A stretch of DNA of 64,000 bases, from positions 10,706,283-10,770,282 of the forward strand of contig OZ316892.1 of NCBI GenBank assembly GCA_973895155.1, given 5' to 3'. Origin of the DNA: Marsupella aquatica (Eukaryota > Plantae > Marchantiophyta). The position numbers were made by a program, and so were the translations under genes. Positions within the stretch are counted from its first letter, which is position 1, and every line of letters starts with the position of its first letter. The notes under the pieces were generated by a model. That model was not told where the DNA came from. It made no database searches and saw only the letters and a program-made list of their open reading frames with translations. Shown here piece after piece: positions 1-64,000 of the stretch.

Positions 1-3000
1 CACTAGGCTATGAAAGTGCAACTGTGAGCATCACGACTGCCAAAGCCATGGAAAGTCGTAGTGCAAAAGAATTAAGATTGCTGCAATAAAACAGAAAATG
101 TTAGCTCCACATTCCGATCATGCTCTATAAAGGGCAATCTCCTGAGTTCATCCTCTAATAGATGAATTCACATGACTTCATTTTGCTTAGTTAAAGAGGA
201 GGTTTCTCTGAAAACGGGTATGGTCTAGAATTATGTATTACGCTGTCATACAAGTCTCGGACAACTCGAGCAATACAATACTACAAGTTAACAATACGAC
301 AGCAAACTCAATAGCGAGGTAAGGATCAGAATGAAAACAACTTTCTGCCTCGTACTTCAAAAGTCCACTCACAGCAATAGAGAGCCAGCCGTGGATGGAG
401 CTGGCAGAATTGGAGCCTGAGCTGGACCGAAGAATGAGGCAGGGTAGTGCAGACCTGGATTGCCTTCGAAGCTGATTTGACAAAGAGACACATTAAAGGA
501 ACAGTTCTATCAGAGAAATGCAGCAATTTTCTCAGACTCGAATCGATTCCGCTATTCATTATCAGTTCATAAGGAGTCATCATTATATAAGCTTATTGTG
601 CACCCTAGTCAAGTACTATATGAACTCGCGTATGTGCAGAAGTCCAAAAGAAAGGGCAGGGTAACCGGGAGGGAGCAAACATGAGTTACAAACATAATGA
701 ATCGTAGCCAAAATCCAGTGTGGAGGGAAAGGCTAGAGGACCACCTCTGGTAAGGAAATTGGGTAAACACGCCCGTCACTGGAATATCACCGGTCAAGTC
801 GTTGTATGAAAGGTCACTACACAGTTTCCAACGAGATTCTTATCACGTAATAAACCAAGGTACGGAGGAACCGGATGTAATGAGGTATTTGCTGACAGTG
901 TATTTGCCTACAAAACTGCGTATCACAACAATGAAAGTAGCAGCATATTGCTCACAGATCTCTATATTCAACTCAAGTCTTGAGAAGTGTGAACATATGA
1001 TCGATGAAGTGTTAAGAATCTTACAGCACTTGCAGGCTTTGCAAGCCAGTCAGTGACCCTGGTATTGCGCTGGTAAGATTATTTCTGTTTAATTGGCTGT
1101 CCATCCAGACGCCACAGACAACAATGAGCATGGTGGAAGCAAGCGGAACAGCTTCTCTAGTAAACAAAACCAACCGAGCCACCACCCTACGAATTGTGCT
1201 ATCACCAAAATGATTATCACGTCTTCCAATTCAATACATAACATCTTAGATACGTAGAAAGCCAACAAGAGAAGAAGCGAGCAATCCCCGGAGCAATCAT
1301 CCCCTGGAAAAGACCGTACAACATCATTGATCAACTTAAACATCATCGATGAGCACTGGCCGGGATAAATTACAGAAATGTAAGCTGTGAAAGGCTGCCC
1401 AGCTCTGCAGGAATTTCTCCATTGAAATTGTTTTGAGAGAGGTCCAAGCTAACAAGTTGTGTGAGGTTTCCAAGGCTCGATGGAATCGCTCCTCCTATGT
1501 TGTTGTCAGACATTTCCCTGGGAGGACAGTAGGCTGAATCAGATCGCTCAGTGCTCTCCGTGACCATCCACAAATGATCTCGATAATTTCGCGTGAATAT
1601 GTATAACCATTATTTGCCAGATCTCAAGAAATGAAAGAATCACTACCTATGCACTTGGTGACTTCACAAACAGGGGTGGAGACCAATTCATGGACCTCAA
1701 ACCAAAATGATTAATGTACTCGAGTACTGATCAGTTTATGTGTGACCACTTACAGATATTCCAGTTGTGAAAGCTTATCAAGGTCAGACACTAACTGGCC
1801 CGACAGCTGGGAGCTTCCTAGGTCGCTGAAGGGCAAAGCAAAAATGTAACGTCAAAGTCTGTGTTGCCAACCGTTACTGACACTAAGGAGCGAAAACATT
1901 AAATGACTCAAATTTGCAGTTACTCACATTCTGATTACATGACCTTCGTTGTTGCAAGTGAGGTGGGACCAGCTGCAAGGACTTATCGCGGATGGATCCC
2001 AGGATTGTAAGACTTGACCCGGATCTGTCAAAGCCTGGAGTAGGGCGTGCAGCGCATCGCCTGCGTTTAAAAAAAGTGTCAACGAGAGCTCGGAAGGACG
2101 ACCCAATCAGGGAAAGATGCCAACTGCTTGCAATTACAGCGACTTCATGTGACATCCTCCAAGCACCAGTGACTTAGAGAGAGGTTCATTTTGACAGGCA
2201 GCGAATTAACGACTCATCCCTTCTAGACTGTTAATGCAACACAGTTAGTGCAAAAATCAATGAACTGTCCATGCAATTGCGGGTGCAATTGGGTAAAATT
2301 AGCACTCGAGGGGCCTTATGACTTACTGTGATTGTCATAAGGATGGGCCAGTCCTGGAGCTCTGCAGATATGAATTGAATTCCCTCACCAACTCAACCCC
2401 GACTTTGTTTGGTTCGCATTCTCGGCTCAATTGGACATTCTCATCTGGCAATGATTGGACTTATTAATTGTGTCTGTCCTGCCTCAAGAGCTCAATGTTC
2501 ATCGAGCTAGAGTTGTATGTCACGTTGCATACCTTCTAAATTAGCCACAGCAGTCCACGGCACGGCAGCCAGAAGCATCAAACACCAAGAGGCTTGGAAA
2601 GCGCTGGCACCGGTCCAAATGGCTCGTTGTGATCCCATTCCGCACCAAATGAGTGCTCGGCTCGTCATAAGCTGTTGCAGACTGGTGGATCTGTCCGAAC
2701 GCTCAGTATTTACGGAGAGAGAGGGAAAGCCTCAACTTTGCTAGATTTCTGGAATCTCACTACTAAGGCTTAAATAATGTGGAGTCGTACGTGACTTTCC
2801 ACTTTGAGCAGCAAGGAATGCTGCACAAGAGTCTCCCAACACAAAATCAAAAGTGGAAAAGCAATGCAATCGATTGCTCTCTCTGCTGAGTCTCCCTTCC
2901 TTCCGATGGTCGAGACGCTCACTTCTTATGTACTGTCGCTCAATTCCCCTCTGTCTATCTCTTTAGGCCCTCTCCATTGTCCTTAATGGAGCTCAGACGA

Positions 3001-3570
3001 CTTCCAAATTGAATTGCATTAAATGGAATGTTTGACGAAATGTGTCTACAAAGTCAAAAGGTTACAGGTTACTTTATTTGTCGACTTCTGCTCGCTCTTG
3101 CATCATCAATCTATTGTCCGGATCGGATGATCTCTTTTTTCAATGTAGTTGAAAACGAATTAACGACTCATCCCTTCTAGCATCCACAACAGTATTTGTT
3201 CGAATGTAAAGTTTTAGAAATCTATTTCGAATGTGCCTCGGTAAACTTGCGATTATCTGCTTCAGTGCTGAATGTATCTAGATCATCCGCTGACTCCAAT
3301 GCTCTCAATGCACTCGTAATTCTTAACAGTCCTGCAACGTCGTGCACAGTACTGTTCAAATAAAAAAAACACAACATAATAGGCTGGGCGCCAACCTCAG
3401 TAATACAAGAATCTTGACCTGCTCAAAGTCTCAGCACAACGGTCAAAAAAGGGACCCAAATAGTTGACAGCTCGACCCCGGCTGCACATTGAGTGGACTT
3501 TTTTTAGCACATTGTTGTTTGACCGCCGCCTCAAAAGATCAAAATCACTTGGGTCGTCGACTTTCCGTGC
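1..3570 (+). repeat. Segmental/tandem duplication block, paralogous to ~57320-61270
   Basis: 3' flank, introns, exons and upstream region align with ~57320-61270 (e.g. actgccaaagccatggaaagtcgtagtgcaaaagaattaagattgctgcaa in both). Confidence 0.9.
369..2638 (-). CDS. Secreted SERK-ectodomain-like LRR protein (LRR1/LRP-type, no TM/kinase), copy A, 233 aa
   Basis: Exons 2533-2638, 1928-2060, 1754-1825, 1374-1517, 1025-1096, 745-816, 369-471, all GT-AG. SERK-typical exon sizes 133/72/144/72/72. Signal peptide ...[33 protein letters not shown], LRRs, then SFEGNPGL plus a Pro-rich tail ending at TGA 369-371. Confidence 0.9.
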
Positions 3571-3582
3571 ATGAGGTCCATA

Positions 3583-3710
3583 CATGTATTAAGATGAACA
3601 TGCTCATGTATTAAGATGAAGGATGAGTAAAATTTGAAGTGCTTAGTCTACACATGTGTTTTACATAGCATGTTTATCTTAATACATGAGCATGTTCATC
3701 CTAATAGATG
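3583..3710. repeat. Short inverted repeat (~40-bp arms), MITE-like/hairpin
   Basis: catgtattaagatgaacatgctcatgtattaagat at the left pairs with atcttaatacatgagcatgttcatcctaatagatg at the right. Confidence 0.65.
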
Positions 3711-3977
3711 TTTATTTTGACTTATCCAAAAAAATTGAAACGATCGTCCATACAAGTTATGTGAGGAGATATTTTAATTAATTTGACTAGTTTATGAAAA
3801 GCAAATATTGAAAGAATGATTATAAGAAATTTAATGAAAAAACTAGTACACACCTTTTTAAAAGTGAAAGAATTACAATAAGTTAAGACAAGTGCATTAA
3901 GTTGAAGGTACTAGTCAATGTACCTGTAAAGGTACAATACTTTATGATTGAAAGAGATGATGATTAACTTTGTTCTT

Positions 3978-6066
3978 TTTTAATTTTCTTCTCTATTTGG
4001 TGGGGCTCTCTATTTAGGTGACACCTCTTGATCAATAAACCATGAACAATGTAAGTTCTTTTTACGGACCCCACTAGAGGTTCCTTCCAAAATTCCTGGC
4101 ACCACAGTGTGCCATGTCAGCAACAACCGCAACAAACAAGAATGGTCATGTTTGCGCAACGAATAAACTCCTCTCCATCTTGTTTACGTCGCTTTTCGTG
4201 TAATTTTATGGACGCCGTGCCGTCAAAACATAATGTAAAAGTAATTAAAAGTAGTTCATCCAAATCTATTGATACAAAGGGCGAGATTAAAAACATTCAC
4301 CCATATTCTCTTTACTTAAATTTATAAATGTTTTTTTATAAAAGTAAGTAAATAGTGTTCAACGTAAACAGTAACCGTATTCCTGTGTAACTACCGAAGA
4401 ACAAAAGAAGCACATCAACATTTCGAAAGGGAGGAAGGCTTTTCATGAAAGTAATGAAAAGAGGAAAGCTCGAAAGGAGTTTCGCCTCTTGAAGTGCAAA
4501 GTAAAGAGGAATGTTGGAGAAACAAAATAAAAAAAGATCAGAAGCCGAATGAAGAAAACAAAAATGAGAACTGATCGAGGACAGAAAAGAGGCGCAGCAC
4601 ATCTTAATCAGAAACAAATAGATCGAGTAGAAAGAAGGAGAAGCAAAGAGAATCGATAAGGACATTGACAAGATCGATAAGGACTGATCGACCTCAACTA
4701 CTCTAGCAGATCACTGAAGCTCAACGTAGTAGTCCACTACAATCCATCCCGCCCCCAATCCACACTGCAAGGAGCGCACCTCCGCGCCACAACCTCTGTA
4801 CGCGCTCTCGTTGTTGATTTTGATTGTACGCGTTCTCGTTGTTGATTTTGATTGTTGATTTTGATCGAAGCTGCCCCATCAAAGATTGTTAACAAACAAA
4901 CGATCGAATCAGGAAGAGAACGACTGCGATTTGAACCAAAAGAGGCCATGGCAAAGTGAAAGCGATACAAAAAGGCGAGATACAAAAGGAAGAGATACAA
5001 AAGGGCGAGAGAGACTAACACAACGCCCCGATGATCCAGAGAACAACAGAAAATTGAAAGAGTAAATTCCATCTGCATACGACAATGCTTGCTAGTTGCT
5101 ACCCAGGCTTGATCATGATTGATTGATTGCTGCCCCAGTTGCTACGCGACTAGCAACAAATGCAGGACAGAACTCTAATCTAGCCATACACGACAGGAGA
5201 GGACAGTAGCCATGCACGACAGGGGAGGTAATTGATTACGCAGGGCATGGCCTGGTGATGCATTTTAGCAGTAGATTCACCTTTGTGAAGCTTTTTGTGT
5301 AAGTTGGAGTTCCCTCTCGGCAGCGTGTTGGTGGCTCTTAACTTTACTGCGCCCTGAGATTTCCCACCATGTTTTTCCAGATAGATTTTTTTGTTCGAGT
5401 GGGCCATACACGATCGGGGCAGAGAAGAGCTGTAAGGCAGCGACCTGAGCAGAAGAAAAAGGCAAAAGCAGATCGATCGAACAAAGTCAACTTTCTTATG
5501 AGCACCTCCTTGTCAAACACACTGAGTAATTAATTGTCATTCTCGGGCGAGAACTGTAAACATGTGGAGTCGAGTTAGGAACGGATTTGTCCTCAGCATG
5601 GAGTCAGTGCTCAATAATAGACTCTTCGCCCTTGGGGACTGTAATATCATGTGCTTTCAGGAATTGAAGTCAGCAACATACACTTTCGAAGTCATTTATA
5701 GCCAAACTTGCTGATGACGTCCACTTGGCAATTGCAATGTTGTCCCTAAACTGGCACCTCAAAATTCATGTTCAGTGTCAAGTAGTTTGGCCAAGACTTG
5801 CACCAAAGCGCCTATGATTAGGGCATTCACCATTTTTTCCTTCACGAGCAAGGAAACTAACTTATACTATACATTAAATAGCTACAGTTGAAATGCCTCC
5901 ATGTATTGAGATTCTATAGCCTCGAACTTAGCCAACTATCCACTTTTCAATCTCAATCGAATAAAAACAGGTGGGGTCCACGAACTAATTTAATTTTCTG
6001 CTCTATTTGGTGGGGTTCCCTATTTAGGCGACACCTGTTGATCAATAAACCATGAACAATGTAAGC
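3978..6066 (+). repeat. Pair of ~85-bp imperfect direct repeats (3978-4066 and ~5988-6066) flanking ~1.9 kb of unclassified sequence
   Basis: taattttct.ctctatttggtgggg...tatttagg.gacacct.ttgatcaataaaccatgaacaatgtaag occurs twice. Confidence 0.7.
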
Positions 6067-6469
6067 TTTGTAACCAATGGCATATAAGATGCACTCATCA
6101 ATTATCAGCGTACTAGGTGAATGGTTGAACTTCTCATGCAAGTAAGGAAATATGCCCCTCAAAATGATAGGTAAAATATATTTAGGGAGCCTGATGAAAA
6201 GTAAGGAAATGAAAAAAACATATATGGCGAACACCATTTATATATGGCAAAGAATAAGTTATGAATTTTCTTTTAAATCTAGCCTCGTCTATCATTTCAC
6301 TTTGTATTGGTTTGAATTCAACAATTTTTCTAACCCCTTTAATTATTTCAATTCCATGATTTTCATTTGATATGTTAGGTTTTACTATGATAGCATATCA
6401 TGTGTTTGATGAGATTTTCATTGTGTCATTCCCTCTCTATGGCATGGCAAGGTTAGACTCACCAGGTTG

Positions 6470-7164
6470 CACCAGTACAAAAACCAACGATGCCTTGCAG
6501 GTTATATCTCCTGCTCAATACCTGTGTGTTGCACAAAAGATGTTGTGACGGCCAAGATATTGTTCCCGATGTCATTGAGAACAAAAAAGGTCGTGTCTGC
6601 CAAGAGGTTGTTGAGAATAAAGATGTTGTGTCGGCCAGAGGTCGTTGAGAACAAAGATGTTGTGTCGGCCAAGAGGTCGTTGAGACGGAAGATGTTGTGT
6701 CGGCCAAGATGTCGGTGAGAACAAAAGATGTCGTGTAGGTCAAAGAAGTCATTGAGAACAAACGATGCCGTCAAGAAAATACCCGTGCGTTGCACAAAAG
6801 ATGTCGTGTCCCTCAAGATGTTGTTGAGAAAAAAAGATGTCGTCGCCCAAGATGTTATTAAGAAAAAATATGTCATGTCATCTAAGATGTCATTAAGAAA
6901 AAATAGATGTTGTGTCGCCCAAGATGTTGTTATTTCAGAAAAAAATGTCGTGTCACCCAAGATGCCGTTAAGAAAAAAAGATGTGGTGTTGCCCAAGATG
7001 TTCTTAAGAAAAAAATGTCGCGCAAAAGGGCGCAAAAAATGAGTAACAACAACCACAAAGTATCACCACTTAAGAATGATTTTTGTATTTGTATTTTTCA
7101 TTTTTTAATTCCTCAAAAACCTTTAACCACCCCCCCCCCCCTCTTTTAGGCCTTTTGTACTATG
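6470..7164. mobile_element. Degenerate non-autonomous CACTA-like element filled with ~39-bp tandem repeats
   Basis: Left end CACCAGTACAAAA, right end TTTTGTACTA-TG. Interior is tandem aaagatgttgtgtcggccaagaggtcgttgagaac variants. TSD is not clean. Confidence 0.45.
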
Positions 7165-7289
7165 GTTTGATGTTTTCTATTATATTCTGTAATATTTGTA
7201 ATCGATTAAACTCCTCCTAGGACATAGATTATCATGGGGTACTTGATATGAAATAATGTCGCGGCATGGAGATCACTATTTCTATGCAT

Positions 7290-7727
7290 GGATAGTACTA
7301 TTCGTAGATGGTCCCTCCGTTGAGGTTGCCTCTGCCCTCACCACCCTTTTTGACCAGTTGATGGCCCTTGGTTTGCAGGTACAGCCCGTGAAGAGTTGTG
7401 CTTGGAGTCCGATAGGGTTACGCTCCGATTTGGTGCTTCCCTCCAAGTTCTTACGTCTAGCAGGAGGTCTTCGGGTCCTTGGCTCTCCTATCAGTACTCC
7501 TACCTTTTGTTCATTTTTATTGCAGATGCTCTACATGCTGCTTTAGCCCCCACTCCTTTGCTCCTTGTTGGCCGATACTCAGGTAGCATTTGGGATGTTA
7601 TTGAGATGCCTCCACCTACTGAGGATCTTAGTCTACACCTATTTACTTTTGATGTATCCGTTTGGGGGACTTTTGCCTCCCTATTAGGTCATGGTTCTTT
7701 GCTTGCATCTCCGTGGCTTCACCGACA
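7290..7727 (+). pseudogene. CRE/RLE-type non-LTR retrotransposon fragment (end of RT/thumb region)
   Basis: Translates to LGLQVQPVKSCAWSP...GLRVLGSPI and, after a frameshift, LADTQVAFGMLLRC. Truncated by the CACTA TIR at 7728. Confidence 0.6.
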
Positions 7728-8644
7728 CACTAGAAGAAAACATGGCCCTTTATGACCAATTATCCAATGACCGAAATGAATAAATGACCAAAATTGGCAA
7801 TGACACAAAATGAATGACAGGAGAATGACTGTCCAAAATGACGGTCAATAGACTGAAATGACAAAATGATAAATTTTGCGTCATTTAGCCTAATGTCTAT
7901 AATGACACAATTAGTATAAAATGGTCAATTTAGACATACGTCCTAAATGACGCAACCAAGTACAACAATGATAAATCAGTGTTTAGCACCATTGTAGTCA
8001 CTTTGGACAACGGTCGTAAATGACCAACGCCTAGTTGGGTCATTTTGGACAACGGTGATAAATGACAAAAAACCTATTTTTGTCATTTTAACCAACGCTG
8101 CTAAATGACTAAATTTAGGGTCAATCTAAAAATCAAGATATCTCAGTGTTTACAACAACATATAATCATTATGCACTTATCTCATAAATGACTAAATCTA
8201 GGGTCAGTCTAAAAATCAAAATATATCAGTGTTTACAACAATATATAGTCATTACGGACGTTTGTATCATAAATGATTACTTGTAAAGTCAATCTAAAAA
8301 TTAGGATATATCAGTCTTTATATTAATATATAGTCATTACAAACTTGTGTCATAAATGACTACTTCTAGAGTCATTAAGGAATCAATGATATATCAGTGA
8401 TTTTTTAATTTTATTTTATTTTTAAATTTGAATTTTATTCCGCGTGAACCCCATGGATGAGGGGACCAAGCAGGCCAAACGGCAACAATCCCAAAAGGGC
8501 AGTGGGTACAAGCTCCAAGACCAAAGAGTCCAGTAAGGAGCATGATATCTTTCTAACACTAGGCTCTTGGCAGGCCAAAAGCACATATCTAAAAAACAAA
8601 CGTGAAGGGCAGGCCATCCAAAGTCCAGCAGAGGGACATTACTT

Positions 8645-9708
8645 TCATGAAGATTCAATACGTCTAATTCTACCACCTAAAATCTTGCTTCTTTCTCTAT
8701 CCAGCATAACAGTAGCACCCATCAGACGATCATGTTTCTTGCTTGTTCCAGATGTGACTGTCACCCCAGAAAGATGATCAAGCGTCCCAGAAATAATAGC
8801 TATTTGATCAAAGTTGCGTTTCGTGGTCTTTGTCAAGTCAAAGATCTGTCCATTCCGAGCAGTCCAGATATTCCAGAGGATTTGGTAGATTAAAAAGGCA
8901 CATAGTGTGCTCAGTGGGGACTTCACACGGCAAGACAGTAGGAGATCAAAAATGCTAAAGTCCTGGCCAATAATCTGTCCATTCAACCAGCCACTTGTCT
9001 CGCTCCAGCAGCTCTGTGCATGTCGGCAGTGAAAGAAAAGGTGTGGGATAGTCTCAATCACCCCCCGGCAGAGCTCACAGCAGCCATCAGACTTCAAAAT
9101 CCGCAAAGCCCTGGATCCGGAGAACAGGCCCTGGGCAAGAACACGCCATACAAAGGTTTTAGCCCTGGTGGACAGATCAGATTTCCAAGAAATCTGCCAG
9201 ACATCACTCCATTCTTTCTCTGAAAGCATGACATCCCAGATCCTGTTTAGCCGAACGTAATCAGATCCCTTAGTGCGGAGCATATCATAAATCCTATGAT
9301 TAGATAAAACAAATAGCTTGGGATGTGAAGCAAGATCAAGCCAACGCCATTGTCTGGCAGGGGAGTCCACGTTACTTCCCTGGAAGGTAGTCAAACGGAT
9401 TGTATCCAGAAGAGCAAAGCAAGTTCTCTTGAGATCCTCAGGGAGCCCACGAATGCGATGCATCTTATCATGTAAGTCCTTCCACTCGTGGACAGCAGGG
9501 GACCAAAAGTCACATACTTTCCTGATCCCCAGTTTCCCACAAATCTTAACAATGCTAGTTCTGATGTCCTCCTGCAAGTCGTAGTATCCATGTAAGCATC
9601 TAAGAAGGTCTTCGATCCCCCAATGACCGGGAATTGAGCCAGTGCCAGGGCAGAAGATCAGATTCCCTCTCACCTGCATCCAAGCACTCCAAATCTGTCC
9701 TGTGTACT
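8645..9708 (-). pseudogene. L1 ORF2 C-terminal part (zf-RVT region)
   Basis: W..SWKSDLSTRAKTFVWRVL...CELCRGVIETIPHLFFHC...W...IWTARNGQIF. In frame with the 26509-side part once the CACTA and one ACT copy are removed. Confidence 0.88.
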
Positions 9709-10565
9709 CACTAGAAGAATCCGAGGTGAACTGAGACCGCAATATATGACTCATTTTGGCTCATGTGACTTCATTGTGACTCAACGTGACTTGACCCACG
9801 CTGTGACCCTTGGAGTTGCAAAAGTTGAGACCAAAAAATGGAAGTCACTATTGATACTGGGCTTTGCAACTTGCTTGATACCCATTTGTGACTGATCTGT
9901 GACTTTATTGTGGAGTCTAGCCTTGTTTCAATGTGACTGCAATATGACTTCAGCGAGTCACATCGTAAGTCACATACATGACTTACTCGCATTCAACAAC
10001 GACTACCGTGTGACTATTTAGTGTCACAGGAGAGACCAATGGAGACCCTGGCCCGCGTCACACAACAGAACCATTTGGGACTCTATATACTCATGTTTAT
10101 AACTAATAAGGTTCACATGCAAGTTATAACCATGACTAATGAACACAGAGGGACAGTTCATAAGGAGAGAGAGAGCACTCGACATTACAATACATAGAAA
10201 CCTGATGTTCTAACTTTAGAAATATAACACATTGAATACAAGAATTGAACATAGCATGAATGACATCCACATGAAACAAAGCATCATATAAGCAGATCCT
10301 ACATAAAACATTCATAAGAATTAAACACAATCACAATCTTGCTAAAAAATGAAGATCATTTGAATTCCAATGGAATAGTTTACAATGTGATCAATGTAAT
10401 TTAGACAAAACAGGAACTCATAATTGATGACTGTAGGATGAGATAACTGAAAGCACGTGCATGATACTATGAATCTCCAAGAGGACATGATTCTTGTACT
10501 GCTTCTTGACATCTAAAATCTACATAACATGACTCACGCTACAAACAAATAATGGCATGACATTG

Positions 10566-13500
10566 TTATGGATCCTCTATGAACTTGCTTGGCCATAATA
10601 CCAAAGAACCTGCAGCATCTCCAAGTGTCTTTTGAGGAGGATCATCATTTGTGTTTGGAATGGGAAGGACAGCTTTAGGTTTCACTAGTAATGTGACTAA
10701 CACTACTGAATAACCTGGGGGAATCCTCTTGCCATGGAACGTTGTGGAACCAACCTGCACTCTGGCAAATCCTACTCGTGTTCCACTCTCATCAACAGCT
10801 AACAAGCCACTTTGTCCCTCAGCATTAGGTGCTTTCCCCACTTCCATCTTAGATCTTTCTGCCAGCACTGTTCTTGGAGGTTTGTATGAAACCTTTGACG
10901 TGGCTCTGCTCCCACCAGCAGACTTGCTTCGTGTGTGCATGCTTCCTCTCTTCACAGTAGTGAAGCTAGGCTCAGTAGGTTCCTCTGTTAGGACTGTCAT
11001 AGTAGCAGGTTCATCACCTGGGAGTGTCATACCAACTAACTCTTTGGTTGGATTTATCTCAACAAGAGGCACACCTGTCATTGAGAATGATACATTCTGC
11101 AAATCATTTATCTCTGCAATGGAGTCAAGATCTACATAGCATGAATCTGGCTCAATGGTATCATTGTCATGCTTGCTGATATCCTCATTTGCCCCAACAT
11201 TGATATCATCCACTCCCTTGCCAATGTCATCCTCATCCAAACATGGTTGACTGCCCTCTGTCAAACAAGTTGCTTGTACAGACTGCAACTTTGTTGCCTC
11301 TAAATTACAGCGAGTATTTGCCAGGTTCTCATACTTCTTCTCTGTAGCACCTGTCTTATTCTCTATGGACACAACAACCACAATATATGTTACTGAAAAT
11401 AACACATTCAACAAACAATGTCAATTCAAACTATACATTTAATAATCATATCCCACACAGTTGTAAAGGCCTTACCTTCAAGCCTACATGTCGTTGGCAT
11501 GCCAGAAGAGTGCATCGACTTTGCCACCTCAAGTGGTGATGGTGGAACTCCTGCAGAATTGGAATCAATTTTATCTCTCACCGACACAACAGCTTCCATT
11601 AATGTCTTGAAGTTCACATGGAACAAGTCAGTCAATGAATTCAAACGTTCATTGATCTCTGGAAGACATGTTTCGACAGCCTTCAAACGACTACTTATCT
11701 CTGTAAGTGAAGATCCACCTCCCTACATGACACAGGGGTATAGGTTCAATCACTCCATATGAAATGTTGGGCAATATATGCACAATCAATGTTATATACA
11801 GTGTACACCTGAAATTCAACGCAGGTCATTCAATTACCAATCAGAACTCATATAACTTACATGCTTGGAGGATTCAGATGCACCCTCTTGAGCCCGGGTG
11901 TTCACAATTTCAGCCCTCAACTCTTCTTTTGAAGGGCTTTGCCCCAATTGGGCTTTCTGCACATGCATGGCAAACACAAGTTATCGATCAATATTCAGGG
12001 AACGTACACTAAAAAACAAAGTTTACATGTATGGGTTTACACTAAAAAACAGTACATAGTGTAGCATAAATTACATAGCTAGGCCATTCATTCTTACCAA
12101 ACGTTTAGCTGTCGGTGCAATGCCGGTCCTTCCTGTCAGATTAGGGATCTGAACACTCAACCTGGCCTCGGTCATCTGTGAACTCTTCTTTTTTGAAGCA
12201 TCTGTTACAAAATAAGCTACTAACCTTGCCCACACTTTATCATCACAACTGGCTGGTGGAGGCATATCTGGCTTCTCCCCACCTTCCTTCCAAGCCTTAT
12301 GCATTCTCCACCTCTCTTGCTTGATAATTTTACCTGCTGTACTCTCTAGGCAACCTATGTCCATGCCATCATCACTGCCCACATAATTCCATTTGGCAGC
12401 AACATTTTCACATACAGTCTTCCAATCTTCCAATACTACTTCCATGTAGTACTGGGCGTTGTATTGGCCACCCCTTCATTCACCCTACCTGGGGTTCTGA
12501 AGCCAGCTGGGAAAATACAATGCCGTTCATGCTTGAGAACTACATATAGCAGAATGGATGACGGCAACATTCAATGCTTCACTTCAAGAAAAATTCTTCA
12601 AACATACATACCTGTAGCTCTGCCTGTAGATGCCTGTGCAGGGACTGCACTCTGAAATTGTTGCGACCCTAGACCACCTGTCCAGCCTAGTACAGGGGCC
12701 GGATGATGTCACTTTCTAGGTATGTGTGTGCAAACATATGTACTGAAAACTAAGTACAAACTGTAGGAAAACAACTGAACATTCACCGACATACCTGTCC
12801 CCCTTCCGTGCTGCATCTGCATAGGGGCATTAGTGAATACTTGAGTCGATGGTTCAACTGTCCAACCTGCACACATACATTTTCTATCATTATACATGTG
12901 CAGAGTCCCCCCCCACGTGAATGGACTCCACATATAATGAGTTCTTCCATTGCTGACAAGATCAGACATTACCTACTTGTAGGTACTGAATTTTGATATC
13001 CCTGCCAATTACCTTCACCACCTTCCCAACCTTGTTCATTCCACGACCCACCACCATCCTCCCAACCTGGTTCAACCCATGTCTGTCCTTGTGGACATTG
13101 GAACTGATCATTACTAGCATTTGCCCAATCAGGTTGGGCAGAATCTGCATGCAATGGCAGGTGGACAGAATTTCATGTTGTCTGAGTCCAATACATCCCA
13201 AACAATGTCAAAAATTGATATGCAGTCTGAAATTCAGGAGTGCCATGCCTTCACAAAGAACTGGCATATAGATATATACTCACATCCCCATGGTTGAGGT
13301 GGACGTCCATACCCACGAGATTGTGGGTTTGGACCTGCTCTGCCTCTACCACGGGCATAACCTAGAGCTTGCCCCCTGCCATAGTATTGGGCACTAGCCT
13401 GGGATCTACCACTACTACCACCTTGCCAACCTTGATCAGAGGTCAGCCCCCCCTGCTGGTATGGTGCATGCACAGGCTTCGAAGGCAAAACAGAACTGGC

Positions 13501-13900
13501 AGGACACTGCATCACATCACCAACTACAATGTCAGGAACTAAGCAAGGTACATATGTGTAGTACTGAACATATGAAACCTCTAAACAAGAGTTTTTAACT
13601 CAAAACCTTGTTGGGAAAACTACTTACATGTTTCTTTTGGGGCTGCTCTGCAATGTATTCATCTTCATAACCCCCATCCTCATCCATTTCCTCTGGAAAA
13701 TACTCATCATCTGCATCTTCTTGTCTAGTGTCTGCACCCACCTGTGCAGCATCAATGTCATCTCCACATTCTGCCATTGTAGGTACGACCTTCTTGCTCA
13801 ACCTGTCACTCCGACGCACAGGCCCAGAGATAGTGCTGGTCACCCTTCTTGGGTACTCCTTTTGTTTCTTTGAAAATGCTGTGGCTCTGCGACATTCCAA
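10566..13900 (-). CDS. CACTA TnpA-like accessory protein (multi-exon; boundaries approximate)
   Basis: The exon at 12071-12445 has the Ptta/En/Spm-like motif PPPASCDDKVWARLVAYF...SSQMTEAR...TGRTG. The last exon ends with a TNP1-like domain FHGKRIPPGYSVVLV...LPIP...TLGDAAGSLVLWP. Confidence 0.75.
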
Positions 13901-14261
13901 TATGAGAATACAGTCACAATTTCAGTGCTACATTGAACTATTCATGTCACACAAACTCAGCGGAGGGGTGTAGTTGAGAATCGTTCCCTTACAATTCAGC
14001 CACATCCTTTTCTAGATCCAGTTCTGCGATTTTGGCTTTCACGTATGCTCGTTGTTCCATAGCTTTCCTTTCATACTCACACATCTTTGTGTCACTGTGT
14101 TCCATCCTACTGGACCACAAAAACATGTCATCTATGGTCACCCCGTATAACACAATGCAACCACAATCACCAGGCATCCATCCATACATCTGTGTTGCTT
14201 CAGAATTACTTTATTACACATCCTTCCCCTCACTAATGTCCATGCAAACAATTCACATTAC

Positions 14262-17200
14262 TCATGGCACAGGCACACTGTTGGCATCTACATCTCTGAA
14301 TTCGCCTCCTTCAGCAAATGCATCTACCCTTGTCACAGGAATGAAGTCCCCGCTATCATGAACTACAGGCACTTGGTCTGAACGCCGACGATCAAAGGCA
14401 CTATGAGAGTGTAAATGAAACTCAAGGTTTGATCCTTCCATCCGACGTTGCCTGGCCTGTTTATGACACACTACACGCCAACCTGGGGAGTCTTCCACAT
14501 CCAGGAAGAAAGCTTGCTCCACCTGACTAGGAAACACAAATGGCTCAGACCATTCGGGCAATTTCCCTCTGAAATTGGCCAGCAAGAAACCGTCGTTGTC
14601 TCTCTTCATGGTAGCCCTGTTACCAAGCCAATCCTGCCGCACCCATGAACCTTTCATAAGAATCACAGGACTGGACACCGCCCCATAGTCCAGAGCCCAT
14701 ATGTCAACTAATTCTCCCACATATCCCATCTCCATCCAGGCCCTGTCGTGATTGTGGCTCTGTTGCTCAAATACAGTGATGAGCCCGCAGTCATTCGTCA
14801 CCCTGTAGGCACTGTCACCATCCTTCACTCGGAAGTGATTCCCATATGCTCTCATCCGTTTGTAAGTCTTCACTTTCAGGCTAGGGGCATTAGACAGTAG
14901 GTAAACATCTGCATCCATGTCTGGGTGGGTCTCGTGATGCTCTCTAATTGCCACTCTGATCCACTCCATGAAACCTGGAAAAGTTGTTCCTGCAGTGGGA
15001 TGGGCCGCCTTCAATGACTCATACTCCCTGAACGAACAACCACACAGCATTAGCTTGGGTAAACATGAACAGGCTGAAGGAGAAAACCACACGAACACAA
15101 CATTTAAGCTCATGAACTGGATTATAGCACATGTATGCACTCACTGTATCCAGGGTTCCATCACCGCAGTGTTGTGCAATACAAAGTCATGTGCCAAGTC
15201 TCTCATAGATATGGTCAGGTTCTTTGTGGTTGCAGCCCCTTCCAGTACTTCACCTATCACGCCTTCCTCCTCATCAGAATTCCACACCCTGGTCTTCACA
15301 TGCTCATATTGTGCTATGTATTCGGTCAGAAATCCCAGAGTCTCATCCTTGATGTAACCTTTAGCCATGCTTGCTTCAGGTTTGTAATATGTTCTCACGT
15401 GACCTTTGAGTAGCTTCATGTACCGTTCCAAAGGGTACAACCAACGAGCACTCACAGGCCCAAATTGGTGTAGCTCTTCCACAACATGGACAAGTAGGTG
15501 GGTCATGACATCAAAAAATGTGGGAGGAAAATAAATCTCCAGGTCACACAGCACCTGAGCGACATCTTCTGTCAGTTGTGGGAAGTGTGTTTCATCCCAA
15601 ACCTTCACACAAATACGACGAAACACATCACTGAGTCGCATGATCACAGTACGAATAGGCTTCTGCAACAGGCCCCTCAGGCATAAAGGCAACACCTGTT
15701 GCATCAACATATGGTAGTCATGGCTTTTCATACTACCAAGCTTTCTAGTCATGATATGCTTCTTGAAAGCACTGCCATAGTTTGAAGGAACCTTCAAAGA
15801 ACTCAACCTCTGCACAAATAGTTCCCACTCTGTGTCTGTCAGAACATAGGGCGCTTGGTACTTCAAGAGCACATCAGCTCTGTGGGCATGTGGCCTCAAC
15901 CAAAGATGGGGTTTCATTCCCCTCTGTTCAAGATCCAATCTCATTGAACCAGTGTCTTTCTCTCCACACAAGAATCTGAGTAGACTCTCACAAATATTCT
16001 TTTCAATGTGCATAACATCAATGTTATGTTTGCTTGGCTCAAACTCCTGCATCGTTGCAATGCAAAAGCGTCAGGAAATGCCTCAAGTTTAGTCTCTCTC
16101 TTCGAAATGAATGCACATGCTCTGAACCAAAACATGTATCCCAATTAGCATCAACTCCAAGAGGCTTACCCTCCAGTACTTGAGCTCCAAGTCCAATATG
16201 CTCAGTCTTTTTACACCATATCGCTTTATTGGATCACTCACTCCATCTTCCCTGCCCCCTCGTTTGATATAGTCATCCCTCAGTGCTCCCCACTGCCTGA
16301 TCTCCTCTTTGGTCACTCATGCCGGGGGTCCACGTTGCTCAATCTCATTGCCAAAGTGTGCAATCAGTGCCTGTCTTTCTCTGTAAGGGTGATCTGCCTT
16401 CAGAAAACGACGATGGCCCATGTATATCACTTTCTGCAGGGCTCTGGAGTACTCACTGGTGACATTGCGCCCACAGATAGTACAAGCACAATATCCTTTT
16501 GTTGTTTGGCCTGATATCATCCCATGGGCTGGGTAGTCAGCTATAGTCAGAATGACAATGGCTCTAAGGATGAATGGGTTTAACCTCCCAAGCCTCTGTA
16601 GGACATCATATGTGAGAACTCCTTCCTCCCAAAGCTTTCTCAATTCCTCCACTAGGGGAGCCAGAAACACATCTATGTTGGCAGATACAGCACTGTCTGG
16701 CCCTGGTATCAGTAGGACCATCAGAACAAAAAATCGCTTTGTAGTCATCCAAGGAGGAAGGTTATAATTCAAAATAGTTACAAGCCAGCACGAAAATTTG
16801 TTGTTCTTGTCTCCAAATGGGTTTACCCCATCCAATGACAGCCCAAGTCTGACATTCCTCGGCTCAGCAGCAAATTCAGGATACATCTCATCTATGAGTT
16901 TCCATTGCCTTGAATCTGCAGCATGTTGTTGTAGCCCATCATCACTTTTCTTGTCAGTTGCCCAAGTCATCATCTCCGAGATGGCACGGCTTCTGAACAT
17001 CCGCTGAAGTCTGGGAATGAGTGGAAAATGACGAAGTACCTTGGCGGGAACCATAGACTTTCCTGAGTTCCGATACCTGTGCTTCCCACACTTAGGGCAT
17101 GTCAACGATTCTTTATACTCCTTTCTGAAAAGAACATGCCCATCAGGACAGGCATGGATCGAATCATAGTTCAATCCAAGATTAGATATGCATCTTTTTG

Positions 17201-17993
17201 CCTCGTACATGTTCTTGGGCAAAATATTACCATCTGGTAGCACAGTTGTTCGCAAGAATGCCAACAACTCAGAAACCAAAACGTTGGGGACATTGTGGTT
17301 GCCGCAAATGTTCAGGAACATGATGACAAATCCCAGTTTAGAACATTTGCTACCGGGGTACAAAGACTTCCTGCCTTCCTGTATTTGCAGGGGAGAGCCA
17401 AACATCCCATCGTGCCCAGGGGTTTCCTGCCCTATCTCAAACTCATCAAGAGGCTCTTCGACAGGGGGCACACTTGCATCTGCAGCCGTATCCTCTTCGT
17501 TGTCCAGCCCATCATGAAATGCATCCAAGTCTTGGAAGATGTCTCTCACCATCTCTTCCACATGAATTCCTTCATCACGTGGTGCTGCCTGAGCACCATC
17601 CCGTTGGAGAGCTGACAACCCACAGAGACCAGCTACAACATTTTCAAATGCACCAGGCAGAACCTCACTTGCCCGTCTTGCAGCACTGGCAGCATCAAAT
17701 TCTAACCTCCACTCCTCGTCGGAAGAATCTTCCTCTGCAGGATCATTCCAAACTCGATGTCGTGGATCTCTTCCATGAACCGCGATATGCCGCCAAACCT
17801 CATTCAGACCCCTGGTACGGGATCCTTGGCAGATTGCACAAGGACATCTCATCCTACTGGCTCCTGAAAGTCTGGTTCGTAACCTTTCACGCTGCCAAAG
17901 CTTATTATCATGGCGTGATATCCTTGTGGGATGATGCAAAGGCAGTGCCTGTGCCCTGGGCTGGGTCTGGGGAGGGTGGTGACCAGGGTGCAT
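14262..17993 (-). CDS. CACTA TnpD-like transposase (Transposase_21/Tnp2 + DUF4218 + DUF4216), one in-frame stop
   Basis: Motifs RCPCAIC, IHACPDG..CPKCG..RY, FPLIPRLQRMF, FAAEPRNVRLGLSLDGVNPFG, DVMHIEKN, MKSHDYH, FFDVMTHLLVH, EPFVFPSQVEQAFF. Predicted exons 16170-17993, 15145-16046, 14262-15027. TGA at 16317-16319 (likely CGA>TGA). Confidence 0.93.
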
Positions 17994-18426
17994 TGTAACA
18001 GGCTGGGAGCTCTACAGTCATGGACAGCAGTGAACAAGGATGCCTAATGGTGGTATTTGTGTTCCATATATCCCTAACTGTATCTGCCAAAAGAGTTAAC
18101 ATAACGTGTACTAAATTCTCACAAACCCTAAACCACCCCAAAAGAAAAAAACAGGTTCGCAAGTAGTGTACCTATTGTCAAGTGAATGACACAAAATTCC
18201 TAAATGTTGGAGGGTGTCACCACCTCCTCCGCTGTCCTCAAATGTACCGCCTCTGCATGTACGTTTACAGTGACACCCCCAGGCAGCAGGAAACAACAAT
18301 CCGCCAACAGTAAAATAAGCCCAACTGCCACCAACCATAACAAGGTACATTAGTTCAAAGATCACATTTATTTCAATGATCTGATTTATACAAAAAAACT
18401 TGTGTCCAAACTGATGCTACTACTCC

Positions 18427-19299
18427 TCACTCTGATTCATAATCGCTAATGACCCATTCCTCACTTGTTGTCTCATAGTCCTCTCTGTAAGGATCCTGAC
18501 CCTTCCGTGGCCAGGCCTCAAAAAGATCATAGTCCATTGGGTTTTGACGCTTCCCAGCTGCTACTGATTCCACAAGCCAAGCATATGAAACCACAAACAC
18601 ATTATGGGACATGACATAAAAGCGAATGTCTCCCTTCCCAAACTTGCGGCAGGCTTTGGGATATGACTTAGTAATGACATGAGTGGTGTCCTCTGTTATA
18701 TTCTCCTCCACTATCCCACCTAGGTCAAGCACTGTGGACTTGTACACTTTGCACTTAACCTCTCCAATTCCCGCCTCCACAAATACCATGCTCAGCCCTT
18801 TCAGAATGGGGGTTGGTTGCTTCGTCTCCTCAGCCAACATACTCTTCAGCCTTGTAGAGCTCTGTCCTTTGTTGAGTACAGGTCCATATTGGAGATCAGC
18901 AAGCCGTGCCTTTGCTTCCCAGACTTCTTGTTCAGCCCAAGCTGATGCAGTAGCTTCTTCATCCTCCCACAACTCATATTGCTCAGTATCCTGTACAATC
19001 TTATGTGCTACGGAATCTGTGATCCAAGAGGCCTCAACTACTTTTAGGCCTTGCTTAGTAATTGCAGAATTCATGTAGGACCATGACCACTTCTTTATCA
19101 CTGATAGCCATGTCCCTGCAACAACATGTGTAGTCTCTGGAGTGATGTCCTGAACTACAGTGCCATGGAGCTCAGAGAATCGTTTCTGTACAGTTGGCCA
19201 ATGCACTTTGGTCAACCCATGCTGGCCATGGACCAAAATCGCTCTGACCCCTGTAAACACTGCTGGGTGGTCACACTTTCTACGTTTACCAGACTCCAT
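18427..19299 (-). CDS. Transposon-borne tandem-BRCT protein; repeats resemble the plant DNA polymerase lambda BRCT
   Basis: Two repeats: FTGVRAILV...HGTVVQDITPETTHVV...VVEASWITDS...YEL and LKGLSMVFVEAG...GGIVEENITEDTTHVI...KFGK...VVSYAWLVESVAAG...YDL. Intact and intronless, ATG at 19299. Confidence 0.82.
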   Translation of the reverse strand: MESGKRRKCDHPAVFTGVRAILVHGQHGLTKVHWPTVQKRFSELHGTVVQDITPETTHVVAGTWLSVIKKWSWSYMNSAITKQGLKVVEASWITDSVAHKIVQDTEQYELWEDEEATASAWAEQEVWEAKARLADLQYGPVLNKGQSSTRLKSMLAEETKQPTPILKGLSMVFVEAGIGEVKCKVYKSTVLDLGGIVEENITEDTTHVITKSYPKACRKFGKGDIRFYVMSHNVFVVSYAWLVESVAAGKRQNPMDYDLFEAWPRKGQDPYREDYETTSEEWVISDYESE

Positions 19300-19891
19300 G
19301 TACACACACCCTACGTGATGACAGTGAATTTTGGAAGAATGGGTTCACCTGACAATACAAGGACAACAAAATTCCTACTTTTTGAGTTGATCTGGCCCAC
19401 TGGTGCTCAGGTCCGATTTTGATAGGTACAAGGGATATGTGAACAATACGTACTAGGCACCTGCACGGATGCAGGACATTGTTTGAATATATACTACAAA
19501 ATCCATATCCGTGGTGAAATGAAGTGCAACCAACTTGTCATGGCACATACATATTTTGTTGTAAAGGAGGATACATTCAATGACAAACTTATAGGGCAAT
19601 TTGATTAATTGCATGCCTGATAATTTATACGCTTACAACTTAGAAGTCCTGTTTTAATTTAGCAGTCTGATGAAAGTGTTTATGAAAATGACCACTCAGC
19701 CTAAATACTTCCAAGAAGGCTTGTAAGGATAAGTTTGTATAGGCATGTACCCAGCCACTGACACCATAGCACAAGATAAGTGCTGCCTATATAAACTCGC
19801 CTACCCAACTCCTTTTCAAAATTGGAATCTCTGCAATCTCAAAAAATAGTACATCCACATCAGATGCACTGTGCATGTACAATGTTCAGCT

Positions 19892-20572
19892 TCACAGCCA
19901 AGATATGTGATCTCTCATAGGAGTGCGCGAGGTAGGATCAATGGCATGGCGATGACAATAAAATATCCATCGATCAACACCATGTGTAGAGTGATCATAG
20001 ATTTCTCTGTCACAAGCATAACCCTCTGCTTGATGATCTTTCAGGCAATGATAGTGCCACATAGTGGGACACCTAGCACAGTGGACTATGTCAGTCCAGT
20101 AGTCATCATCATGCTCACCACATGCCTTGCACCTATGAAGTGGGCAAGCTGTGGCATGAGCAGGCAAACACTCAAAACAGAAAAATCTCACACAAAAACG
20201 GTCTGGACATTTCCTAACATTTGCTGCAGCATCAACAGAGCCCTCATAGGACCCCAACTTCCCACACTGTGCACACTTAGCCTGCTTCTCCAAACAATCA
20301 GTGCACATCCAGTCTCCCTGGTGTGTTGACGGGAGGCCCACCCCTGGACAGTTGTTTTCTGCAGCATGGTCAGACTCCAGGTTGAGGTGGAAATGCCTCA
20401 TGCAAGGGCCCTCACAAATGACCAGGCCCCCACCATCGTCACAAATGGCACAACAATGAGCTGCCTTCTGGAAAATCTGACTTGTAGAGAAGTTAGTAGC
20501 ATCTGCCCCAAGTACACCTGTGTTTCTCACCTCTGTCACACGCTTTTTGGCTTGAATTTTAGGCCGTGCCAT
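19892..20572 (-). CDS. Transposon-borne stand-alone EDM2-like composite PHD-finger protein (226 aa)
   Basis: CAICDDGG.LVICEGPCMRHFH...WMCTDC...KCAQCGKLGS...CPLHRCKAC...CARCPTMWHYHCL...IFYCHRHAIDPTSRTPMRDHISW follows the EDM2 PHD cassette (CAICDNGG..CCEG.C.RSFH...CPLHKC...CRRCPKSYH..CL...IYCxxHEID....TPxRDH). Intact ORF. Confidence 0.88.
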   Translation of the reverse strand: MARPKIQAKKRVTEVRNTGVLGADATNFSTSQIFQKAAHCCAICDDGGGLVICEGPCMRHFHLNLESDHAAENNCPGVGLPSTHQGDWMCTDCLEKQAKCAQCGKLGSYEGSVDAAANVRKCPDRFCVRFFCFECLPAHATACPLHRCKACGEHDDDYWTDIVHCARCPTMWHYHCLKDHQAEGYACDREIYDHSTHGVDRWIFYCHRHAIDPTSRTPMRDHISWL

Positions 20573-20582
20573 GCCTGCGCAT

Positions 20583-20727
20583 GAGATAGACTCTACAATT
20601 TAGCAGACTGCACAGAAAGTAAAATATATTTAGCATTTAAGGTACAAAGGCATTTAGATAGACTCTACAATTTAGCAGACTGCACAGAAAGTAAAATATA
20701 TTTAGCATTTAAGGTACAAAGGCATTT
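20583..20727 (+). repeat. Tandem duplication of ~72 bp in the intron upstream of the PHD ORF
   Basis: gatagactctacaatttagcagactgcacagaaagtaaaatatatttagcatttaaggtacaaagg occurs twice. Confidence 0.85.
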
Positions 20728-21342
20728 GCTACTGCAATGAATTGGAATGGCCACACAAGGATGCAGAGCACACATACTTTTGGTATGTTGAGCCCACACA
20801 CAAAACTGATCCCCTAATACAATTTCTCCACCAACACCTCAATTTTAATTGTGGCTATGATTCACCAAAGGAGATCTGCAACAACATTTCATGCATTTGA
20901 ATCACATACAATAGTCATGACATGTAAAACAGGCATTCTTCGAAGAGGATTGGTATGAAGCAGTGTCATAAGGGTTGAAATTTATACATCCTAAATAGGT
21001 TATGATAGTGGTTGAGACAAATAAGTGAGGCATAAATCATTTTGCATATTATCACATGGCCCATTAATTCATTCAACGTTGCAATGTTCACCAGGTTAAA
21101 GCAGTCATGAAAGCAGTCTTTCAATAGAGACTGTTATGCGAGTTTGCTAGCCTCTTAAATTAGGATATTTTGCTTAGTGCAGGCATAATAGGATATAAGT
21201 TATGTACTGTTGACCCTAAACCCTGGACCCAAAATTGCTCATACATCAAAATTTTAAGTAAATATCCTCTGTGTTGAAGTCAGAGTGTTAAGCTATAGGT
21301 CAATGGTATCTGGTTTGTGCATGCGGTGTGACAAGTGGTCCT

Positions 21343-21792
21343 CTAGAGCATGTGATCCAAACATGTGTAGACACCAAAGTCACCGGTGGTGGGGTCTGGG
21401 AGGGCAGGACAAGTGACATCACCAGGCACACTGCAGGATGGCGAGTGGTTCCAGATGATACATTGTGCTCTGTGCAAAAATCGGCATCCAAGAGAACGGT
21501 CATCCAATTCTGGGCCAGAAGCCCTATAGGCAGGACAGTCATATTGGCAACTGTGTACACACCCTTGGCACCTAATTTGTGGCGGGTCATGTACAAGAGA
21601 CACAAATACCAAGGATGTCGGGAAGGGTACTGAAGCAGGTAGAGGCCGGCTGTAGTTGTTCCTGGAAACAACAGGGTACTCAAAGTACCATGCAGACTGG
21701 GCTGGAAGGATCCCAAGTCTGACATACTCAAGGCGCAACATCTCTGCCTTGCGTGCAAGTCGCACATGTTCAGCGTTGCGGGTCCTCACCAT
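21343..21792 (-). CDS. Cys/His-rich putative zinc-binding protein, 149 aa (CACTA cargo)
   Basis: Basic N-terminus MVRTRN..RLARK, then CQGC..SCQYDC...GCRFLHRAQC...C...C...CLDH. Co-oriented with the other cargo ORFs and preceded by a splice acceptor near 21921. Confidence 0.5.
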   Translation of the reverse strand: MVRTRNAEHVRLARKAEMLRLEYVRLGILPAQSAWYFEYPVVSRNNYSRPLPASVPFPTSLVFVSLVHDPPQIRCQGCVHSCQYDCPAYRASGPELDDRSLGCRFLHRAQCIIWNHSPSCSVPGDVTCPALPDPTTGDFGVYTCLDHML

Positions 21793-22800
21793 AAGTGTTG
21801 CTTTCGTTGTGATGTCCTCTGTTCACGTCCTTTGATGAGCAAGGTGAGCAAGAGGTCGACTTGCCTCGCCAACAGCAACCACCTAAACTAATCAGTTCCC
21901 ACTCATTGTCTTGGTTCCAACTACAGGTCATAGTATACACATAGCATGAAACGTGCATAGTACATATTTGATTCTGAGTTTATGAGTTTCCTAAGACAAA
22001 GAGCTTGGTGATAAACCCATATTCTCGACGGACATGTATATCAATCATATTAAACTCCTGTTTTTTCATCCAGAAAGACCGAAAGTCTCACCTTGCAGGT
22101 TGCAGCAGAGAGAAAATTCACTGGTTGTCGTGTTGTGCAAGTGAACCTCCACTGATGCCCCGGTGTAGCCCCTCAGATGCAGGTGACACTTACCAACTCC
22201 CAAGTTGCCTGGTCTAACAGAAAATGTTTATATCTTCAGAACTTTATAGAGCAAGTACATGATCACATACTTCTGGATCTATTCATATTTGGAACTCTTG
22301 CCAACTACAACTCCCATTATGCACAAGCTCACATCAACAGAGAAAGATACAGAATGCATACTTACTATGGCTCTAAGCACCTTCACTACCTTGTTGAACC
22401 CAGTCCTGAAGTCTTTTCAGCGTGTTTGTTGTGCTGTCTCCTTTGGCACCCAACACCTTAGTCCTTGATGTAACAGAATGCGATTTTACAAGTTAGATGC
22501 TTTGGAACCTTCTATGGTCTTAGCTGAATTGATGTCATCGTAAGTGGTGAAAGACAAGGAAGACGAAAACTGGTTGAAGAGCTGTGGACAACACACTAGC
22601 ATGAAGTGCTTCAACCAATCCACTGCCAAACGGAACTCTTACACAGTCACATTCTTTCAGTAAACAGAAACTCAGTCAAACTTCATAATCAAAGTACAGA
22701 CTCTGAAGGACCAAAGGAGGATGTTGTGAGTTTCTCTGTTGTTTAATGTGTTACCCTTCTAGTTTCGAAGTTAGCAAATGCTGAATAATGTGTCTACCAG

Positions 22801-23140
22801 ATCTTCGAAAAGAAGCCCACCACAATTAAGAACTTCGGTATCTGGGTGAGGTATCAGAGTTGTACAGGTTATCCCAACATGTACAAGAAATATCGTGATA
22901 CCACATTAAACAACCACACAGCAGATGTATGATGAGATGGCTTCTTGTCATAGAGTTCGGTTCCCTTGCATCCAGATCATCAAGACTACGACAGTCCCTG
23001 TCTCTCTGTGCAAGCGAGAAAGTACCAAGCAGTTCCATGATTCAAAGATCAAGTTCCCCTTGACGTACCGCAAGATTCAACCTCCATCGCGAAAGCTAAA
23101 GACGACTTACAAGGCCACCAAGCCCAACACATTTGTTTGA
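22801..23140 (+). pseudogene. RPL18A: Captured last exon of 60S ribosomal protein L18a (eL20), frameshifted
   Basis: After ...ctaccag|: [37 protein letters not shown], then a frameshift (~22915), then [22 protein letters not shown]...[18 protein letters not shown]...[19 protein letters not shown]. Confidence 0.92.
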
Positions 23141-26100
23141 GTAGTGCGGGTGCAGGTTCCCAATTTTGAAACAATTTGGCTCATTTTATGTCCCGAGGGA
23201 CTCCAGGAGTTTATGTATTGAGTTTCTAGGTCAAGATGCTTAATATAAGGAAATTCAATTATCACTTCGTTCCCAACTTCTATTAATTGAATATACACAA
23301 GCTGGAAGCAAGAAGACAAGCCACAATCTAGCATCTTAGCCAAACACAATCGTCCCGACAAAGCAAAACTCAGCTGGACAGAAGTCACTCGGATCCACAA
23401 AAAATTGAAGATTCACCTCCAAGCCGGAGGCCGATCACTTCAGTACAGCAGCTTCTGGATGGAACAAACTCTGCTCAGCCCCACATAAACACAAATGTTA
23501 AGGCTCCAAGTCAGAGCTCACAAACAGAAACTCAGATAAATAACATTCAAAATCTGTCCAGGTTTGTGCAAAGTGTACATATTCATTCTTCTGGAATGAA
23601 CACGCAATCCATAAGAACGAAAGTAGGAAGGCAAGCGCACGGGCCACCGAGAAAAGTAAAGGATGCATGTGTTAGTGGGGAGGGATCTTAGCAAAAACAG
23701 GGGAAAGCAAGGGAACTTGCTGCTAAAATCAGCTGAACGATTGCACGGTTCCTATAAATTTAGTGGACCTTAAGGCCGTCTGTTCACCCCCCCACCCCAC
23801 CGCCAGAGCACGGGGCACAAGGCATGTTCTGATATAGGGAGGAGCGAAACAGTCATGTCAAGCAAGAAGTGTGGAGAGACCAATCAGTAAGCAAAAATAG
23901 GGGAGGACATACATACATCAGCAGCAGCAGGAAACAAGAAAGATGATTTCGGGTGGCATCTTAGGGTCGGGGACACCACTGCAACACCGGGACTTAGGAT
24001 ATGACTAAATGTAAGCTACACAGTCCTCCGTTCTCTTCAACAATTACCTTAAACAGTGAAGTAATCTAAATGGATGTTGATCAAAATCAATTGCAACTAC
24101 GCGGCCCTTGGTTCTGCTGCGGCTACAGCAGCCAAGAGAACAGCTCAGAGCCTTGATTGAAGACTGTGCTCTCAAACTAAGCTAAAGACAAAGAGATATA
24201 GAGAGAGACAAAAAAAAGTTGACAGGAGTGCAAAGCGAGAACCCACTCCCGTTCTTTCAACACCCTAAACCCCGCTGCCTGACTTAAGTTGCATGGCGAC
24301 AGAAGCAGTCATTGAAAACTTACCTTGTGATGACAAAAACGCTCTGGGATGGGCTGCTACTCCCAGGACTATCCCACACTCTTAGCGCCCCGTTGCTATT
24401 GAGCCACACTTCAGTTCAGCCACGCACGCTCAATCTTTGTCATTCAGCTAAGTTTAGCTCCGCAGGGCCTGGACTCACTCTCATCCAATTTCAGTTGATC
24501 AGTATTGCAGCTCTCTGCTCCCAAGAATAGGTCCTTGCGTTTGTTGAGCGCCTCTATAGACTCACTTACCTCCAAAAACACTGAAAGTTTTTATCTGCAT
24601 TACAATGAGCTCTAAAGACCAAAAACATTCCCGCCTAAACTGAAATAGAGTCCGCAACTACAAGCTTTGCAGCTCAACTCTCTGAGCTCTCCCAGCTCAA
24701 AGGTATCAGCATGTTGTACCCACACTTGATCGAACGCTCTTCCAATGCTCGCTAGGTTGATCTTCCAATGCTCACGGTAAGCTATGGACACCAAGCTCAG
24801 AAGACCGTGGGGAGACAACTAAACTTGCAGCGACGTAGGACCGCAAAGATAGGGATTGCAGCTTTACCTGGGGCGATGCAGCACCAAGCCGTGCTGCGTA
24901 GCAATCCGCAGCAAGAATAGTCCAAATGCAAGCCAAGTGACAAGCTCCTGGTTCTCGATCCCAAGTTGCAACTGAATATCGAATTCACTCTCCTAGCTTC
25001 AAGGAATGAGTGTCTATTGAATGTTGAATTAAATTCTCGCAAACTCTTCACAGTGCTTCCCGTAGTGCCTATTGTCGATGCAACACACAATCACTCTTGA
25101 TGCCTACTACTCACATTCCCTTTTCTCAATGCAACACACACTCGCTCTTCTCGCCTCCTACTACTCACATTGCCCAACGATCAACGAAAGCAGAAGGACA
25201 GGACAGGGAGAACCCTTTCGCAGCTCAGGACGGCAAGGCTAGGAGTGTATACACATCGGGCCGCAATAAGGTCCAACCTCAACTTCAAAAAGTGCAACGC
25301 CAAAACTGGAAGCCGGGTCCAATAACAGTCGTTAGTAGGATGTCGTAAAACCCCTAAAGTTGCAGCATTGCCATACTCTACTTCCTCACCCGGTAGCGCT
25401 AGGCATTCGACCTCTCTCTTCCAAAGACCTCGATGACCTCCCACCAGCTCAATGACGATGGCACGCAAAGCTTCCGTTTGGCTTGCAAACCCTTGAGGCA
25501 AACCAACTCCCTTGGAGACCCTTCCCAAAACCCTGTGCGGGAGAGAAATGCCGAACGTGAAGACCACTCACTTGTCTTCCCATTGAAGTGGAGACATTAG
25601 TTCACAAAAGAGACACAAAAGTCTATGATTTGCCTAATTTGTTTTTTCCTTTGAAACCAAAGGACTTACGCAATAGTTATATGTGGGGTGAGTGGTTAGT
25701 CACAACTTTGAACCACCCCCTTTGGTGAAAATGTGGCCAAATATTCAGGTATGACCCCACATTACCATTATGAAGTACACTTTTTTAGGGTTGGGGTAGT
25801 GAAGAGCTGATCATATATATTTAAGTTGGACATTTAAGTTGGACTTATATTGAACATGAAGCATGCATTGGTTGTCATATATGAAGGGGGCCGGGGAAAC
25901 ATGGTGGTTTCTGGGGCATGGCAATAAGTAAACCCAACCTACATATGTGAGGCTGAAATTGGGTGATAATTAAGCACGCCTTTGGCACGACCAGAAGACG
26001 TCGATAGAAAAATTAGAGATTGACTACAAAAAGCATTAAGTTAGGTTAGCAAGCTTTGACAAATCCTTTTTGTAGTTGAATGGGGCTGGGGCGCGCTTCA

Positions 26101-26508
26101 TGGTGTCTAGATGGGGGTAGGAATAATGATGGAATACTCAGTAATGGCATGGTTTAAAATGGTATGACCAAATTAGAATTAAATCTATGTGGAATGACAT
26201 ATGGTGTATCCAAAATCATATGTATTGGGTTAGATCTCATACTTTAAGGTTGAAGGGCTCAAATGTTGTGCTCTCATAAGTTGTACTCTAATGTAGAGTC
26301 GCTTGTATGACTTCAACCTAATTGCCTTAACTGAGTTATAGTTACAACTTCCCTAAAAGTTGTAAACATGACTCCTCAAAACTTCACCAAAACTCAGTCA
26401 AGAAGGTGTGACTAACATGACACCAATAACCTTGGAGTCGCTGTTTCATGAAGGTCTCGGACAAGTCACATTCTTTGTGGTCTCAGAAAGGGTGGGTTTC
26501 TTCTAGTG

Positions 26509-29374
26509 ACTATAAACGGCCAAAAGAACGAGGTGTGCTCAAAAGAATCTTGTCCTGCATGGAGTAGCGGTTTCTACGGACAGTCTTAAAGTTTCTCCAT
26601 TTTGTCAGCAGTAAATTCTCAGCATACATTAGAGCCCACTCCGACCCTGGATGATCCAGTGCTCCAGTAAACCACCTGCTCAAGAGGGCATCAGAATAAC
26701 TGCGAAATTCTTTAAAGCCCAGACCACCTTCCATCTTGGGTCGACATAACTTGGACCAGGCCACCAGGGGGATCCGCTTCCCTCCCTGTTTATTCATCCC
26801 CCATAGAAAGACCCGACTCAAGGCTATCAGTCTCTTAGCCAAGGAACTAGGTGACCTGAGAAACATCATGTGGTAGACCGGGATAGCCTGTAGGACATGC
26901 TTGACCAGTAGCACCCGACCAGTGAATGAAAGAAACCGAGTAGACCAAGATGAGAGCCGGGCACTGATCCTGTCAAGACAAAAACCATGCAATTGTGCCT
27001 CAGAGAGATCGTAACCGAAGGGTGCCCCGAGGTATTTTTGGACAACTCCTTCCGCACTGATCAGGCAGCCAGTCTCCCTAAGCCAACCAGGGATGTCATC
27101 TAATGCAATAGGCACCACCACCGATTTGCTTAGATTTAATTTAGCACCCATCGCACGCTCGTAGCAATTAATAGCACATCTAGCCTGTTCAAAAGACTCC
27201 GCTGTGGCAGGAATGAACATCCCAAGGTCATCAGCAAAGAGTCTAAAGCAGATAGTCAAAACTGAAGACACCTGTATACCCTGTAGTCGACCTGCCTCAA
27301 TTTCAGCCTTGAAAAAATCCATGAGCGGTTGAGTAGATAGAACAAAAAGTAAAGGGGAAAGTGGGCAGCCTTGTCGTACCCCTCTGCACATCCTCACATC
27401 AGCGGTCTAGAGGCCATTAACCAGAGCCCTGGAGGTAGCACCACCAATCAACGATTTGACAAGAAAAATAAAGTGGGATCCTATCCCTAACAAGTACATC
27501 GATTCCCAGATGTAGGAATGATCTACTCTGTCAAAAGCTTTTTCAAAGTCCAATTTCAAGAAAAGAGATGGCGTCCTGGTACAATTAATCCAATCATTGG
27601 CCAGCCAGGTGAGGGAGATGTTTTCCAGTATGTGCCTACCAGGGATAAAGCCAGTCTGTTGCGGGCTAATCATACTGGGAAGTAGTATTTTTAACCTGAG
27701 GGCCAACAGTTTAGCAATGAGTTTATAGGTAGTGGTAAGCATGGTCAAAGCTCTCCAATCTCCTAAACGACATTTATCCGTTTTCTTCGGAATAAACCGA
27801 ATCACACCATCACGGATACAGGAGGCAAGTTGTCCTGTCCTCCAGAAATCAGAAATCATGTCATGAAAATCGGCTTCCATGAAGTTCCAGCAAGCTCTGA
27901 ACACTTCTGCCGTCATTCCGTCGATTCCAGGAGCCTTGTCATTGGGTAGCATCATTAGTGTCTCCTGTATCTCTCTCGTAGAGGGAAGCTCTTCCAGCAT
28001 TTTGATTTCTGCCGACGAAGGGGCAAAATGAGTGGTTTGGGTCAGTTCTCTACGAGCTGCATACATATCTCTGAGGGCTTCAGCAGTCCGCACAGGTGGT
28101 GAGTAAAGGGCCTCACAGAAGCTCTGTACTTCTTGAACCACAAGTTTTTCATCCCGTATTTCGCGTCCTCCTTCCACCACCAAGTACTCCATTCTTTCTC
28201 GCTGCCTCTTTGCTTTCACAGTTGAGAAGTAGAATTTAGAAGGCTCATCCCCCTGCCCAAGCCATTTAATTCGAGAGAGTCTGCGACAGTGATGCGCTTC
28301 TTCTAGCTCTAAAGAACGTACACTGTCCTCAGTGTTTGCAAAATCCCTGATGCTATCGGGGGAGTAATCTTCCATGATTGTAATCTTCAGTAGGCAAAGT
28401 TTCTCTTTCAATAGTAACATCTCCTGGTCGCGTGGAAGGGGAGAAGCCTGTAGGGTCATATAGCATTGCCTTATCCTTTGAAAAGCCTGTGCAAATCTCA
28501 TGTGAGGGTCAGAAGGGGGATCCGTCATTCCCGTCCAAGCGGCTTCCAACTTCTCGAGATTATCTGTAGTCCTGAGTACAACTGGGTTAGCTTTGAAATA
28601 GGTGGCGCGACGCTGGTTGGTTTCAGACAGGAGTGGCGGGTTGAGGCGGAAGGATATCAGTATGGGATCATGGTCAGAAAGGGCCGAAGTTCCATCATGT
28701 TTGAGTTCCAATAGTTCCGCAGTCCATCTGCCTTTTTCGCTGAAGTAAAAGCGATCTAATCAGGATTGAACCAGCACTCCATTGCGAATTCGTCGCCAGG
28801 TGAATTTGGATCCATTTACGTGACCAAGGATGGAGATAGCGTCCTGCAAATCCAATCTGAGCTTAAGAAACCTCCAGAACTCTAGCTCTCTGCCGCGGAT
28901 CAGTGGAGAGGGACCCGTTGAGTCTACTCTGGATTCCGTCATATTAAAATCGCCACAGAGTACCCATCTGTCATGGGGAAGCTCATTCTTCAGATCATTC
29001 CACAACAATGTTCTATCGCCTTCTGAGTTAGGTGCGTACACACTGATGAGTCCAAAGTTCCCATCAGCATGCTCCAACTGGACCCAGACTGCTCTCCCTC
29101 TGTCAAGCTGTCCCGATCCAAGGACCTTGAAGGAGGGGTTGAGAAGAATAGCAGTTCCACCTCGACCTTCATCAGGGGCAGAGTAAAAGAATTGATAATT
29201 GGGTAAAATAGTTTTAAGGGCGAGATCGAGGCGGAAGCCATCAGCTTTTACTTCCTGAAGCGCGAGGGCATCTAGGGGAGGTCTCAAAGTGGAGGTCCAT
29301 TGCAGCACAACATTTTTGCGATCAGGATCACAAAGCCCACACACATTCCAGGATGCAAATGTAAACGTTGCCAT
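26509..29374 (-). pseudogene. L1 ORF2 N-terminal part: APE endonuclease + reverse transcriptase
   Basis: Motifs SWNVCGL, ALQEVK, SVYAPN, GDFN, S*LDRFY, SDHDPI, KAPGIDG, LKLDFEKAFDRV, RQGCPLSPLLF, FADD, KYLGAP. One reading frame with stops at 28760, 27407 and 26510. Confidence 0.93.
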
Positions 29375-30672
29375 GATAGATTTCTTCCTTCGGCAGAACG
29401 TCTTGCCGAACTCAGAGAAAGTCCATCGTAGGAACTAGAGAGTCGGACTACTGGCAGCGCCTGTAGTCACCAAATGCAGAATGTCGGGAGAGCCTTTCAA
29501 TGCCGAGCCAGAGGGGCTGGCCGAAGCGTCCATCTCAGACGGGGGAATCCTAGATCCCTTTTTCAGATCCTTAGCCTGCTTTCGACTGGGCGTCACCCAG
29601 CCTTCAGCGTCCTGCACATTGGAACCAGGAGCGAAGTGTAAGGATTTTTGATTTTTAGCTTTCTTCTTATCTTTCTCTTTTTTCTTGTCATCGGGTGGTG
29701 ATCTTCTGGCCAATTTCCTCGCTCGATCCTTTTTAATTGCAGTACGAGAAATGAAACCTTCATATTCAGACAGCTCCATGTCTGAGGCAATCTCCGAGGC
29801 AGAGAGTTCCTCCTCAACCTCTTCCATGTTATCCGGGGTGCCCTCAATTAGAGAGGCTGGCGCCAACATTTCAGCCTGTCCCAGAGGTAGACCAGATACC
29901 GGTGAGTTTTTGCCAGGGATGAATAAACCAGTCGAGGAGGGAGTCGTAGCTGAGGTCCGCTGCTGTAAATCCTGGATAACCTTAGGAATAGTATTTGAGT
30001 CGGAGAGGATATGCATCGCAGAGGTATCCAATCCTAACCTCTCAGCGGACTCATCAATGGCCCGATCCATCACCACCAGCAGATCCTCAGCAGCATGATC
30101 CTGGGGATTTCCAAAAAGAGCTCCATCACTCGCAGATGGCAGAGCTCCCGCACCAGGAACAAAAGCAGGATCTTCTCCCAGGGCAGCAATGGCGAGTCCA
30201 GCATGAACCTCCGTAGTCGGGACAGCAACCACCGGTGCTTCGGCCCCAGCAAAATCCGGGGGGATCGATGTAGCATCCGTGGGGGGGCGTTCGTCTGGTG
30301 CAACCTCCTCATAGAGTCTACAGTCTCGTGCCAGATGTCCTTTCTTGTTGCAACGAAAGCAATGGAAAGGGATATTCTTTAAAATGACCGGTTGCCAGAT
30401 AGAGAGCCCTTCCTGAAAGCGAACCTCTACACTCAAGGGCAACTCACGTTGCGTGTCCCATAGGATGCAGGCCCAATCATGGGGGTAAGAACTAAGCTCG
30501 TCGCCTTGAATATAATGTAAGTGTGACAGGGCCGCAAACCCGGTAGTAACTTAGTGATGACTTATAATTGCATATATAAGTAGAAAGACAAGTAGGTGTA
30601 GTAAAAGTGTTTAGATTTTCAAATGTTCAAATTTTTTTATTTTTGTTAGTTCTAATAAATGGATGCGACAAC

Positions 30673-30860
30673 CGGAGCCCGCGAGCCGTGGGGCGCGAGA
30701 CGGAGGGCCGCCCCGCGAGTAGGCCCAGCCCCGAAAGGGTCTGCCGGGGCGTAAGCGAGGGGCAGCCGGGGAGGAGGAGCCCGCGAGCCGTGGGGTGTGA
30801 GACGGAGGGCCGCCCCGCGAGTAGGCAGTGCCCCGAAAGGGTCTGCTGGGGCGTAAGCGA
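30673..30860 (+). repeat. ~102-bp GC-rich tandem duplication within the solo LTR
   Basis: ggagcccgcgagccgtgggg.g.gagacggagggccgccccgcgagtagg...ggggcgtaagcgagg occurs twice. Confidence 0.85.
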
Positions 30861-31261
30861 GGTGGTAGCCGCATGGAAGTTGACTCTGGGTAACACGGGG
30901 AGGATCGGGAATTCCCTCCCCTTTGTTTTTTTTCTTTGGTTTTTTTCTTTGCTTCCTTCTCCGCGCGTGCAACTCCTTTCTTGGCCGAAGCACTCTGCCC
31001 TCATTTCCGAAAGCAATTTCCCCAAAGTCGGAAGCTCTCTACCAGCTCTTACACTTATTTTCGAAGCTCTTTCTCATGGTCAATTGTTGGGGCTTGTGGG
31101 CATGATTCTTCCGGGCATTAGTGGCAGCAGCACGGAGTGGCTTTTGAGGGAATTGAGGGTAATTGATTGATCGGGATACGGGGGCCGTTTCGGGCCAGGG
31201 GATTGACATTGCTACGGGTGACGGGATTTGGTGATTGAGAATTTGATTTTAGGATGCATGA

Positions 31262-33115
31262 ATGCTAGATCAACCGGAGTTTAGTGTGGCACGCATTCGG
31301 AGATACAAGGCTGCTTACCGTGACTACGTGGAGACTTTGATTGCAAGGGAGAGAGAAGAGAGAGAAGCTACGATGAGCACGGGATTGGCAGCAGGTTCCA
31401 CACCGGTGGGTAGGAGGATTTTTTGTCGAATTTATCCCAAGACCTCCGCCAAAGTGATGGAGGATTGTCGGAATATTTTCCAAGCCACCGGGGTTACAGA
31501 ATTCATGAAGGTGGAGATTACCATCCCTCCGGAGAAGAGCTAGGACATTGAGGCCGGGATGGAGTTACGAACGGAGGGAATCTACTTTGAATGTCTCAAA
31601 CGTGTAGTGCCCCATGTGGAGTTGGCTAGGCTGCTGTTTCTGGAGAATCAGAAATTCTCATTCACACCTCGGCACATTAGGGGAGAACTCACATTGAAGA
31701 TGGTGGCCACTTGGGTGATTAATCCCACCTCCACCACTGCCATCCCTCTTTCCGCTGTCAAGGATGTTGAGTATAAGGGATTCCTGGCCAAGGTTCATCA
31801 ACGGGTCCTTGGCAACGTGCAATCCGGGGTGGTGAATGAAGAGCATTTTGTGGTAGCTATGGACATAAAAAACCACCCAGCCCATGTGTACGGATGGTGG
31901 TACTACGGGTTGAAGAAGCTGTTGGCCGTTGATCCCGGGAGTGTGAAACCAGGTGGGGTTGTACATTTGATGGGGTCATTTGTATTGGCCAGGGCAGAAG
32001 GGTTGATTGGTTCCCCGGGACAGGAAGACACGGGATCATCTCTCACCACGGAGATCCGGAGTATTGCCACTACCGTTTTAGGGAAGCTCACGGAGGAATC
32101 ATCGTCGGCTGGTGGGGATGACGATAGAGGAGAAGAAAACCAGGATGAGGACTACACGTTGGAGTGGCTTGAATCACTCATGGGAGATCCGAAAAAGCCC
32201 CTGGTCTACAACATTCTGGATGTTTACCTGGCAGAGCTACGGGATTTCAGAGAGGGAGTCCATGAGGGACTCAAGCTAGTCCACGCATTGAGAGATTCTC
32301 TCAAGCACGCCACAACCAGAGTAGAGACGTTAGAGCAGAGTACCCTGTCTCTGAAGGAGGTGATCAAGGCCAAGGAGGGGACCATTCATGAGAAGGATAA
32401 GCTTCTCCAAGTAGCTCACGTAGAGATCTCCAACTTGAAGGGAGCCTTGTCCACCAAGGCCAAGGAAGCAGAAGAGGTGGGAGCGTTGAGACAAGCATTG
32501 GCCAAAGAGAAGCAGAATTCTGGAGAAGTGGTGGAGTGGAGAAACCAGGTGGGAGCACTACGGAGTCAGGTGGCCGCCTTTGAGACACGAGCAAAGAGGA
32601 GTGAGGCCTTGAGTCTGGGGAAACGTAAGAGCCCCGGCACACCTAGCTCCACACTTTCCCCGGATTTGATCTCCCAGGCTATTGAGATGGTGGTGAAGGA
32701 GGTTAGTGGGAAGTATGGGCCCTTGTTGGATGGAGCCAAGAAGAGTTAGGAGAAGAGCAAGGGCTTGGAGAAGAAGCTCCGGGAGGTACGGAAATCGTTA
32801 CGGGAGGCTCAGGTCAGTACGGGGATGCCACCCAGGTCTGTCACCCCCGGGACTCCCATGGCCACAGGGCAAGTTCTACCGTTGGAGTTGCGGTCCGGAG
32901 AAGAGGCTACCCTATGGAAGGACACCATTGGTGAGGGGTACATCAAGGCGTGGCAGGCCTTGGCCACTTTGAGGAAGCAAGGGAGCGGTAGCACGAAGAG
33001 TACCCCGGTAAAGAAGAAGAAAAGTGAGGTGGCACTCACTCCCGTGAGTGATGAAGAGGAGGCCCACTCACGGGGCACAAGCCAGGGCACCGAGAGTGAA
33101 GAAGAGGAGGAGTAG
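31262..33115 (+). pseudogene. ~617-codon ORF with C-terminal coiled coil inside the solo LTR; two in-frame TAG stops
   Basis: ORFs 31262-31543, 31559-32749 and 32765-33115 share one frame, separated by single TAG codons. Heptad-rich region LRDSLKHATTRVETLEQ...LRSQVAAFE. Confidence 0.7.
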
Positions 33116-36100
33116 ATAGTCGTACGGATGTGGTTGTACGGCCTCTGGATTTCCAAATTTTTTGTAAGGGGTCACTCACGGGCTTGTTGGAAAGAGCTCG
33201 CGGAGCTGATTCCCACAAGGGGCGGCGCTCCTCAAACAGAGCCAGGATGAGCAAGTTATGGCCCGGCAAAATTGTGTTTTCGCGATACAGAAACGACCAT
33301 AACTCAGGCACCCGATGTCCGTTGCGAGTGCGGCTGAGTGATTCGGGATCAGGAGGAGAAGGGCTATCCAAGGGTGAGCTCAAAAGTACAATTGATAGGG
33401 CACCTAGTTTCGGCCATTGTGGGGTGCCTTGCACTTTCGGGGTTCACGGAGTACAGTTGGGGCGCCGTCGAAGGCACCGTCGGCCCCTTGTTTAGGGTTT
33501 AGGGTTTTAGCAGCATGTGTGAGCCGCATGCCTTTTTAGTTTAGGTATTTCTTAGTGCAGGGTTTTAGCGGCGCCGCTAGGGTAGCCGCCATCGTTGTGA
33601 CCCCACGAGGGGTGCTTTGGTGTGGTTTTCGGTATTTAGGGGGGGAGCCCCGAAGTTGTTGGGGGGACTCAGCGTAGTACTTGGATGCTTTGGAGTAGCT
33701 TTTCTGAGTAGCGCACCGATTAGGAGAAGTTCAAGCCAGAGTAGTGAGGTGGAGAACGTAGCACTTGTCCCAGGGAGGCAGGAGTTGGGCAGACGGCAGG
33801 AGGCCGGGTTGTCCTTGCATGTGTTACGGGAAACACCAAGAGATATGGATTTCCTGGGAAAATATTTTTTATAATAAAAGGTGAGACCGCGAAAACCCCA
33901 CGGCCGGGGGGAAGCAAACAGCCCCATAGATACATCAGAACAACTCCCTTAGGGAGGCCAGCGGCAAAAGCAAAGGCCAGAATCACAATAAAAAAAAGAA
34001 AAAAGGGGGGACTAAACCTAGTGGCCCAAAATGTGAGTGACCCATACATCATGTCAACTTCTAGAGCCCTAGAGCCGGTAAAGCGAGGTATCCCATTCGA
34101 CCTCTTCCAATAGCTATCACTCCTAGACCAGCAACGCAGCCACAGAGGTGACTCTGCCAGTACTCCTAGCAAACCACTATCGTCGTTCTAAAGCTATGAG
34201 ATCCCTAGCCTTAGCCAGTCTGATGCGCCGCCCACCAATGGGGAGGCACCAGCCCGCAGCCCGCAGCCCGAAGAGATATGGATTTGGCTTGAGGTTCCAA
34301 TATTTTGTGTGTCACTTGTTGTTGCTTGTGTTGTTTGTTTTCCTCCCCTAGTGCGTGTGGTCGGTGTCGTTGTGGAAACATTTGCCCTTGTCACTAGTGT
34401 TCAAATCTTATTGTAAATGTTGGTATGCTTGCCCAAGAGAGGAGGGGGGTGGTGACAGCACTCACCCGGTGGGCATGAGTTGTAGATGGTAGGACCAGTC
34501 CCTTGGACTTGATCAAAAACGGAGAGACCAGTCGGTAGACTTGATCAAAAAGTACACTTCTGGGAGCGGAATCAAACATACTCATCCTTAGGTGTGGAAA
34601 TCCTCCAAATAGCGTCCCTCCACGACCCCGTAATACGATACCAACGGTTTAAGCAAGGAAAAGTACGGTTTGCACGTATTAATCATTGGATAGGCAAGTG
34701 ACAGTAAGATATCCCCAAGAGAAGCAGCAAGCATCCTGCGACAGGGTTCCAGAACTAAAGCCCGAAAAGGTATCTCAATCCAAACAGGTAACATCGTGTA
34801 GGTTTCGTTCCTGAGATCAAAGGATGGATCCCAGGGAAAGGTGAACACAAATTTTCGCTCCAGAAACCAAGGAGCGTACGCCAATGCTGCATCACGATGT
34901 GCAGGATTCTTGAAAACCACCATGTAGAAGTTCTTGCCGACAAATTTAACCTGAGACACCGGCCAGTTCATCTCTGCCACCAAAGTCGTTTCCACCCAGA
35001 ATTTAAAGGAAGGCAGCATAGGTGCTCGATCAGTAAAATAACACATCATAGTGCAGTTGAAGAGATCATTTACCGTCTCCGCAGCCTCTTCAATTGACCA
35101 ATTGATAGTAGTGTGGAGCTTGGAGGGCCAATCCTGTACGGATATATCAGCAATGCGCCTAAGAATGGGGAGGCAAGCCGTAGCAGCATCCGTCCTCTCT
35201 GATGCCGATGCCAGTCCACGATCATGTCGAGAGCCCTTAGCAGCATCAACTGGACATGATTCAACTGGAGTTCTAAGAGGCCCGTTCCCTCCTGTGGGGG
35301 TGTCAATATTCATGGCCTGTGCATCCTCTTCTCGTCGATCTCCAATGTCATCCCGGTAGTTATCTGCGAAAGGTGGTGTCTTCCTTCCTTCAAGCGCGTC
35401 CATCGGTGACCCCGCGGGAGCCAGGTAGGATTTCCATCGGGAGAAGCCGTCTGTGTTGTCTCTTGAGGGCTTAAGGCCAAACCAGCTTTGTTGTGGCTCA
35501 GGAGGTCGAACAGAATTGCTCTGGTCAAAGGTGGGTTTACATAGCGGTGCAGCTGAATCAGAGCGTGCATCCTAGCCAGAAAAGCTCTTATCAGGGAGAG
35601 ATGCTCGGGGTGAATCCTGGCTTTCAGGATAAGAACGACGATTCCTCTCTAGTGTGTCTTGTTCTCTCCAGTGTCCAGCTCCGCCCTCGTCATCCCGACG
35701 CGCCTGACCCTCACGCAAGAAGGTAGGCCCCATCATAAGAGCCCCACGTCCACCGGGAAAAGAAGAGCGTCCCGGATTGAAACCCATGAAGCAATGTAAT
35801 TCAGTAATGAATGACCGAGAGCGAGAGGTGCTCCACAGCCAGTCAAAAAGAGAGAAATCTCTGCAAAAGGCAGCAACAAAAAGGGGAGCGGAAGTGTGAT
35901 ACAAGCAAGCCAGCTCGAGCACAGCAGAAGCTCAACAATGTCGCCTGAATGCAGGTATGAAAGAGGGAAGAATCTCACCAAGTCTGAGAGACAAAATGTG
36001 TCTCAAGAGAACCGAGCCTGTTCAACCTTTACCGCAGGAAGCACCGAATCAGTAGAAGGACGAGGTCTTCTAAGAGGTGAGACAGCAGCCTCAATTTTGG

Positions 36101-36600
36101 GGTGAAAGAGATTTTCAAGCCCGTGACCTCGAGAAGCGCACACCGGCTATACCAAGGAATCAGTCACCGAGCGGACCGTCGCACCAAATCTCCTGTTAAT
36201 TCTCAGAGGCACTACGAAGTTGATCCATTCTTCTGTCCTTCACGTAGGCGTCGGCAAGCCCCGTTCCCAAAACCCTGTTAAGCTGGAGAGACCTTAAACC
36301 TTCGAACAAAGTGCTGATTTAGTATAACCGACGCGAGATGCGTCAAAGCCCTAATTCCATTTAAAGTGCGATGATCAACACTAGGGAAGTCAAAGTTCGC
36401 AAAGTTAGGCTCTAAACAAAGTAAATCTCCCCTCCATCCAGGAAGTAAACATCACAGGTACTCAAAACCAGAGATCGACCAACACCGTCGATCCGAGACC
36501 ACCAACAAAACCCCCAACCACAACTGTCAGTTCTTCAGTTCCGCTCAGCTCCGCTCAGCTCTGAAGTCGAGTCAACTATGCATATGATATATCAGTGATT

Positions 36601-39600
36601 AAAAGGCTGGATAGTCATTGCGGACTCCGCCCATAAATAACTAATTGTAGAGTCATTCAAGAATGCCAATGACTGCAGTAAGGGTAATGTTGGCAGTCAT
36701 ATTGGAGGTCATTTTGACCAAATGACCATATATGTGGTCATTCAAGACGTCCCTCATGGTGTCATTATGGGTCAGCAAAAATTATCATGTTTGGTCTAGG
36801 AGCTTAAGGTGGGCCCGAGTGGGCCATGGGCCATATATAGAGGTGGCAACCCCTCCACTAGGTGCAGGACACTATACTCATCATTGTCCATCAACTAGTT
36901 GCGGCGTAAACACTTTGGACACATGTTTTTGTGTTTACTTAAGGTATGATGCACCTTTGGGGAAATCACTCCCAAGTCATACGACTTTGGAGTGATTTGC
37001 CAAATTAAAGTGTCACCATGGGTGCATATCATCGTATCCAAATGCAAATGGAGCCATTTTTTGGTCTCTCCAAGAAGTAGCACAACACCAATGGAAGGTT
37101 GTCATACTTTGATTTAATTGTGTCATGTTTGTGTCAGTGTTTGGATGGGGAATATTCTATTTTGTAAATAAATAATGATGTGGCACTCCAGGATGTATTG
37201 TAATCTTTATTGGGTCATTTTTGACAAAATATGTGTTATAAATGCCAATGACTACAAGTAAGGTCCCGAGTATAGAAGGTGATTAAAACTGTCATATGGG
37301 ATGTCATATAAGTCAAATGACTGGACTTGTAGTCATTTGAGGGGTCCCTCATGCAATCATTAAGTAGAAGCACAAATAACCAGTTTGGGGCTAGAGGCTA
37401 GAGGTGGGCCCTAGAGTGCCATGTGGCCCCACATAGAGCTGAGAACCCCTCCACTAGGTGCGAGGCACTATGCTCATCATTGTCCAATCACTAGTTGTGC
37501 CGAACACTTTGGATCCATGTTTTTGTGTTTACTTAAGGCATGATGCACCTTTGGGAAAATCACTCCCATGCCATACAACTTTGGAGTGATTTGCCAAATT
37601 AAAATGCCCCCATGGATGCATACTATCACATTCAAAGGCAAATAAAAGTTGTTTTTTGTTCTCCAAGAGATAGTGCAGCACCAATGGAATGGGCGTGGTC
37701 ATTTTGCTTCCCTATGTGGTGTGTGTGTGGGTTTTGGGTAAAGGAATATTCTAACTTTGCAAGGAATCTAAAGTGGGCTCTCTTTGGAGGTACTAGGGCC
37801 TTCATTGGGTCATTTGTGAACAATGGCGTGTCATAAATACCCAATGACTACAAATAAGGTCATTGAAACCGTCATATGGGATGTCATATAAGTCAAATGA
37901 CTGGACTTGTTGTCATGTGAGGGGATCCCTTGTGCAGTCATTGAAGACAAGCATAAATGACCAGTTTGGGGCCAGGGGCTGGAGGTGGGCCCTAGAGTGC
38001 CATGTGGCCCCACATGGGGCTGTCAACCCCTCCACTAGGTGTGGAATACTATATTTACTATTCTCCAACCATTAGTTGCACCATAATTAATGTTGAGTCA
38101 TGTTTTTGCAGCGTTTACATAAGGCATGATGGAACTTTGGGGAAATCACTCCCAAGTCAAACGACTTTGGAGTGATTTGCCAAAAGTGTCACCATGGATT
38201 ATACCATCACATCCAATTGCAAGTGAAATAATAGTTGTTTTCTTGTTCTTCAAGAGGTAGTGCAAAACCAGTGGAAGATTGTTGTCCTTCTATTAACTAT
38301 ATCATGATGTTTGTGCCAGTGTTTGGGTGGGGAATATTCTATTAAATTGCAAAGGAATTATGAAGGGGCACTCCGAGAGGTAGTGTAATGGTGTGTCCTT
38401 AATGCCAATGACTATAGTGAGGGTCATTTTGGCTGTCATATTCCAGGTCATTTGGACCAAATGATTGCATATGTGGTCATTAGAGAGGTCCTTCATGGTG
38501 TCATTATGAACTAGCATAAATGACAAGTTTAGGGCTAGGAGCTAGAGATGGGCCCTAGAGTGCCATGTGGCCCCACATAGAGCTAGAAACCCCTCCACTA
38601 GGTGCGGGACACTCTATTTGTCATTATCCAACCACTAGTTAGACCATGAACACTTTGGAGCCATGTTTTTGCGTTTACTTAAGGCATGATGGAACTTTGG
38701 GGAAATCACTCCCAAGTCATATGACTTTGGAGTGATTTGCCAAAAGTGGCACCATGGATGCATACCATCGACGTATCCAAAGGAAATAAAACCTTTTTTA
38801 GTCTCTCCAAGAAGAAGTGCAACACCAATGGAAGGTTGTCATCCATCTATTTAACTGTGTCATGTTTGTGTCGGTGTTTGGATGGGGAATATTCTATTTT
38901 GCAAATGAATAGTGATGAGGCACTTTGGGAGGTAGTGTAATCTTTATTGGGTCATTTTGGAACAAAGGCATGTCATAAATGCCTATGACTACAAACAGGG
39001 TCATTAAAATTGTCATATGGGATGTCATATAAGTCAAATGACTGGTTTTGTGGTCATTTGAGGGGTCCCTTGTGCAGTCATTTAGGAGGAGCACAAATGA
39101 CCAGTTTGGGGCTAGGGGCATGAGGTGGGCCCTAGAGTGCCATGTGGCCCCACATAGAGCTAGAAACCCCTCCACTAGGTGCGGGACACTATATTCATCA
39201 TTGTCCAACCACTAGTTGCACCATGAACACTTTGGAGCCGTGTTTTTGCGTTTACTTAAGGCATGATGGAACTTTGGGAAAAATTTGCCAAACGTGGCAC
39301 CATGGATGCATACCATCGTATCCAAAGGAAACAAAACCTTTTTTAGTCTCTCCAAGAAGTAGCGCAACACCAATGGAAGGTTGTCGTCCTTCTATTTAAC
39401 TGTGTCATGTTTGTGCTGGTGTTTGGATGGGGAATATTCTATTTGCAAATGAATAGTGACAGGGCACTCTAGGAGATAGTGTAATCTTTATTGGGTCATT
39501 TTGGAACAAAGGCATGTCATAAATGCCTATGACTACAAATAGGGTCATTAAAATTGTCATATGGGATGTCATATAAGTCAAATGATTGGTTTTGTGGTCA

Positions 39601-41350
39601 TTTGAGGGGTCCCTTGCGCAGTCATTTAGGAGTCTGAGCACAAATGACCAGTTTGGGGCTAGGGGCATGAGTGGGCCCTAGAGTGCCATGTGGCCCCACA
39701 TAGAGTTGGGAACCCCTCCACTAGATGCCGGACACTTTACTTACTATTCTCCAACCACTAGTTGCACCATAATTAATGTTGAGGCATGTTTTTGTGTTTA
39801 CCTACTTAGGCATGATGCAACTTTGGGGAAATCACTCCTAAGTCATACAATTTTGGAGTGATTTGCCAAAAGTAGCACCATGGTTGAATACCATCAATCC
39901 AATCCAAAGGCAAACAAAACCTTTTTTGGTCTTTTTACAGGGTAGTGCAACACCAATGGAATGGGTGTGGTCGTGCTGCTTCCCTATATGGTGTGTGTGC
40001 GGGTTAGAGGTATAAGAATATTCCAATTTTTCAAAGGAATCTAAAGCGGGCTCTCTTTGGAGGTCCTAGGGCCTTCATTGGGTCATTTATGAACAAATTT
40101 GTGTCATACATACCAATGACTACAAATAGGGTCATTGAAATGGTCAATGGCATACAAATCAAATGACTGGAATTGTTGTCATTTGAGGAGTCCCTTGTGC
40201 AGTCATTTAGGAGAAGCACAAAGGACCAGTTTGGGGCTAGGGGCGTGAGGTGGGCCCAGAGGTGGGCCCTAGGGGTCCATACTGACAAATTCTCCATTAG
40301 GTGCGGGACACTATACTTACTATTCTCCAACCACTAATTGCGCCATAATTAGTTTTGAGGCATGTTTTGGAGTTCACCTAAGGCATGATGCAAGTTTGGG
40401 CATTCCAAGTCATATGGCTTTGGAATGATTTTCCAATTGAACCACCATAGATGAATATCATCGGATCCAAAGGCAAACAAAACCTCTTTTAGGAGGTACT
40501 AGGGCCTTCATTGGGTCATTTGTGAACAATTGTGGGTCATATTCACCAATGACTACATATAACGTCATTTCAACTGTCATATGCCAGGGATGTCATATGT
40601 GTCAAACAACTACATTTATCGTCATTAGAGGGGTCCCTTTTGCAGTCATTTAAGACAAGCATAAATGACCAATTGTGGCTAGAGGCTATAGGTGGGCCCT
40701 AGAGTGCCATGGGGCCCTACATAGCGCTCACAACCCCTCCACACACTATGCTTATATTTTCCAACCACTAACCAGTTGCGTCATAATTAATTTTGAGGCA
40801 TGTGTTTGAGTTTACTTAACTAAGGCATATATATGATGGGGAAAGTACTCCCAAGTCATATGACTTTGAATTGATTTGCCAAAAAAGTCACCATGGATGG
40901 ATACCATCTTATCCAAATGCAAATGGAACCACTTTTTGTTTCTCCAAGAGATAGTGCAACACCAATGGAAGGCTATTCATCCTTTTATTTAACTTTTGTG
41001 ATGTCTATGTTGGTGTTTGGATAGGAAATATTATATTTTGCAAATGAATTTAGTGATTTGGCTCTGCGGGGAGTTATTGTAATCTTTATTGGGTAATTTT
41101 TGAACAATGGTGTGTCATTTATGCAAATGACTAGAATTAAGGTCATTTCTGCTCTCATACTGGAGGTCATATGTACCAAATGACTGGATATATGGTCATT
41201 ACAGAGGTTGCTCATGGTGTCATTGAGGACAAGCACAGCTGACCCTTTTGGGCCTAGGGGGCCAGAGGTGGAGCCCAGGATGCCATGGAACCCACCATGG
41301 AGCTGGCAACCCATCAACAAGATACAGGACACTATATATAGTTACTCATC
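36601..41350. repeat. Tandem array of ~8-9 units of ~550-590 bp inside the outer CACTA
   Basis: Anchor gggccctagagtgccatgtggccccacatag recurs near 36812, 37406, 37987, 38551, 39127, 39673, 40264, 40695 and 41270. Most units carry the hairpin aaatcactcc...ggagtgattt. Confidence 0.9.
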
Positions 41351-42254
41351 ATTGGGTGCTGCACCACAATCTATAGGGGTCTGTGTCACTGGTAGGAGTA
41401 CTATTTAGGTTTGCACAAGGTTCAGTAGCAAGTACCCCAAATAATCCAAAAGTTATTTGCCCCCAAATTTCCCCCTTCTCCCTGAGTAATTTGGCACTAA
41501 AGACTGAAAGATATGTTTCTGGGTCTATATTCAAATAACACTTTTTAAAACACTAAAAATTTGTATAGACTATCATATCCTCACCCATATAAGCACATCT
41601 TATTTCCTTTCAGGCCCCCTCCAGCAGGTACTTCTACTACTGTAGACTACATGTTGCTCTCAGGAAGGGGATAAAACTGCTGGTTAAAACCCCGCTTACT
41701 CCCTATATACACCTTATTTATAGGGTCTGTAAGTCAAGATGTTTACCCGAGTAGATGTCTTCAAAACTTCTCCCTTCTAAATTGACTTTGGAAATCAACC
41801 CTTACACTTCCCAGATCATCCAAACTGGTTGGGGTGTCAACCTGGGTTCTAAAAGCTAGACTTAGATCGATTTACAGTCTATTTTTATTATAGGTCTGTA
41901 AGGAGAGACTTACAGTGTAAAATGGCTTTCCTATTTGACTTTGTATTTTCAAAATACAAATGTTGCGCTCACGGCTTTTGCCCGCGCTCACAGCTTTGGG
42001 TGCGTCTATACTTTCAAGTTCTTGGGCTAGCTATGGACCATGTGGACTTAATGTCCTATCTTTACTCCAGACATGCTCTTCATCACAACAATTTTGCTCT
42101 GCTCCCGACGATTCCATAGCCTGATGCGATCTTCTACAACATGCTGCTAGATTTTTTCAATTTCTGATTCGTCCTGGGGCTATGGGCTAATGGTCCCCAC
42201 AGCCATGACTTATCCGACAGTTTGAGAACTCTCATTTGATTAGTCTTTTCATTT

Positions 42255-42400
42255 GCAAGCACAATTGTAGGTTGAAGAATTTGGCAAAGCTCTGTGAAGC
42301 AGTTTTGCAACCACAGTAGTAGGTTGAAGAATTTGGCGGAGCTCCGTGAAGCAGTTTTGCAACCACAATAGTAGCTTGAAGAATTTGGCGGAGCTCCAAG
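42255..42400 (+). repeat. ~55-bp tandem repeat, about 2.7 copies
   Basis: gtaggttgaagaatttggc..agctc.gtgaagcagttttgcaaccaca repeated. Confidence 0.8.
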
Positions 42401-44726
42401 AAGAAATTTGAGCTATGGTGAGTAACACTCTGTCTCCTTTGAGTAGGTCAAAGAATTATCTCAAGCTCCCTCAAAAAAATCTCAGGTTGATCGACCTATT
42501 TGATCACACTTTGTCTTGGTTTTGGTCGCTACTACGTTAGGTTTATAAGTATTTTGTTGTCGAAACTTGCGACAAGCATCTTTGCTTCACAAACATTCCA
42601 TCTGTGCAAGGACGGGCGTTTTTGAGCATTGTATTCAGTGATATTTGAATTCGGTGTCTTTAAAACTATTTGACTTCCTGAAATTGTGGCAAAGATGGCT
42701 ACTGCAGTTTAGTTGAATGTTTTTGCAACAATCGGGACTCCTGGTTTTCATGGTCTAACAAGCTACTAACAAAAATTAAGTATCGGGCCCAGTTCTTCCC
42801 CTGTCCCGTGCAATTTCTCCGTGTGGACGGATGGGCAGCATTCAGGAATCAGCGTGAAGAGCGTCAAAGAAGATGAGGTATGTGTGTATCCAATGGGTGG
42901 AGTGCTACCAGTTATCCCGCAGAGGGTACTTGGTATTGGGGGGACAGCCAAGAAAATTGACGTCCGCACAGAGGTTGGGTATTACGTTGAGTTTAAGAAT
43001 TTTGAATTCTGAAGAAAATGAACCAAAAGTCTGTACTGCAAAAATGAAGAGACTGTCTCTATTCAAAATTGAAAGTCATTGCTTGATATTTTGGGTTCCT
43101 ATTCAGTTCATAATGTTCTTATGTTCTGATTCAAAATTGGGCGCCAGTGACTGTTCCCCAAGGAGTTCTTTCATAGTTGGCTCTGTGTGGCCCGATGTTG
43201 GCTATTATGCTTGACATAGTCTGTTTTGGTGAAGCTTGATGCACAGTTACGCCACAGGAGGTGTGGGGGAGCCCAACATTGGAGCCCTGGGGGAGCTAGC
43301 AAATGGATCCCGGGAATGGACCATTCTTCCTTTCAATGGAGTCCTCTATTGCCGTTGTGAGTTGTTTGTTGAAGTTTCCCTCTCCGTTTCAACTCTTTGT
43401 GTTCTTCTGCATCTGGATAGTATTTTGATGGAGCAATTTGCGTTGCTCCTCCCTCCCCTGTCCCCCTCCCTGGCAGGTTTCCTTTTGCTTGCTCGCTTCA
43501 GGTTAAAGCATTGAATGAGGTGAAATCCTTTTTTTCCATTTTTTTCTCAGCTATTTTAAATGAGGTGAATACCACCCCAAGCATATAATATAGCTTCTAC
43601 TGCCGCTGTTGCGGCGCTCGCTTCAGGTTAGAGCTTTGCATGAGGTGAGTGCCTTTTTTGTCTTGACCTCAGCTTGTTCAAATGACGTGAATGCCCGATC
43701 AAGTAGCTGAAAATCAGTTTTTGAAGACCGATGGTTGCAAAGGAATCCCCTATCCTGTGATAAAATAACAATTTCATAGTCAGTTTCCTGAGATTTGTTC
43801 CCTTTCCTTGTATTTTGTCATCAGTTTGTCAGTGCATTTTCAGGAGTACGTGTTTGACTTTGGAGTCACTGCGCAGATTTGTTTACCGTTTGTGGCAACT
43901 TTCTGTTCACACATTACGAGAAGTCCAGAAGTGGAAGCCAATGTTCCATTGCCAGCATCTCTGGTGGAAGTTGTCTCACCTACTCCCATGCAATCTCTCT
44001 TCTTGTCGTTTAGCGAGACGGTCAATCAAAAGTACCCTTCTCATGAAATATACTCTTCTCTGTTATTTTGTCGTTTAGCGAGACGGTCAATCAAAAGTGG
44101 CCACGTGGGCCAACCCCTCAACAGACACATACTATAAAAGGGCCACCGCCGATGAGTTTTTGGCGTCATTCTCTAGAGCAGAGTTTTTTTGGAGTTGTGT
44201 TCTTGGAGCAACATTTTGTCTGTTGAGTCATTCATTTTCCCTGATTGAGGGGAGGTATGCAAAGCCCCATAGTGTCTTGGATAACCATGTCTCAATCAGA
44301 CACAGATTCACCTTCAAGTTTAGTTAAAATCCTCTCCTAATGTTGTTGCTTGCTCTTTGCCAAGTTGCATCCCTAAAGCTCTACCTCTCGCATAGTAGAT
44401 TGTGCTTGAGATCTTTGACTTTGATTGGAATTTTGATGCAAGTTCTGGTCCTAAGCCCAGTTCTTACTATGTGTCGCCTAATAAACCTGAGAAGCGTCGT
44501 CTCTTGAGCGTTCCATCGCCAAGAATTGAGAAAATTCAATCCCATGTTTAGGTCTGAGACGTCGCTTCAGGCCATCCATCCCGGGTTATGGAGAGGGTAT
44601 TCGGCAACCGATATGCGTATCGCACTCGACATTCAAGTCGCCACATTCAACTCACATTCAACGATGGATTTTTCAGTCTCCGGGTGAGGAACAGGAAGCA
44701 GAAAAGAGTAAGTTTCTAAACCCGTG

Positions 44727-47700
44727 TGTAGCACCCAATAATTTTATTGGGTTGAGGATTCCAATGCTTCTTCTTTGGTAATTGTGTGTGAATATATTGT
44801 TTGAATAGTTTGAATACTTATCCCGATAAATTTATCGCTGTCATGGTTTAACATTATGGTAATCGAATCAAGTGTTTGAATACTGAACCCGATAAATTTA
44901 TTGCTATCAATCCAGCAAAGTTCTAAACTTTTTTATTATTGAGGAAAATTCTCAACATTGCTAAACGAGCATCGGAAGGCACAAGCATTGGAGAGGGAGA
45001 AGTTAGCAAAGCACCGGAGCAAATATAACAAGAGTTCTGAGAAATATTTGGAACACGAATTTGGACCAAAGATAACATGGACAACATAACACCACTATTA
45101 GACTGGGCTCATTGAGGGCTTCAAAATGAGTCCAAACATGACTATCTATAAACACCCACAAACAACATGTCAACCATTCTTAGTTTTGTAACTTTCTATA
45201 ATGATAAAACAATATCAATCTTTGAAATACAAACAATGATAAATTTATCGCAACTTTCATTCCTCCTTATATTTTGGGTACTCCTGGTTGGTCTCTCAAG
45301 GTTAGATACATTAGCACAAGGTTTTGAGGAACAAATCTTGTCCCTATTATTATCTTGTATTGAAAGATAATATGGAAAACATAACACCACTAAAAGATTG
45401 GGCTCATTGAGGGCTTCAAAATGAGTCCAAACATGACTATCTATAAACACCCACAAACAACATGTCAACTATTCTTAGTTTTGTAACTTTCTATAATGAT
45501 AAAACAATATCAATCTTTGGAATACAAACAACGATAAATTTATCGCAACTTTCATTCCTCCTTATATTTTGGGTACTCCTGGTTGGTCTCTCGAGGTTAG
45601 ATCCATTATTACAAGGTTTTGAGTAACAAATCTTGTCCCTATTATTATCTTGTATTGAAAGATAATATGAAAAACATACTACCATTTTTAGATTGGGCTC
45701 ATTGACGGCTTCAAAATGAGTCCTAACATGACTATCTATGTACACCCACAAATAACATGTCAACCATTCTTAGTTTTGTAACTTTCTATAATGATAAAAC
45801 AATATCAATCTTTGGAATACAAACAACGATAAATTTATCGCAACTTTCATTCCTCCTTATATTTTGGGTACTCCTGGTTGATCTCTCGAGGTTAGATCCA
45901 TTAGCACGAGGTTTTGAGTAACAAATATTGTCCCTATTATTATTATCTTATATTGAAAGATAATATGGACAACATAACACCACTATTAGACTAGGCTCAT
46001 TGAGGGCTTCAAATGAATCCTAACATGACTATCTATGTATATCCACAAACAATATACCAACAATTCTTAGTTTTTAAACTTTCTATAATGATAAAATAAT
46101 ATCAATCTTTGAAATACAAAGAACGATAAATTTATCAGAACTTTATCAAAATTTATCGAACAAAGGAATCCAGAATGTGATAAATTTATTGCATGTTTGC
46201 TGGAATCTTGAATCCAACAGAGGAATGCAAACTACGATAAAATTATCGCATGTTTGTTGAAATCCTGAATCTAACCAAGGAATGCAAATTGTGATAGTTT
46301 TATCGCATGTTTGCTCGAATCCTAAATTCAACAGAGAAATGCGGATTGTGATAAATTTATCGCATGTTCACTGAAATCCTCTCACATTGATAATGAATGA
46401 ATAACAAACCTTACATAATTGATAATACTCAAATCGGAATGCAAGTTCCGATAAATTTATCGGGTTTTTGAGAGAAAGATTCAAATCTCCTTATAGGAAT
46501 GTAAGACTTGATAGGAGTTTGGTATTTTCTTTAAGACAAATGTTGTTTGATCAGGCAATCAAACTAAACTTTTATGGCCATCTCGCTCCTCTTTATATAG
46601 GGAATGCTCTAACCATGGTTACTATTTCCCACAAACCATGATTAACTTTGAACTAATCTGGGTTAGTGTGTGGTCGACTCTTGATTACGTGATTGGGACC
46701 AAGTTACTCATAGTTGGGACTTTGGGCAACTTTTGAAAGTTACAAATCTAAAACCCGATGCACGTATTGCTGCCTACATTCTTGCGATGATGCAATGTCC
46801 AGAACTGATGTTTTTTTGATTTGACATCCATTTTATTGGAGTTTGCATTGCCTTAGAAAAAAAATAGAGTCGGGCTAAACAAGAAGTGTATCACACTTCT
46901 TGGTCGGTCCAAAATCGTATTGCCATGAGGATGCGATAAGTTTATCGCACTTTGCATTCACCTAGAAGAAATGACCCCATCAAACACCTAAGCCCTGAAT
47001 CCATCACAAGAATGCGCGCTCTGATAATTTTAGCGGATGTCCTCTGAACCATCTTCAATCCATTAAAGGAATGAAGACTCCGATAAAATTATTGGAGTCT
47101 CAAATAATCTTCAATCAATCACAGGAATGGAGACTCCGATAAATTTATCGAAGTCTCAAATAATCTTCAATCCATTAGATGAATGAAGACTCCGATAAAT
47201 TTATCGGAGTCTCAAATAATCCTTAATCCATTAGATGAATGGAGGCTCCGATAAATTTATTAGAGTCTCAACTAATCCTCAATCCGTCAAAGGAATGAAG
47301 ACTCCGATAAATTTATCGGACCTTGAATATAGTCTATGGAATGAATGCTCACTCCTATAATTCTATTTGATGTTCTTCAAACATATTCAATTATTCAAAG
47401 GAATGTAACTGAGGAATTCCGCTCGGGTCAGGACATTGACACCAAATGACAAGTCAACGTTACATAGATGTTACTCGAACTGGAATGGTAGTTCCGATAA
47501 TTTATCGGGTTCTCTGGAGAAAGAGTCAAGTCTCTTGTGAGGAATGTAAGACTTGATAGGAGTCCAGTATTCGCTCTGAGTGAGGTGTTGTTTGCTCCAG
47601 CAAAAATAAACCTTTCATGGGCAGCCCGCTCCTCTTTATATAGGGGTTGCTCTAACCATGGTTACTTTTCCCCGTTAACCATGGTTACATTTGCACTAAC

Positions 47701-47955
47701 CTAGGTTAGTGCATGGTCGACCCTTGATTACGTGGTTCGGACCAATTTACTCGCAGTTCAGACTTTTTCACAGACCGAATGTAAAACCCGATGCACGTAT
47801 CGCTCCCTGCATTCCCGCGGCGATATAATGTAGGTAACTCATGTTTTTTCAATTTTTTGGCAGTTTTATCAGAGATTGCATTGCCTTAGAAAAAAAATGG
47901 AATTGGGCTAAACGAGAAGTGTGTCACACTTCTTGGTCGGTCCAAAATTGTGTTC
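44727..47955. mobile_element. LTR-like, repeat-rich element fragment
   Basis: Begins TGTAGCACCC (Gypsy-LTR-like start). Contains a ~500-bp direct repeat (~46430-46920 and ~47480-47950), each copy with a minus-strand TATA (ccctatataaagaggagcg). Truncated against the CRE fragment. Confidence 0.45.
45068..46140 (+). repeat. 295-bp tandem repeat, ~3.6 copies
   Basis: Unit start aaagataa(c/t)atg at 45068, 45363, 45658 and ~45956, near-identical. Confidence 0.9.
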
Positions 47956-47959
47956 CATC

Positions 47960-48270
47960 TTCTTTGATTCAGTTTGGGAGGAGAAACCATAGTTGTTCAT
48001 GATGTTGTGCGAGATGCTACTGCTCAGGTTCTTTCAAGGTCTTTGGTACACGTGCGACAGGAGGTGATGCTCAAGCTACCTGGTCCTCCCCCATAGCAAT
48101 TGCGGGTTGATTTGACCATGGTCTGTGATGGTCGACGTACTTTGGCGGATTTTGTGGTAGCAAACCCTTTGTGTCCGGACCTCATTGAGTTAGCGGCGAC
48201 AACGGCATCCTGGGCGGAGTCTGGGGGGAAAATGTGGTTCTTGAGGAAGCATCGGGCCTATGGCTGCTAG
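47960..48270 (+). pseudogene. CRE/RLE-type retrotransposon: restriction-like endonuclease region, part 1
   Basis: GGETIVVHDVVRDA...VRQEV...RVDLTMVCDGRRTLADFVVANP, an HD.VRD / R.D / D..V..P signature. Confidence 0.65.
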
Positions 48271-49675
48271 TGTCAAGAGAGAACTTAAGTTAAGATTATG
48301 ATTACTATTCTAGACTGGGTAGGAGACACCACAAGGGTCTGTGGATGAAAGCACAACATCATAACCCTTTTTTCCATACCTACGGACTATTGCCTCCTTG
48401 GCAGCTACTTTGAATGGATCGAGTTACAAAATGAATATCTCCCAACGAGAAAGAAACGGGAGATTCATCGGAGGGAGATTTGTTGAGATCCATCTCAATA
48501 CAAGATAAAAATTGTGCAAGCCCAATCCTGCCCATAAACTACATAAGGGTATACAATTGGCTCTATTGAATTTAACACCGCAGTTGCAAAATACTTTTCC
48601 AAAGTGAAAAGTCATATGCTGACGCATTATCTTTTTTTGGAGTACATAAATTCTAATAAGGAAAGGATTAGGGAGAGGAAGAACAAGTACTGGTCTGGGC
48701 ATTATCGTATTATCAAATATTCCATCCAACTAATATTTATTTTAATGACAAGATATAGAATCATTCAACGAAAAGATCATTCATTTCAAACAAATACTAT
48801 GCATTGAGTTAACTCTAAGTATATACATGCAAATGTTTATTTTAATAAGTTTATCTTTTTTGAATGAAAACACTATCTGAAGGTCCAACGGATACAAATT
48901 ACCACTGACTGAGTTAAACTACAAGCCAACATGCATGCGTGGGTCTACTTCATAAGGATTTCACCCAAAAGGAGCATATGATATCAAGGCATTGTTGAGC
49001 ACTTTCCAACTCTTTAGAACTTAATAACCATCTCCTATCAAATCATAACACTTTCTGAAGGTCCAACTCATACAAAATATCCCTGGCCGAGCCGAAGCTC
49101 TAAGCAAGAGTGCATGAGTGGGTCTACTTCATAAGGGTTATATTCATAGAAAAGATCATCAAGTCCAATGGATTCTTAAGGCTTCACAACTTAGTTGATG
49201 AAAAATGGGGAGTGAGGGGAGAGAGCCCCTCTCCTCTTTATTTATAGTGCTCACACCTCAAGCACACGGATCAAGCATGGCACACAGATGGAAGCCATGT
49301 GTCACACATCCAAGGAAAATAAGTGTGCTAGTACTATAGTTACGTGAGTGGAGCAACTGTAGGCAGTACACTGTAGCATGCACACTGTAGATTGTACACT
49401 GTAGCATGCATACTGTAAATCGTACACTATAGCATGCACACTGTAGGTCTTGCACTGTAGCATGCACACTGTAGATCGTACACTGTAGCGTGCATACTGT
49501 AGACTGTGTACTATAGCATGCACTCTGTAGATCGTACATTGTAGCATGCACACTGTAGGTCGTGCACTGTAGCATGCACACTATAGACTGCATATAATGC
49601 AAGAATTCAAACTACTATCCTATACTACTAAGCTATACTTAGGAGGAACTTACTAAACAAAGAATCCCCATGACA
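48271..49675. mobile_element. 1.4-kb solo-LTR-like insertion with a 28-bp minisatellite (~49365-49600)
   Basis: TGTCA...TGACA termini, interrupting the RLE coding sequence. Tandem cactgtagcatgcacactgtagatcgta units. No matching TSD. Confidence 0.5.
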
Positions 49676-50030
49676 ACGACCTCGACAAAGGAGGCAAAAA
49701 CTGTTGCTCGAGCTTCATCTGATACTTTTCTCCCCCTCGCTATAGAGCTCTTTGGGCGTTGTCATCATCAGTTCAATGGGCTTCTTCGACAGGCTGCTTG
49801 TGATATTCACGGATGGATAGGTCCCTCCAGACCCCAACTGCACTATCCATCTTGACCACACACCTGTAAATGCATTATTTTCAGTGGCCTAACAGCGTGC
49901 CCAAGCTCAAGCCATATATCATCGATCCCTCACAGTGGGTGCCATTGTGCCCCCGCAGACGCTAGCCCCCCTAGAGGACATTCCTGTCCCACTTGCTGAT
50001 TTGGTTAGGATATTGGATGTGACCCATTAG
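49676..50030 (+). pseudogene. CRE/RLE-type retrotransposon: endonuclease region part 2 and ORF end
   Basis: TKEAK...DTFLPLAIELFG...FNGLLRQ, and downstream ISVA*QRAQAQAI. Confidence 0.65.
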
Positions 50031-50274
50031 CTTGTGTCACATATTCCAATATAGATAGTCATTGAGTTTGCACTCATGTAGTGTTTGACACTTTTCTCTT
50101 TTTATTTCTCCTTTTTAGGTTTACACTTGCTGTTCTTTTTTCAGGTTAGGTGTTTGTCCTCTTTGGAACTCTTTTTCTTTCCTTTCATTGTACTTTGTTT
50201 TTCCGTGAATTATACATTTTGGTGAGTCTTTTTTTTCAGAATAGTTTTTTTCCCCTTGTTTGTTTAAAATGCTA

Positions 50275-51007
50275 CCGTCTTCCCCCGAACACAGCGCCCA
50301 GGCACTATATTTGAATAGTGGACCATGGGGCATTATATTTTAATAGTGCGCCCAGGGCGTTGTATTTGAGTTTCGACACTATGTTTTGGAATTTTTTACC
50401 TTGCGACGTTGTGTTCAAATTGCGGCATTGTGATGAATTTAGGATGTAAGCAGGAATGATAGGCCTAGAATTTAGGGTGTAAGCAGGAATGAAAGGCTAA
50501 TGCTTCCAGACCATTCAGCCCTGGCCAAATTTGGTGAGACAAAATATAATAAGGCTTAGAAAATCATTGATTTCTCTAATTTCTAGTGAGGTTGCACATG
50601 GATGTAACCATTTGCAGAGTTGTCAAGTGCCATTTCAATTGAGTATGTGTGGGCAATATTGCTCCAGAAATTGCTCCTAGCATTGTTGTCAAAATGTGAA
50701 GGTTATCAACATCTTTTTGTTTACTTTGCTTAATATGCTTTGATTGTAATTCATGAGCTTGCACTTTTTGTGCTCAAATGCTCTCAAGATTAGGAAAAAA
50801 CTCAAACACAACCCTGAACATTCAAACACAATGCCATATTCGAACACAAGGCCTGAACATTCAAACACAATGCCATATTCAAACACAAGGCCTGGGCGTT
50901 GTTTTAACGTGACGTTGTGTTCGAGTTAAAACTACGTTTTCTTACCGAGACTAAAAAATTTCAACTTTCAAACACAATGCCCGGGTGCTGTGTTCAGGGG
51001 AAGACGG
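50275..51007. mobile_element. Tc1/mariner(pogo)-type MITE, 733 bp
   Basis: ~40-bp TIRs CCGTCTTCCCC.GAACACAGC.CCC.GGCA..., with TA TSD at 50273-50274 and 51008-51009. Confidence 0.85.
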
Positions 51008-51544
51008 TAGTAGAAAATTGGTGATCTCAAATCTAAAGTAACACTTATTTTTCTCAGATTTTCAAAATCATTATTTTCCACTATTTTCCGACTTTGACTC
51101 TTGAGTCACAAGTAACACTATCTCATACACACATAACTAGTGTTAGAACAAAACTAGTTTGACTTGCCCTAAATTGATGAGTAGAACCCCAGAATTTCTT
51201 TCCCAGAATTAGTGCACACTAATCACAGGGAACAGTAATCCCTACACTTTTTGCTTTTGCAATGATTGGAAGTCTTCCCAGAATACAATGTGGCTTGATG
51301 GCTACTTGAATATTTAAGAATTAACATCCTGCTAGGGTTAGGGTCCCTTTGGCAATTGAAACTCAAGGAAGATCCAGGAGGGCAATCCCCGGCTTAAAAT
51401 TATAGAAAGCCCAACTTCATGCTTTTTTTGATGATGTGAAGTGACTTTCCGCAGAACATTACAGGAAGAGAGAAGGGCACCACGCACTACAGCACAGTAC
51501 CACTGATTCTACTAAATCTCTTACAGACCCACGTCTCCAAGGAT

Positions 51545-51785
51545 TGTTGGAATTGTTTGTATGCTACGTCCGAGTTCTGCTGGGCTACGTTGTGCATCTT
51601 AGTTAGTATGTATATACGGTGCACCTGTTGCCAGCGTCAGATTTAGGGCAATCCCATTAACGGTTTGATTAGGACTAGGCTGTATGGTGCGCCGAGTTTC
51701 CACGGCTGATTCTTCCCTTGCCACTTAAGGGACCCACTGTTGATTCTCAATTCATTCAGTCAGTAAACTCATTTACATTTCTTCA
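51545..51785 (+). repeat. Copia 5' LTR
   Basis: TGTTGGAATT...TTTCTTCA, matching 56459-56699. Confidence 0.96.
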
Positions 51786-51797
51786 TGGTATCAGAGC
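51786..51797 (+). other. Primer binding site (tRNA-iMet)
   Basis: TGGTATCAGAGC directly after the 5' LTR. Confidence 0.95.
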
Positions 51798-51888
51798 GGA
51801 GCATCTCGAAACCTCAGGCTCACACGGCGGTACTGACTGATTCCTGGTGAGCATCTCCCAGTACTGTTCACTCACTCACTGTAGCAGC

Positions 51889-54800
51889 ATGACATCGGGC
51901 GCAGCATCAAGCAGTTCCAATGTCCAAGACATTGCTGACACAACAGGTGCACCGAACATTGAACCCAGCAGAGGTTCCACTCAAGTCTCTTTTGATCTCG
52001 AAGCACTCAAGGATTCTCTCAAGGGTCTATCGTACTCTAAAAGAGAGAAGCTCGATGGAAAGAACAACTACATTGGCTGGAAATTTCGGGCTAAATGGCA
52101 GTTTCGCAAGGACAAAGTCTGGTGGGAGCTGGTCAGCCCTGACAAGTCCAGGAGAGTGCAACTGACGGCCCAAGAGCTGGAAGATAAAAAGGAGAAGGCA
52201 ATCTACGTATCCTCCGTGATGGTAAGAGAACATATATTTCCAGTTGTTAAGAAGTATCAAGATGATCCGGCCGAACTCTGGCTACAGTTGAAGTCTAGGT
52301 TTGAAACTGCTGCTCTGGGAAAGCAACTGATTCTCAAAGAAAAACTATCACGTGTTGCTCTTAGTGAAGGTTCTAATGTCGAACTGTACATTAGAGAGCT
52401 AGAGAATCTTGTAATGCAGCTTGGCGAGATCGACTATGAGATAAAGGATAAGGAGCTGATTCGCATAGCTCTAGCTGGACTCCCAGAGAGCTGGAAGCCA
52501 TTCGCTTCCTCATTTGGTACTCTGCTGCATCAGTTTCCGAACATGACATTCAACGATCTCATTGGCCACTTGGAGGCAGAGGAGTTACAGCGCACGTTCA
52601 TGCGGAAGGAGACCACTGAGGAGGCACTTGTCACCCTCTATAACAATAGAGGAAGCTCCTATCGAGGTCGTGGTCGTGGTCGCAGCAACTATCGTGGCAG
52701 GGGTAGAGCTGCCCCACTCCTTGATTCTAACTCAAAGCGTGAAGATGTCTGCAGTTTCTGTGGATACTTTGGCCATTGGGAGAGCGAGTGCATGAAGAAA
52801 CTTGAGAACCAGATCAAGAGCCTGCAGACTAAACATGCAGAAATCAAGGCACGTAGACAGAAGGGCAAGCATCATGCAAATGTAGCAGAGACTGTTGATC
52901 CTGACACGTTTGATGATTGTGATATAGAAGGTGACATTGAGGTCAACCTTGCCGAACTTCATGACTCACGTAAGCATGAATGGCTTATAGATTCAGGTGC
53001 AAGTGCACATGTTACAGGCAACAGAGCCGTACTTAATCGCATAGTGCCTCACCCTGCTTCCAACGTCACCACTGCATCTGGAGCACGAATCCCCATTGTC
53101 GGGAAAGGCTATACCAAGTTTGGTAATAATAAAGTGGTGAACAAGATTTTGTATGTGCCTGGCATGACCAAAAATCTCCTATCAGTTGGACAACTTGCCG
53201 ACGAGGGTCATCCTGTTCTGTTTGATTCAAGACATTGCTACATTCTCAAGAAAGGGAACCCTAGTAAGATCTTTCTCAGTGGAATTCGTGACCGTCGGAA
53301 TAGCCTGTATCGCTTGGACACTTCACTTCAGGGCAATGCTGCTCTCTGTCCGGAGGCACATCTATCGCTAATTCATGATCATCAAGCACCTGCTACAACA
53401 CACTTGGATCGTTCAAGTGATGGACTGACAGCCAGCGTTAAACCCAGGTCTCTCCTGGAAACCTGGCATCGTCGACTCAGTCATGTCAATTTTCAACGAA
53501 TCTGCAGCATGTCCTCCAAGGATTTGGTTACAGGCATCCCTAAGCTTCTATTTGAGAAGCATATTTGTGACACCTGTGTTCTAGGTAAACAACACAGAGA
53601 GCGTATCCCAAAGAAATCAACAACTCGTACATCACGAATTCTTGAGTTGATCCATACGGATCTTTGTGGTCCCTTTGTTGTACCCTCATTACGAGGCTCT
53701 AAGTATCTACTCACATTCACAGATGACTTCTCTCGATATACTTGGACATATTCCATCGCCACAAAAGATGCTATGTTCTCCACATTCAAGATCTTCCAAG
53801 CTCTAGTTGAACGTGAATTCAATCAGAAGATTTCCTGCATCCGATCAGATCGTGGAGGGGAATACCTATCAAATGAGTTCAATTTGTATTGCGACCAGCA
53901 AGGCATCAAGCGACAGCTCACTGCAGCACGCACACCCCACCAGAATGGAGTGGCAGAGCGAAAGAACAGGACACTTCTTGAAGCAGCACGCAGCATGCAG
54001 ATCGAAGGCAACATCCCTCTCTTCTTGTGGGATGAATTAATTCACACGGCAAATTTCATTCTTAACCGTTGTGAGACATCTTTCCATCCCAACTCTACAC
54101 CATTCTATTATCTCTATGGTTCAAAGCCTGATCTCTCCCATATACGTATTATTGGCTGCTTAGCTTACGTGCATGTCCCTCAAGCTCATCGCCACAAATT
54201 GTCTGCCAAATCAATTCGAACAGCATTGATTGGATATGATGACAAAACCAAAGCCTACCGATGCTTTGATCCTATCAAGCGAAAGATCTTTATTAGTCGT
54301 GATGTTATTTTTAATGAAGAAGTCATGTTTGATTTCAATACCAAGTCTCCTCAACATTCTTTCTCTGCTGACTCCCTACTTGAAGTGCCTCAACCGCACA
54401 TTCATCTGGAAGCCAACATACAGCTACCAGCAGCCACCTCTGATGGGATCGTACCCCTTCCAGACACACCGCATCAAAATCCTGATGCAATCTCTACTAA
54501 TTCCTTAGACTCAAGTGTCCATGAAGAGAATACATGTGGACTTCCTAGAGTCCCCACAAATAGTCACGATACTGGTAGTACCCAAGAGCTTGATCTCCCA
54601 ACTGCTCCAGAGCCACCACTAAGAAGGTCCAACAGAACCAGCAGAGAACTTCCAGTTCGTCTTCGTGAAGACTACGTCGTTTCCTTTCGACCTAGCAATC
54701 CTGATGTCTGTCTTGTGGAGACTTCAGAACTGGTTGACGACACCATCACTTTTGAACAGGCAATGTCAGATCCAGCATGGTATTCTGCTATGACAGAGGA

Positions 54801-56360
54801 ATTCAAGTCTTTACTTGAAAACGACACATGGGAACTCACTTCATTGCCTCCTGGCAAAAAGGCTATCTCTTGTCGTTGGCTATATAGAGTAAAAGAAGAA
54901 TTAAGTCCTACTCGAAAGCGTCTCAAAGCTCGATTGGTGGCCAGGGGACTGGAGCAAAAACACGGTATTGATTTTGAGGACACCTTTGCACCAGTAGTCA
55001 AGTGGTCCACTCTCCGTCTCATCATTGCTCTAGCAGCTGCACTTGGATGGAAACTTCATCACATGGACGTCATTACCGCTTTTCTTAATGGAAAGTTGAA
55101 GGAACTCATCTACATGACTCAGCCCCCGGGTTTTGCTACTCCAGGATCAGAGCACCTTGTCTGCAGGTTAAACCGCTCAATTTATGGCCTCAAACAGTCT
55201 CCTCGTGCCTGGTACGAGGAGGTGGATGCTTTCTTGAGAGAAAATGGATGGACCCGAAGTGCTGCAGATCATAACCTCTATTTTATCAACGATAATGGCA
55301 AGATTGTCTTGCTTCTGCTATTTGTGGATGACCTCCTAATAACTGGAAATGATCCAGCGAGAATTGCTGAAGTGAAGGCCAGTCTGAGCGCTAAGTACAA
55401 GATGAAGGATCTTGGTGAGACTACCAAGTACCTTGGCATTCAATTCGCTCAAGCTTCAACCGGCATCTTCATCCATCAACAGTCATACTGTGAACAATTG
55501 CTCAAAGAGTTCAACATGGAGGATTGCAAAATGGCAACCGTGCCTTTGCCCGATGGCCTTGAGCTCCTCTCTGAGACATCTACTCCTGACGTAGATGTGA
55601 CATATTATTGCAAAATCGTTGGTAAGCTCATCTACCTTACTAACACTCGCCCTGACTTAGCATATGCAGTAGGCATGTTAAGCAGATTCATGAGTCGCCC
55701 CCAGCAACGTCACCTTGATGCTGCCCGACATGTCCTCAGATACATCAAGCTCACTATGGATTATGGATTATTTTATCCTCGATCTGCTGAGCTGTGTTTG
55801 GAAGGATACACAGATTCTGATCATGCTGCTTGCAAGGATACTCGTCGATCCATTGGGGCATACCTATTCAAGTTTGCAAATGGGACAGTCACATGGTCTA
55901 GCAAACGTCAATCCACAGTCTCTCAAAGTACCACTGAAGCCGATATCGGGCATTATCAGAAGGAGCAAGAGAAGGGGTATTTCTTCGTCGACTGTTGCTT
56001 GAGCTCAAGTTCATTCCCACAGTATGTGCTGTACTAAACTGCCAAAACGAGGAAGCCTTGTCACATCTCTCAAATGCAGAGACACCTACTGGACAGGACA
56101 TCCATCTCAACTTGCATTGTGACAACCAGGGATCCATCAATCTGGCCAAGAACCCGATCTTTCATGCAAGGACCAAGCATATTGAGCTGCAACACCACTT
56201 TATTCGTGAACGCTTGCTGGAAGGGGAAGTAAAATTACATTACATTCCCACTGCCCTGCAACAGGCCGACATCTTGACCAAATCTCTGCCCCGGTGGAAA
56301 TTCGAACAGCATCGAGACTCTATTGGGCTCAAGTCTCTCAGAGATATCAATTCACTGTAG
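51889..56360 (+). pseudogene. Copia gag-pol polyprotein with a single frameshift in RNase H
   Basis: Zinc knuckle CSFCGYFGHWESEC, protease WLIDSGAS, integrase HTDLCGP/IRSDRGGEY/NGVAERKNR, RT LFVDD. The RNase H motif STTEA(E)YRAL is broken by a 1-bp deletion near 55942 and continues CDNQGSI...TKHIE...ADILTK to TAG 56360. Confidence 0.93.
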
Positions 56361-56445
56361 ATATGTCCTTTGTGCTGCACCTACCTGTTTACATGTGCAT
56401 CCGGGTCGCCCTCTCCAATATTGAATTGTACATCAGTTAAATCTC

Positions 56446-56699
56446 GGGCGAGGAGGGGTGTTGGAATTGTTTGTATGCTACGTCCGAGTTCTGCTGGGCT
56501 ACGCTGTGCATCTTAGTTAGTATGTATATACGGTGCACCTGTTGCCAGCATCAGATTTAGGGCAATCCCATTAACGGTTTGATTAGGACTAGGCTGTATA
56601 GTGCGCCGAGTTTCCACGGCTGATTCTTCCCTTGCCACTTAAGGGACCCACTGTTGATTCTCAATTCATTCAGTCAGTAAACTCATTTACATTTCTTCA
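56446..56699 (+). repeat. Polypurine tract (56446-56458) and Copia 3' LTR (56459-56699)
   Basis: gggcgaggagggg directly precedes TGTTGGAATT. Confidence 0.95.
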
Positions 56700-57689
56700 A
56701 GGATAAGGTGAGACCCTCAACTCCAACGATAAGGTCGATCGTTGGAAAAATTGAGTAAAGAGTCACAACACATTCTTGCAACCTCAAAAGAGGATAAGCA
56801 ATCTCCATTAGTGCAATCCTGCACCGTTTGGTTTGTACATCTCAGCTGATCAAAAGTTGTTCTTAGTGGCTGTTTCTCCTCACACTCAAATCGAGAGAGA
56901 GCCCACGGCTTCGCCGCGGCCAGAAGAGATATAGTGCAGCATGTATTTATGGGTACCTGACACAACCCAGCAACCGGTGGCGTTTCTCTTCTAATGCTTG
57001 AGAAAAATGGTTTCTGAAAGGTACAATTCCTGGACGAGCTTCCTCATTCCAGCACCGACAGCTTTAACAAGTAGAATGACCTTTGAATTCCTCTAAATTT
57101 CACATTACCTATGGCCGCATATTTCTGGCCAAGACCGGGATTTTTCTACGACATTTTGGAAACATCATTTTATACTACCGCTTGTGTTATCTTGCAAGCT
57201 TGGATTGAGTACCACTCGTCTAAGACGGAAACTAGGCAAAGTGTTACTAGGAAGGACGGTGGACCAACTCCTTTGGTTTTTCAACGATTATCCGTAGGAC
57301 ACGGGAATCGCAGTCCACTAAGGCTATAAAAATGCAGCTGTGAGCTTCACAACTGCCAAAGCCATGGAAAGTCGTAGTGCAAAAGAATTAAGATTGCTGC
57401 AAGAAAACAGAAACTGTTAGCTCCACACGATCTCCGATCATACTCTCTAAAGGCAATCTCCTAGGTTCATCCTCTACACAGATGAATTCACATAACTTGA
57501 TGCTGAGTCAAGTAGGAGGTTTCTCTGAAAACAGGTATGGTCTGGAATTATGTGTTACTCTGCTGTCATACAAGTCTCAAACAATTCAAGCAATACCATA
57601 ATACAAGTTAACAATACGACAGCAAGACTCAATAGCGATGAAAAGATCAGATTGAAGACAATTTTCTGCCTCGTACTTCAGAAGTCCAC

Positions 57690-59868
57690 TCACAGCAATA
57701 GAGTCCCAGCCGTGGATGGAGCTGGCAGAATTGGAGCCTGAGCTGGACCGAAGAATGAGGCAGGGTAGTGCAGACCTGGATTTCCCTCAAAGCTGATTTG
57801 ACAAAGGAACACATTGCATCAGACAAAATGCATCAATTCTCTCTAAGTCGAATTCGATTCTGCTATTCATTATCAGTTATCAGGAGTCATAAGCGTGTTG
57901 CGCATCCTAATCAAGTATTCTATATGAACTCGGGTACGTACAGAAGTCAAGATAGGGCAAGGGAGTAACATAAGTTACAACCATAATGAATCCCAGCCAA
58001 CATCCAGGTAGAAGCAAAGGCTAGAGGAGTACCTCCGTTGAGGAAATTTGGTAAACACGCCCGTCACTGGAATATCACCGGTCAAATTGTTGTTTGATAG
58101 GTCACTACAGAGTTTTCAATGAGTGTGACATCAGTTAATATAGCCAAGGTAAACGGAAACGCAGGGTCTGCGATAATTGCTGAGGATGTACTTGCTTTCA
58201 AAAATTCGCGTTGCTGAACAGATGAAACGAGCAGTATATTGTTGGCAAAAGTTTATATTGAACCCAATCTTTTGAGATGTGTGAAGAATGATATATGAAG
58301 GGTTCATAATCTTACAGCACTTGCAGGTTGTCCAAGCCAGTGAGTGACCCTGGTATTGCGCCAGTAAGATGATTTCTGTTTAATTGGCTGTCCACCCAGA
58401 CGCCACAGACGACAATGAGCATGGTACAAACAAGCGGAACAGCTTCTCTAGTATATAAACCCAACCGAGCCACCTCCCTACGAAATTGTGCTTTCACCAA
58501 AATGATTACTACGTCATCCAATTTCAATTACATCTTAGATAGGTAAAAGCCGACAAGACAAAAGAATCGTCCCCTGGAAAACACCGTGCAACACCAAACA
58601 TCAAAACAGCATGAGAACTTGGGTCGGCCGGAATGAATTACAGAGAGCTAAGCTGTGAAAGGTTGCCCAACTCTGCAGGAATCTCCCCAGTGAAATTATT
58701 TTCAGATACCTCCAATCTAATAAGTTCTGTGAGGTTTCCAAGGCTACGTGGAATCGCTCCGCCTAAGCTGTTATTATACATTTCCCTGGAAGGACAGTAA
58801 CTAGGATCAGATCTCTCAGTTAATGATTTCTGTCGGTTAAATTATAACCATTATCCCAAATCTCAAAGAATAAAAGATTCACTACCTAAGCACCTGATTA
58901 CGTAAAAGACATGGATGGAGAGCAATTCATCGACCTCACACGAAAATAATTGATGTACTCGAGCTCACCAGACACTGTAGGAAAACTTACAGGTATTGCA
59001 GTTGTGACAGCTGACCAAGGTCAGACACTAACTGGCCGGATAACCCGCCGCTCTGTAGGTCGCTGAAGGGCAAAAATCAAATGAAACGTCAAGACTGTGT
59101 TGCCAACCCTTACTCAGACTAAGCAGTGAAAGCATACGAAAATCACTCAAATTTGGAGGAAACGAGACTTGTACTCACACTCTAATTACGAGATTGTCGA
59201 GGTTGCAAGTGATGTAGAGCCACGTGCATGGATTTACCAAGGATATATCCCAGGATCCTAACAATTGATTCGGATCAATTAAAGCCATGCGTAGGGCGTG
59301 CAGCGCATCGACTGCGTTTCACAAAATGTGAGAGAGAGCTTCGAAGCACGACCCAATGAGAGAAACGATGCTGACTGATTGGAATTATTGAGACTTCATA
59401 CGAGTTCTGACCTCCAAGGAACAGTCATTGAGAGAGGTTGTGACAGGCAGCGAATTAACGACTCATCTCTTCTAGTCTGTTAATGCAACACACTCAATGT
59501 AGAAAAGGAGTGAACTCTCTATGCAATTGCGTAAAATTAGCACTACTCTAGGGCCTACGACAATCACAGTGTGTGACCCAGTCTTGGAGTTCTGCAGATA
59601 TAAATTGATTGCCGTCACCAACTCCCCACTCGACTAATTCGTTTCGTGGGCATTCTAAGCTCAATTGGATATTCTCACTCGGCAATTATTGGATTTTATT
59701 GTGTCTGTCCTACCTTGAAAGTTCAATGTTCATCTAGCATTGTATGTCCCGTTCCATACCTTCCAAATTAGCCACAGCAGTCCACGGTACAGCAGCCAGA
59801 AGCATCAAACACCAAGACGCTTGGATAGCAGTGGCACCAGTCCAAATGGCTTGGTGTCGGGATCCCAT
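57690..59868 (-). CDS. Secreted SERK-ectodomain-like LRR protein, copy B, 234 aa
   Basis: Exons 59760-59868, 59179-59311, 58991-59062, 58642-58785, 58316-58387, 58033-58104, 57690-57792. GT-AG introns, same phases as copy A, no stops. Confidence 0.9.
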
Positions 59869-62331
59869 TTCGCAAGCTCAGTGTCTACAGAGAGAGATTG
59901 AAAGCCTCAAGCTAGCTAGACTTCTGGAATCTACCTCGTAAACGTTTATGAGTATGTGTCCATCCACTTCGAGCAGCAAGGAATGCAGCACAAGAGTGGC
60001 ACCCACACAAATCAAACGTAGAGGAGCAATGCAATCGAATGCGTAGAAGAGTGTTGGTGATGTCTATATACTTTGAGCAGCAAGGAATGCTGCAGAAGAG
60101 TCTCTCCAACACAAGTCAAAAGTGGAGGCACAATGCTAACGGTCCTGCCTTCTGGTGGTCGAGCTGACGCTCACTTCTTACTTACTGTCGCTCGATTATA
60201 AATACCACAGCCAAAACAACAAAAGGAGCACAACCGGGAGACACGATCCCCAGGCAAGAGACCCAATGAAAGGAGCGAAAACAAGGGAACACCAGGAGGA
60301 CCAGGAGGACCAGGGACCAGAAAGCCCGAGAGTCCACAGCGAGAGTGCACCACGATCCATTTCCTCCGGGAATCTGTTACGCCCTCTCACTTAAACCACA
60401 GTGGTTCTTTTAATTAACAAAGCTCAGATTACTTCGAATACTTCGAAACTGAACTCGAATCGATTCAATTATTGGGTTGAGTGTGCAACCCCTCTGGCTC
60501 CACCAACCTGACGTCATTTGTCACCTTGTCCTAGTGCTGCACTCACCTCAGTGGATTGTCGTCTTCTCTAGTTTGGCTTATCTCTCTTTCTACCTTTGGA
60601 TTTAGGGCTCCATCTCATTCAGTAGATCTAGCCTGGCTGAGGGTCTCTCCTGCGGCGCTCTCAGGTGCGGCTCACTGGCATCGAATTCCCGCTCTTCCTC
60701 AGCAGTTTAGTGACAAGTTGTGTCTCGAGAAACGTCATTATAGGCTTTTGGTGTCACCAAATGTGTCCCGAGAGTGAGAAAGTTAAAGGTTACTTTATCA
60801 GACTCCTCCTCGCTCTTGAGTCGTCAATGTACAGTGAGGATGACCTCGTTTCAAGTTAGCTTTTAGCTTTCTGAGCATCCACAAGCTGTTTCGCAGTACC
60901 CGGTATTTCTGCGATGATCTGCTTCAGATTTGACGCCAGCTCTCGAATCCTCTGAATCTACAGTGCATCATTTTGCATATGCTTGACACTCTTCAAGCGT
61001 TGTTTACAGTAGGTGTTATAATTAACGAAAGCAAGCCGCACATCGAAACAATGGCTGCGAAGACAATGAAAATAATACTTCTCTTCAATCTTCAAAGACT
61101 CAACGTCCCAAAATCTGGTCAAAAAGGGAATCCAAGTAGTGGGGACAGCTAGAACCCATCTGCACAAAGAGTGGACTGCTTTTGAGCACAGAAATTTTTG
61201 ACCGCCGCCTCGAATGATCACAGCAGCCAAAGTCGGCTCGTGCTACGTACACACTCCGTAAGTGCAAACCCTGGCTAAGTGGACGAAGTCCCGTTCTTCT
61301 ATGTTTTTCCCTACCGCACTTTTATTGCAGTTTTTGTTTTTTTGGCCTTGAAAGCCGAAAGCTGGGCCACCCAACAAGAGGATAGACGTCCTGATCCAGA
61401 GCATACAATTTGATGTGGGGGACAATTCCCAAGGATCCAACAGGGATCCAGACCTAGAGGGAGGGAGAGGGATAACTTGGGCCCCAAAACTGGCTGAGAA
61501 GAAACCATTACTCCCACCATTACACCCCACCCACATAACAAGCACTTTTCTTGTAATTTGGTATGTCTTAGCTGCACTCTAAGGACAAATATGTACTAAT
61601 AGTTATATGTTGATTTTAATATAATCCAATTTTGCCCCCAATTTTTATATGAACACCTATGGGTGTAACACGTGCACATAATATATAGTTACTCCTTAAG
61701 TGTTTATGAACACTTATGGATGTAGATATGTGCGCTTAAATATTTACTCTATAGATGTTCATATAATCTCATCATTACTCTGGCGATTCCATTGACTTAC
61801 ACTGATTGATAAGTGCATGTCATTTTGGAGTAGAGTAATAATAATTGCACTTATGAGGTGATCATGTTGAGGGCAGGGGTCATCTATAATTTACTAAGGA
61901 TTGAAGTCATGAGAATGTGGACCTACATAGGGCCCATATGCTGAGCACTGTACACTCTTTATCAATAAATGGGAACTCCAAGGTTTTGCACTCATGACAT
62001 AGTGTAACCCCCAATCAAGTGCATGTTGGGTGCTTCTTCCTGAAACTGTGCACTTAGAGAGAGGCAGCCATACTTTTGGAAAATCCTTTTGTTACAAGTT
62101 TTGTCACAAACAGGGAGTCTCAAAGCTTCATAGTTGCAGATGATGGCTTCTGGCCATAAACAAATGGCCACAGATGTTTCAGAGGGTTATTTAAAAGTTT
62201 GTTTTTTTCTCTAGCCTCTACAATGCCTTATAGTCATGGCAATGACCAACCTTTACGGCAAAAAGAAACGGATTATGAATTCGACAGTTTATAATGTTTT
62301 CTATCTGTAACCTTGATTACTAAGTTAAGGT

Positions 62332-63665
62332 CCAGAAAAAGATTGATGGGGCCCCTTCAGGGAAAGCAAACCCCAATGAGGCCCCAACTTTGAAAAAAGA
62401 CTACCTGGGGCCCCCTTTCCGGGTTACCCCTGCTCATCAAGGGTGATCATCCAACAGAGGACACCCTACTATCAGGTATTCTCCAATCAACCTCTTGATA
62501 TCATATTACTGAGGGATGCTTCTACCTGCATTGCAAATTGGAGCAAACAATAGTGCGATGTAATGTAAATCAATTTCATACTAAGATTGGACAACAAGTC
62601 AACTATAATTTTGGTCATTACCTTCATATCAGAATTTCCCACGGTCTGAGGTTTGGAATGTCCTTTGGAATATCTTTCCAGGACCGGAGTGATGTCGCCC
62701 TTCTGCATTTCAGGTATTGGAAAAAAGCTTCAATCCCCATTCGGCAATGCAAAATCCACATCAAATTCTCCTGTTGTCCATGCCCAGTCAGGCCAAGTGT
62801 CCATACCATTGTCCATTGCCTAAAGAAAATGCTCAATATAGTAAAACAACATTGCAACAATTTGTCCCAGCAGGTCACCCTTGTGTATTGCAAATAAACC
62901 CAACCTTACGCGAAAATGTCACGTTCCACGTTAGCATAAAGAAAACCAATGCATCACACAAAGCAGTCAGAGTTTGTAATCCTCATACAAAAACAATAAT
63001 GGAACTTTGCAAAGTAGATTGCATCTTGTGAACTTTAGTCAATCAAAACGACAGGAAGGTGGGCAATGGCAGCCTACATTACAATGGACGGGGCAGTAGA
63101 GCTCAATGTACCTTGTAGTCTTCAGTGACAACAATAGTGGAATTGCAGCGTTTGTATTCCACTCTCATGAGGGCAATTGTTTGCACACTTGAGCCTGTGC
63201 TCTCAAATTGTCAGGTTGTACTTTGGGGCTCCCCACCACTATGCATTGGTCAGATATATTGCACTTTGGGGCAACAAAGCACAAACAAACCCTTTGTTGT
63301 GCTTGCTTGATTAGGAGAAAGGTGGGAAATTGCATTAACAATGTTGTTGGAGTGCTTGCACACTTGAGTTTATAGTGTCAGGTTGACTGGGCATCTGGCA
63401 CAGTTTACCATGTTGGATGGAGTTGGGAGTGTGGGCATTTGGCACGGTTTACCATGTTGGATGGAGTTGGGAGTGTCAGGTTGACTGGGCATCTGGCATG
63501 GTTTACCATGTTGGATGGAGTTGGGAATAATAGTGACCACCAGTGATGAGTAGGGGTGAAGGGGGGGGGGGGGTGGCGGGAAGGGGGGCCAAGAAGTCCA
63601 TTTCCTAAGTTGGGGCCTCATGAGGGGTTTATTTCCCAGGAGGGGCCCCATCAAGTAGTTTTCTC
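62332..63665. mobile_element. Non-autonomous Mutator-like element (MULE), ~1.3 kb
   Basis: ~80-bp imperfect TIRs (agaaaa..ttgatggggcccct...tgaggccccaactt... and its inverse at 63583-63664). 9-bp TSD AGTTAAGGT at 62323-62331 and 63666-63674. Confidence 0.75.
63376..63530 (+). repeat. Short tandem repeats (~45-55 bp, about 3 copies) within the MULE
   Basis: gggcat.tggca.ggtttaccatgttggatggagttgggag recurs three times. Confidence 0.8.
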
Positions 63666-64000
63666 AGTTAAGGTTTGTCAAATTTTGAGTTTGAGACCTC
63701 TTTTGTTGATCTTCATGGAGGTTACTAAGTCACTGGAAGACTCTTCATGATGAGTGTTAGTGATCTATCTTCATTGAGGTTACAAAGTCATTGGAAGACT
63801 GTTCAAGATGAATGTTGTTGATCAGATCAAAGCGCTCTTGGAACTTCTAACCTTTGGTTATCTATATGCCTGGGAGACTTCATTGTAACAGTGTTGATTA
63901 TACTGTTTTTGGTAAGAATTTGATCCACACTTAAATTACTGTTACTCTAGCTAACAGCTACTTTATGCCCTCTGGATTTTTAGGGCCTTATTATCGAAGC

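Follow-up and report, generated by a model that had tools for sequence, protein, structure and literature searches.

A damaged CACTA transposon of Marsupella aquatica with three additional genes that bear signs of selection as proteins

Accessory genes in related transposons

Arabidopsis EN/SPM2, 5, 6 and 9 are described as having CACTA ends, a 3-bp target-site duplication (TSD), subterminal repeats, and TnpD followed head-to-tail by a TnpA-like gene (PMC13547354), and the element of Marsupella aquatica presented here shares all of these features. In contrast to them, it has three more whole genes upstream on the same strand, encoding an EDM2-type PHD protein, a double-BRCT protein and a Cys/His protein; neither PHD nor BRCT occurs in the main text of PMC13547354. 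Angiosperm CACTA types 1-4 have the same four ORF1 domains, Transposase_24 in ORF2 and captured host fragments 5' of ORF1. However, what is described for them is an extra Peptidase_C48 or Transposase_24 domain inside ORF2, together with short captures (PMC8978399), whereas the Marsupella element has three separate genes with selection signals.

The red-algal Plavaka elements of the EnSpm superfamily also combine a transposase with three accessory genes, PAG1-3, one of them of unknown function, for which a chromatin role was proposed (bioRxiv 10.1101/2025.02.11.637652). The PAGs as described there are enzymes (methylase-SET, 2OG oxygenase), whereas the PHD and BRCT cargo in Marsupella is non-catalytic and sits in a land-plant element that is a true TnpA/TnpD CACTA. 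Fungal EnSpm elements bearing TET/JBP have a chromatin-acting accessory gene too, but TET/JBP is an enzyme (PMC12730594). VANDAL elements with VANC and Kaonashi MULEs with Ulp1 are likewise plant DNA transposons whose accessory genes, one of which contains a domain of host origin, are linked to silencing escape (PMC13317346, PMC6446971); they belong to another superfamily, and anti-silencing is shown for VANC, whereas for the Marsupella CACTA, in which neither a VANC nor an Ulp1 domain was found, we infer it. In Rehavkus, an animal MULE relative, a PHD finger is fused to the transposase (PMC6446971), whereas in Marsupella it is separate. In the first-pass annotation of this locus, no CACTA with its combination of genes was known to have been described; with Plavaka PAG1-3 and TET/JBP in print as chromatin-related accessory genes of EnSpm elements, the idea is less isolated. 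The Marsupella element joins these accessory-gene-bearing EnSpm/CACTA elements with a PHD/BRCT cargo that differs from those described and with a presumptive mechanism. Our main reading, to which we give a probability of about 0.55, is that of a damaged plant CACTA whose three extra genes are under protein selection and likely serve the element, the PHD protein as a chromatin adaptor or decoy and the BRCT protein as a link to repair.

Structure of the Marsupella element

All coordinates (Table 1) are positions within the window, the whole 64,000-nt stretch of M. aquatica contig OZ316892.1 that was analysed. The sequence at 9709-26508, which spans 16.8 kb and lies within a LINE, is a genuine CACTA/EnSpm element, because terminal inverted repeats (TIRs) starting with CACTA, a 3-bp TSD, subterminal repeats, TnpD and a TnpA-like gene are all present. 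The TIRs are perfect over 11 bp, with arms 74% alike over 38 nt, and no CACT[AG] pair in the window other than 9709/26508 combines a TIR of at least 9 bp with a TSD. GTGAC/TGACT repeats number 13 per 402 bp at the left end, as against 30-36 per 15.5 kb in the interior, and TGACT occurs 5 times per 219 bp at the right end. Taking out the element and one TSD in silico restores the frame of LINE ORF2 (1329 codons, 3 internal stops). The LINE itself adjoins another CACTA end. No second copy of the CACTA was found in the 64-kb window.

Table 1. Features of the element and its insertion site
Feature	Position	Strand	Basis or detail
LINE ORF2 3' part, zf-RVT (target)	8645..9705	-	
Left TSD, ACT	9706..9708	.	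flank sequence
Left TIR, CACTAGAAGAA	9709..9719	+	imperfect arm reaching 9742
Subterminal repeats GTGAC/TGACT, left end	9720..10110	.	motif count
TnpA-like gene	10566..14105	-	10-exon model, about 815 codons
TnpD transposase	14262..17993	-	exons 17993-16170, 16046-15145, 15027-14262
Two-BRCT ORF, 290 aa	18427..19299	-	Pfam and half-vs-half alignment
EDM2-type PHD cassette, stand-alone, 226 aa	19892..20572	-	Pfam, profile search, tree, AlphaFold
Tandem duplication, 2 x 72 bp and perfect, just 5' of the PHD start codon	20584..20727	.	
Cys/His/Pro protein ORF, 149 aa	21343..21792	-	homologues and codon-position CpG test
Last exon of host RPL18a and upstream acceptor, captured	22801..23140	+	frameshifted near 22910
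Right TIR, reverse complement of CACTAGAAGAA	26498..26508	-	
Right TSD, ACT	26509..26511	.	
LINE ORF2 5' part, endonuclease and RT (target)	26512..29434	-	

This copy is damaged. TnpD, modelled with 1163 codons in three GT-AG exons, contains the Transposase_21, DUF4218, DUF4216 and TAD domains and the motifs C(2)C and H(3-4)H, and is interrupted by a single premature TGA at 16317-16319. The TnpA-like gene lies head-to-tail downstream and matches Transposase_24 at E 2.7e-5 and 24.8 bits, under the curated Pfam cut-off of 28.7; its model has one frame break near 12440 that the first-pass annotation had missed. Stops at 15141 and at the exon junctions were also considered as TnpD lesions and rejected, as introns lie there. 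The initial description of a TIR/TSD-bounded 16.8-kb CACTA with TnpD- and TnpA-like genes, and with premature stops in both transposase and LINE, is therefore borne out. The RPL18a exon, described at the same time as captured and frameshifted, is plainly a passive capture, and Pfam matches only its second piece, past the frame change. Ninety more short frames in 19340-26508 gave a single Pfam match, to RPL18a.

Coding constraint on the three accessory ORFs

The PHD, BRCT and Cys/His ORFs lie upstream of TnpD and TnpA on the same strand, are evenly spaced, and are each open from ATG through stop, in agreement with the original annotation; its term 'intronless' applies to the coding part of the ORFs alone. 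Their openness beside a broken transposase had also been offered as an argument for selection, which we abandoned: 665 codons would be free of lesions with a probability of 0.50 if they decayed at the rate of TnpA plus TnpD, and of 0.36 with the LINE added. Acceptor-like AG just 5' of the start codons, considered as evidence of a shared leader, was also rejected, being frequent by chance. The claim of selection stands on two other grounds, namely homologues and a codon-position CpG test.

Full-length stand-alone homologues that begin and end at the same points and are equally long were found for PHD (5 of 81 candidates; 37-81% identity), BRCT (2 of 1171; 54-60%) and Cys/His (2 of 13; 55-58%), all drawn from a library of called ORFs and hence biased toward open survivors. 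In neutral simulation the frame stayed open in 0/300 cases for BRCT at both 60% and 54% identity and in 0/300 for PHD at 53%, compared with about 2% for Cys/His. At 52% identity the PHD ORF retained 34 of 44 Cys/Trp/His residues, more than the fraction of 0.66 that neutral change reached at most; the corresponding retention in BRCT (13-14/23) and Cys/His (11/17) was in the neutral range. Three-way identity was barely higher than the equal-rate expectation for BRCT (0.43 vs 0.41) and for Cys/His (0.48 vs 0.44), and the fraction of conservative changes in Cys/His was neutral.

CpG observed/expected ratios at codon positions 1-2, 2-3 and 3-1 were 0.68, 0.20 and 0.11 for the three ORFs pooled, and 0.67, 0.20 and 0.31 for TnpD. 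Like TnpD, all three ORFs have kept CpG at amino-acid-changing positions and lost it at silent ones (one-sided P of 0.007, 0.03 and 0.03 per ORF, uncorrected). The 5' part of the LINE has the same pattern, and the test therefore reports past coding constraint, not present function. Judged by their sequences, the three ORFs bear signs of long selection as proteins.

That selection would have acted in the host, and the ORFs would be of no use to the element, if they had been copied recently from small lineage-specific host genes by passive capture of the Pack-CACTA type. We regard such an origin as unlikely. The silent-site CpG of the three ORFs is lower than that of TnpD, while the RPL18a stretch stands at 0.66 overall, and this depletion suggests long residence in methylated DNA. 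CACTAs are described as picking up gene fragments 5' of ORF1 (PMC8978399), which is the place of the three ORFs, and RPL18a in the same element is such a capture; however, the RPL18a piece is incomplete and lies on the opposite strand, whereas each of the three ORFs is whole, and they run in the direction of TnpD/TnpA at even spacing. The non-significance of their intactness is in keeping with capture, but none of the 12 family clusters of homologues looked up had an NCBI or UniRef record, and 6 of the 21 PHD family proteins look frameshifted.

The Cys/His ORF gave no Pfam, PDB, fold or Atlas match. Its model, built from 3 sequences, has a pLDDT of 59, so that the weak fold scores obtained with it (Foldseek best E 0.31; VIA best Z 3.9) indicate neither a new nor a known fold. 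A second, overlapping frame is open across the same stretch, and an ATG ORF of 149 codons is expected in 3.6% of random 8.5-kb strands. The Cys/His ORF might be no gene, just an open stretch of conserved internal DNA beside a cargo of two genes, but we consider this improbable: its two homologues begin with the same five residues and have 4-5 in-frame gaps each, and the CpG test prefers the Cys/His frame (P 0.03) over the alternative (P 0.91). The Cys/His protein would likely act as a small partner that binds zinc.

Scans of metagenomes with the BRCT and PHD alignments confirmed 0/172 and 0/118 candidate stretches as related loci; the viral scans confirmed 0/42 and 0/3, and those of prokaryotic genomes 0/32 and 0/20. 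These collections lack plant genomes, and the empty scans are thus no evidence of absence. Because all neighbourhood scans of the homologues were empty, the linkage of the three genes to a CACTA rests on a single copy. The homologues presumably sit in transposons as well, and the PHD, BRCT and Cys/His genes would form one module and be expressed.

Possible roles of the PHD and BRCT proteins

The PHD ORF matches the Pfam families PHD-1st_NSD, PHD_NSD and PHDvar_NSD, each under cut-off, and its profile matches include named EDM2 (E 7.6e-31, positions 33-215). With named EDM2 and liverwort proteins it shares 30-32% identity over ~185 residues. In a 41-row tree the family is a single clade (support 100/99, stem 1.98) inside the EDM2-like group, and the profile matches and the tree show the EDM2-like ancestry of the cassette that had first been annotated. 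The assignment of a donor lineage was rejected, as the tree does not resolve one. The family comprises 21 proteins, down to 37% identity, of which 8 are complete, 7 are partial and 6 run into unrelated sequence after a break, the pattern that repeated copies in decay would be expected to give. The AlphaFold model (pLDDT 84, pTM 0.78) retrieved PHD-type domains only, the best being NSD2 PHDV-C5HCH (Z 5.3, rmsd 2.6, 75 aligned).

Host EDM2 and NSD PHD I-III have the same zinc-finger cassette of ~185 residues (PMC7529245, PMC3632883, PMC11724302). In contrast to the named EDM2 proteins of about 1250 aa with a DNMT1-RFD, the transposon protein is a stand-alone form of ~220 aa that lacks the RFD domain and the long C-terminal region, and its PHD2 is ~20 residues shorter than in EDM2/NSD-type cassettes. 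A His-to-Cys ligand change is common to all 15 scorable family rows, as against 2 of 135 others. H3K4me0-reading PHD fingers are described with acidic residues (D1240/E1241 in NSD2 PHDV) ahead of the first zinc ligand (PMC11724302), and canonical H3K4 readers use this acidic patch; before PHD1 it is present in 0/18 scorable family rows vs 127/133 scorable others. The earlier label of a histone-mark reader is weakened by this loss, and a reader function of the PHD protein is doubtful; an adaptor or decoy role fits its sequence as well. Being a zinc-finger cassette alone, it could bind chromatin or EDM2 partners but has no enzyme.

The host EDM2 is described as suppressing premature polyadenylation in H3K9me2-marked DNA (PMC7529245). 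A methylated transposon with genes of 3 and 10 exons would depend on such suppression. The PHD protein would then likely be a chromatin adaptor or decoy, with which silenced copies keep making full-length transposase transcripts.

The annotation of a tandem BRCT protein is upheld by two stretches matching PF00533 (E 2.1e-12) and by the alignment of its halves with each other (24% identity, E 2e-11 for the pair). PDB profile matches include Rtt107 (E 0.001), BRCA1 (0.003) and ligase IV (0.005), and Atlas matches are to generic BRCT, under 0.9. The first-pass annotation suggested an NHEJ-linked adaptor; such a role, like a resemblance of the ORF to plant Pol lambda, is putative. No Pol lambda row occurs among the 34 PDB profile matches at E up to 1. 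In our main reading, the double-BRCT protein likely ties the element's own DNA breaks to host repair.

A stronger version is a tentative one and rather unlikely: an old land-plant CACTA lineage with a conserved non-enzymatic kit, comprising an EDM2 cassette turned decoy or adaptor that uses host heterochromatic read-through, a BRCT adaptor for repair of the breaks that the element makes, and a new partner that binds zinc. The cassette would have been rewired from a histone reader: the acidic patch is gone, and the basic N-tail, which begins M-A-R-P/T-K, could be a mimic of the H3 tail.

The three genes need not belong together. Each could be selected and transposon-borne and yet move independently, like fungal TET/JBP and red-algal PAG, the trio being a local combination; we think this possible, though on the unlikely side. 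Accessory-gene exchange among superfamilies has been described (bioRxiv 10.1101/2025.02.11.637652, PMC12730594), and the PHD set is deeper and larger (21 proteins, to 37%) than those of BRCT and Cys/His (2 clusters each). However, this depth came from a sensitive profile search run for PHD only, and the same word-based tool finds relatives at 53-60% identity for all three ORFs. Targeting in place of anti-silencing, whereby the PHD protein would anchor the transposase complex to a chromatin state and so direct new insertions to other repeats, seems unlikely to us. NSD2 PHD I-III, the same cassette type by sequence match, is described as helping to recruit NSD2 to chromatin (PMC11724302), and this copy is inserted in a LINE next to another CACTA end, but no bias can be read from a single insertion where the window is rich in repeats.

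The adaptor or decoy reading bears on how plant transposons may escape silencing. To our knowledge, VANC is nearly the only anti-silencing protein of a plant DNA transposon to have been tested. If a CACTA has a stand-alone EDM2-type cassette of its own, this would point to a second anti-silencing route, via host read-through of heterochromatic transposon DNA. With a BRCT accessory gene, it could be tested whether cut-and-paste elements direct how the breaks they make are repaired. At 226 aa, the PHD protein is also a small, naturally occurring form of the EDM2 cassette without the acidic patch, useful for finding the binding target of the cassette.

Structure and setting of the element

The ends, the ACT duplication and the Pfam domains agree with the first-pass annotation, which had described a CACTA transposon with TIRs, a TSD and TnpD- and TnpA-like genes. 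When all end pairs in the window were compared, the ends of the element were the sole CACT[AG] pair with a TSD and at least 9 matching bases, and GTGAC/TGACT short repeats are dense at both. After in silico excision of the element and one TSD, LINE ORF2 is continuous over 1329 codons with three internal stops, one of them at the insertion site. The TnpD gene was modelled as three GT-AG exons with one premature TGA and matches TAD, Transposase_21, DUF4218 and DUF4216, followed downstream by a weak Transposase_24 match. The TnpA-like gene has a ten-exon model whose frame is broken once, near 12440, by a frameshift or at a splice site. The head-to-tail split layout of TnpD and TnpA is shared with several Arabidopsis EN/SPM families, as described in PMC13547354, which also describes the C-terminal beta-barrel of EN/SPM3 TnpA as restricted to flowering plants. 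No second copy of the element was found within the 64-kb window. Judged by its genes, the host is a land plant.

Another CACTA, sharing the element's TIR, is represented by its left end, which has 22 ATGAC repeats packed into 673 bp of subterminal sequence. It is broken off at the start of the LINE 3' end, and no matching right end was found in the window. The likely nesting order is CACTA, then LINE, then CACTA. The stretch of about 4 kb inside LINE ORF1 is likely another insertion.

Features of the element and its neighbourhood (window coordinates)
Feature	Coordinates	Strand	Remarks
Degenerate tandem array	6500-7030		units roughly 20-40 bp
Second CACTA, left end	7728-8440		TIR CACTAGAAGAAA
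Element	9709-26508		left TIR CACTAGAAGAA starts 9709, reverse complement ends 26508; ACT flanks each end
TnpA-like C-terminus	10566-10800		compact, beta-rich-looking; no Pfam match
BRCT protein	18427-19299	-	290 aa, two BRCT domains; same strand as TnpD/TnpA, upstream
PHD cassette	19892-20572	-	226 aa; same strand as TnpD/TnpA, upstream
Perfect 72-bp tandem duplication	20584-20727		ends 12 bases before PHD start codon
Cys/His/Pro protein	21343-21792	-	149 aa; same strand as TnpD/TnpA, upstream
RPL18a exon	past the three ORFs	opposite	frameshifted
Insertion-site stop of LINE ORF2	overlaps TSD (26509-26511)		already there in the empty site
LINE ORF1, zf-CCHC part	29438-30550
Stretch inside LINE ORF1	30550-34590		higher GC
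401-aa ORF	31544-32749	+	coiled-coil-like; no clear Pfam match
LINE ORF1, DUF4283 part	34591-35571
Copia-type gag-pol ORF	51841-56037		1398 codons open

Evidence for selection on the three accessory ORFs

The stops in TnpD and the LINE and the frameshift in the RPL18a exon were seen as first described, and the BRCT protein is a tandem one, its two halves being alike in sequence. The argument for selection drawn from open cargo ORFs beside a broken transposase fails, because at the observed rate of 2 lesions per ~1900 TnpA and TnpD codons, 665 codons would stay lesion-free half the time. The 72-bp duplication upstream of the PHD ORF is a recent local event, since it is perfect.

Same-length stand-alone homologues, all of them Logan proteins without names, were found by BLAST for the PHD (81, 74, 53, 37 and 37% identity), BRCT (60 and 55%) and Cys/His (56 and 54%) ORFs. 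In neutral simulations (300 runs per divergence level, substitutions only), which like all homologue-based figures overstate selection because the library contains called ORFs alone, the BRCT frame was open in no run at its homologue distances, the PHD frame in none at 53% identity and the Cys/His frame in ~2%. On the same footing, retention of the PHD zinc ligands is far above simulation, and the conservative-change fraction of BRCT (0.41 and 0.37) slightly exceeds the neutral 95th percentile (0.36), while that of Cys/His is neutral. Strong site-specific conservation was absent from the BRCT and Cys/His homologue comparisons.

The distribution of CpG over codon positions is taken from the window itself and is free of this bias. 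All three ORFs retain CpG at positions 1-2 and are depleted at the silent positions 3-1 (observed/expected 0.83 vs 0.11, 0.50 vs 0.07 and 0.73 vs 0.15). TnpD follows the same pattern (0.67 and 0.31), which is absent from the alternative frame overlapping the Cys/His ORF. The pattern, which the dead LINE has too, is a mark of coding constraint that acted in the past in methylated DNA, and does not show present function. Altogether, the sequence comparisons make a strong case for selection on the PHD ORF, a good one for BRCT and a moderate one for Cys/His. We put the probability that the three genes are selected transposon accessories at roughly 0.7, and infer that their homologues reside in transposons and that the trio moves as a set.

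Relationship of the PHD family to EDM2

A profile made from family members, whose ranks are thereby favoured, gave 561 matches among 1.84 billion representatives. Among the 150 matches listed, stand-alone proteins of ~220 aa rank highest. Most others are long and include named EDM2 of Neltuma and Mangifera as well as proteins from Marchantia, Riccia and Calypogeia (10 long matches were looked up). When seven short-match rows were set aside and the other 155 of the 162 were placed in a quick tree, 14 stand-alone rows fell in one starred clade. In a careful tree of 41 hand-chosen rows, with the outgroup label assigned by us from Pfam hits, 11 stand-alone rows form a clade (support 100/99, stem 1.98) inside the EDM2-like group, and no sister lineage is singled out. 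The cassette is thus EDM2-type, as proposed. Five other short EDM2-cassette proteins (P0039, P0040, P0046, P0050 and P0055) lie apart from this family in the trees, which suggests that the cassette may have turned stand-alone more than once.

The family, comprising 22 rows assigned by rank, tree and eye, shares 30-32% identity with named host proteins. The PHD2 His ligand is replaced by Cys in 15 of 15 scorable family rows; of the 140 rows outside the family, 135 could be scored and 2 have this Cys. The motif M-[AT]-R and, after it, a run of basic residues stand at or near the N-terminus in 10 of 22 rows, and certain host proteins start similarly; the tail is unfolded in the predicted structure. 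This start could be a mimic of the H3 tail or simply a nuclear signal. Six of 21 family proteins run off into unrelated sequence, as decaying repeats would. The further claim of a histone-mark reader fared less well than the EDM2-type assignment: the acidic residue just before PHD1 is present in 0 of 18 scorable family rows vs 127 of 133 others. Canonical tail reading appears doubtful because the equivalent acidic residues in NSD2 PHDV bind unmodified H3K4 (part of PMC11724302).

The BRCT protein gave weak and generic matches to solved structures; an origin from Pol lambda or an NHEJ-type protein is possible. The Cys/His protein had no family, solved-structure, fold or Atlas match.

Known systems and proposed role

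The first-pass annotation knew of no described CACTA with this combination. None with an EDM2-type PHD or BRCT gene was found in full-text literature, a scope that excludes Repbase reports and most subscription journals, and a query combining CACTA, BRCT, transposase and captured gave no match in full texts without supplements; supplements of CACTA, Plavaka and TE-atlas papers may name further domains. Accessory genes as such are already known in the superfamily, namely Plavaka PAG1-3 (bioRxiv 10.1101/2025.02.11.637652), TET/JBP (PMC12730594) and Peptidase_C48 (PMC8978399), and a PHD has been described in Rehavkus (PMC6446971).

Host EDM2 binds chromatin that carries H3K9me2, where it suppresses premature polyadenylation (passages of PMC7529245), and it influences silencing of certain transposons (passages of PMC3632883). 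A role in the EDM2 pathway is a tentative proposal, somewhat less probable than its absence. On the simplest view, the stripped, enzyme-free PHD cassette would act as an adaptor or decoy in that pathway and thereby help silenced copies to yield full-length transposase RNA, and the BRCT protein would connect transposition breaks with host repair.

Follow-up and report, generated by a model that had tools for sequence, protein, structure and literature searches.

The 64,000-nucleotide stretch of DNA analysed in this study, hereafter the window, contains a CACTA (En/Spm) transposon that is inserted in a LINE and encodes, next to its transposase, a protein with two BRCT repeats. The element, the interrupted LINE and the neighbouring genes are located as follows.

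9709 to 26508, minus strand: CACTA (En/Spm) transposon of 16,800 bp inside a LINE, delimited by a pair of terminal inverted repeats, a target-site duplication and an empty site
9709 to 9719, unstranded: left terminal inverted repeat, 11 bp, exact, beginning CACTA; target-site duplication at 9706-9708
26498 to 26508, unstranded: right terminal inverted repeat, 11 bp, exact; target-site duplication at 26509-26511
9720 to 10100, unstranded: subterminal short repeats, GTGAC at 33 per kb versus 2.5 per kb in mid-element
26509 to 30550, minus strand: 5' part of the interrupted LINE (zf-CCHC, endonuclease, RT)
8645 to 9708, minus strand: 3' part of the interrupted LINE (zf-RVT)
12071 to 12475, minus strand: TnpA-like exon (Transposase_24, PF03004, E 2.7e-5, below the curated cut-off)
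14262 to 18011, minus strand: TnpD transposase in three stop-to-stop frames (16317-18011, 15141-16070 and 14262-15140)
18427 to 19299, minus strand: twin-BRCT open reading frame, P0001, 290 amino acids, one coding exon
19892 to 20572, minus strand: second cargo open reading frame, 226 amino acids, intact, bearing three PHD fingers of the NSD type, immediately upstream of the BRCT frame
22910 to 23140, plus strand: captured fragment of ribosomal protein L18a, broken (PF01775, E 1.3e-5, at 22910-23137)

The same three bases flank both ends of the element and form its 3-bp target-site duplication, and contigs from two of four public runs join both sides directly at the empty-site joint (9705-26509); these contigs may come from other LINE copies or from an empty allele. 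Read through the empty site, the two LINE halves are in frame, and a single stop codon lies where they meet. The transposase and LINE domains are of plant type and indicate a plant host, likely a bryophyte. Four Pfam families are found in the transposase, PF13963, PF02992 (E 1.9e-66), PF13960 and PF13952, and the transposase neighbour noticed in the initial annotation is therefore a CACTA TnpD. With its CACTA ends, duplication, subterminal repeats, TnpD domains and TnpA-like exon, the transposon is an ordinary CACTA/En-Spm element by all features tested, but it differs from the usual TnpD plus TnpA arrangement in its length of 16.8 kb and in carrying two intact extra frames, for the triple-PHD and the twin-BRCT protein, upstream of TnpD. 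The BRCT gene is encoded within this transposon, between ends defined by the inverted repeats, the duplication and the empty site, as its earlier description as TE-encoded had it. On the minus strand the order is DNA with the antisense L18a fragment, triple-PHD frame, BRCT frame, TnpD and TnpA-like exon, and the stop-to-stop frame of TnpD starts about 415 bp downstream of the BRCT frame on the same strand. TnpD has a premature stop in this copy at 16317-16319, where all four runs have a sense codon, so this copy is likely non-autonomous, though its BRCT frame is intact.

Word depth in run X1 is 1799 for the BRCT contig, 1554-1782 for the TnpD contigs and 56 for the LINE flank. The similar depth of the BRCT frame and TnpD fits one multi-copy unit, depth itself being no copy number, and all four runs cover the BRCT region along with the other parts of the element. 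The bin of the triple-PHD frame exceeds the BRCT frame in depth in every one of these runs; this gene is therefore perhaps common to other element families. Judged by eye, it looks like the PHD module of EDM2, a plant anti-silencing factor. Between 24050 and 26425 depth is about tenfold lower in runs X1 and X2, suggesting that the 5' end of this copy is likely not the one found in the majority of copies. A second CACTA end is seen at 7728-8400, its first 12 bases being those of the element's right terminal repeat, followed by repeat arrays; given this end, the LINE may itself lie inside an older related CACTA element.

Domains and predicted structure of the twin-BRCT protein

The following features are assigned to the BRCT gene, all on the minus strand.

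18964 to 19266: BRCT repeat 1, amino acids 12-112
18514 to 18810: BRCT repeat 2, amino acids 164-262, the more Pol-lambda-like of the two
18742 to 18756: helix-1 residues K182, V185 and Y186, which align with R57, L60 and F61 of human Pol lambda
18367 to 18372: candidate poly(A) signal AATAAA, about 55 nt past the stop of the BRCT frame

The frame runs uninterrupted from an ATG at 19299 to the stop at 18427. A TATA-like stretch at 19786-19795 was considered as its promoter and dropped, as it reads better on the plus strand. Pfam recognizes BRCT (PF00533) in two stretches of P0001 at 47.9 bits, against a curated cut-off of 21.3 (E 1.6e-12). The two repeats share 24% identity (E 3e-11), with a local score of 96, where the best of 300 shuffles reaches 44, and an HHalign probability of 96.8%; these comparisons indicate that they are homologous to each other. 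The Pfam scan found no polymerase family in P0001, and no Pol X family for lyase, fingers, palm or thumb was found in P0001 to P0003 or in any family match.

AlphaFold2 with a 24-row alignment predicts two BRCT folds (mean pLDDT 84.8, pTM 0.48). The pLDDT exceeds 90 for the greater part of each repeat, and the parallel sheet, flanking helices and conserved helix-3 Trp of the fold are present. A helix at residues 114-138 joins the repeats and is followed by a low-confidence loop at 142-156. A first model made from three sequences was set aside at pLDDT 36.6. The initial annotation had described two BRCT repeats, quoted short motifs from the sequence, noted an acidic tail and an N-terminal KRRK, and remarked on the missing polymerase domain. 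The repeats are confirmed by Pfam, by their mutual alignment and by the model, the quoted motifs are all present in the translation, and the Pfam scan agrees that the polymerase is missing. Aspartate or glutamate occupies 9 of 28 tail residues, and KRRK is found at residues 5-8, as well as in P0002, and is absent from P0003 and P0007. The annotation also made its reading depend on a supported BRCT fold and on conservation among relatives; the predicted structure supports the fold, and P0001 is conserved in a protein family.

At residues 274-281 (about 18457-18480) the acidic tail has a Tyr followed by Thr/Ser and Glu, a motif common to P0002, P0003 and P0008 and missing in P0009, P0013 and P0019. 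It resembles a CK2 site of the type read by FHA domains in repair proteins.

A family of twin-BRCT proteins

A word-based homolog search returned two full-length relatives of P0001 with 60% and 55% identity. Among the three closest proteins, invariant columns make up 52% and 46% of the repeats and 5% of the variable linker. A family profile searched against 1.84 billion representative sequences gave 56 matches, which comprise 17 family members, 3 unplaced single-BRCT proteins, 19 Pol-lambda-type proteins and 17 other BRCT proteins, the last mostly with several repeats each. Three of the 19 Pol-lambda-type matches have Pol X catalytic domains, one of them with a cluster member named DNA polymerase lambda; the remaining 16 are N-terminal pieces assigned by profile score. 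Aligned family members share 21-60% identity, and distant members with two repeats have 264-321 amino acids and 21-30% identity. Because both repeats are present in these distant members, the duplication appears to be old, although two separate captures instead of one duplication are conceivable. Family conservation was judged at the protein level only. Conservation is strongest around helix 2 and along the linker helix (W64, V67, W73, T117 and E123; Y213, C217 and G221): W64 is kept in 16/16 and W73 in 15/16 repeat-1 rows, and the helix-3 Trp is present in 15/16 (W92) and 12/12 (W241) family rows.

None of the twin-BRCT family members looked up bears a gene name. Searches among longer proteins found no relative, which is weak evidence, and no locus could be confirmed by scanning metagenome contigs (with the BRCT alignment and with TnpD) or viral contigs. 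The ESM Atlas yielded generic BRCT clusters only, under 0.9, and among viral structures the sole matches were weak ones to ligase BRCTs. Two of the three unplaced single-BRCT proteins, P0030 and P0061, are annotated in Riccia fluitans; they have Arg at the position of R57 and no polymerase domain, and are possible pre-duplication relatives.

Relationship to the BRCT domain of DNA polymerase lambda

The second repeat had been likened by eye to the single N-terminal BRCT of plant Pol lambda. A held-out Pol lambda profile, built on four BRCTs whose proteins also contain Pol X catalytic domains, assigns 68.5 bits to repeat 2 of P0001, 55.5 to that of P0002 and 66.4 to that of P0003; 28 other BRCTs reach at most 41.5 bits, and 14 Pol lambda N-termini score 56-125. 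Repeat 1 of P0001 obtains 32 bits on the same profile, within the range of other BRCTs. The spacing of strand 1 is free of gaps in 18/18 Pol lambda domains and 23/25 family repeats versus 2/27 other BRCTs. The reference domains were all chosen for their likeness to the query, to the advantage of both reference classes. In pairwise comparison a Pol-lambda-type reference comes out best for 22 of the 27 family repeats (2 of these being ties), and in profile comparison Pol lambda wins 13 of 27 repeats versus 14 of 27 for a broad profile built from other BRCTs. Repeat 2 has its best pairwise match in P0022, an algal N-terminal piece; repeat 2 is 23-26% identical to angiosperm Pol lambda, 36% to a BRCA1-like domain and 39% to a fungal Pol lambda.

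Phylogenetic analysis used a 76-row set, assembled after removal of 14 proteins that were near-duplicates or fragments and of any domain below 75 residues or 9 bits, and a careful tree of 50 rows, from which 26 further long-branch, fragment or redundant rows were omitted. In the quick tree, 27 of the 28 other BRCTs fall on one side (SH-aLRT 90). In the careful tree, where the Pol lambda grouping has support of 82/82 and 85/94, one clade (85/94) unites 13 repeat-1, 10 Pol lambda and 3 single-BRCT rows. The Pol lambda-side branch is not starred in either tree, and one other BRCT lies inside it in each. AU tests reject no rival grouping, whether BRCA1-like (p 0.142) or TopBP1/REV1 (p 0.054). A clade of the family with plant Pol lambda is neither recovered in the tree nor rejected by AU, so that no particular donor lineage is favoured.

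Structural comparison gives a different ranking. The best match of repeat 2 is the BRCT of PARP4 (PDB 9DFR and related; Z 16.0, rmsd 1.5, 93 aligned), and human Pol lambda follows at rank 45 (Z 11.8, rmsd 2.1, 94 aligned). Human Pol lambda is mid-table in a PDB search with the family profile (E 3.1e-6) and is absent among the 38 PDB sequence matches of repeat 2 alone. PARP4, however, shares just 11-12% identity with repeat 2 and is singled out by no sequence test. The assignment to the Pol lambda type is supported by the held-out profile score of repeat 2 and by the strand-1 spacing and is favoured by both trees, which put the family on the Pol lambda side, though the AU tests leave its rivals standing; the proposed AlphaFold comparison delivered the BRCT fold while placing PARP4 above human Pol lambda. 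On the sequence comparisons, Pol lambda is the best-supported origin of the family, one that we consider probable.

Tandem BRCTs head the Foldseek and PDB sequence lists, Lig4 being second, and the AU tests do not reject such groupings. The protein might accordingly be read as a phosphopeptide-reading tandem BRCT of the BRCA1, TopBP1 or MDC1 type, or as a pair similar to that of Lig4 whose linker clamps it on XRCC4; two BRCTs joined by a 50-residue helical linker do recall the C-terminus of Lig4. Yet the model differs from solved tandem BRCTs by an rmsd of 12-21 A, which argues against a common packing, although at pTM 0.48 and with the linker unresolved the domain arrangement of the model is itself unreliable. 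A Ser/Thr before the strand-1 glycine, at the phosphate-pocket position, is present in 21/28 other BRCTs and scarce in the family (1/10 repeat-2 rows and 4/14 repeat-1 rows, the register of repeat 1 being blurred here by a small insertion), and a DNA ligase catalytic domain occurs in 0/55 new matches scanned. We regard this reading as very unlikely.

With the N-terminal BRCT of Pol lambda (human 2JW5/9G9L, and plant) the protein shares the fold, the spacing of strand 1, the register of helix 1, a similar held-out profile score in the case of repeat 2, and a short basic N-terminus immediately ahead of the domain. It is unlike Pol lambda in having two repeats rather than one, in lacking the catalytic domains, in being transposon-encoded and in its helix 1, where R57 is replaced by Lys in P0001 and is not conserved across the family.

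Possible Ku docking and roles in transposition

One study (PMC12056208) reports that helix 1 of the human Pol lambda BRCT docks on the Ku70/80 bridge through R57 and L60, that the isolated BRCT is recruited to breaks, and that catalytically dead Pol lambda is dominant-negative in human cells unless R57 is changed. Plant Pol lambda, according to work cited in PMC4444747, binds XRCC4/Lig4 via its BRCT and acts at transposon excision sites. Transposon excision breaks, including those of Sleeping Beauty, Mos1 and P, are healed by Ku-dependent end joining in the account given by the portions of PMC3894167 consulted, which describe no separate element-encoded BRCT protein for these three elements.

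The match of K182, V185 and Y186 to R57, L60 and F61, together with this published docking and excision repair, is what points to an adaptor or decoy, in line with the adaptor recruiting or competing for NHEJ machinery that the initial annotation inferred. Because the alignment behind the helix-1 register consists mostly of Pol-lambda-like rows, its match to human Pol lambda serves to set the residue register and to validate those rows, and does not put the query itself to the test. The Ku-contact residues are conservatively kept in repeat 2 of P0001 and P0002; the R57 position is Lys in P0001 repeat 2 and Thr in P0003. The pattern [RK]xx[LIVM][FWYLM] is found in 16/18 Pol lambda domains, 2/10 repeat-2 rows and 2/16 repeat-1 rows, that is, in 4 of 26 family repeats (in P0001, P0002, P0016 and P0028), which weakens a Ku-binding role for the family as a whole. 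With the pattern so restricted and the most conserved positions elsewhere, the function is only a best guess. Our preferred reading, to which we assign a probability of roughly 0.4, is that this is an intact twin-BRCT CACTA gene, likely derived from the N-terminal Pol lambda BRCT and of old duplication, whose product is likely a catalytically empty adaptor or decoy at transposition breaks.

The conservation of the helix-2 region and linker helix, instead of the exposed helix-1 face, may also mean that an accessory protein of Pol lambda origin has lost Ku binding and taken up a new job, such as DNA or RNA binding, or chromatin or silencing work with the PHD protein. Its best structural match is a nucleic-acid-binding BRCT (PARP4; PMC12212138), and the known accessory genes of DNA transposons described in bioRxiv 2025.02.11.637652 and PMC12730594 act on chromatin. 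However, net charge is zero in both repeats (K+R 9 and D+E 9 in one, 12 and 12 in the other), which is untypical of nucleic-acid binding; the low identity to PARP4 and the persistence of the helix-1 pattern in four proteins also speak against such a change. We hold a new job to be somewhat unlikely, though not far behind the adaptor or decoy reading.

The broken L18a fragment, which by eye extends upstream to 22790, indicates that the element captures host DNA, and the two single-BRCT look-alikes are annotated Riccia fluitans genes. The BRCT gene could then be passive Pack-CACTA cargo, a host gene copy without a role in transposition whose conservation is that of the host gene. Against this, the BRCT frame is intact, with one coding exon in TnpD orientation, while the TnpD of this copy is broken, and its coverage goes with the rest of the element in every run; the looked-up family members are nameless, and the family has several diverged subfamilies, as expected of transposon genes. 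Passive cargo appears to us quite unlikely.

If the adaptor or decoy reading is correct, helix 1 of repeat 2 would dock on the bridge formed by Ku70/Ku80, or else on XRCC4-Lig4, and repeat 1 would bind a second partner, such as the transposase complex, through its conserved Trp-rich helix-2 region. The protein might in this way bring end joining to donor and target sites; alternatively, it might keep Pol lambda out of these sites, much like the catalytically dead enzyme in human cells. We speculate that a plant CACTA family has made the Ku-docking domain of Pol lambda into a two-headed transposase-to-NHEJ adaptor or into a Pol lambda excluder, a bolder proposal that we consider doubtful, in which the fast-changing helix 1 of the family would track host Ku.

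Conserved extra genes have been found in other DNA transposons, such as PAG1-3 of Plavaka, TET/JBP of fungal EnSpm and the VANDAL anti-silencing protein, and the twin-BRCT gene is like them in this respect; those proteins, according to the two accessory-gene studies, act on DNA or histone marks. The word BRCT is absent from the main text of both of these studies of superfamily accessory genes. A literature search by title and abstract opening, in a collection with few subscription journals, turned up no paper describing a BRCT accessory gene carried by a CACTA element. Unlike its ordinary CACTA carrier, the twin-BRCT cargo is therefore unusual, though it may have been annotated before. A function at breaks, if true, would make it a transposon accessory protein aimed at DNA repair and not at silencing, and would show an element steering the healing of its own breaks, which would bear on footprints, on the gain of copies and on whether the host survives; genome editing, too, could profit from a small modulator of plant end joining taken from nature. 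Even without Ku binding, this is an undescribed, old protein family, with this member residing in a transposon beside a PHD-finger gene.

Other features of the window

Just upstream of the PHD frame lies an exact 72-bp tandem duplication (20584-20727). Two overlapping open frames of about 160 amino acids at 21300-21822 on the minus strand, which have no Pfam match, are possibly a third, frameshifted cargo gene. On the plus strand, an open frame of 1398 amino acids at 51841-56037 looks by eye like a Copia-type gag-pol polyprotein.

Follow-up and report, generated by a model that had tools for sequence, protein, structure and literature searches.

An accessory gene for an EDM2-type PHD cassette with a histone H3-like N-terminal tail in a CACTA transposon of Marsupella aquatica

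EDM2 is a host factor that acts at transposable element (TE) sequence marked by H3K9me2. The Arabidopsis protein binds H3K9me2, as described in the available text of several reports (PMC7529245, PMC3632883, PMC10852260, PMC5364540, PMC10241880), and together with IBM2/ASI1 and EDM3/AIPP1 it is stated there to prevent premature polyadenylation in heterochromatic introns (PMC10852260, PMC5364540). The locus described here raises the question of why a plant transposon should carry an intact open reading frame (the PHD ORF) that resembles the PHD cassette of such a protein, and what the encoded product might do for the element. The window that we have analyzed is a stretch of 64,000 nt from Marsupella aquatica, and all coordinates given below are positions within it.

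The CACTA element and its genes

The PHD ORF lies in a complete CACTA transposon of 16.8 kb (9709-26508), which is recognized as a member of this group by terminal inverted repeats that start with CACTA (13 of 15 positions alike), a 3-bp duplication ACT/ACT, and subterminal AGTCACA repeats, 10 of which are spread over both ends (Table 1). The element is inserted in ORF2 of a LINE whose frame runs on across the site, bar one stop at the target, and the empty site has been recovered in contigs of sequencing runs X1 and X3, which join 9705 to 26509 with 3 letters shared. Hence, the original prediction that this ORF is carried by a TE which itself landed in another TE is borne out. The LINE that received the insertion has further in-frame stops and is dead.

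Table 1. Coordinates of the features of the CACTA element, its cargo and the interrupted LINE.
Feature	Position	Strand	Description
LINE, 3' part	8645-9705	(-)	zf-RVT; continuation across the CACTA insertion
Left end of CACTA element	9706..9719	(+)	duplication ACT of the target site, then terminal inverted repeat CACTAGAAGAA; subterminal AGTCACA repeats come next
TnpA-like piece	12071..12475	(-)	Transposase_24 (PF03004), E 2.7e-5, below cut-off
TnpD-type transposase	14262..18011	(-)	three open stretches: Transposase_21, DUF4218, DUF4216
Twin-BRCT cargo ORF	18427..19299	(-)	290 aa, intact; PF00533 E 2e-12, 2 stretches; predicted 3' splice site 19349
PHD ORF	19892..20572	(-)	single exon; 226 aa, with a basic H3-like tail, a linker and an EDM2-type PHD cassette
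PHD cassette, residues 39-226	19895..20458	(-)	composite; 24/25 EDM2-invariant Cys/His; His to Cys at 132; linker loss of ~20 aa
H3-like tail, codons 2-10, ARPKIQAKK	20543..20569	(-)	5/9 identical to histone H3 1-9
Tandem duplicate, 72 bp	20587..20730	(-)	contains a predicted 3' splice site twice (20608, 20680), shortly before the ATG
Ribosomal protein L18a-like piece	22789..23137	(+)	frameshifted, intron-less, antisense to the element genes
Right end of CACTA element	26498..26511	(-)	terminal inverted repeat, then duplication ACT of the target site
LINE, 5' part	26512..30550	(-)	zinc knuckle, endonuclease, RT; in-frame stops

The transposase of the element is matched by two Pfam families (PF02992, E 2e-66; PF13960, E 4e-28), and TnpA probably has further exons in the interval from about 10566 to 14000. 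The PHD ORF, the twin-BRCT ORF and the region before TnpD have T-rich acceptor-like sites in front of them, and several minus-strand ORFs, each located behind a predicted acceptor, together span more than 10 kb. In En/Spm, alternative splicing proceeds from one promoter, and the acceptor-like sites of the present element would fit an En/Spm-like arrangement of this kind. The PHD ORF itself is intact and followed by a stop codon, its product running from MARPKIQAKKR to ...YCHRHAIDPTSRTPMRDHISWL. An in-frame stop is present 9 codons 5' of the ATG, and the nearest T-rich acceptor-like site (20608) precedes that stop; because the upstream stop thus lies behind this site, the ATG is the likely start of the protein under the predicted splicing.

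Sequencing depth provides a view of the wider transposon family. Along the CACTA element the depth of X1 contigs is 1,539-1,978, vs 40-56 for the LINE and the empty-site joint, and in five long X1 contigs, whose depths are 1,554-1,799 as compared with 56 for the LINE at the flank, 12 of 2,569 bases depart from the window sequence. These values fit a young CACTA family of high copy, depth in itself being no copy number. At 23600-26500 this end of the element shows an approximately tenfold lower contig depth than the remainder in runs X1 and X3; an insertion, or an end that is in the minority, may therefore be present in this copy. Within 9709-26508, the element genes show a strong CpG depletion (observed/expected 0.23-0.38), with CHG not depleted (about 1.1) and a milder CpG loss in the LINE (0.59).

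Two other pieces of cargo are identified in the same element. The twin-BRCT ORF adjoins the PHD ORF; its product gives a weak match only in the PDB (BRCA1, E 0.009) and could read phosphorylated chromatin or repair proteins. The L18a-like piece is a broken captured host sequence, and it illustrates what unselected cargo looks like in this element. An additional ORF at 21343-21792 (-) encodes 149 aa with a Cys cluster and has a high summed contig depth, like the stretch of the PHD ORF; it found no match in Pfam or in the atlas search and is possibly a third accessory gene. Elsewhere in the window, a second CACTA-type end (7728-8440) starts with the same 11 bases and has ATGAC repeats; a partner for it was not found, and it resembles an array of ~580-bp tandem units rich in ATGAC/GTCAT at 36600-41300. 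A Copia element with an intact ORF of 1398 codons and two 249-bp repeats that are 98% identical is present at 51540-56702, and tandem arrays of 295, 56 and 14 bp are present at 45.0-49.6 kb.

Kinship with EDM2 and selection on the PHD ORF

Pfam matches of the PHD ORF, all of which fall under the curated cut-offs, are to three NSD-like PHD families in order (E 5e-5, 4e-3 and 6e-5); NSD-like PHD families are the sole matches up to E 1, and the VANC domain is absent. Comparison of individual proteins is more informative. In phmmer searches the PHD ORF protein matched 119 of 119 angiosperm EDM2 proteins, these being the best matches of a Zizania EDM2 query, with a median of 62.7 bits and a best score of 90.0, whereas the top PDB sequences at the same database size were AIRE (20.9 bits) and NSD2 (20.1 bits); no plant structure was returned by the PDB sequence search. 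Twenty-five Cys and His residues are invariant in 61 rows of EDM2 sequence, and the protein retains 24 of them, the remaining one (His in 61/61 EDM2 rows) being replaced by Cys132. The EDM2-type motif YC..H...TP..DH is present at its C-terminus, ahead of CPLH the linker has lost ~20 aa relative to EDM2, and identity between the cassettes is only ~30%. The domains of EDM2 that precede (PF12047) and follow (PF26055) the cassette are both absent from the 226-aa ORF, which therefore represents a derived cassette and no EDM2 orthologue. By these sequence comparisons EDM2 is by far the closest relative of the cassette, well ahead of NSD2 and of generic PHDs (median ~63 vs 20 bits for NSD2). The original prediction, which had read the ORF as the EDM2 PHD cassette through the C-terminal motif, with the rest of EDM2 missing, a shortened linker and one His ligand turned into Cys, is thus confirmed in each of these respects, as is the closeness to EDM2 that it had proposed to check against NSD PHDs.

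The PHD ORF protein belongs to a family of approximately 20 short relatives, which are 35-80% identical to it and have the Cys swap and the shortened linker in common. Five of them were found in a first search and about fifteen more, many partial, in an HMMER scan, to which one locus (L001) is added. The distant relatives sit on contigs of 1-6 kb that offer no genomic context. The Cys at position 132 is found in 10 of 10 near-full-length relatives and, with W172 and H194, is among the invariant residues specific to the family; the zinc ligands are kept among relatives of 35-40% identity. L001 is the 1 locus to which 26 pattern matches in a metagenome scan came down, and it is too short for context; a family-profile search for longer proteins returned one protein. 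Liverwort EDM2-like proteins are among the top long proteins matched by the family profile, a hint of a non-seed-plant host, and an atlas search with the relative P0004 gave as its top cluster an NSD-like PHD from Streptophyta (score 0.92).

In a tree of 56 rows, from which P0139, P0241 and P0260 were dropped for want of the start motif, the 12 short rows form one clade with a support of 99/100, in an analysis whose bootstrap had not settled. The branch that leads to this clade is long, at 1.59 changes per site, and starts from an open fork outside the vascular-plant EDM2 clade. Judged by the long stem and the open fork, the capture happened long ago, and the tree points to no donor. The PHD ORF belongs to an old family that has evolved separately, and it is not a close copy of a host EDM2. 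Short proteins that consist of the EDM2 cassette only (P0151, P0152, P0161, P0166 and P0246) form another clade, which is nested among angiosperm EDM2 and represents an independent truncation; P0151 is named as Eleusine.

Variation among copies bears on whether the ORF is maintained. In run X1 the ORF also occurs in another abundant version, which has 31 differences in 234 bases and a depth of 1,978, and a similar contig is present in X3. For this second subfamily 11 of 28 assigned differences are silent vs 20.8% expected (p 0.02), which gives a rough dN/dS of 0.41; the estimate is based on 28 of 40 difference rows (91 in all), assigned to the subfamily by matching depth. None of the 28 differences alters a zinc ligand, and no indel at a 5% share was found in the PHD ORF in any of the 4 runs; a few contigs of low depth have gaps in it, and one X3 contig skips 72 bases. 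Over a longer distance, the window and L001 are identical at 83 of 193 aligned residues, yet 16 of 21 four-fold sites differ. L001 (1.9 kb, the only locus of a relative that was fetched) has no transposase, matches the window only at the ORF, and has a stop between tail and cassette. Several other relatives are frameshifted or truncated, as expected among dead transposon copies. Where the original prediction had considered neutral decay across copies, we find an excess of silent change and intact ligands. We conclude that the PHD ORF is a real, selected accessory gene of the CACTA transposon.

The predicted reader fold and the H3-like tail

An AlphaFold model based on 19 family rows reached a pLDDT of 77.6 and a pTM of 0.73, and the solved folds nearest to it are H3-binding PZP domains (E 5e-4) and NSD PHD-C5HCH domains. 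Residues 1-8 and 13-25 of this model are under pLDDT 50, and residues 9-12 are of moderate confidence with one beta-bridge at residue 9. A first model from a 67-row alignment had a lower pLDDT (64, with residues 1-40 under 50) and found no Foldseek match at E 0.001. The tail is docked confidently in neither of the two models.

Information on the residues that contact histone H3 comes from related fingers. In NSD2, the available text of one report describes three Asp residues and a PxGxW pocket that bind K4, R8, R2 and A1 of H3 (PMC11724302). By alignment with AIRE, PHD1 of the PHD ORF protein retains D46, E54 and G86-x-W88; in fingers of the NSD2/AIRE type, these acidic positions and the GxW pocket bind R8, R2 and A1 of H3. 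An acidic stretch precedes PHD1 in 195 host proteins (median net charge -8) but is gone in the short family, 16 rows of which have a charge of -3 to +4, and in the PHD ORF protein His stands two residues ahead of Cys41. With the acidic stretch lost and this His present, PHD1 may bind histones differently or no longer at all, and for a diverged, old cassette without the acidic stretch the H3K9me2 specificity of Arabidopsis EDM2 cannot be assumed.

The N-terminus of the protein shows a second relationship to histone H3. The original prediction had taken it for a possible nuclear localization signal; it is indeed basic, but the prediction overlooked that its motif is conserved by position and in register with H3. 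Compared with the H3 start ARTKQTARK, as printed in the available text of PMC8166343, the sequence ARPKIQAKK matches A1, R2, K4, A7 and K9. In the same text, H3 N-terminal mimics are defined by the rule M-Z-R-X-K, to which 48 of 20,996 human proteins conform at their N-terminus (PMC8166343). The start MARPK fits this rule, the true N-terminus being deduced from the upstream in-frame stop. The rule is likewise fitted by 10 of the 17 short relatives with an N-terminal region (one of them from an internal Met) and by 0 of 218 long EDM2-like proteins (>=600 aa); the 7 relatives that miss it include the close ones P0003 and P0004.

Since best-window H3 scores favor Lys by construction, we have relied on counts in a fixed register. 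Among 12 Met-anchored rows (M-A/T-R), K4 is present in 10 and A7, K8 and K9 in 6 each; position 3 is mostly Pro, positions 10-15 are unconserved, and S10 is never present. Five rows without an M-A/T-R start are outside this count, three of which keep R-x-K internally in the alignment. In six held-out rows, i.e., relatives found after the likeness to H3 had been noted, K4 is present in 6/6, A7 in 3 and K9 in 2, with A7 and K9 together weakly enriched (p 0.03). What the shuffle tests show is conservation by position, which falls short of showing mimicry; in addition, the rows are related to one another and the tail formed part of the search profile. In all relatives the tail is about 30-40 residues away from the reader in one chain.

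A Met-small-Arg start is present in 16 of 218 long proteins, including EDM2-like proteins of Marchantia, Riccia, Calypogeia and Selaginella, from which it follows that A1-R2 was probably inherited and that K4 is a gain of the short family. A Met-Ala-Arg start is observed in the long proteins P0133, P0135, P0136, P0138, P0140, P0144, P0193, P0207 and P0231, the named ones among which are from liverworts and Selaginella; most angiosperm EDM2 proteins are without such a start. The Marchantia EDM2-like protein has A1-R2-T3, A7 and K9 of H3, but Val at position 4. The host EDM2 may, on these sequences, have had an H3-like tip early on.

Possible functions and relation to known systems

Our preferred reading, which we put forward tentatively, is that the PHD ORF protein could well be a small reader-plus-bait that weakens host silencing of the CACTA element. 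It draws together the complete element, the kinship with EDM2, the H3-binding type of fold, the selection on the ORF, the single clade of short relatives, and the motif of the tail. The protein would be made as an alternatively spliced product of the minus-strand transcript of the element, and removal of its Met would expose Ala1, as in H3. The cassette would then hold the protein on chromatin or on the partners of EDM2 without the other EDM2 domains, while the tail would present A1-R2-K4, often with K9, to host H3 readers or lysine methyltransferases. The expected outcome is that the tail would draw activating factors to the element or soak up silencing ones there. A bolder form of this proposal, for which we would claim a distinctly smaller likelihood, is that the CACTA family encodes its own histone mimic, consisting of a free H3-like N-terminus in K4/K9 register and a captured EDM2 reader, which with the twin-BRCT partner might make up a transposon kit that reads chromatin, baits readers and writers, and undoes silencing.

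It is conceivable, though we consider it unlikely, that the cassette, perhaps with the twin-BRCT protein, ties the transposition complex to a chromatin state and thereby steers insertion, the tail serving as an arm for import or DNA binding. The location of this copy in a dead LINE within a repeat-rich window, the adjoining gene for a second reader-type protein, and the abundance of Lys and Arg in the tail are consistent with such a tether, and two reports (10.1101/2021.11.30.470311; PMC12477816) describe TE-borne readers and a presumed role of these in guiding insertion. However, one insertion site is no test; the known tethers are mostly fused to an integrase or transposase, and the in-frame stop before the ATG argues for a free protein. 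For a plain import arm, moreover, the fixed A1-R2-K4 register would be needless.

An action on RNA processing by EDM2-ASI1-AIPP1, in which the protein either spares the long transcript of the element early polyadenylation or blocks EDM2 as a dominant negative, appears improbable to us. The role described for EDM2, IBM2 and EDM3 against premature termination in the available text of PMC10852260 and PMC5364540 would suit it, as would the minus-strand ORFs that lie behind predicted acceptors over more than 10 kb, but the ~30% identity of the cassette to EDM2, its long branch (1.59) and the family-specific invariant residues C132, W172 and H194 count against it. Very improbable, in our estimation, is that the tail acts as an internal pseudo-ligand that blocks the PHD pocket of the same protein or joins copies to one another, giving a self-regulated reader and no bait. 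Tail and reader do share one chain at a distance of 30-40 residues, the pocket residues for R2 and A1 are kept, and residues 9-12 with their beta-bridge are modeled at moderate confidence in one model; most of the tail is nevertheless unconfident in both models, and PHD1 is no longer preceded by the acidic residues that would be expected to take K4. That the ORF is passive cargo, i.e., a captured host fragment multiplied by the element without benefit, is scarcely credible, since the capture of host pieces by CACTA elements (as with the broken L18a piece) and the frameshifted, truncated or (in L001) stop-bearing relatives have to be set against an ORF that has stayed whole in both abundant subfamilies and shows an excess of silent change, zinc ligands kept at 35-40% identity, 16/21 four-fold sites that differ from L001 where 83/193 residues are the same, and broken copies that are expected among dead elements.

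The proposed reader-plus-bait shares features with several known systems while differing from each of them. EDM2 has the same composite PHD cassette and C-terminal motif, and in its liverwort and Selaginella relatives the same Met-Ala-Arg start, but is 700-1600 aa in length vs 226 here; the present protein is without PF12047 and PF26055, is encoded in one exon and carried by a transposon, and has His replaced by Cys at 132, a linker shorter by 20 aa, and no acidic stretch before PHD1. The PHD/PHD-C5HCH domains of NSD1-3 and the PZP domains of JADE1/BRPF1 provide the nearest solved folds, and NSD-like PHD models of Pfam match; the sequence match is far weaker than that to EDM2 (20 vs 63 bits), and neither a SET nor a PWWP domain is present here. 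The H3 tail mimics (H3TMs) described in the available text of Chen et al. 2021 (PMC8166343) follow the same M-Z-R-X-K rule, A7 and K9 being additional here; those are human host proteins that bind PHD/Tudor readers in vitro, whereas the present case is cargo of a plant transposon, joined to its own PHD cassette and known from sequence. Mobile domains of the histone-reader type are known in chromodomain Gypsy elements, in PHD/Chromo fusions (10.1101/2021.11.30.470311) and as a Tudor domain in Ectocarpus Gypsy (PMC12477816); in these sources they are fused to integrase, RT or transposase, in contrast to the separate EDM2-type gene located beside a twin-BRCT gene in a CACTA element. VANC of the VANDAL transposons is likewise an accessory gene of a plant DNA transposon that is proposed to counter silencing, but VANCs bind DNA sequence motifs, according to the available text (PMC10398659), whereas the predicted target here is a histone or chromatin protein and no VANC domain is present.

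Among the top matches listed in our searches of full-text literature, which covered the main text of mostly open papers, there was no EDM2-type cassette, BRCT gene or H3 mimic as CACTA cargo, and the main text of an Arabidopsis TE-product atlas (PMC13547354) gave no PHD, BRCT or EDM2 match. A tally of 823 TE-chromatin fusions (10.1101/2021.11.30.470311) may bear on the novelty of EDM2-type cargo. Viral histone mimics are known (PMC11738798, available text), as are readers carried by TEs and anti-silencing genes of the VANC type; within the sources covered, what is new here is a tail in H3 register on EDM2-type CACTA cargo.

The known counter-silencing proteins of plant transposons bind DNA, and the known TE readers are mostly fused to integrase. 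If the reader-plus-bait reading is true, a free EDM2-derived protein with an H3-like tip would represent a different route, in which the histone code of the host is turned against the host, as it is by some viruses. The protein is small, its family seems to have multiplied recently, and natural variants with and without K4 and K9 are available; hence, the idea is directly testable, and the PHD ORF protein provides a compact handle on the EDM2 cassette.
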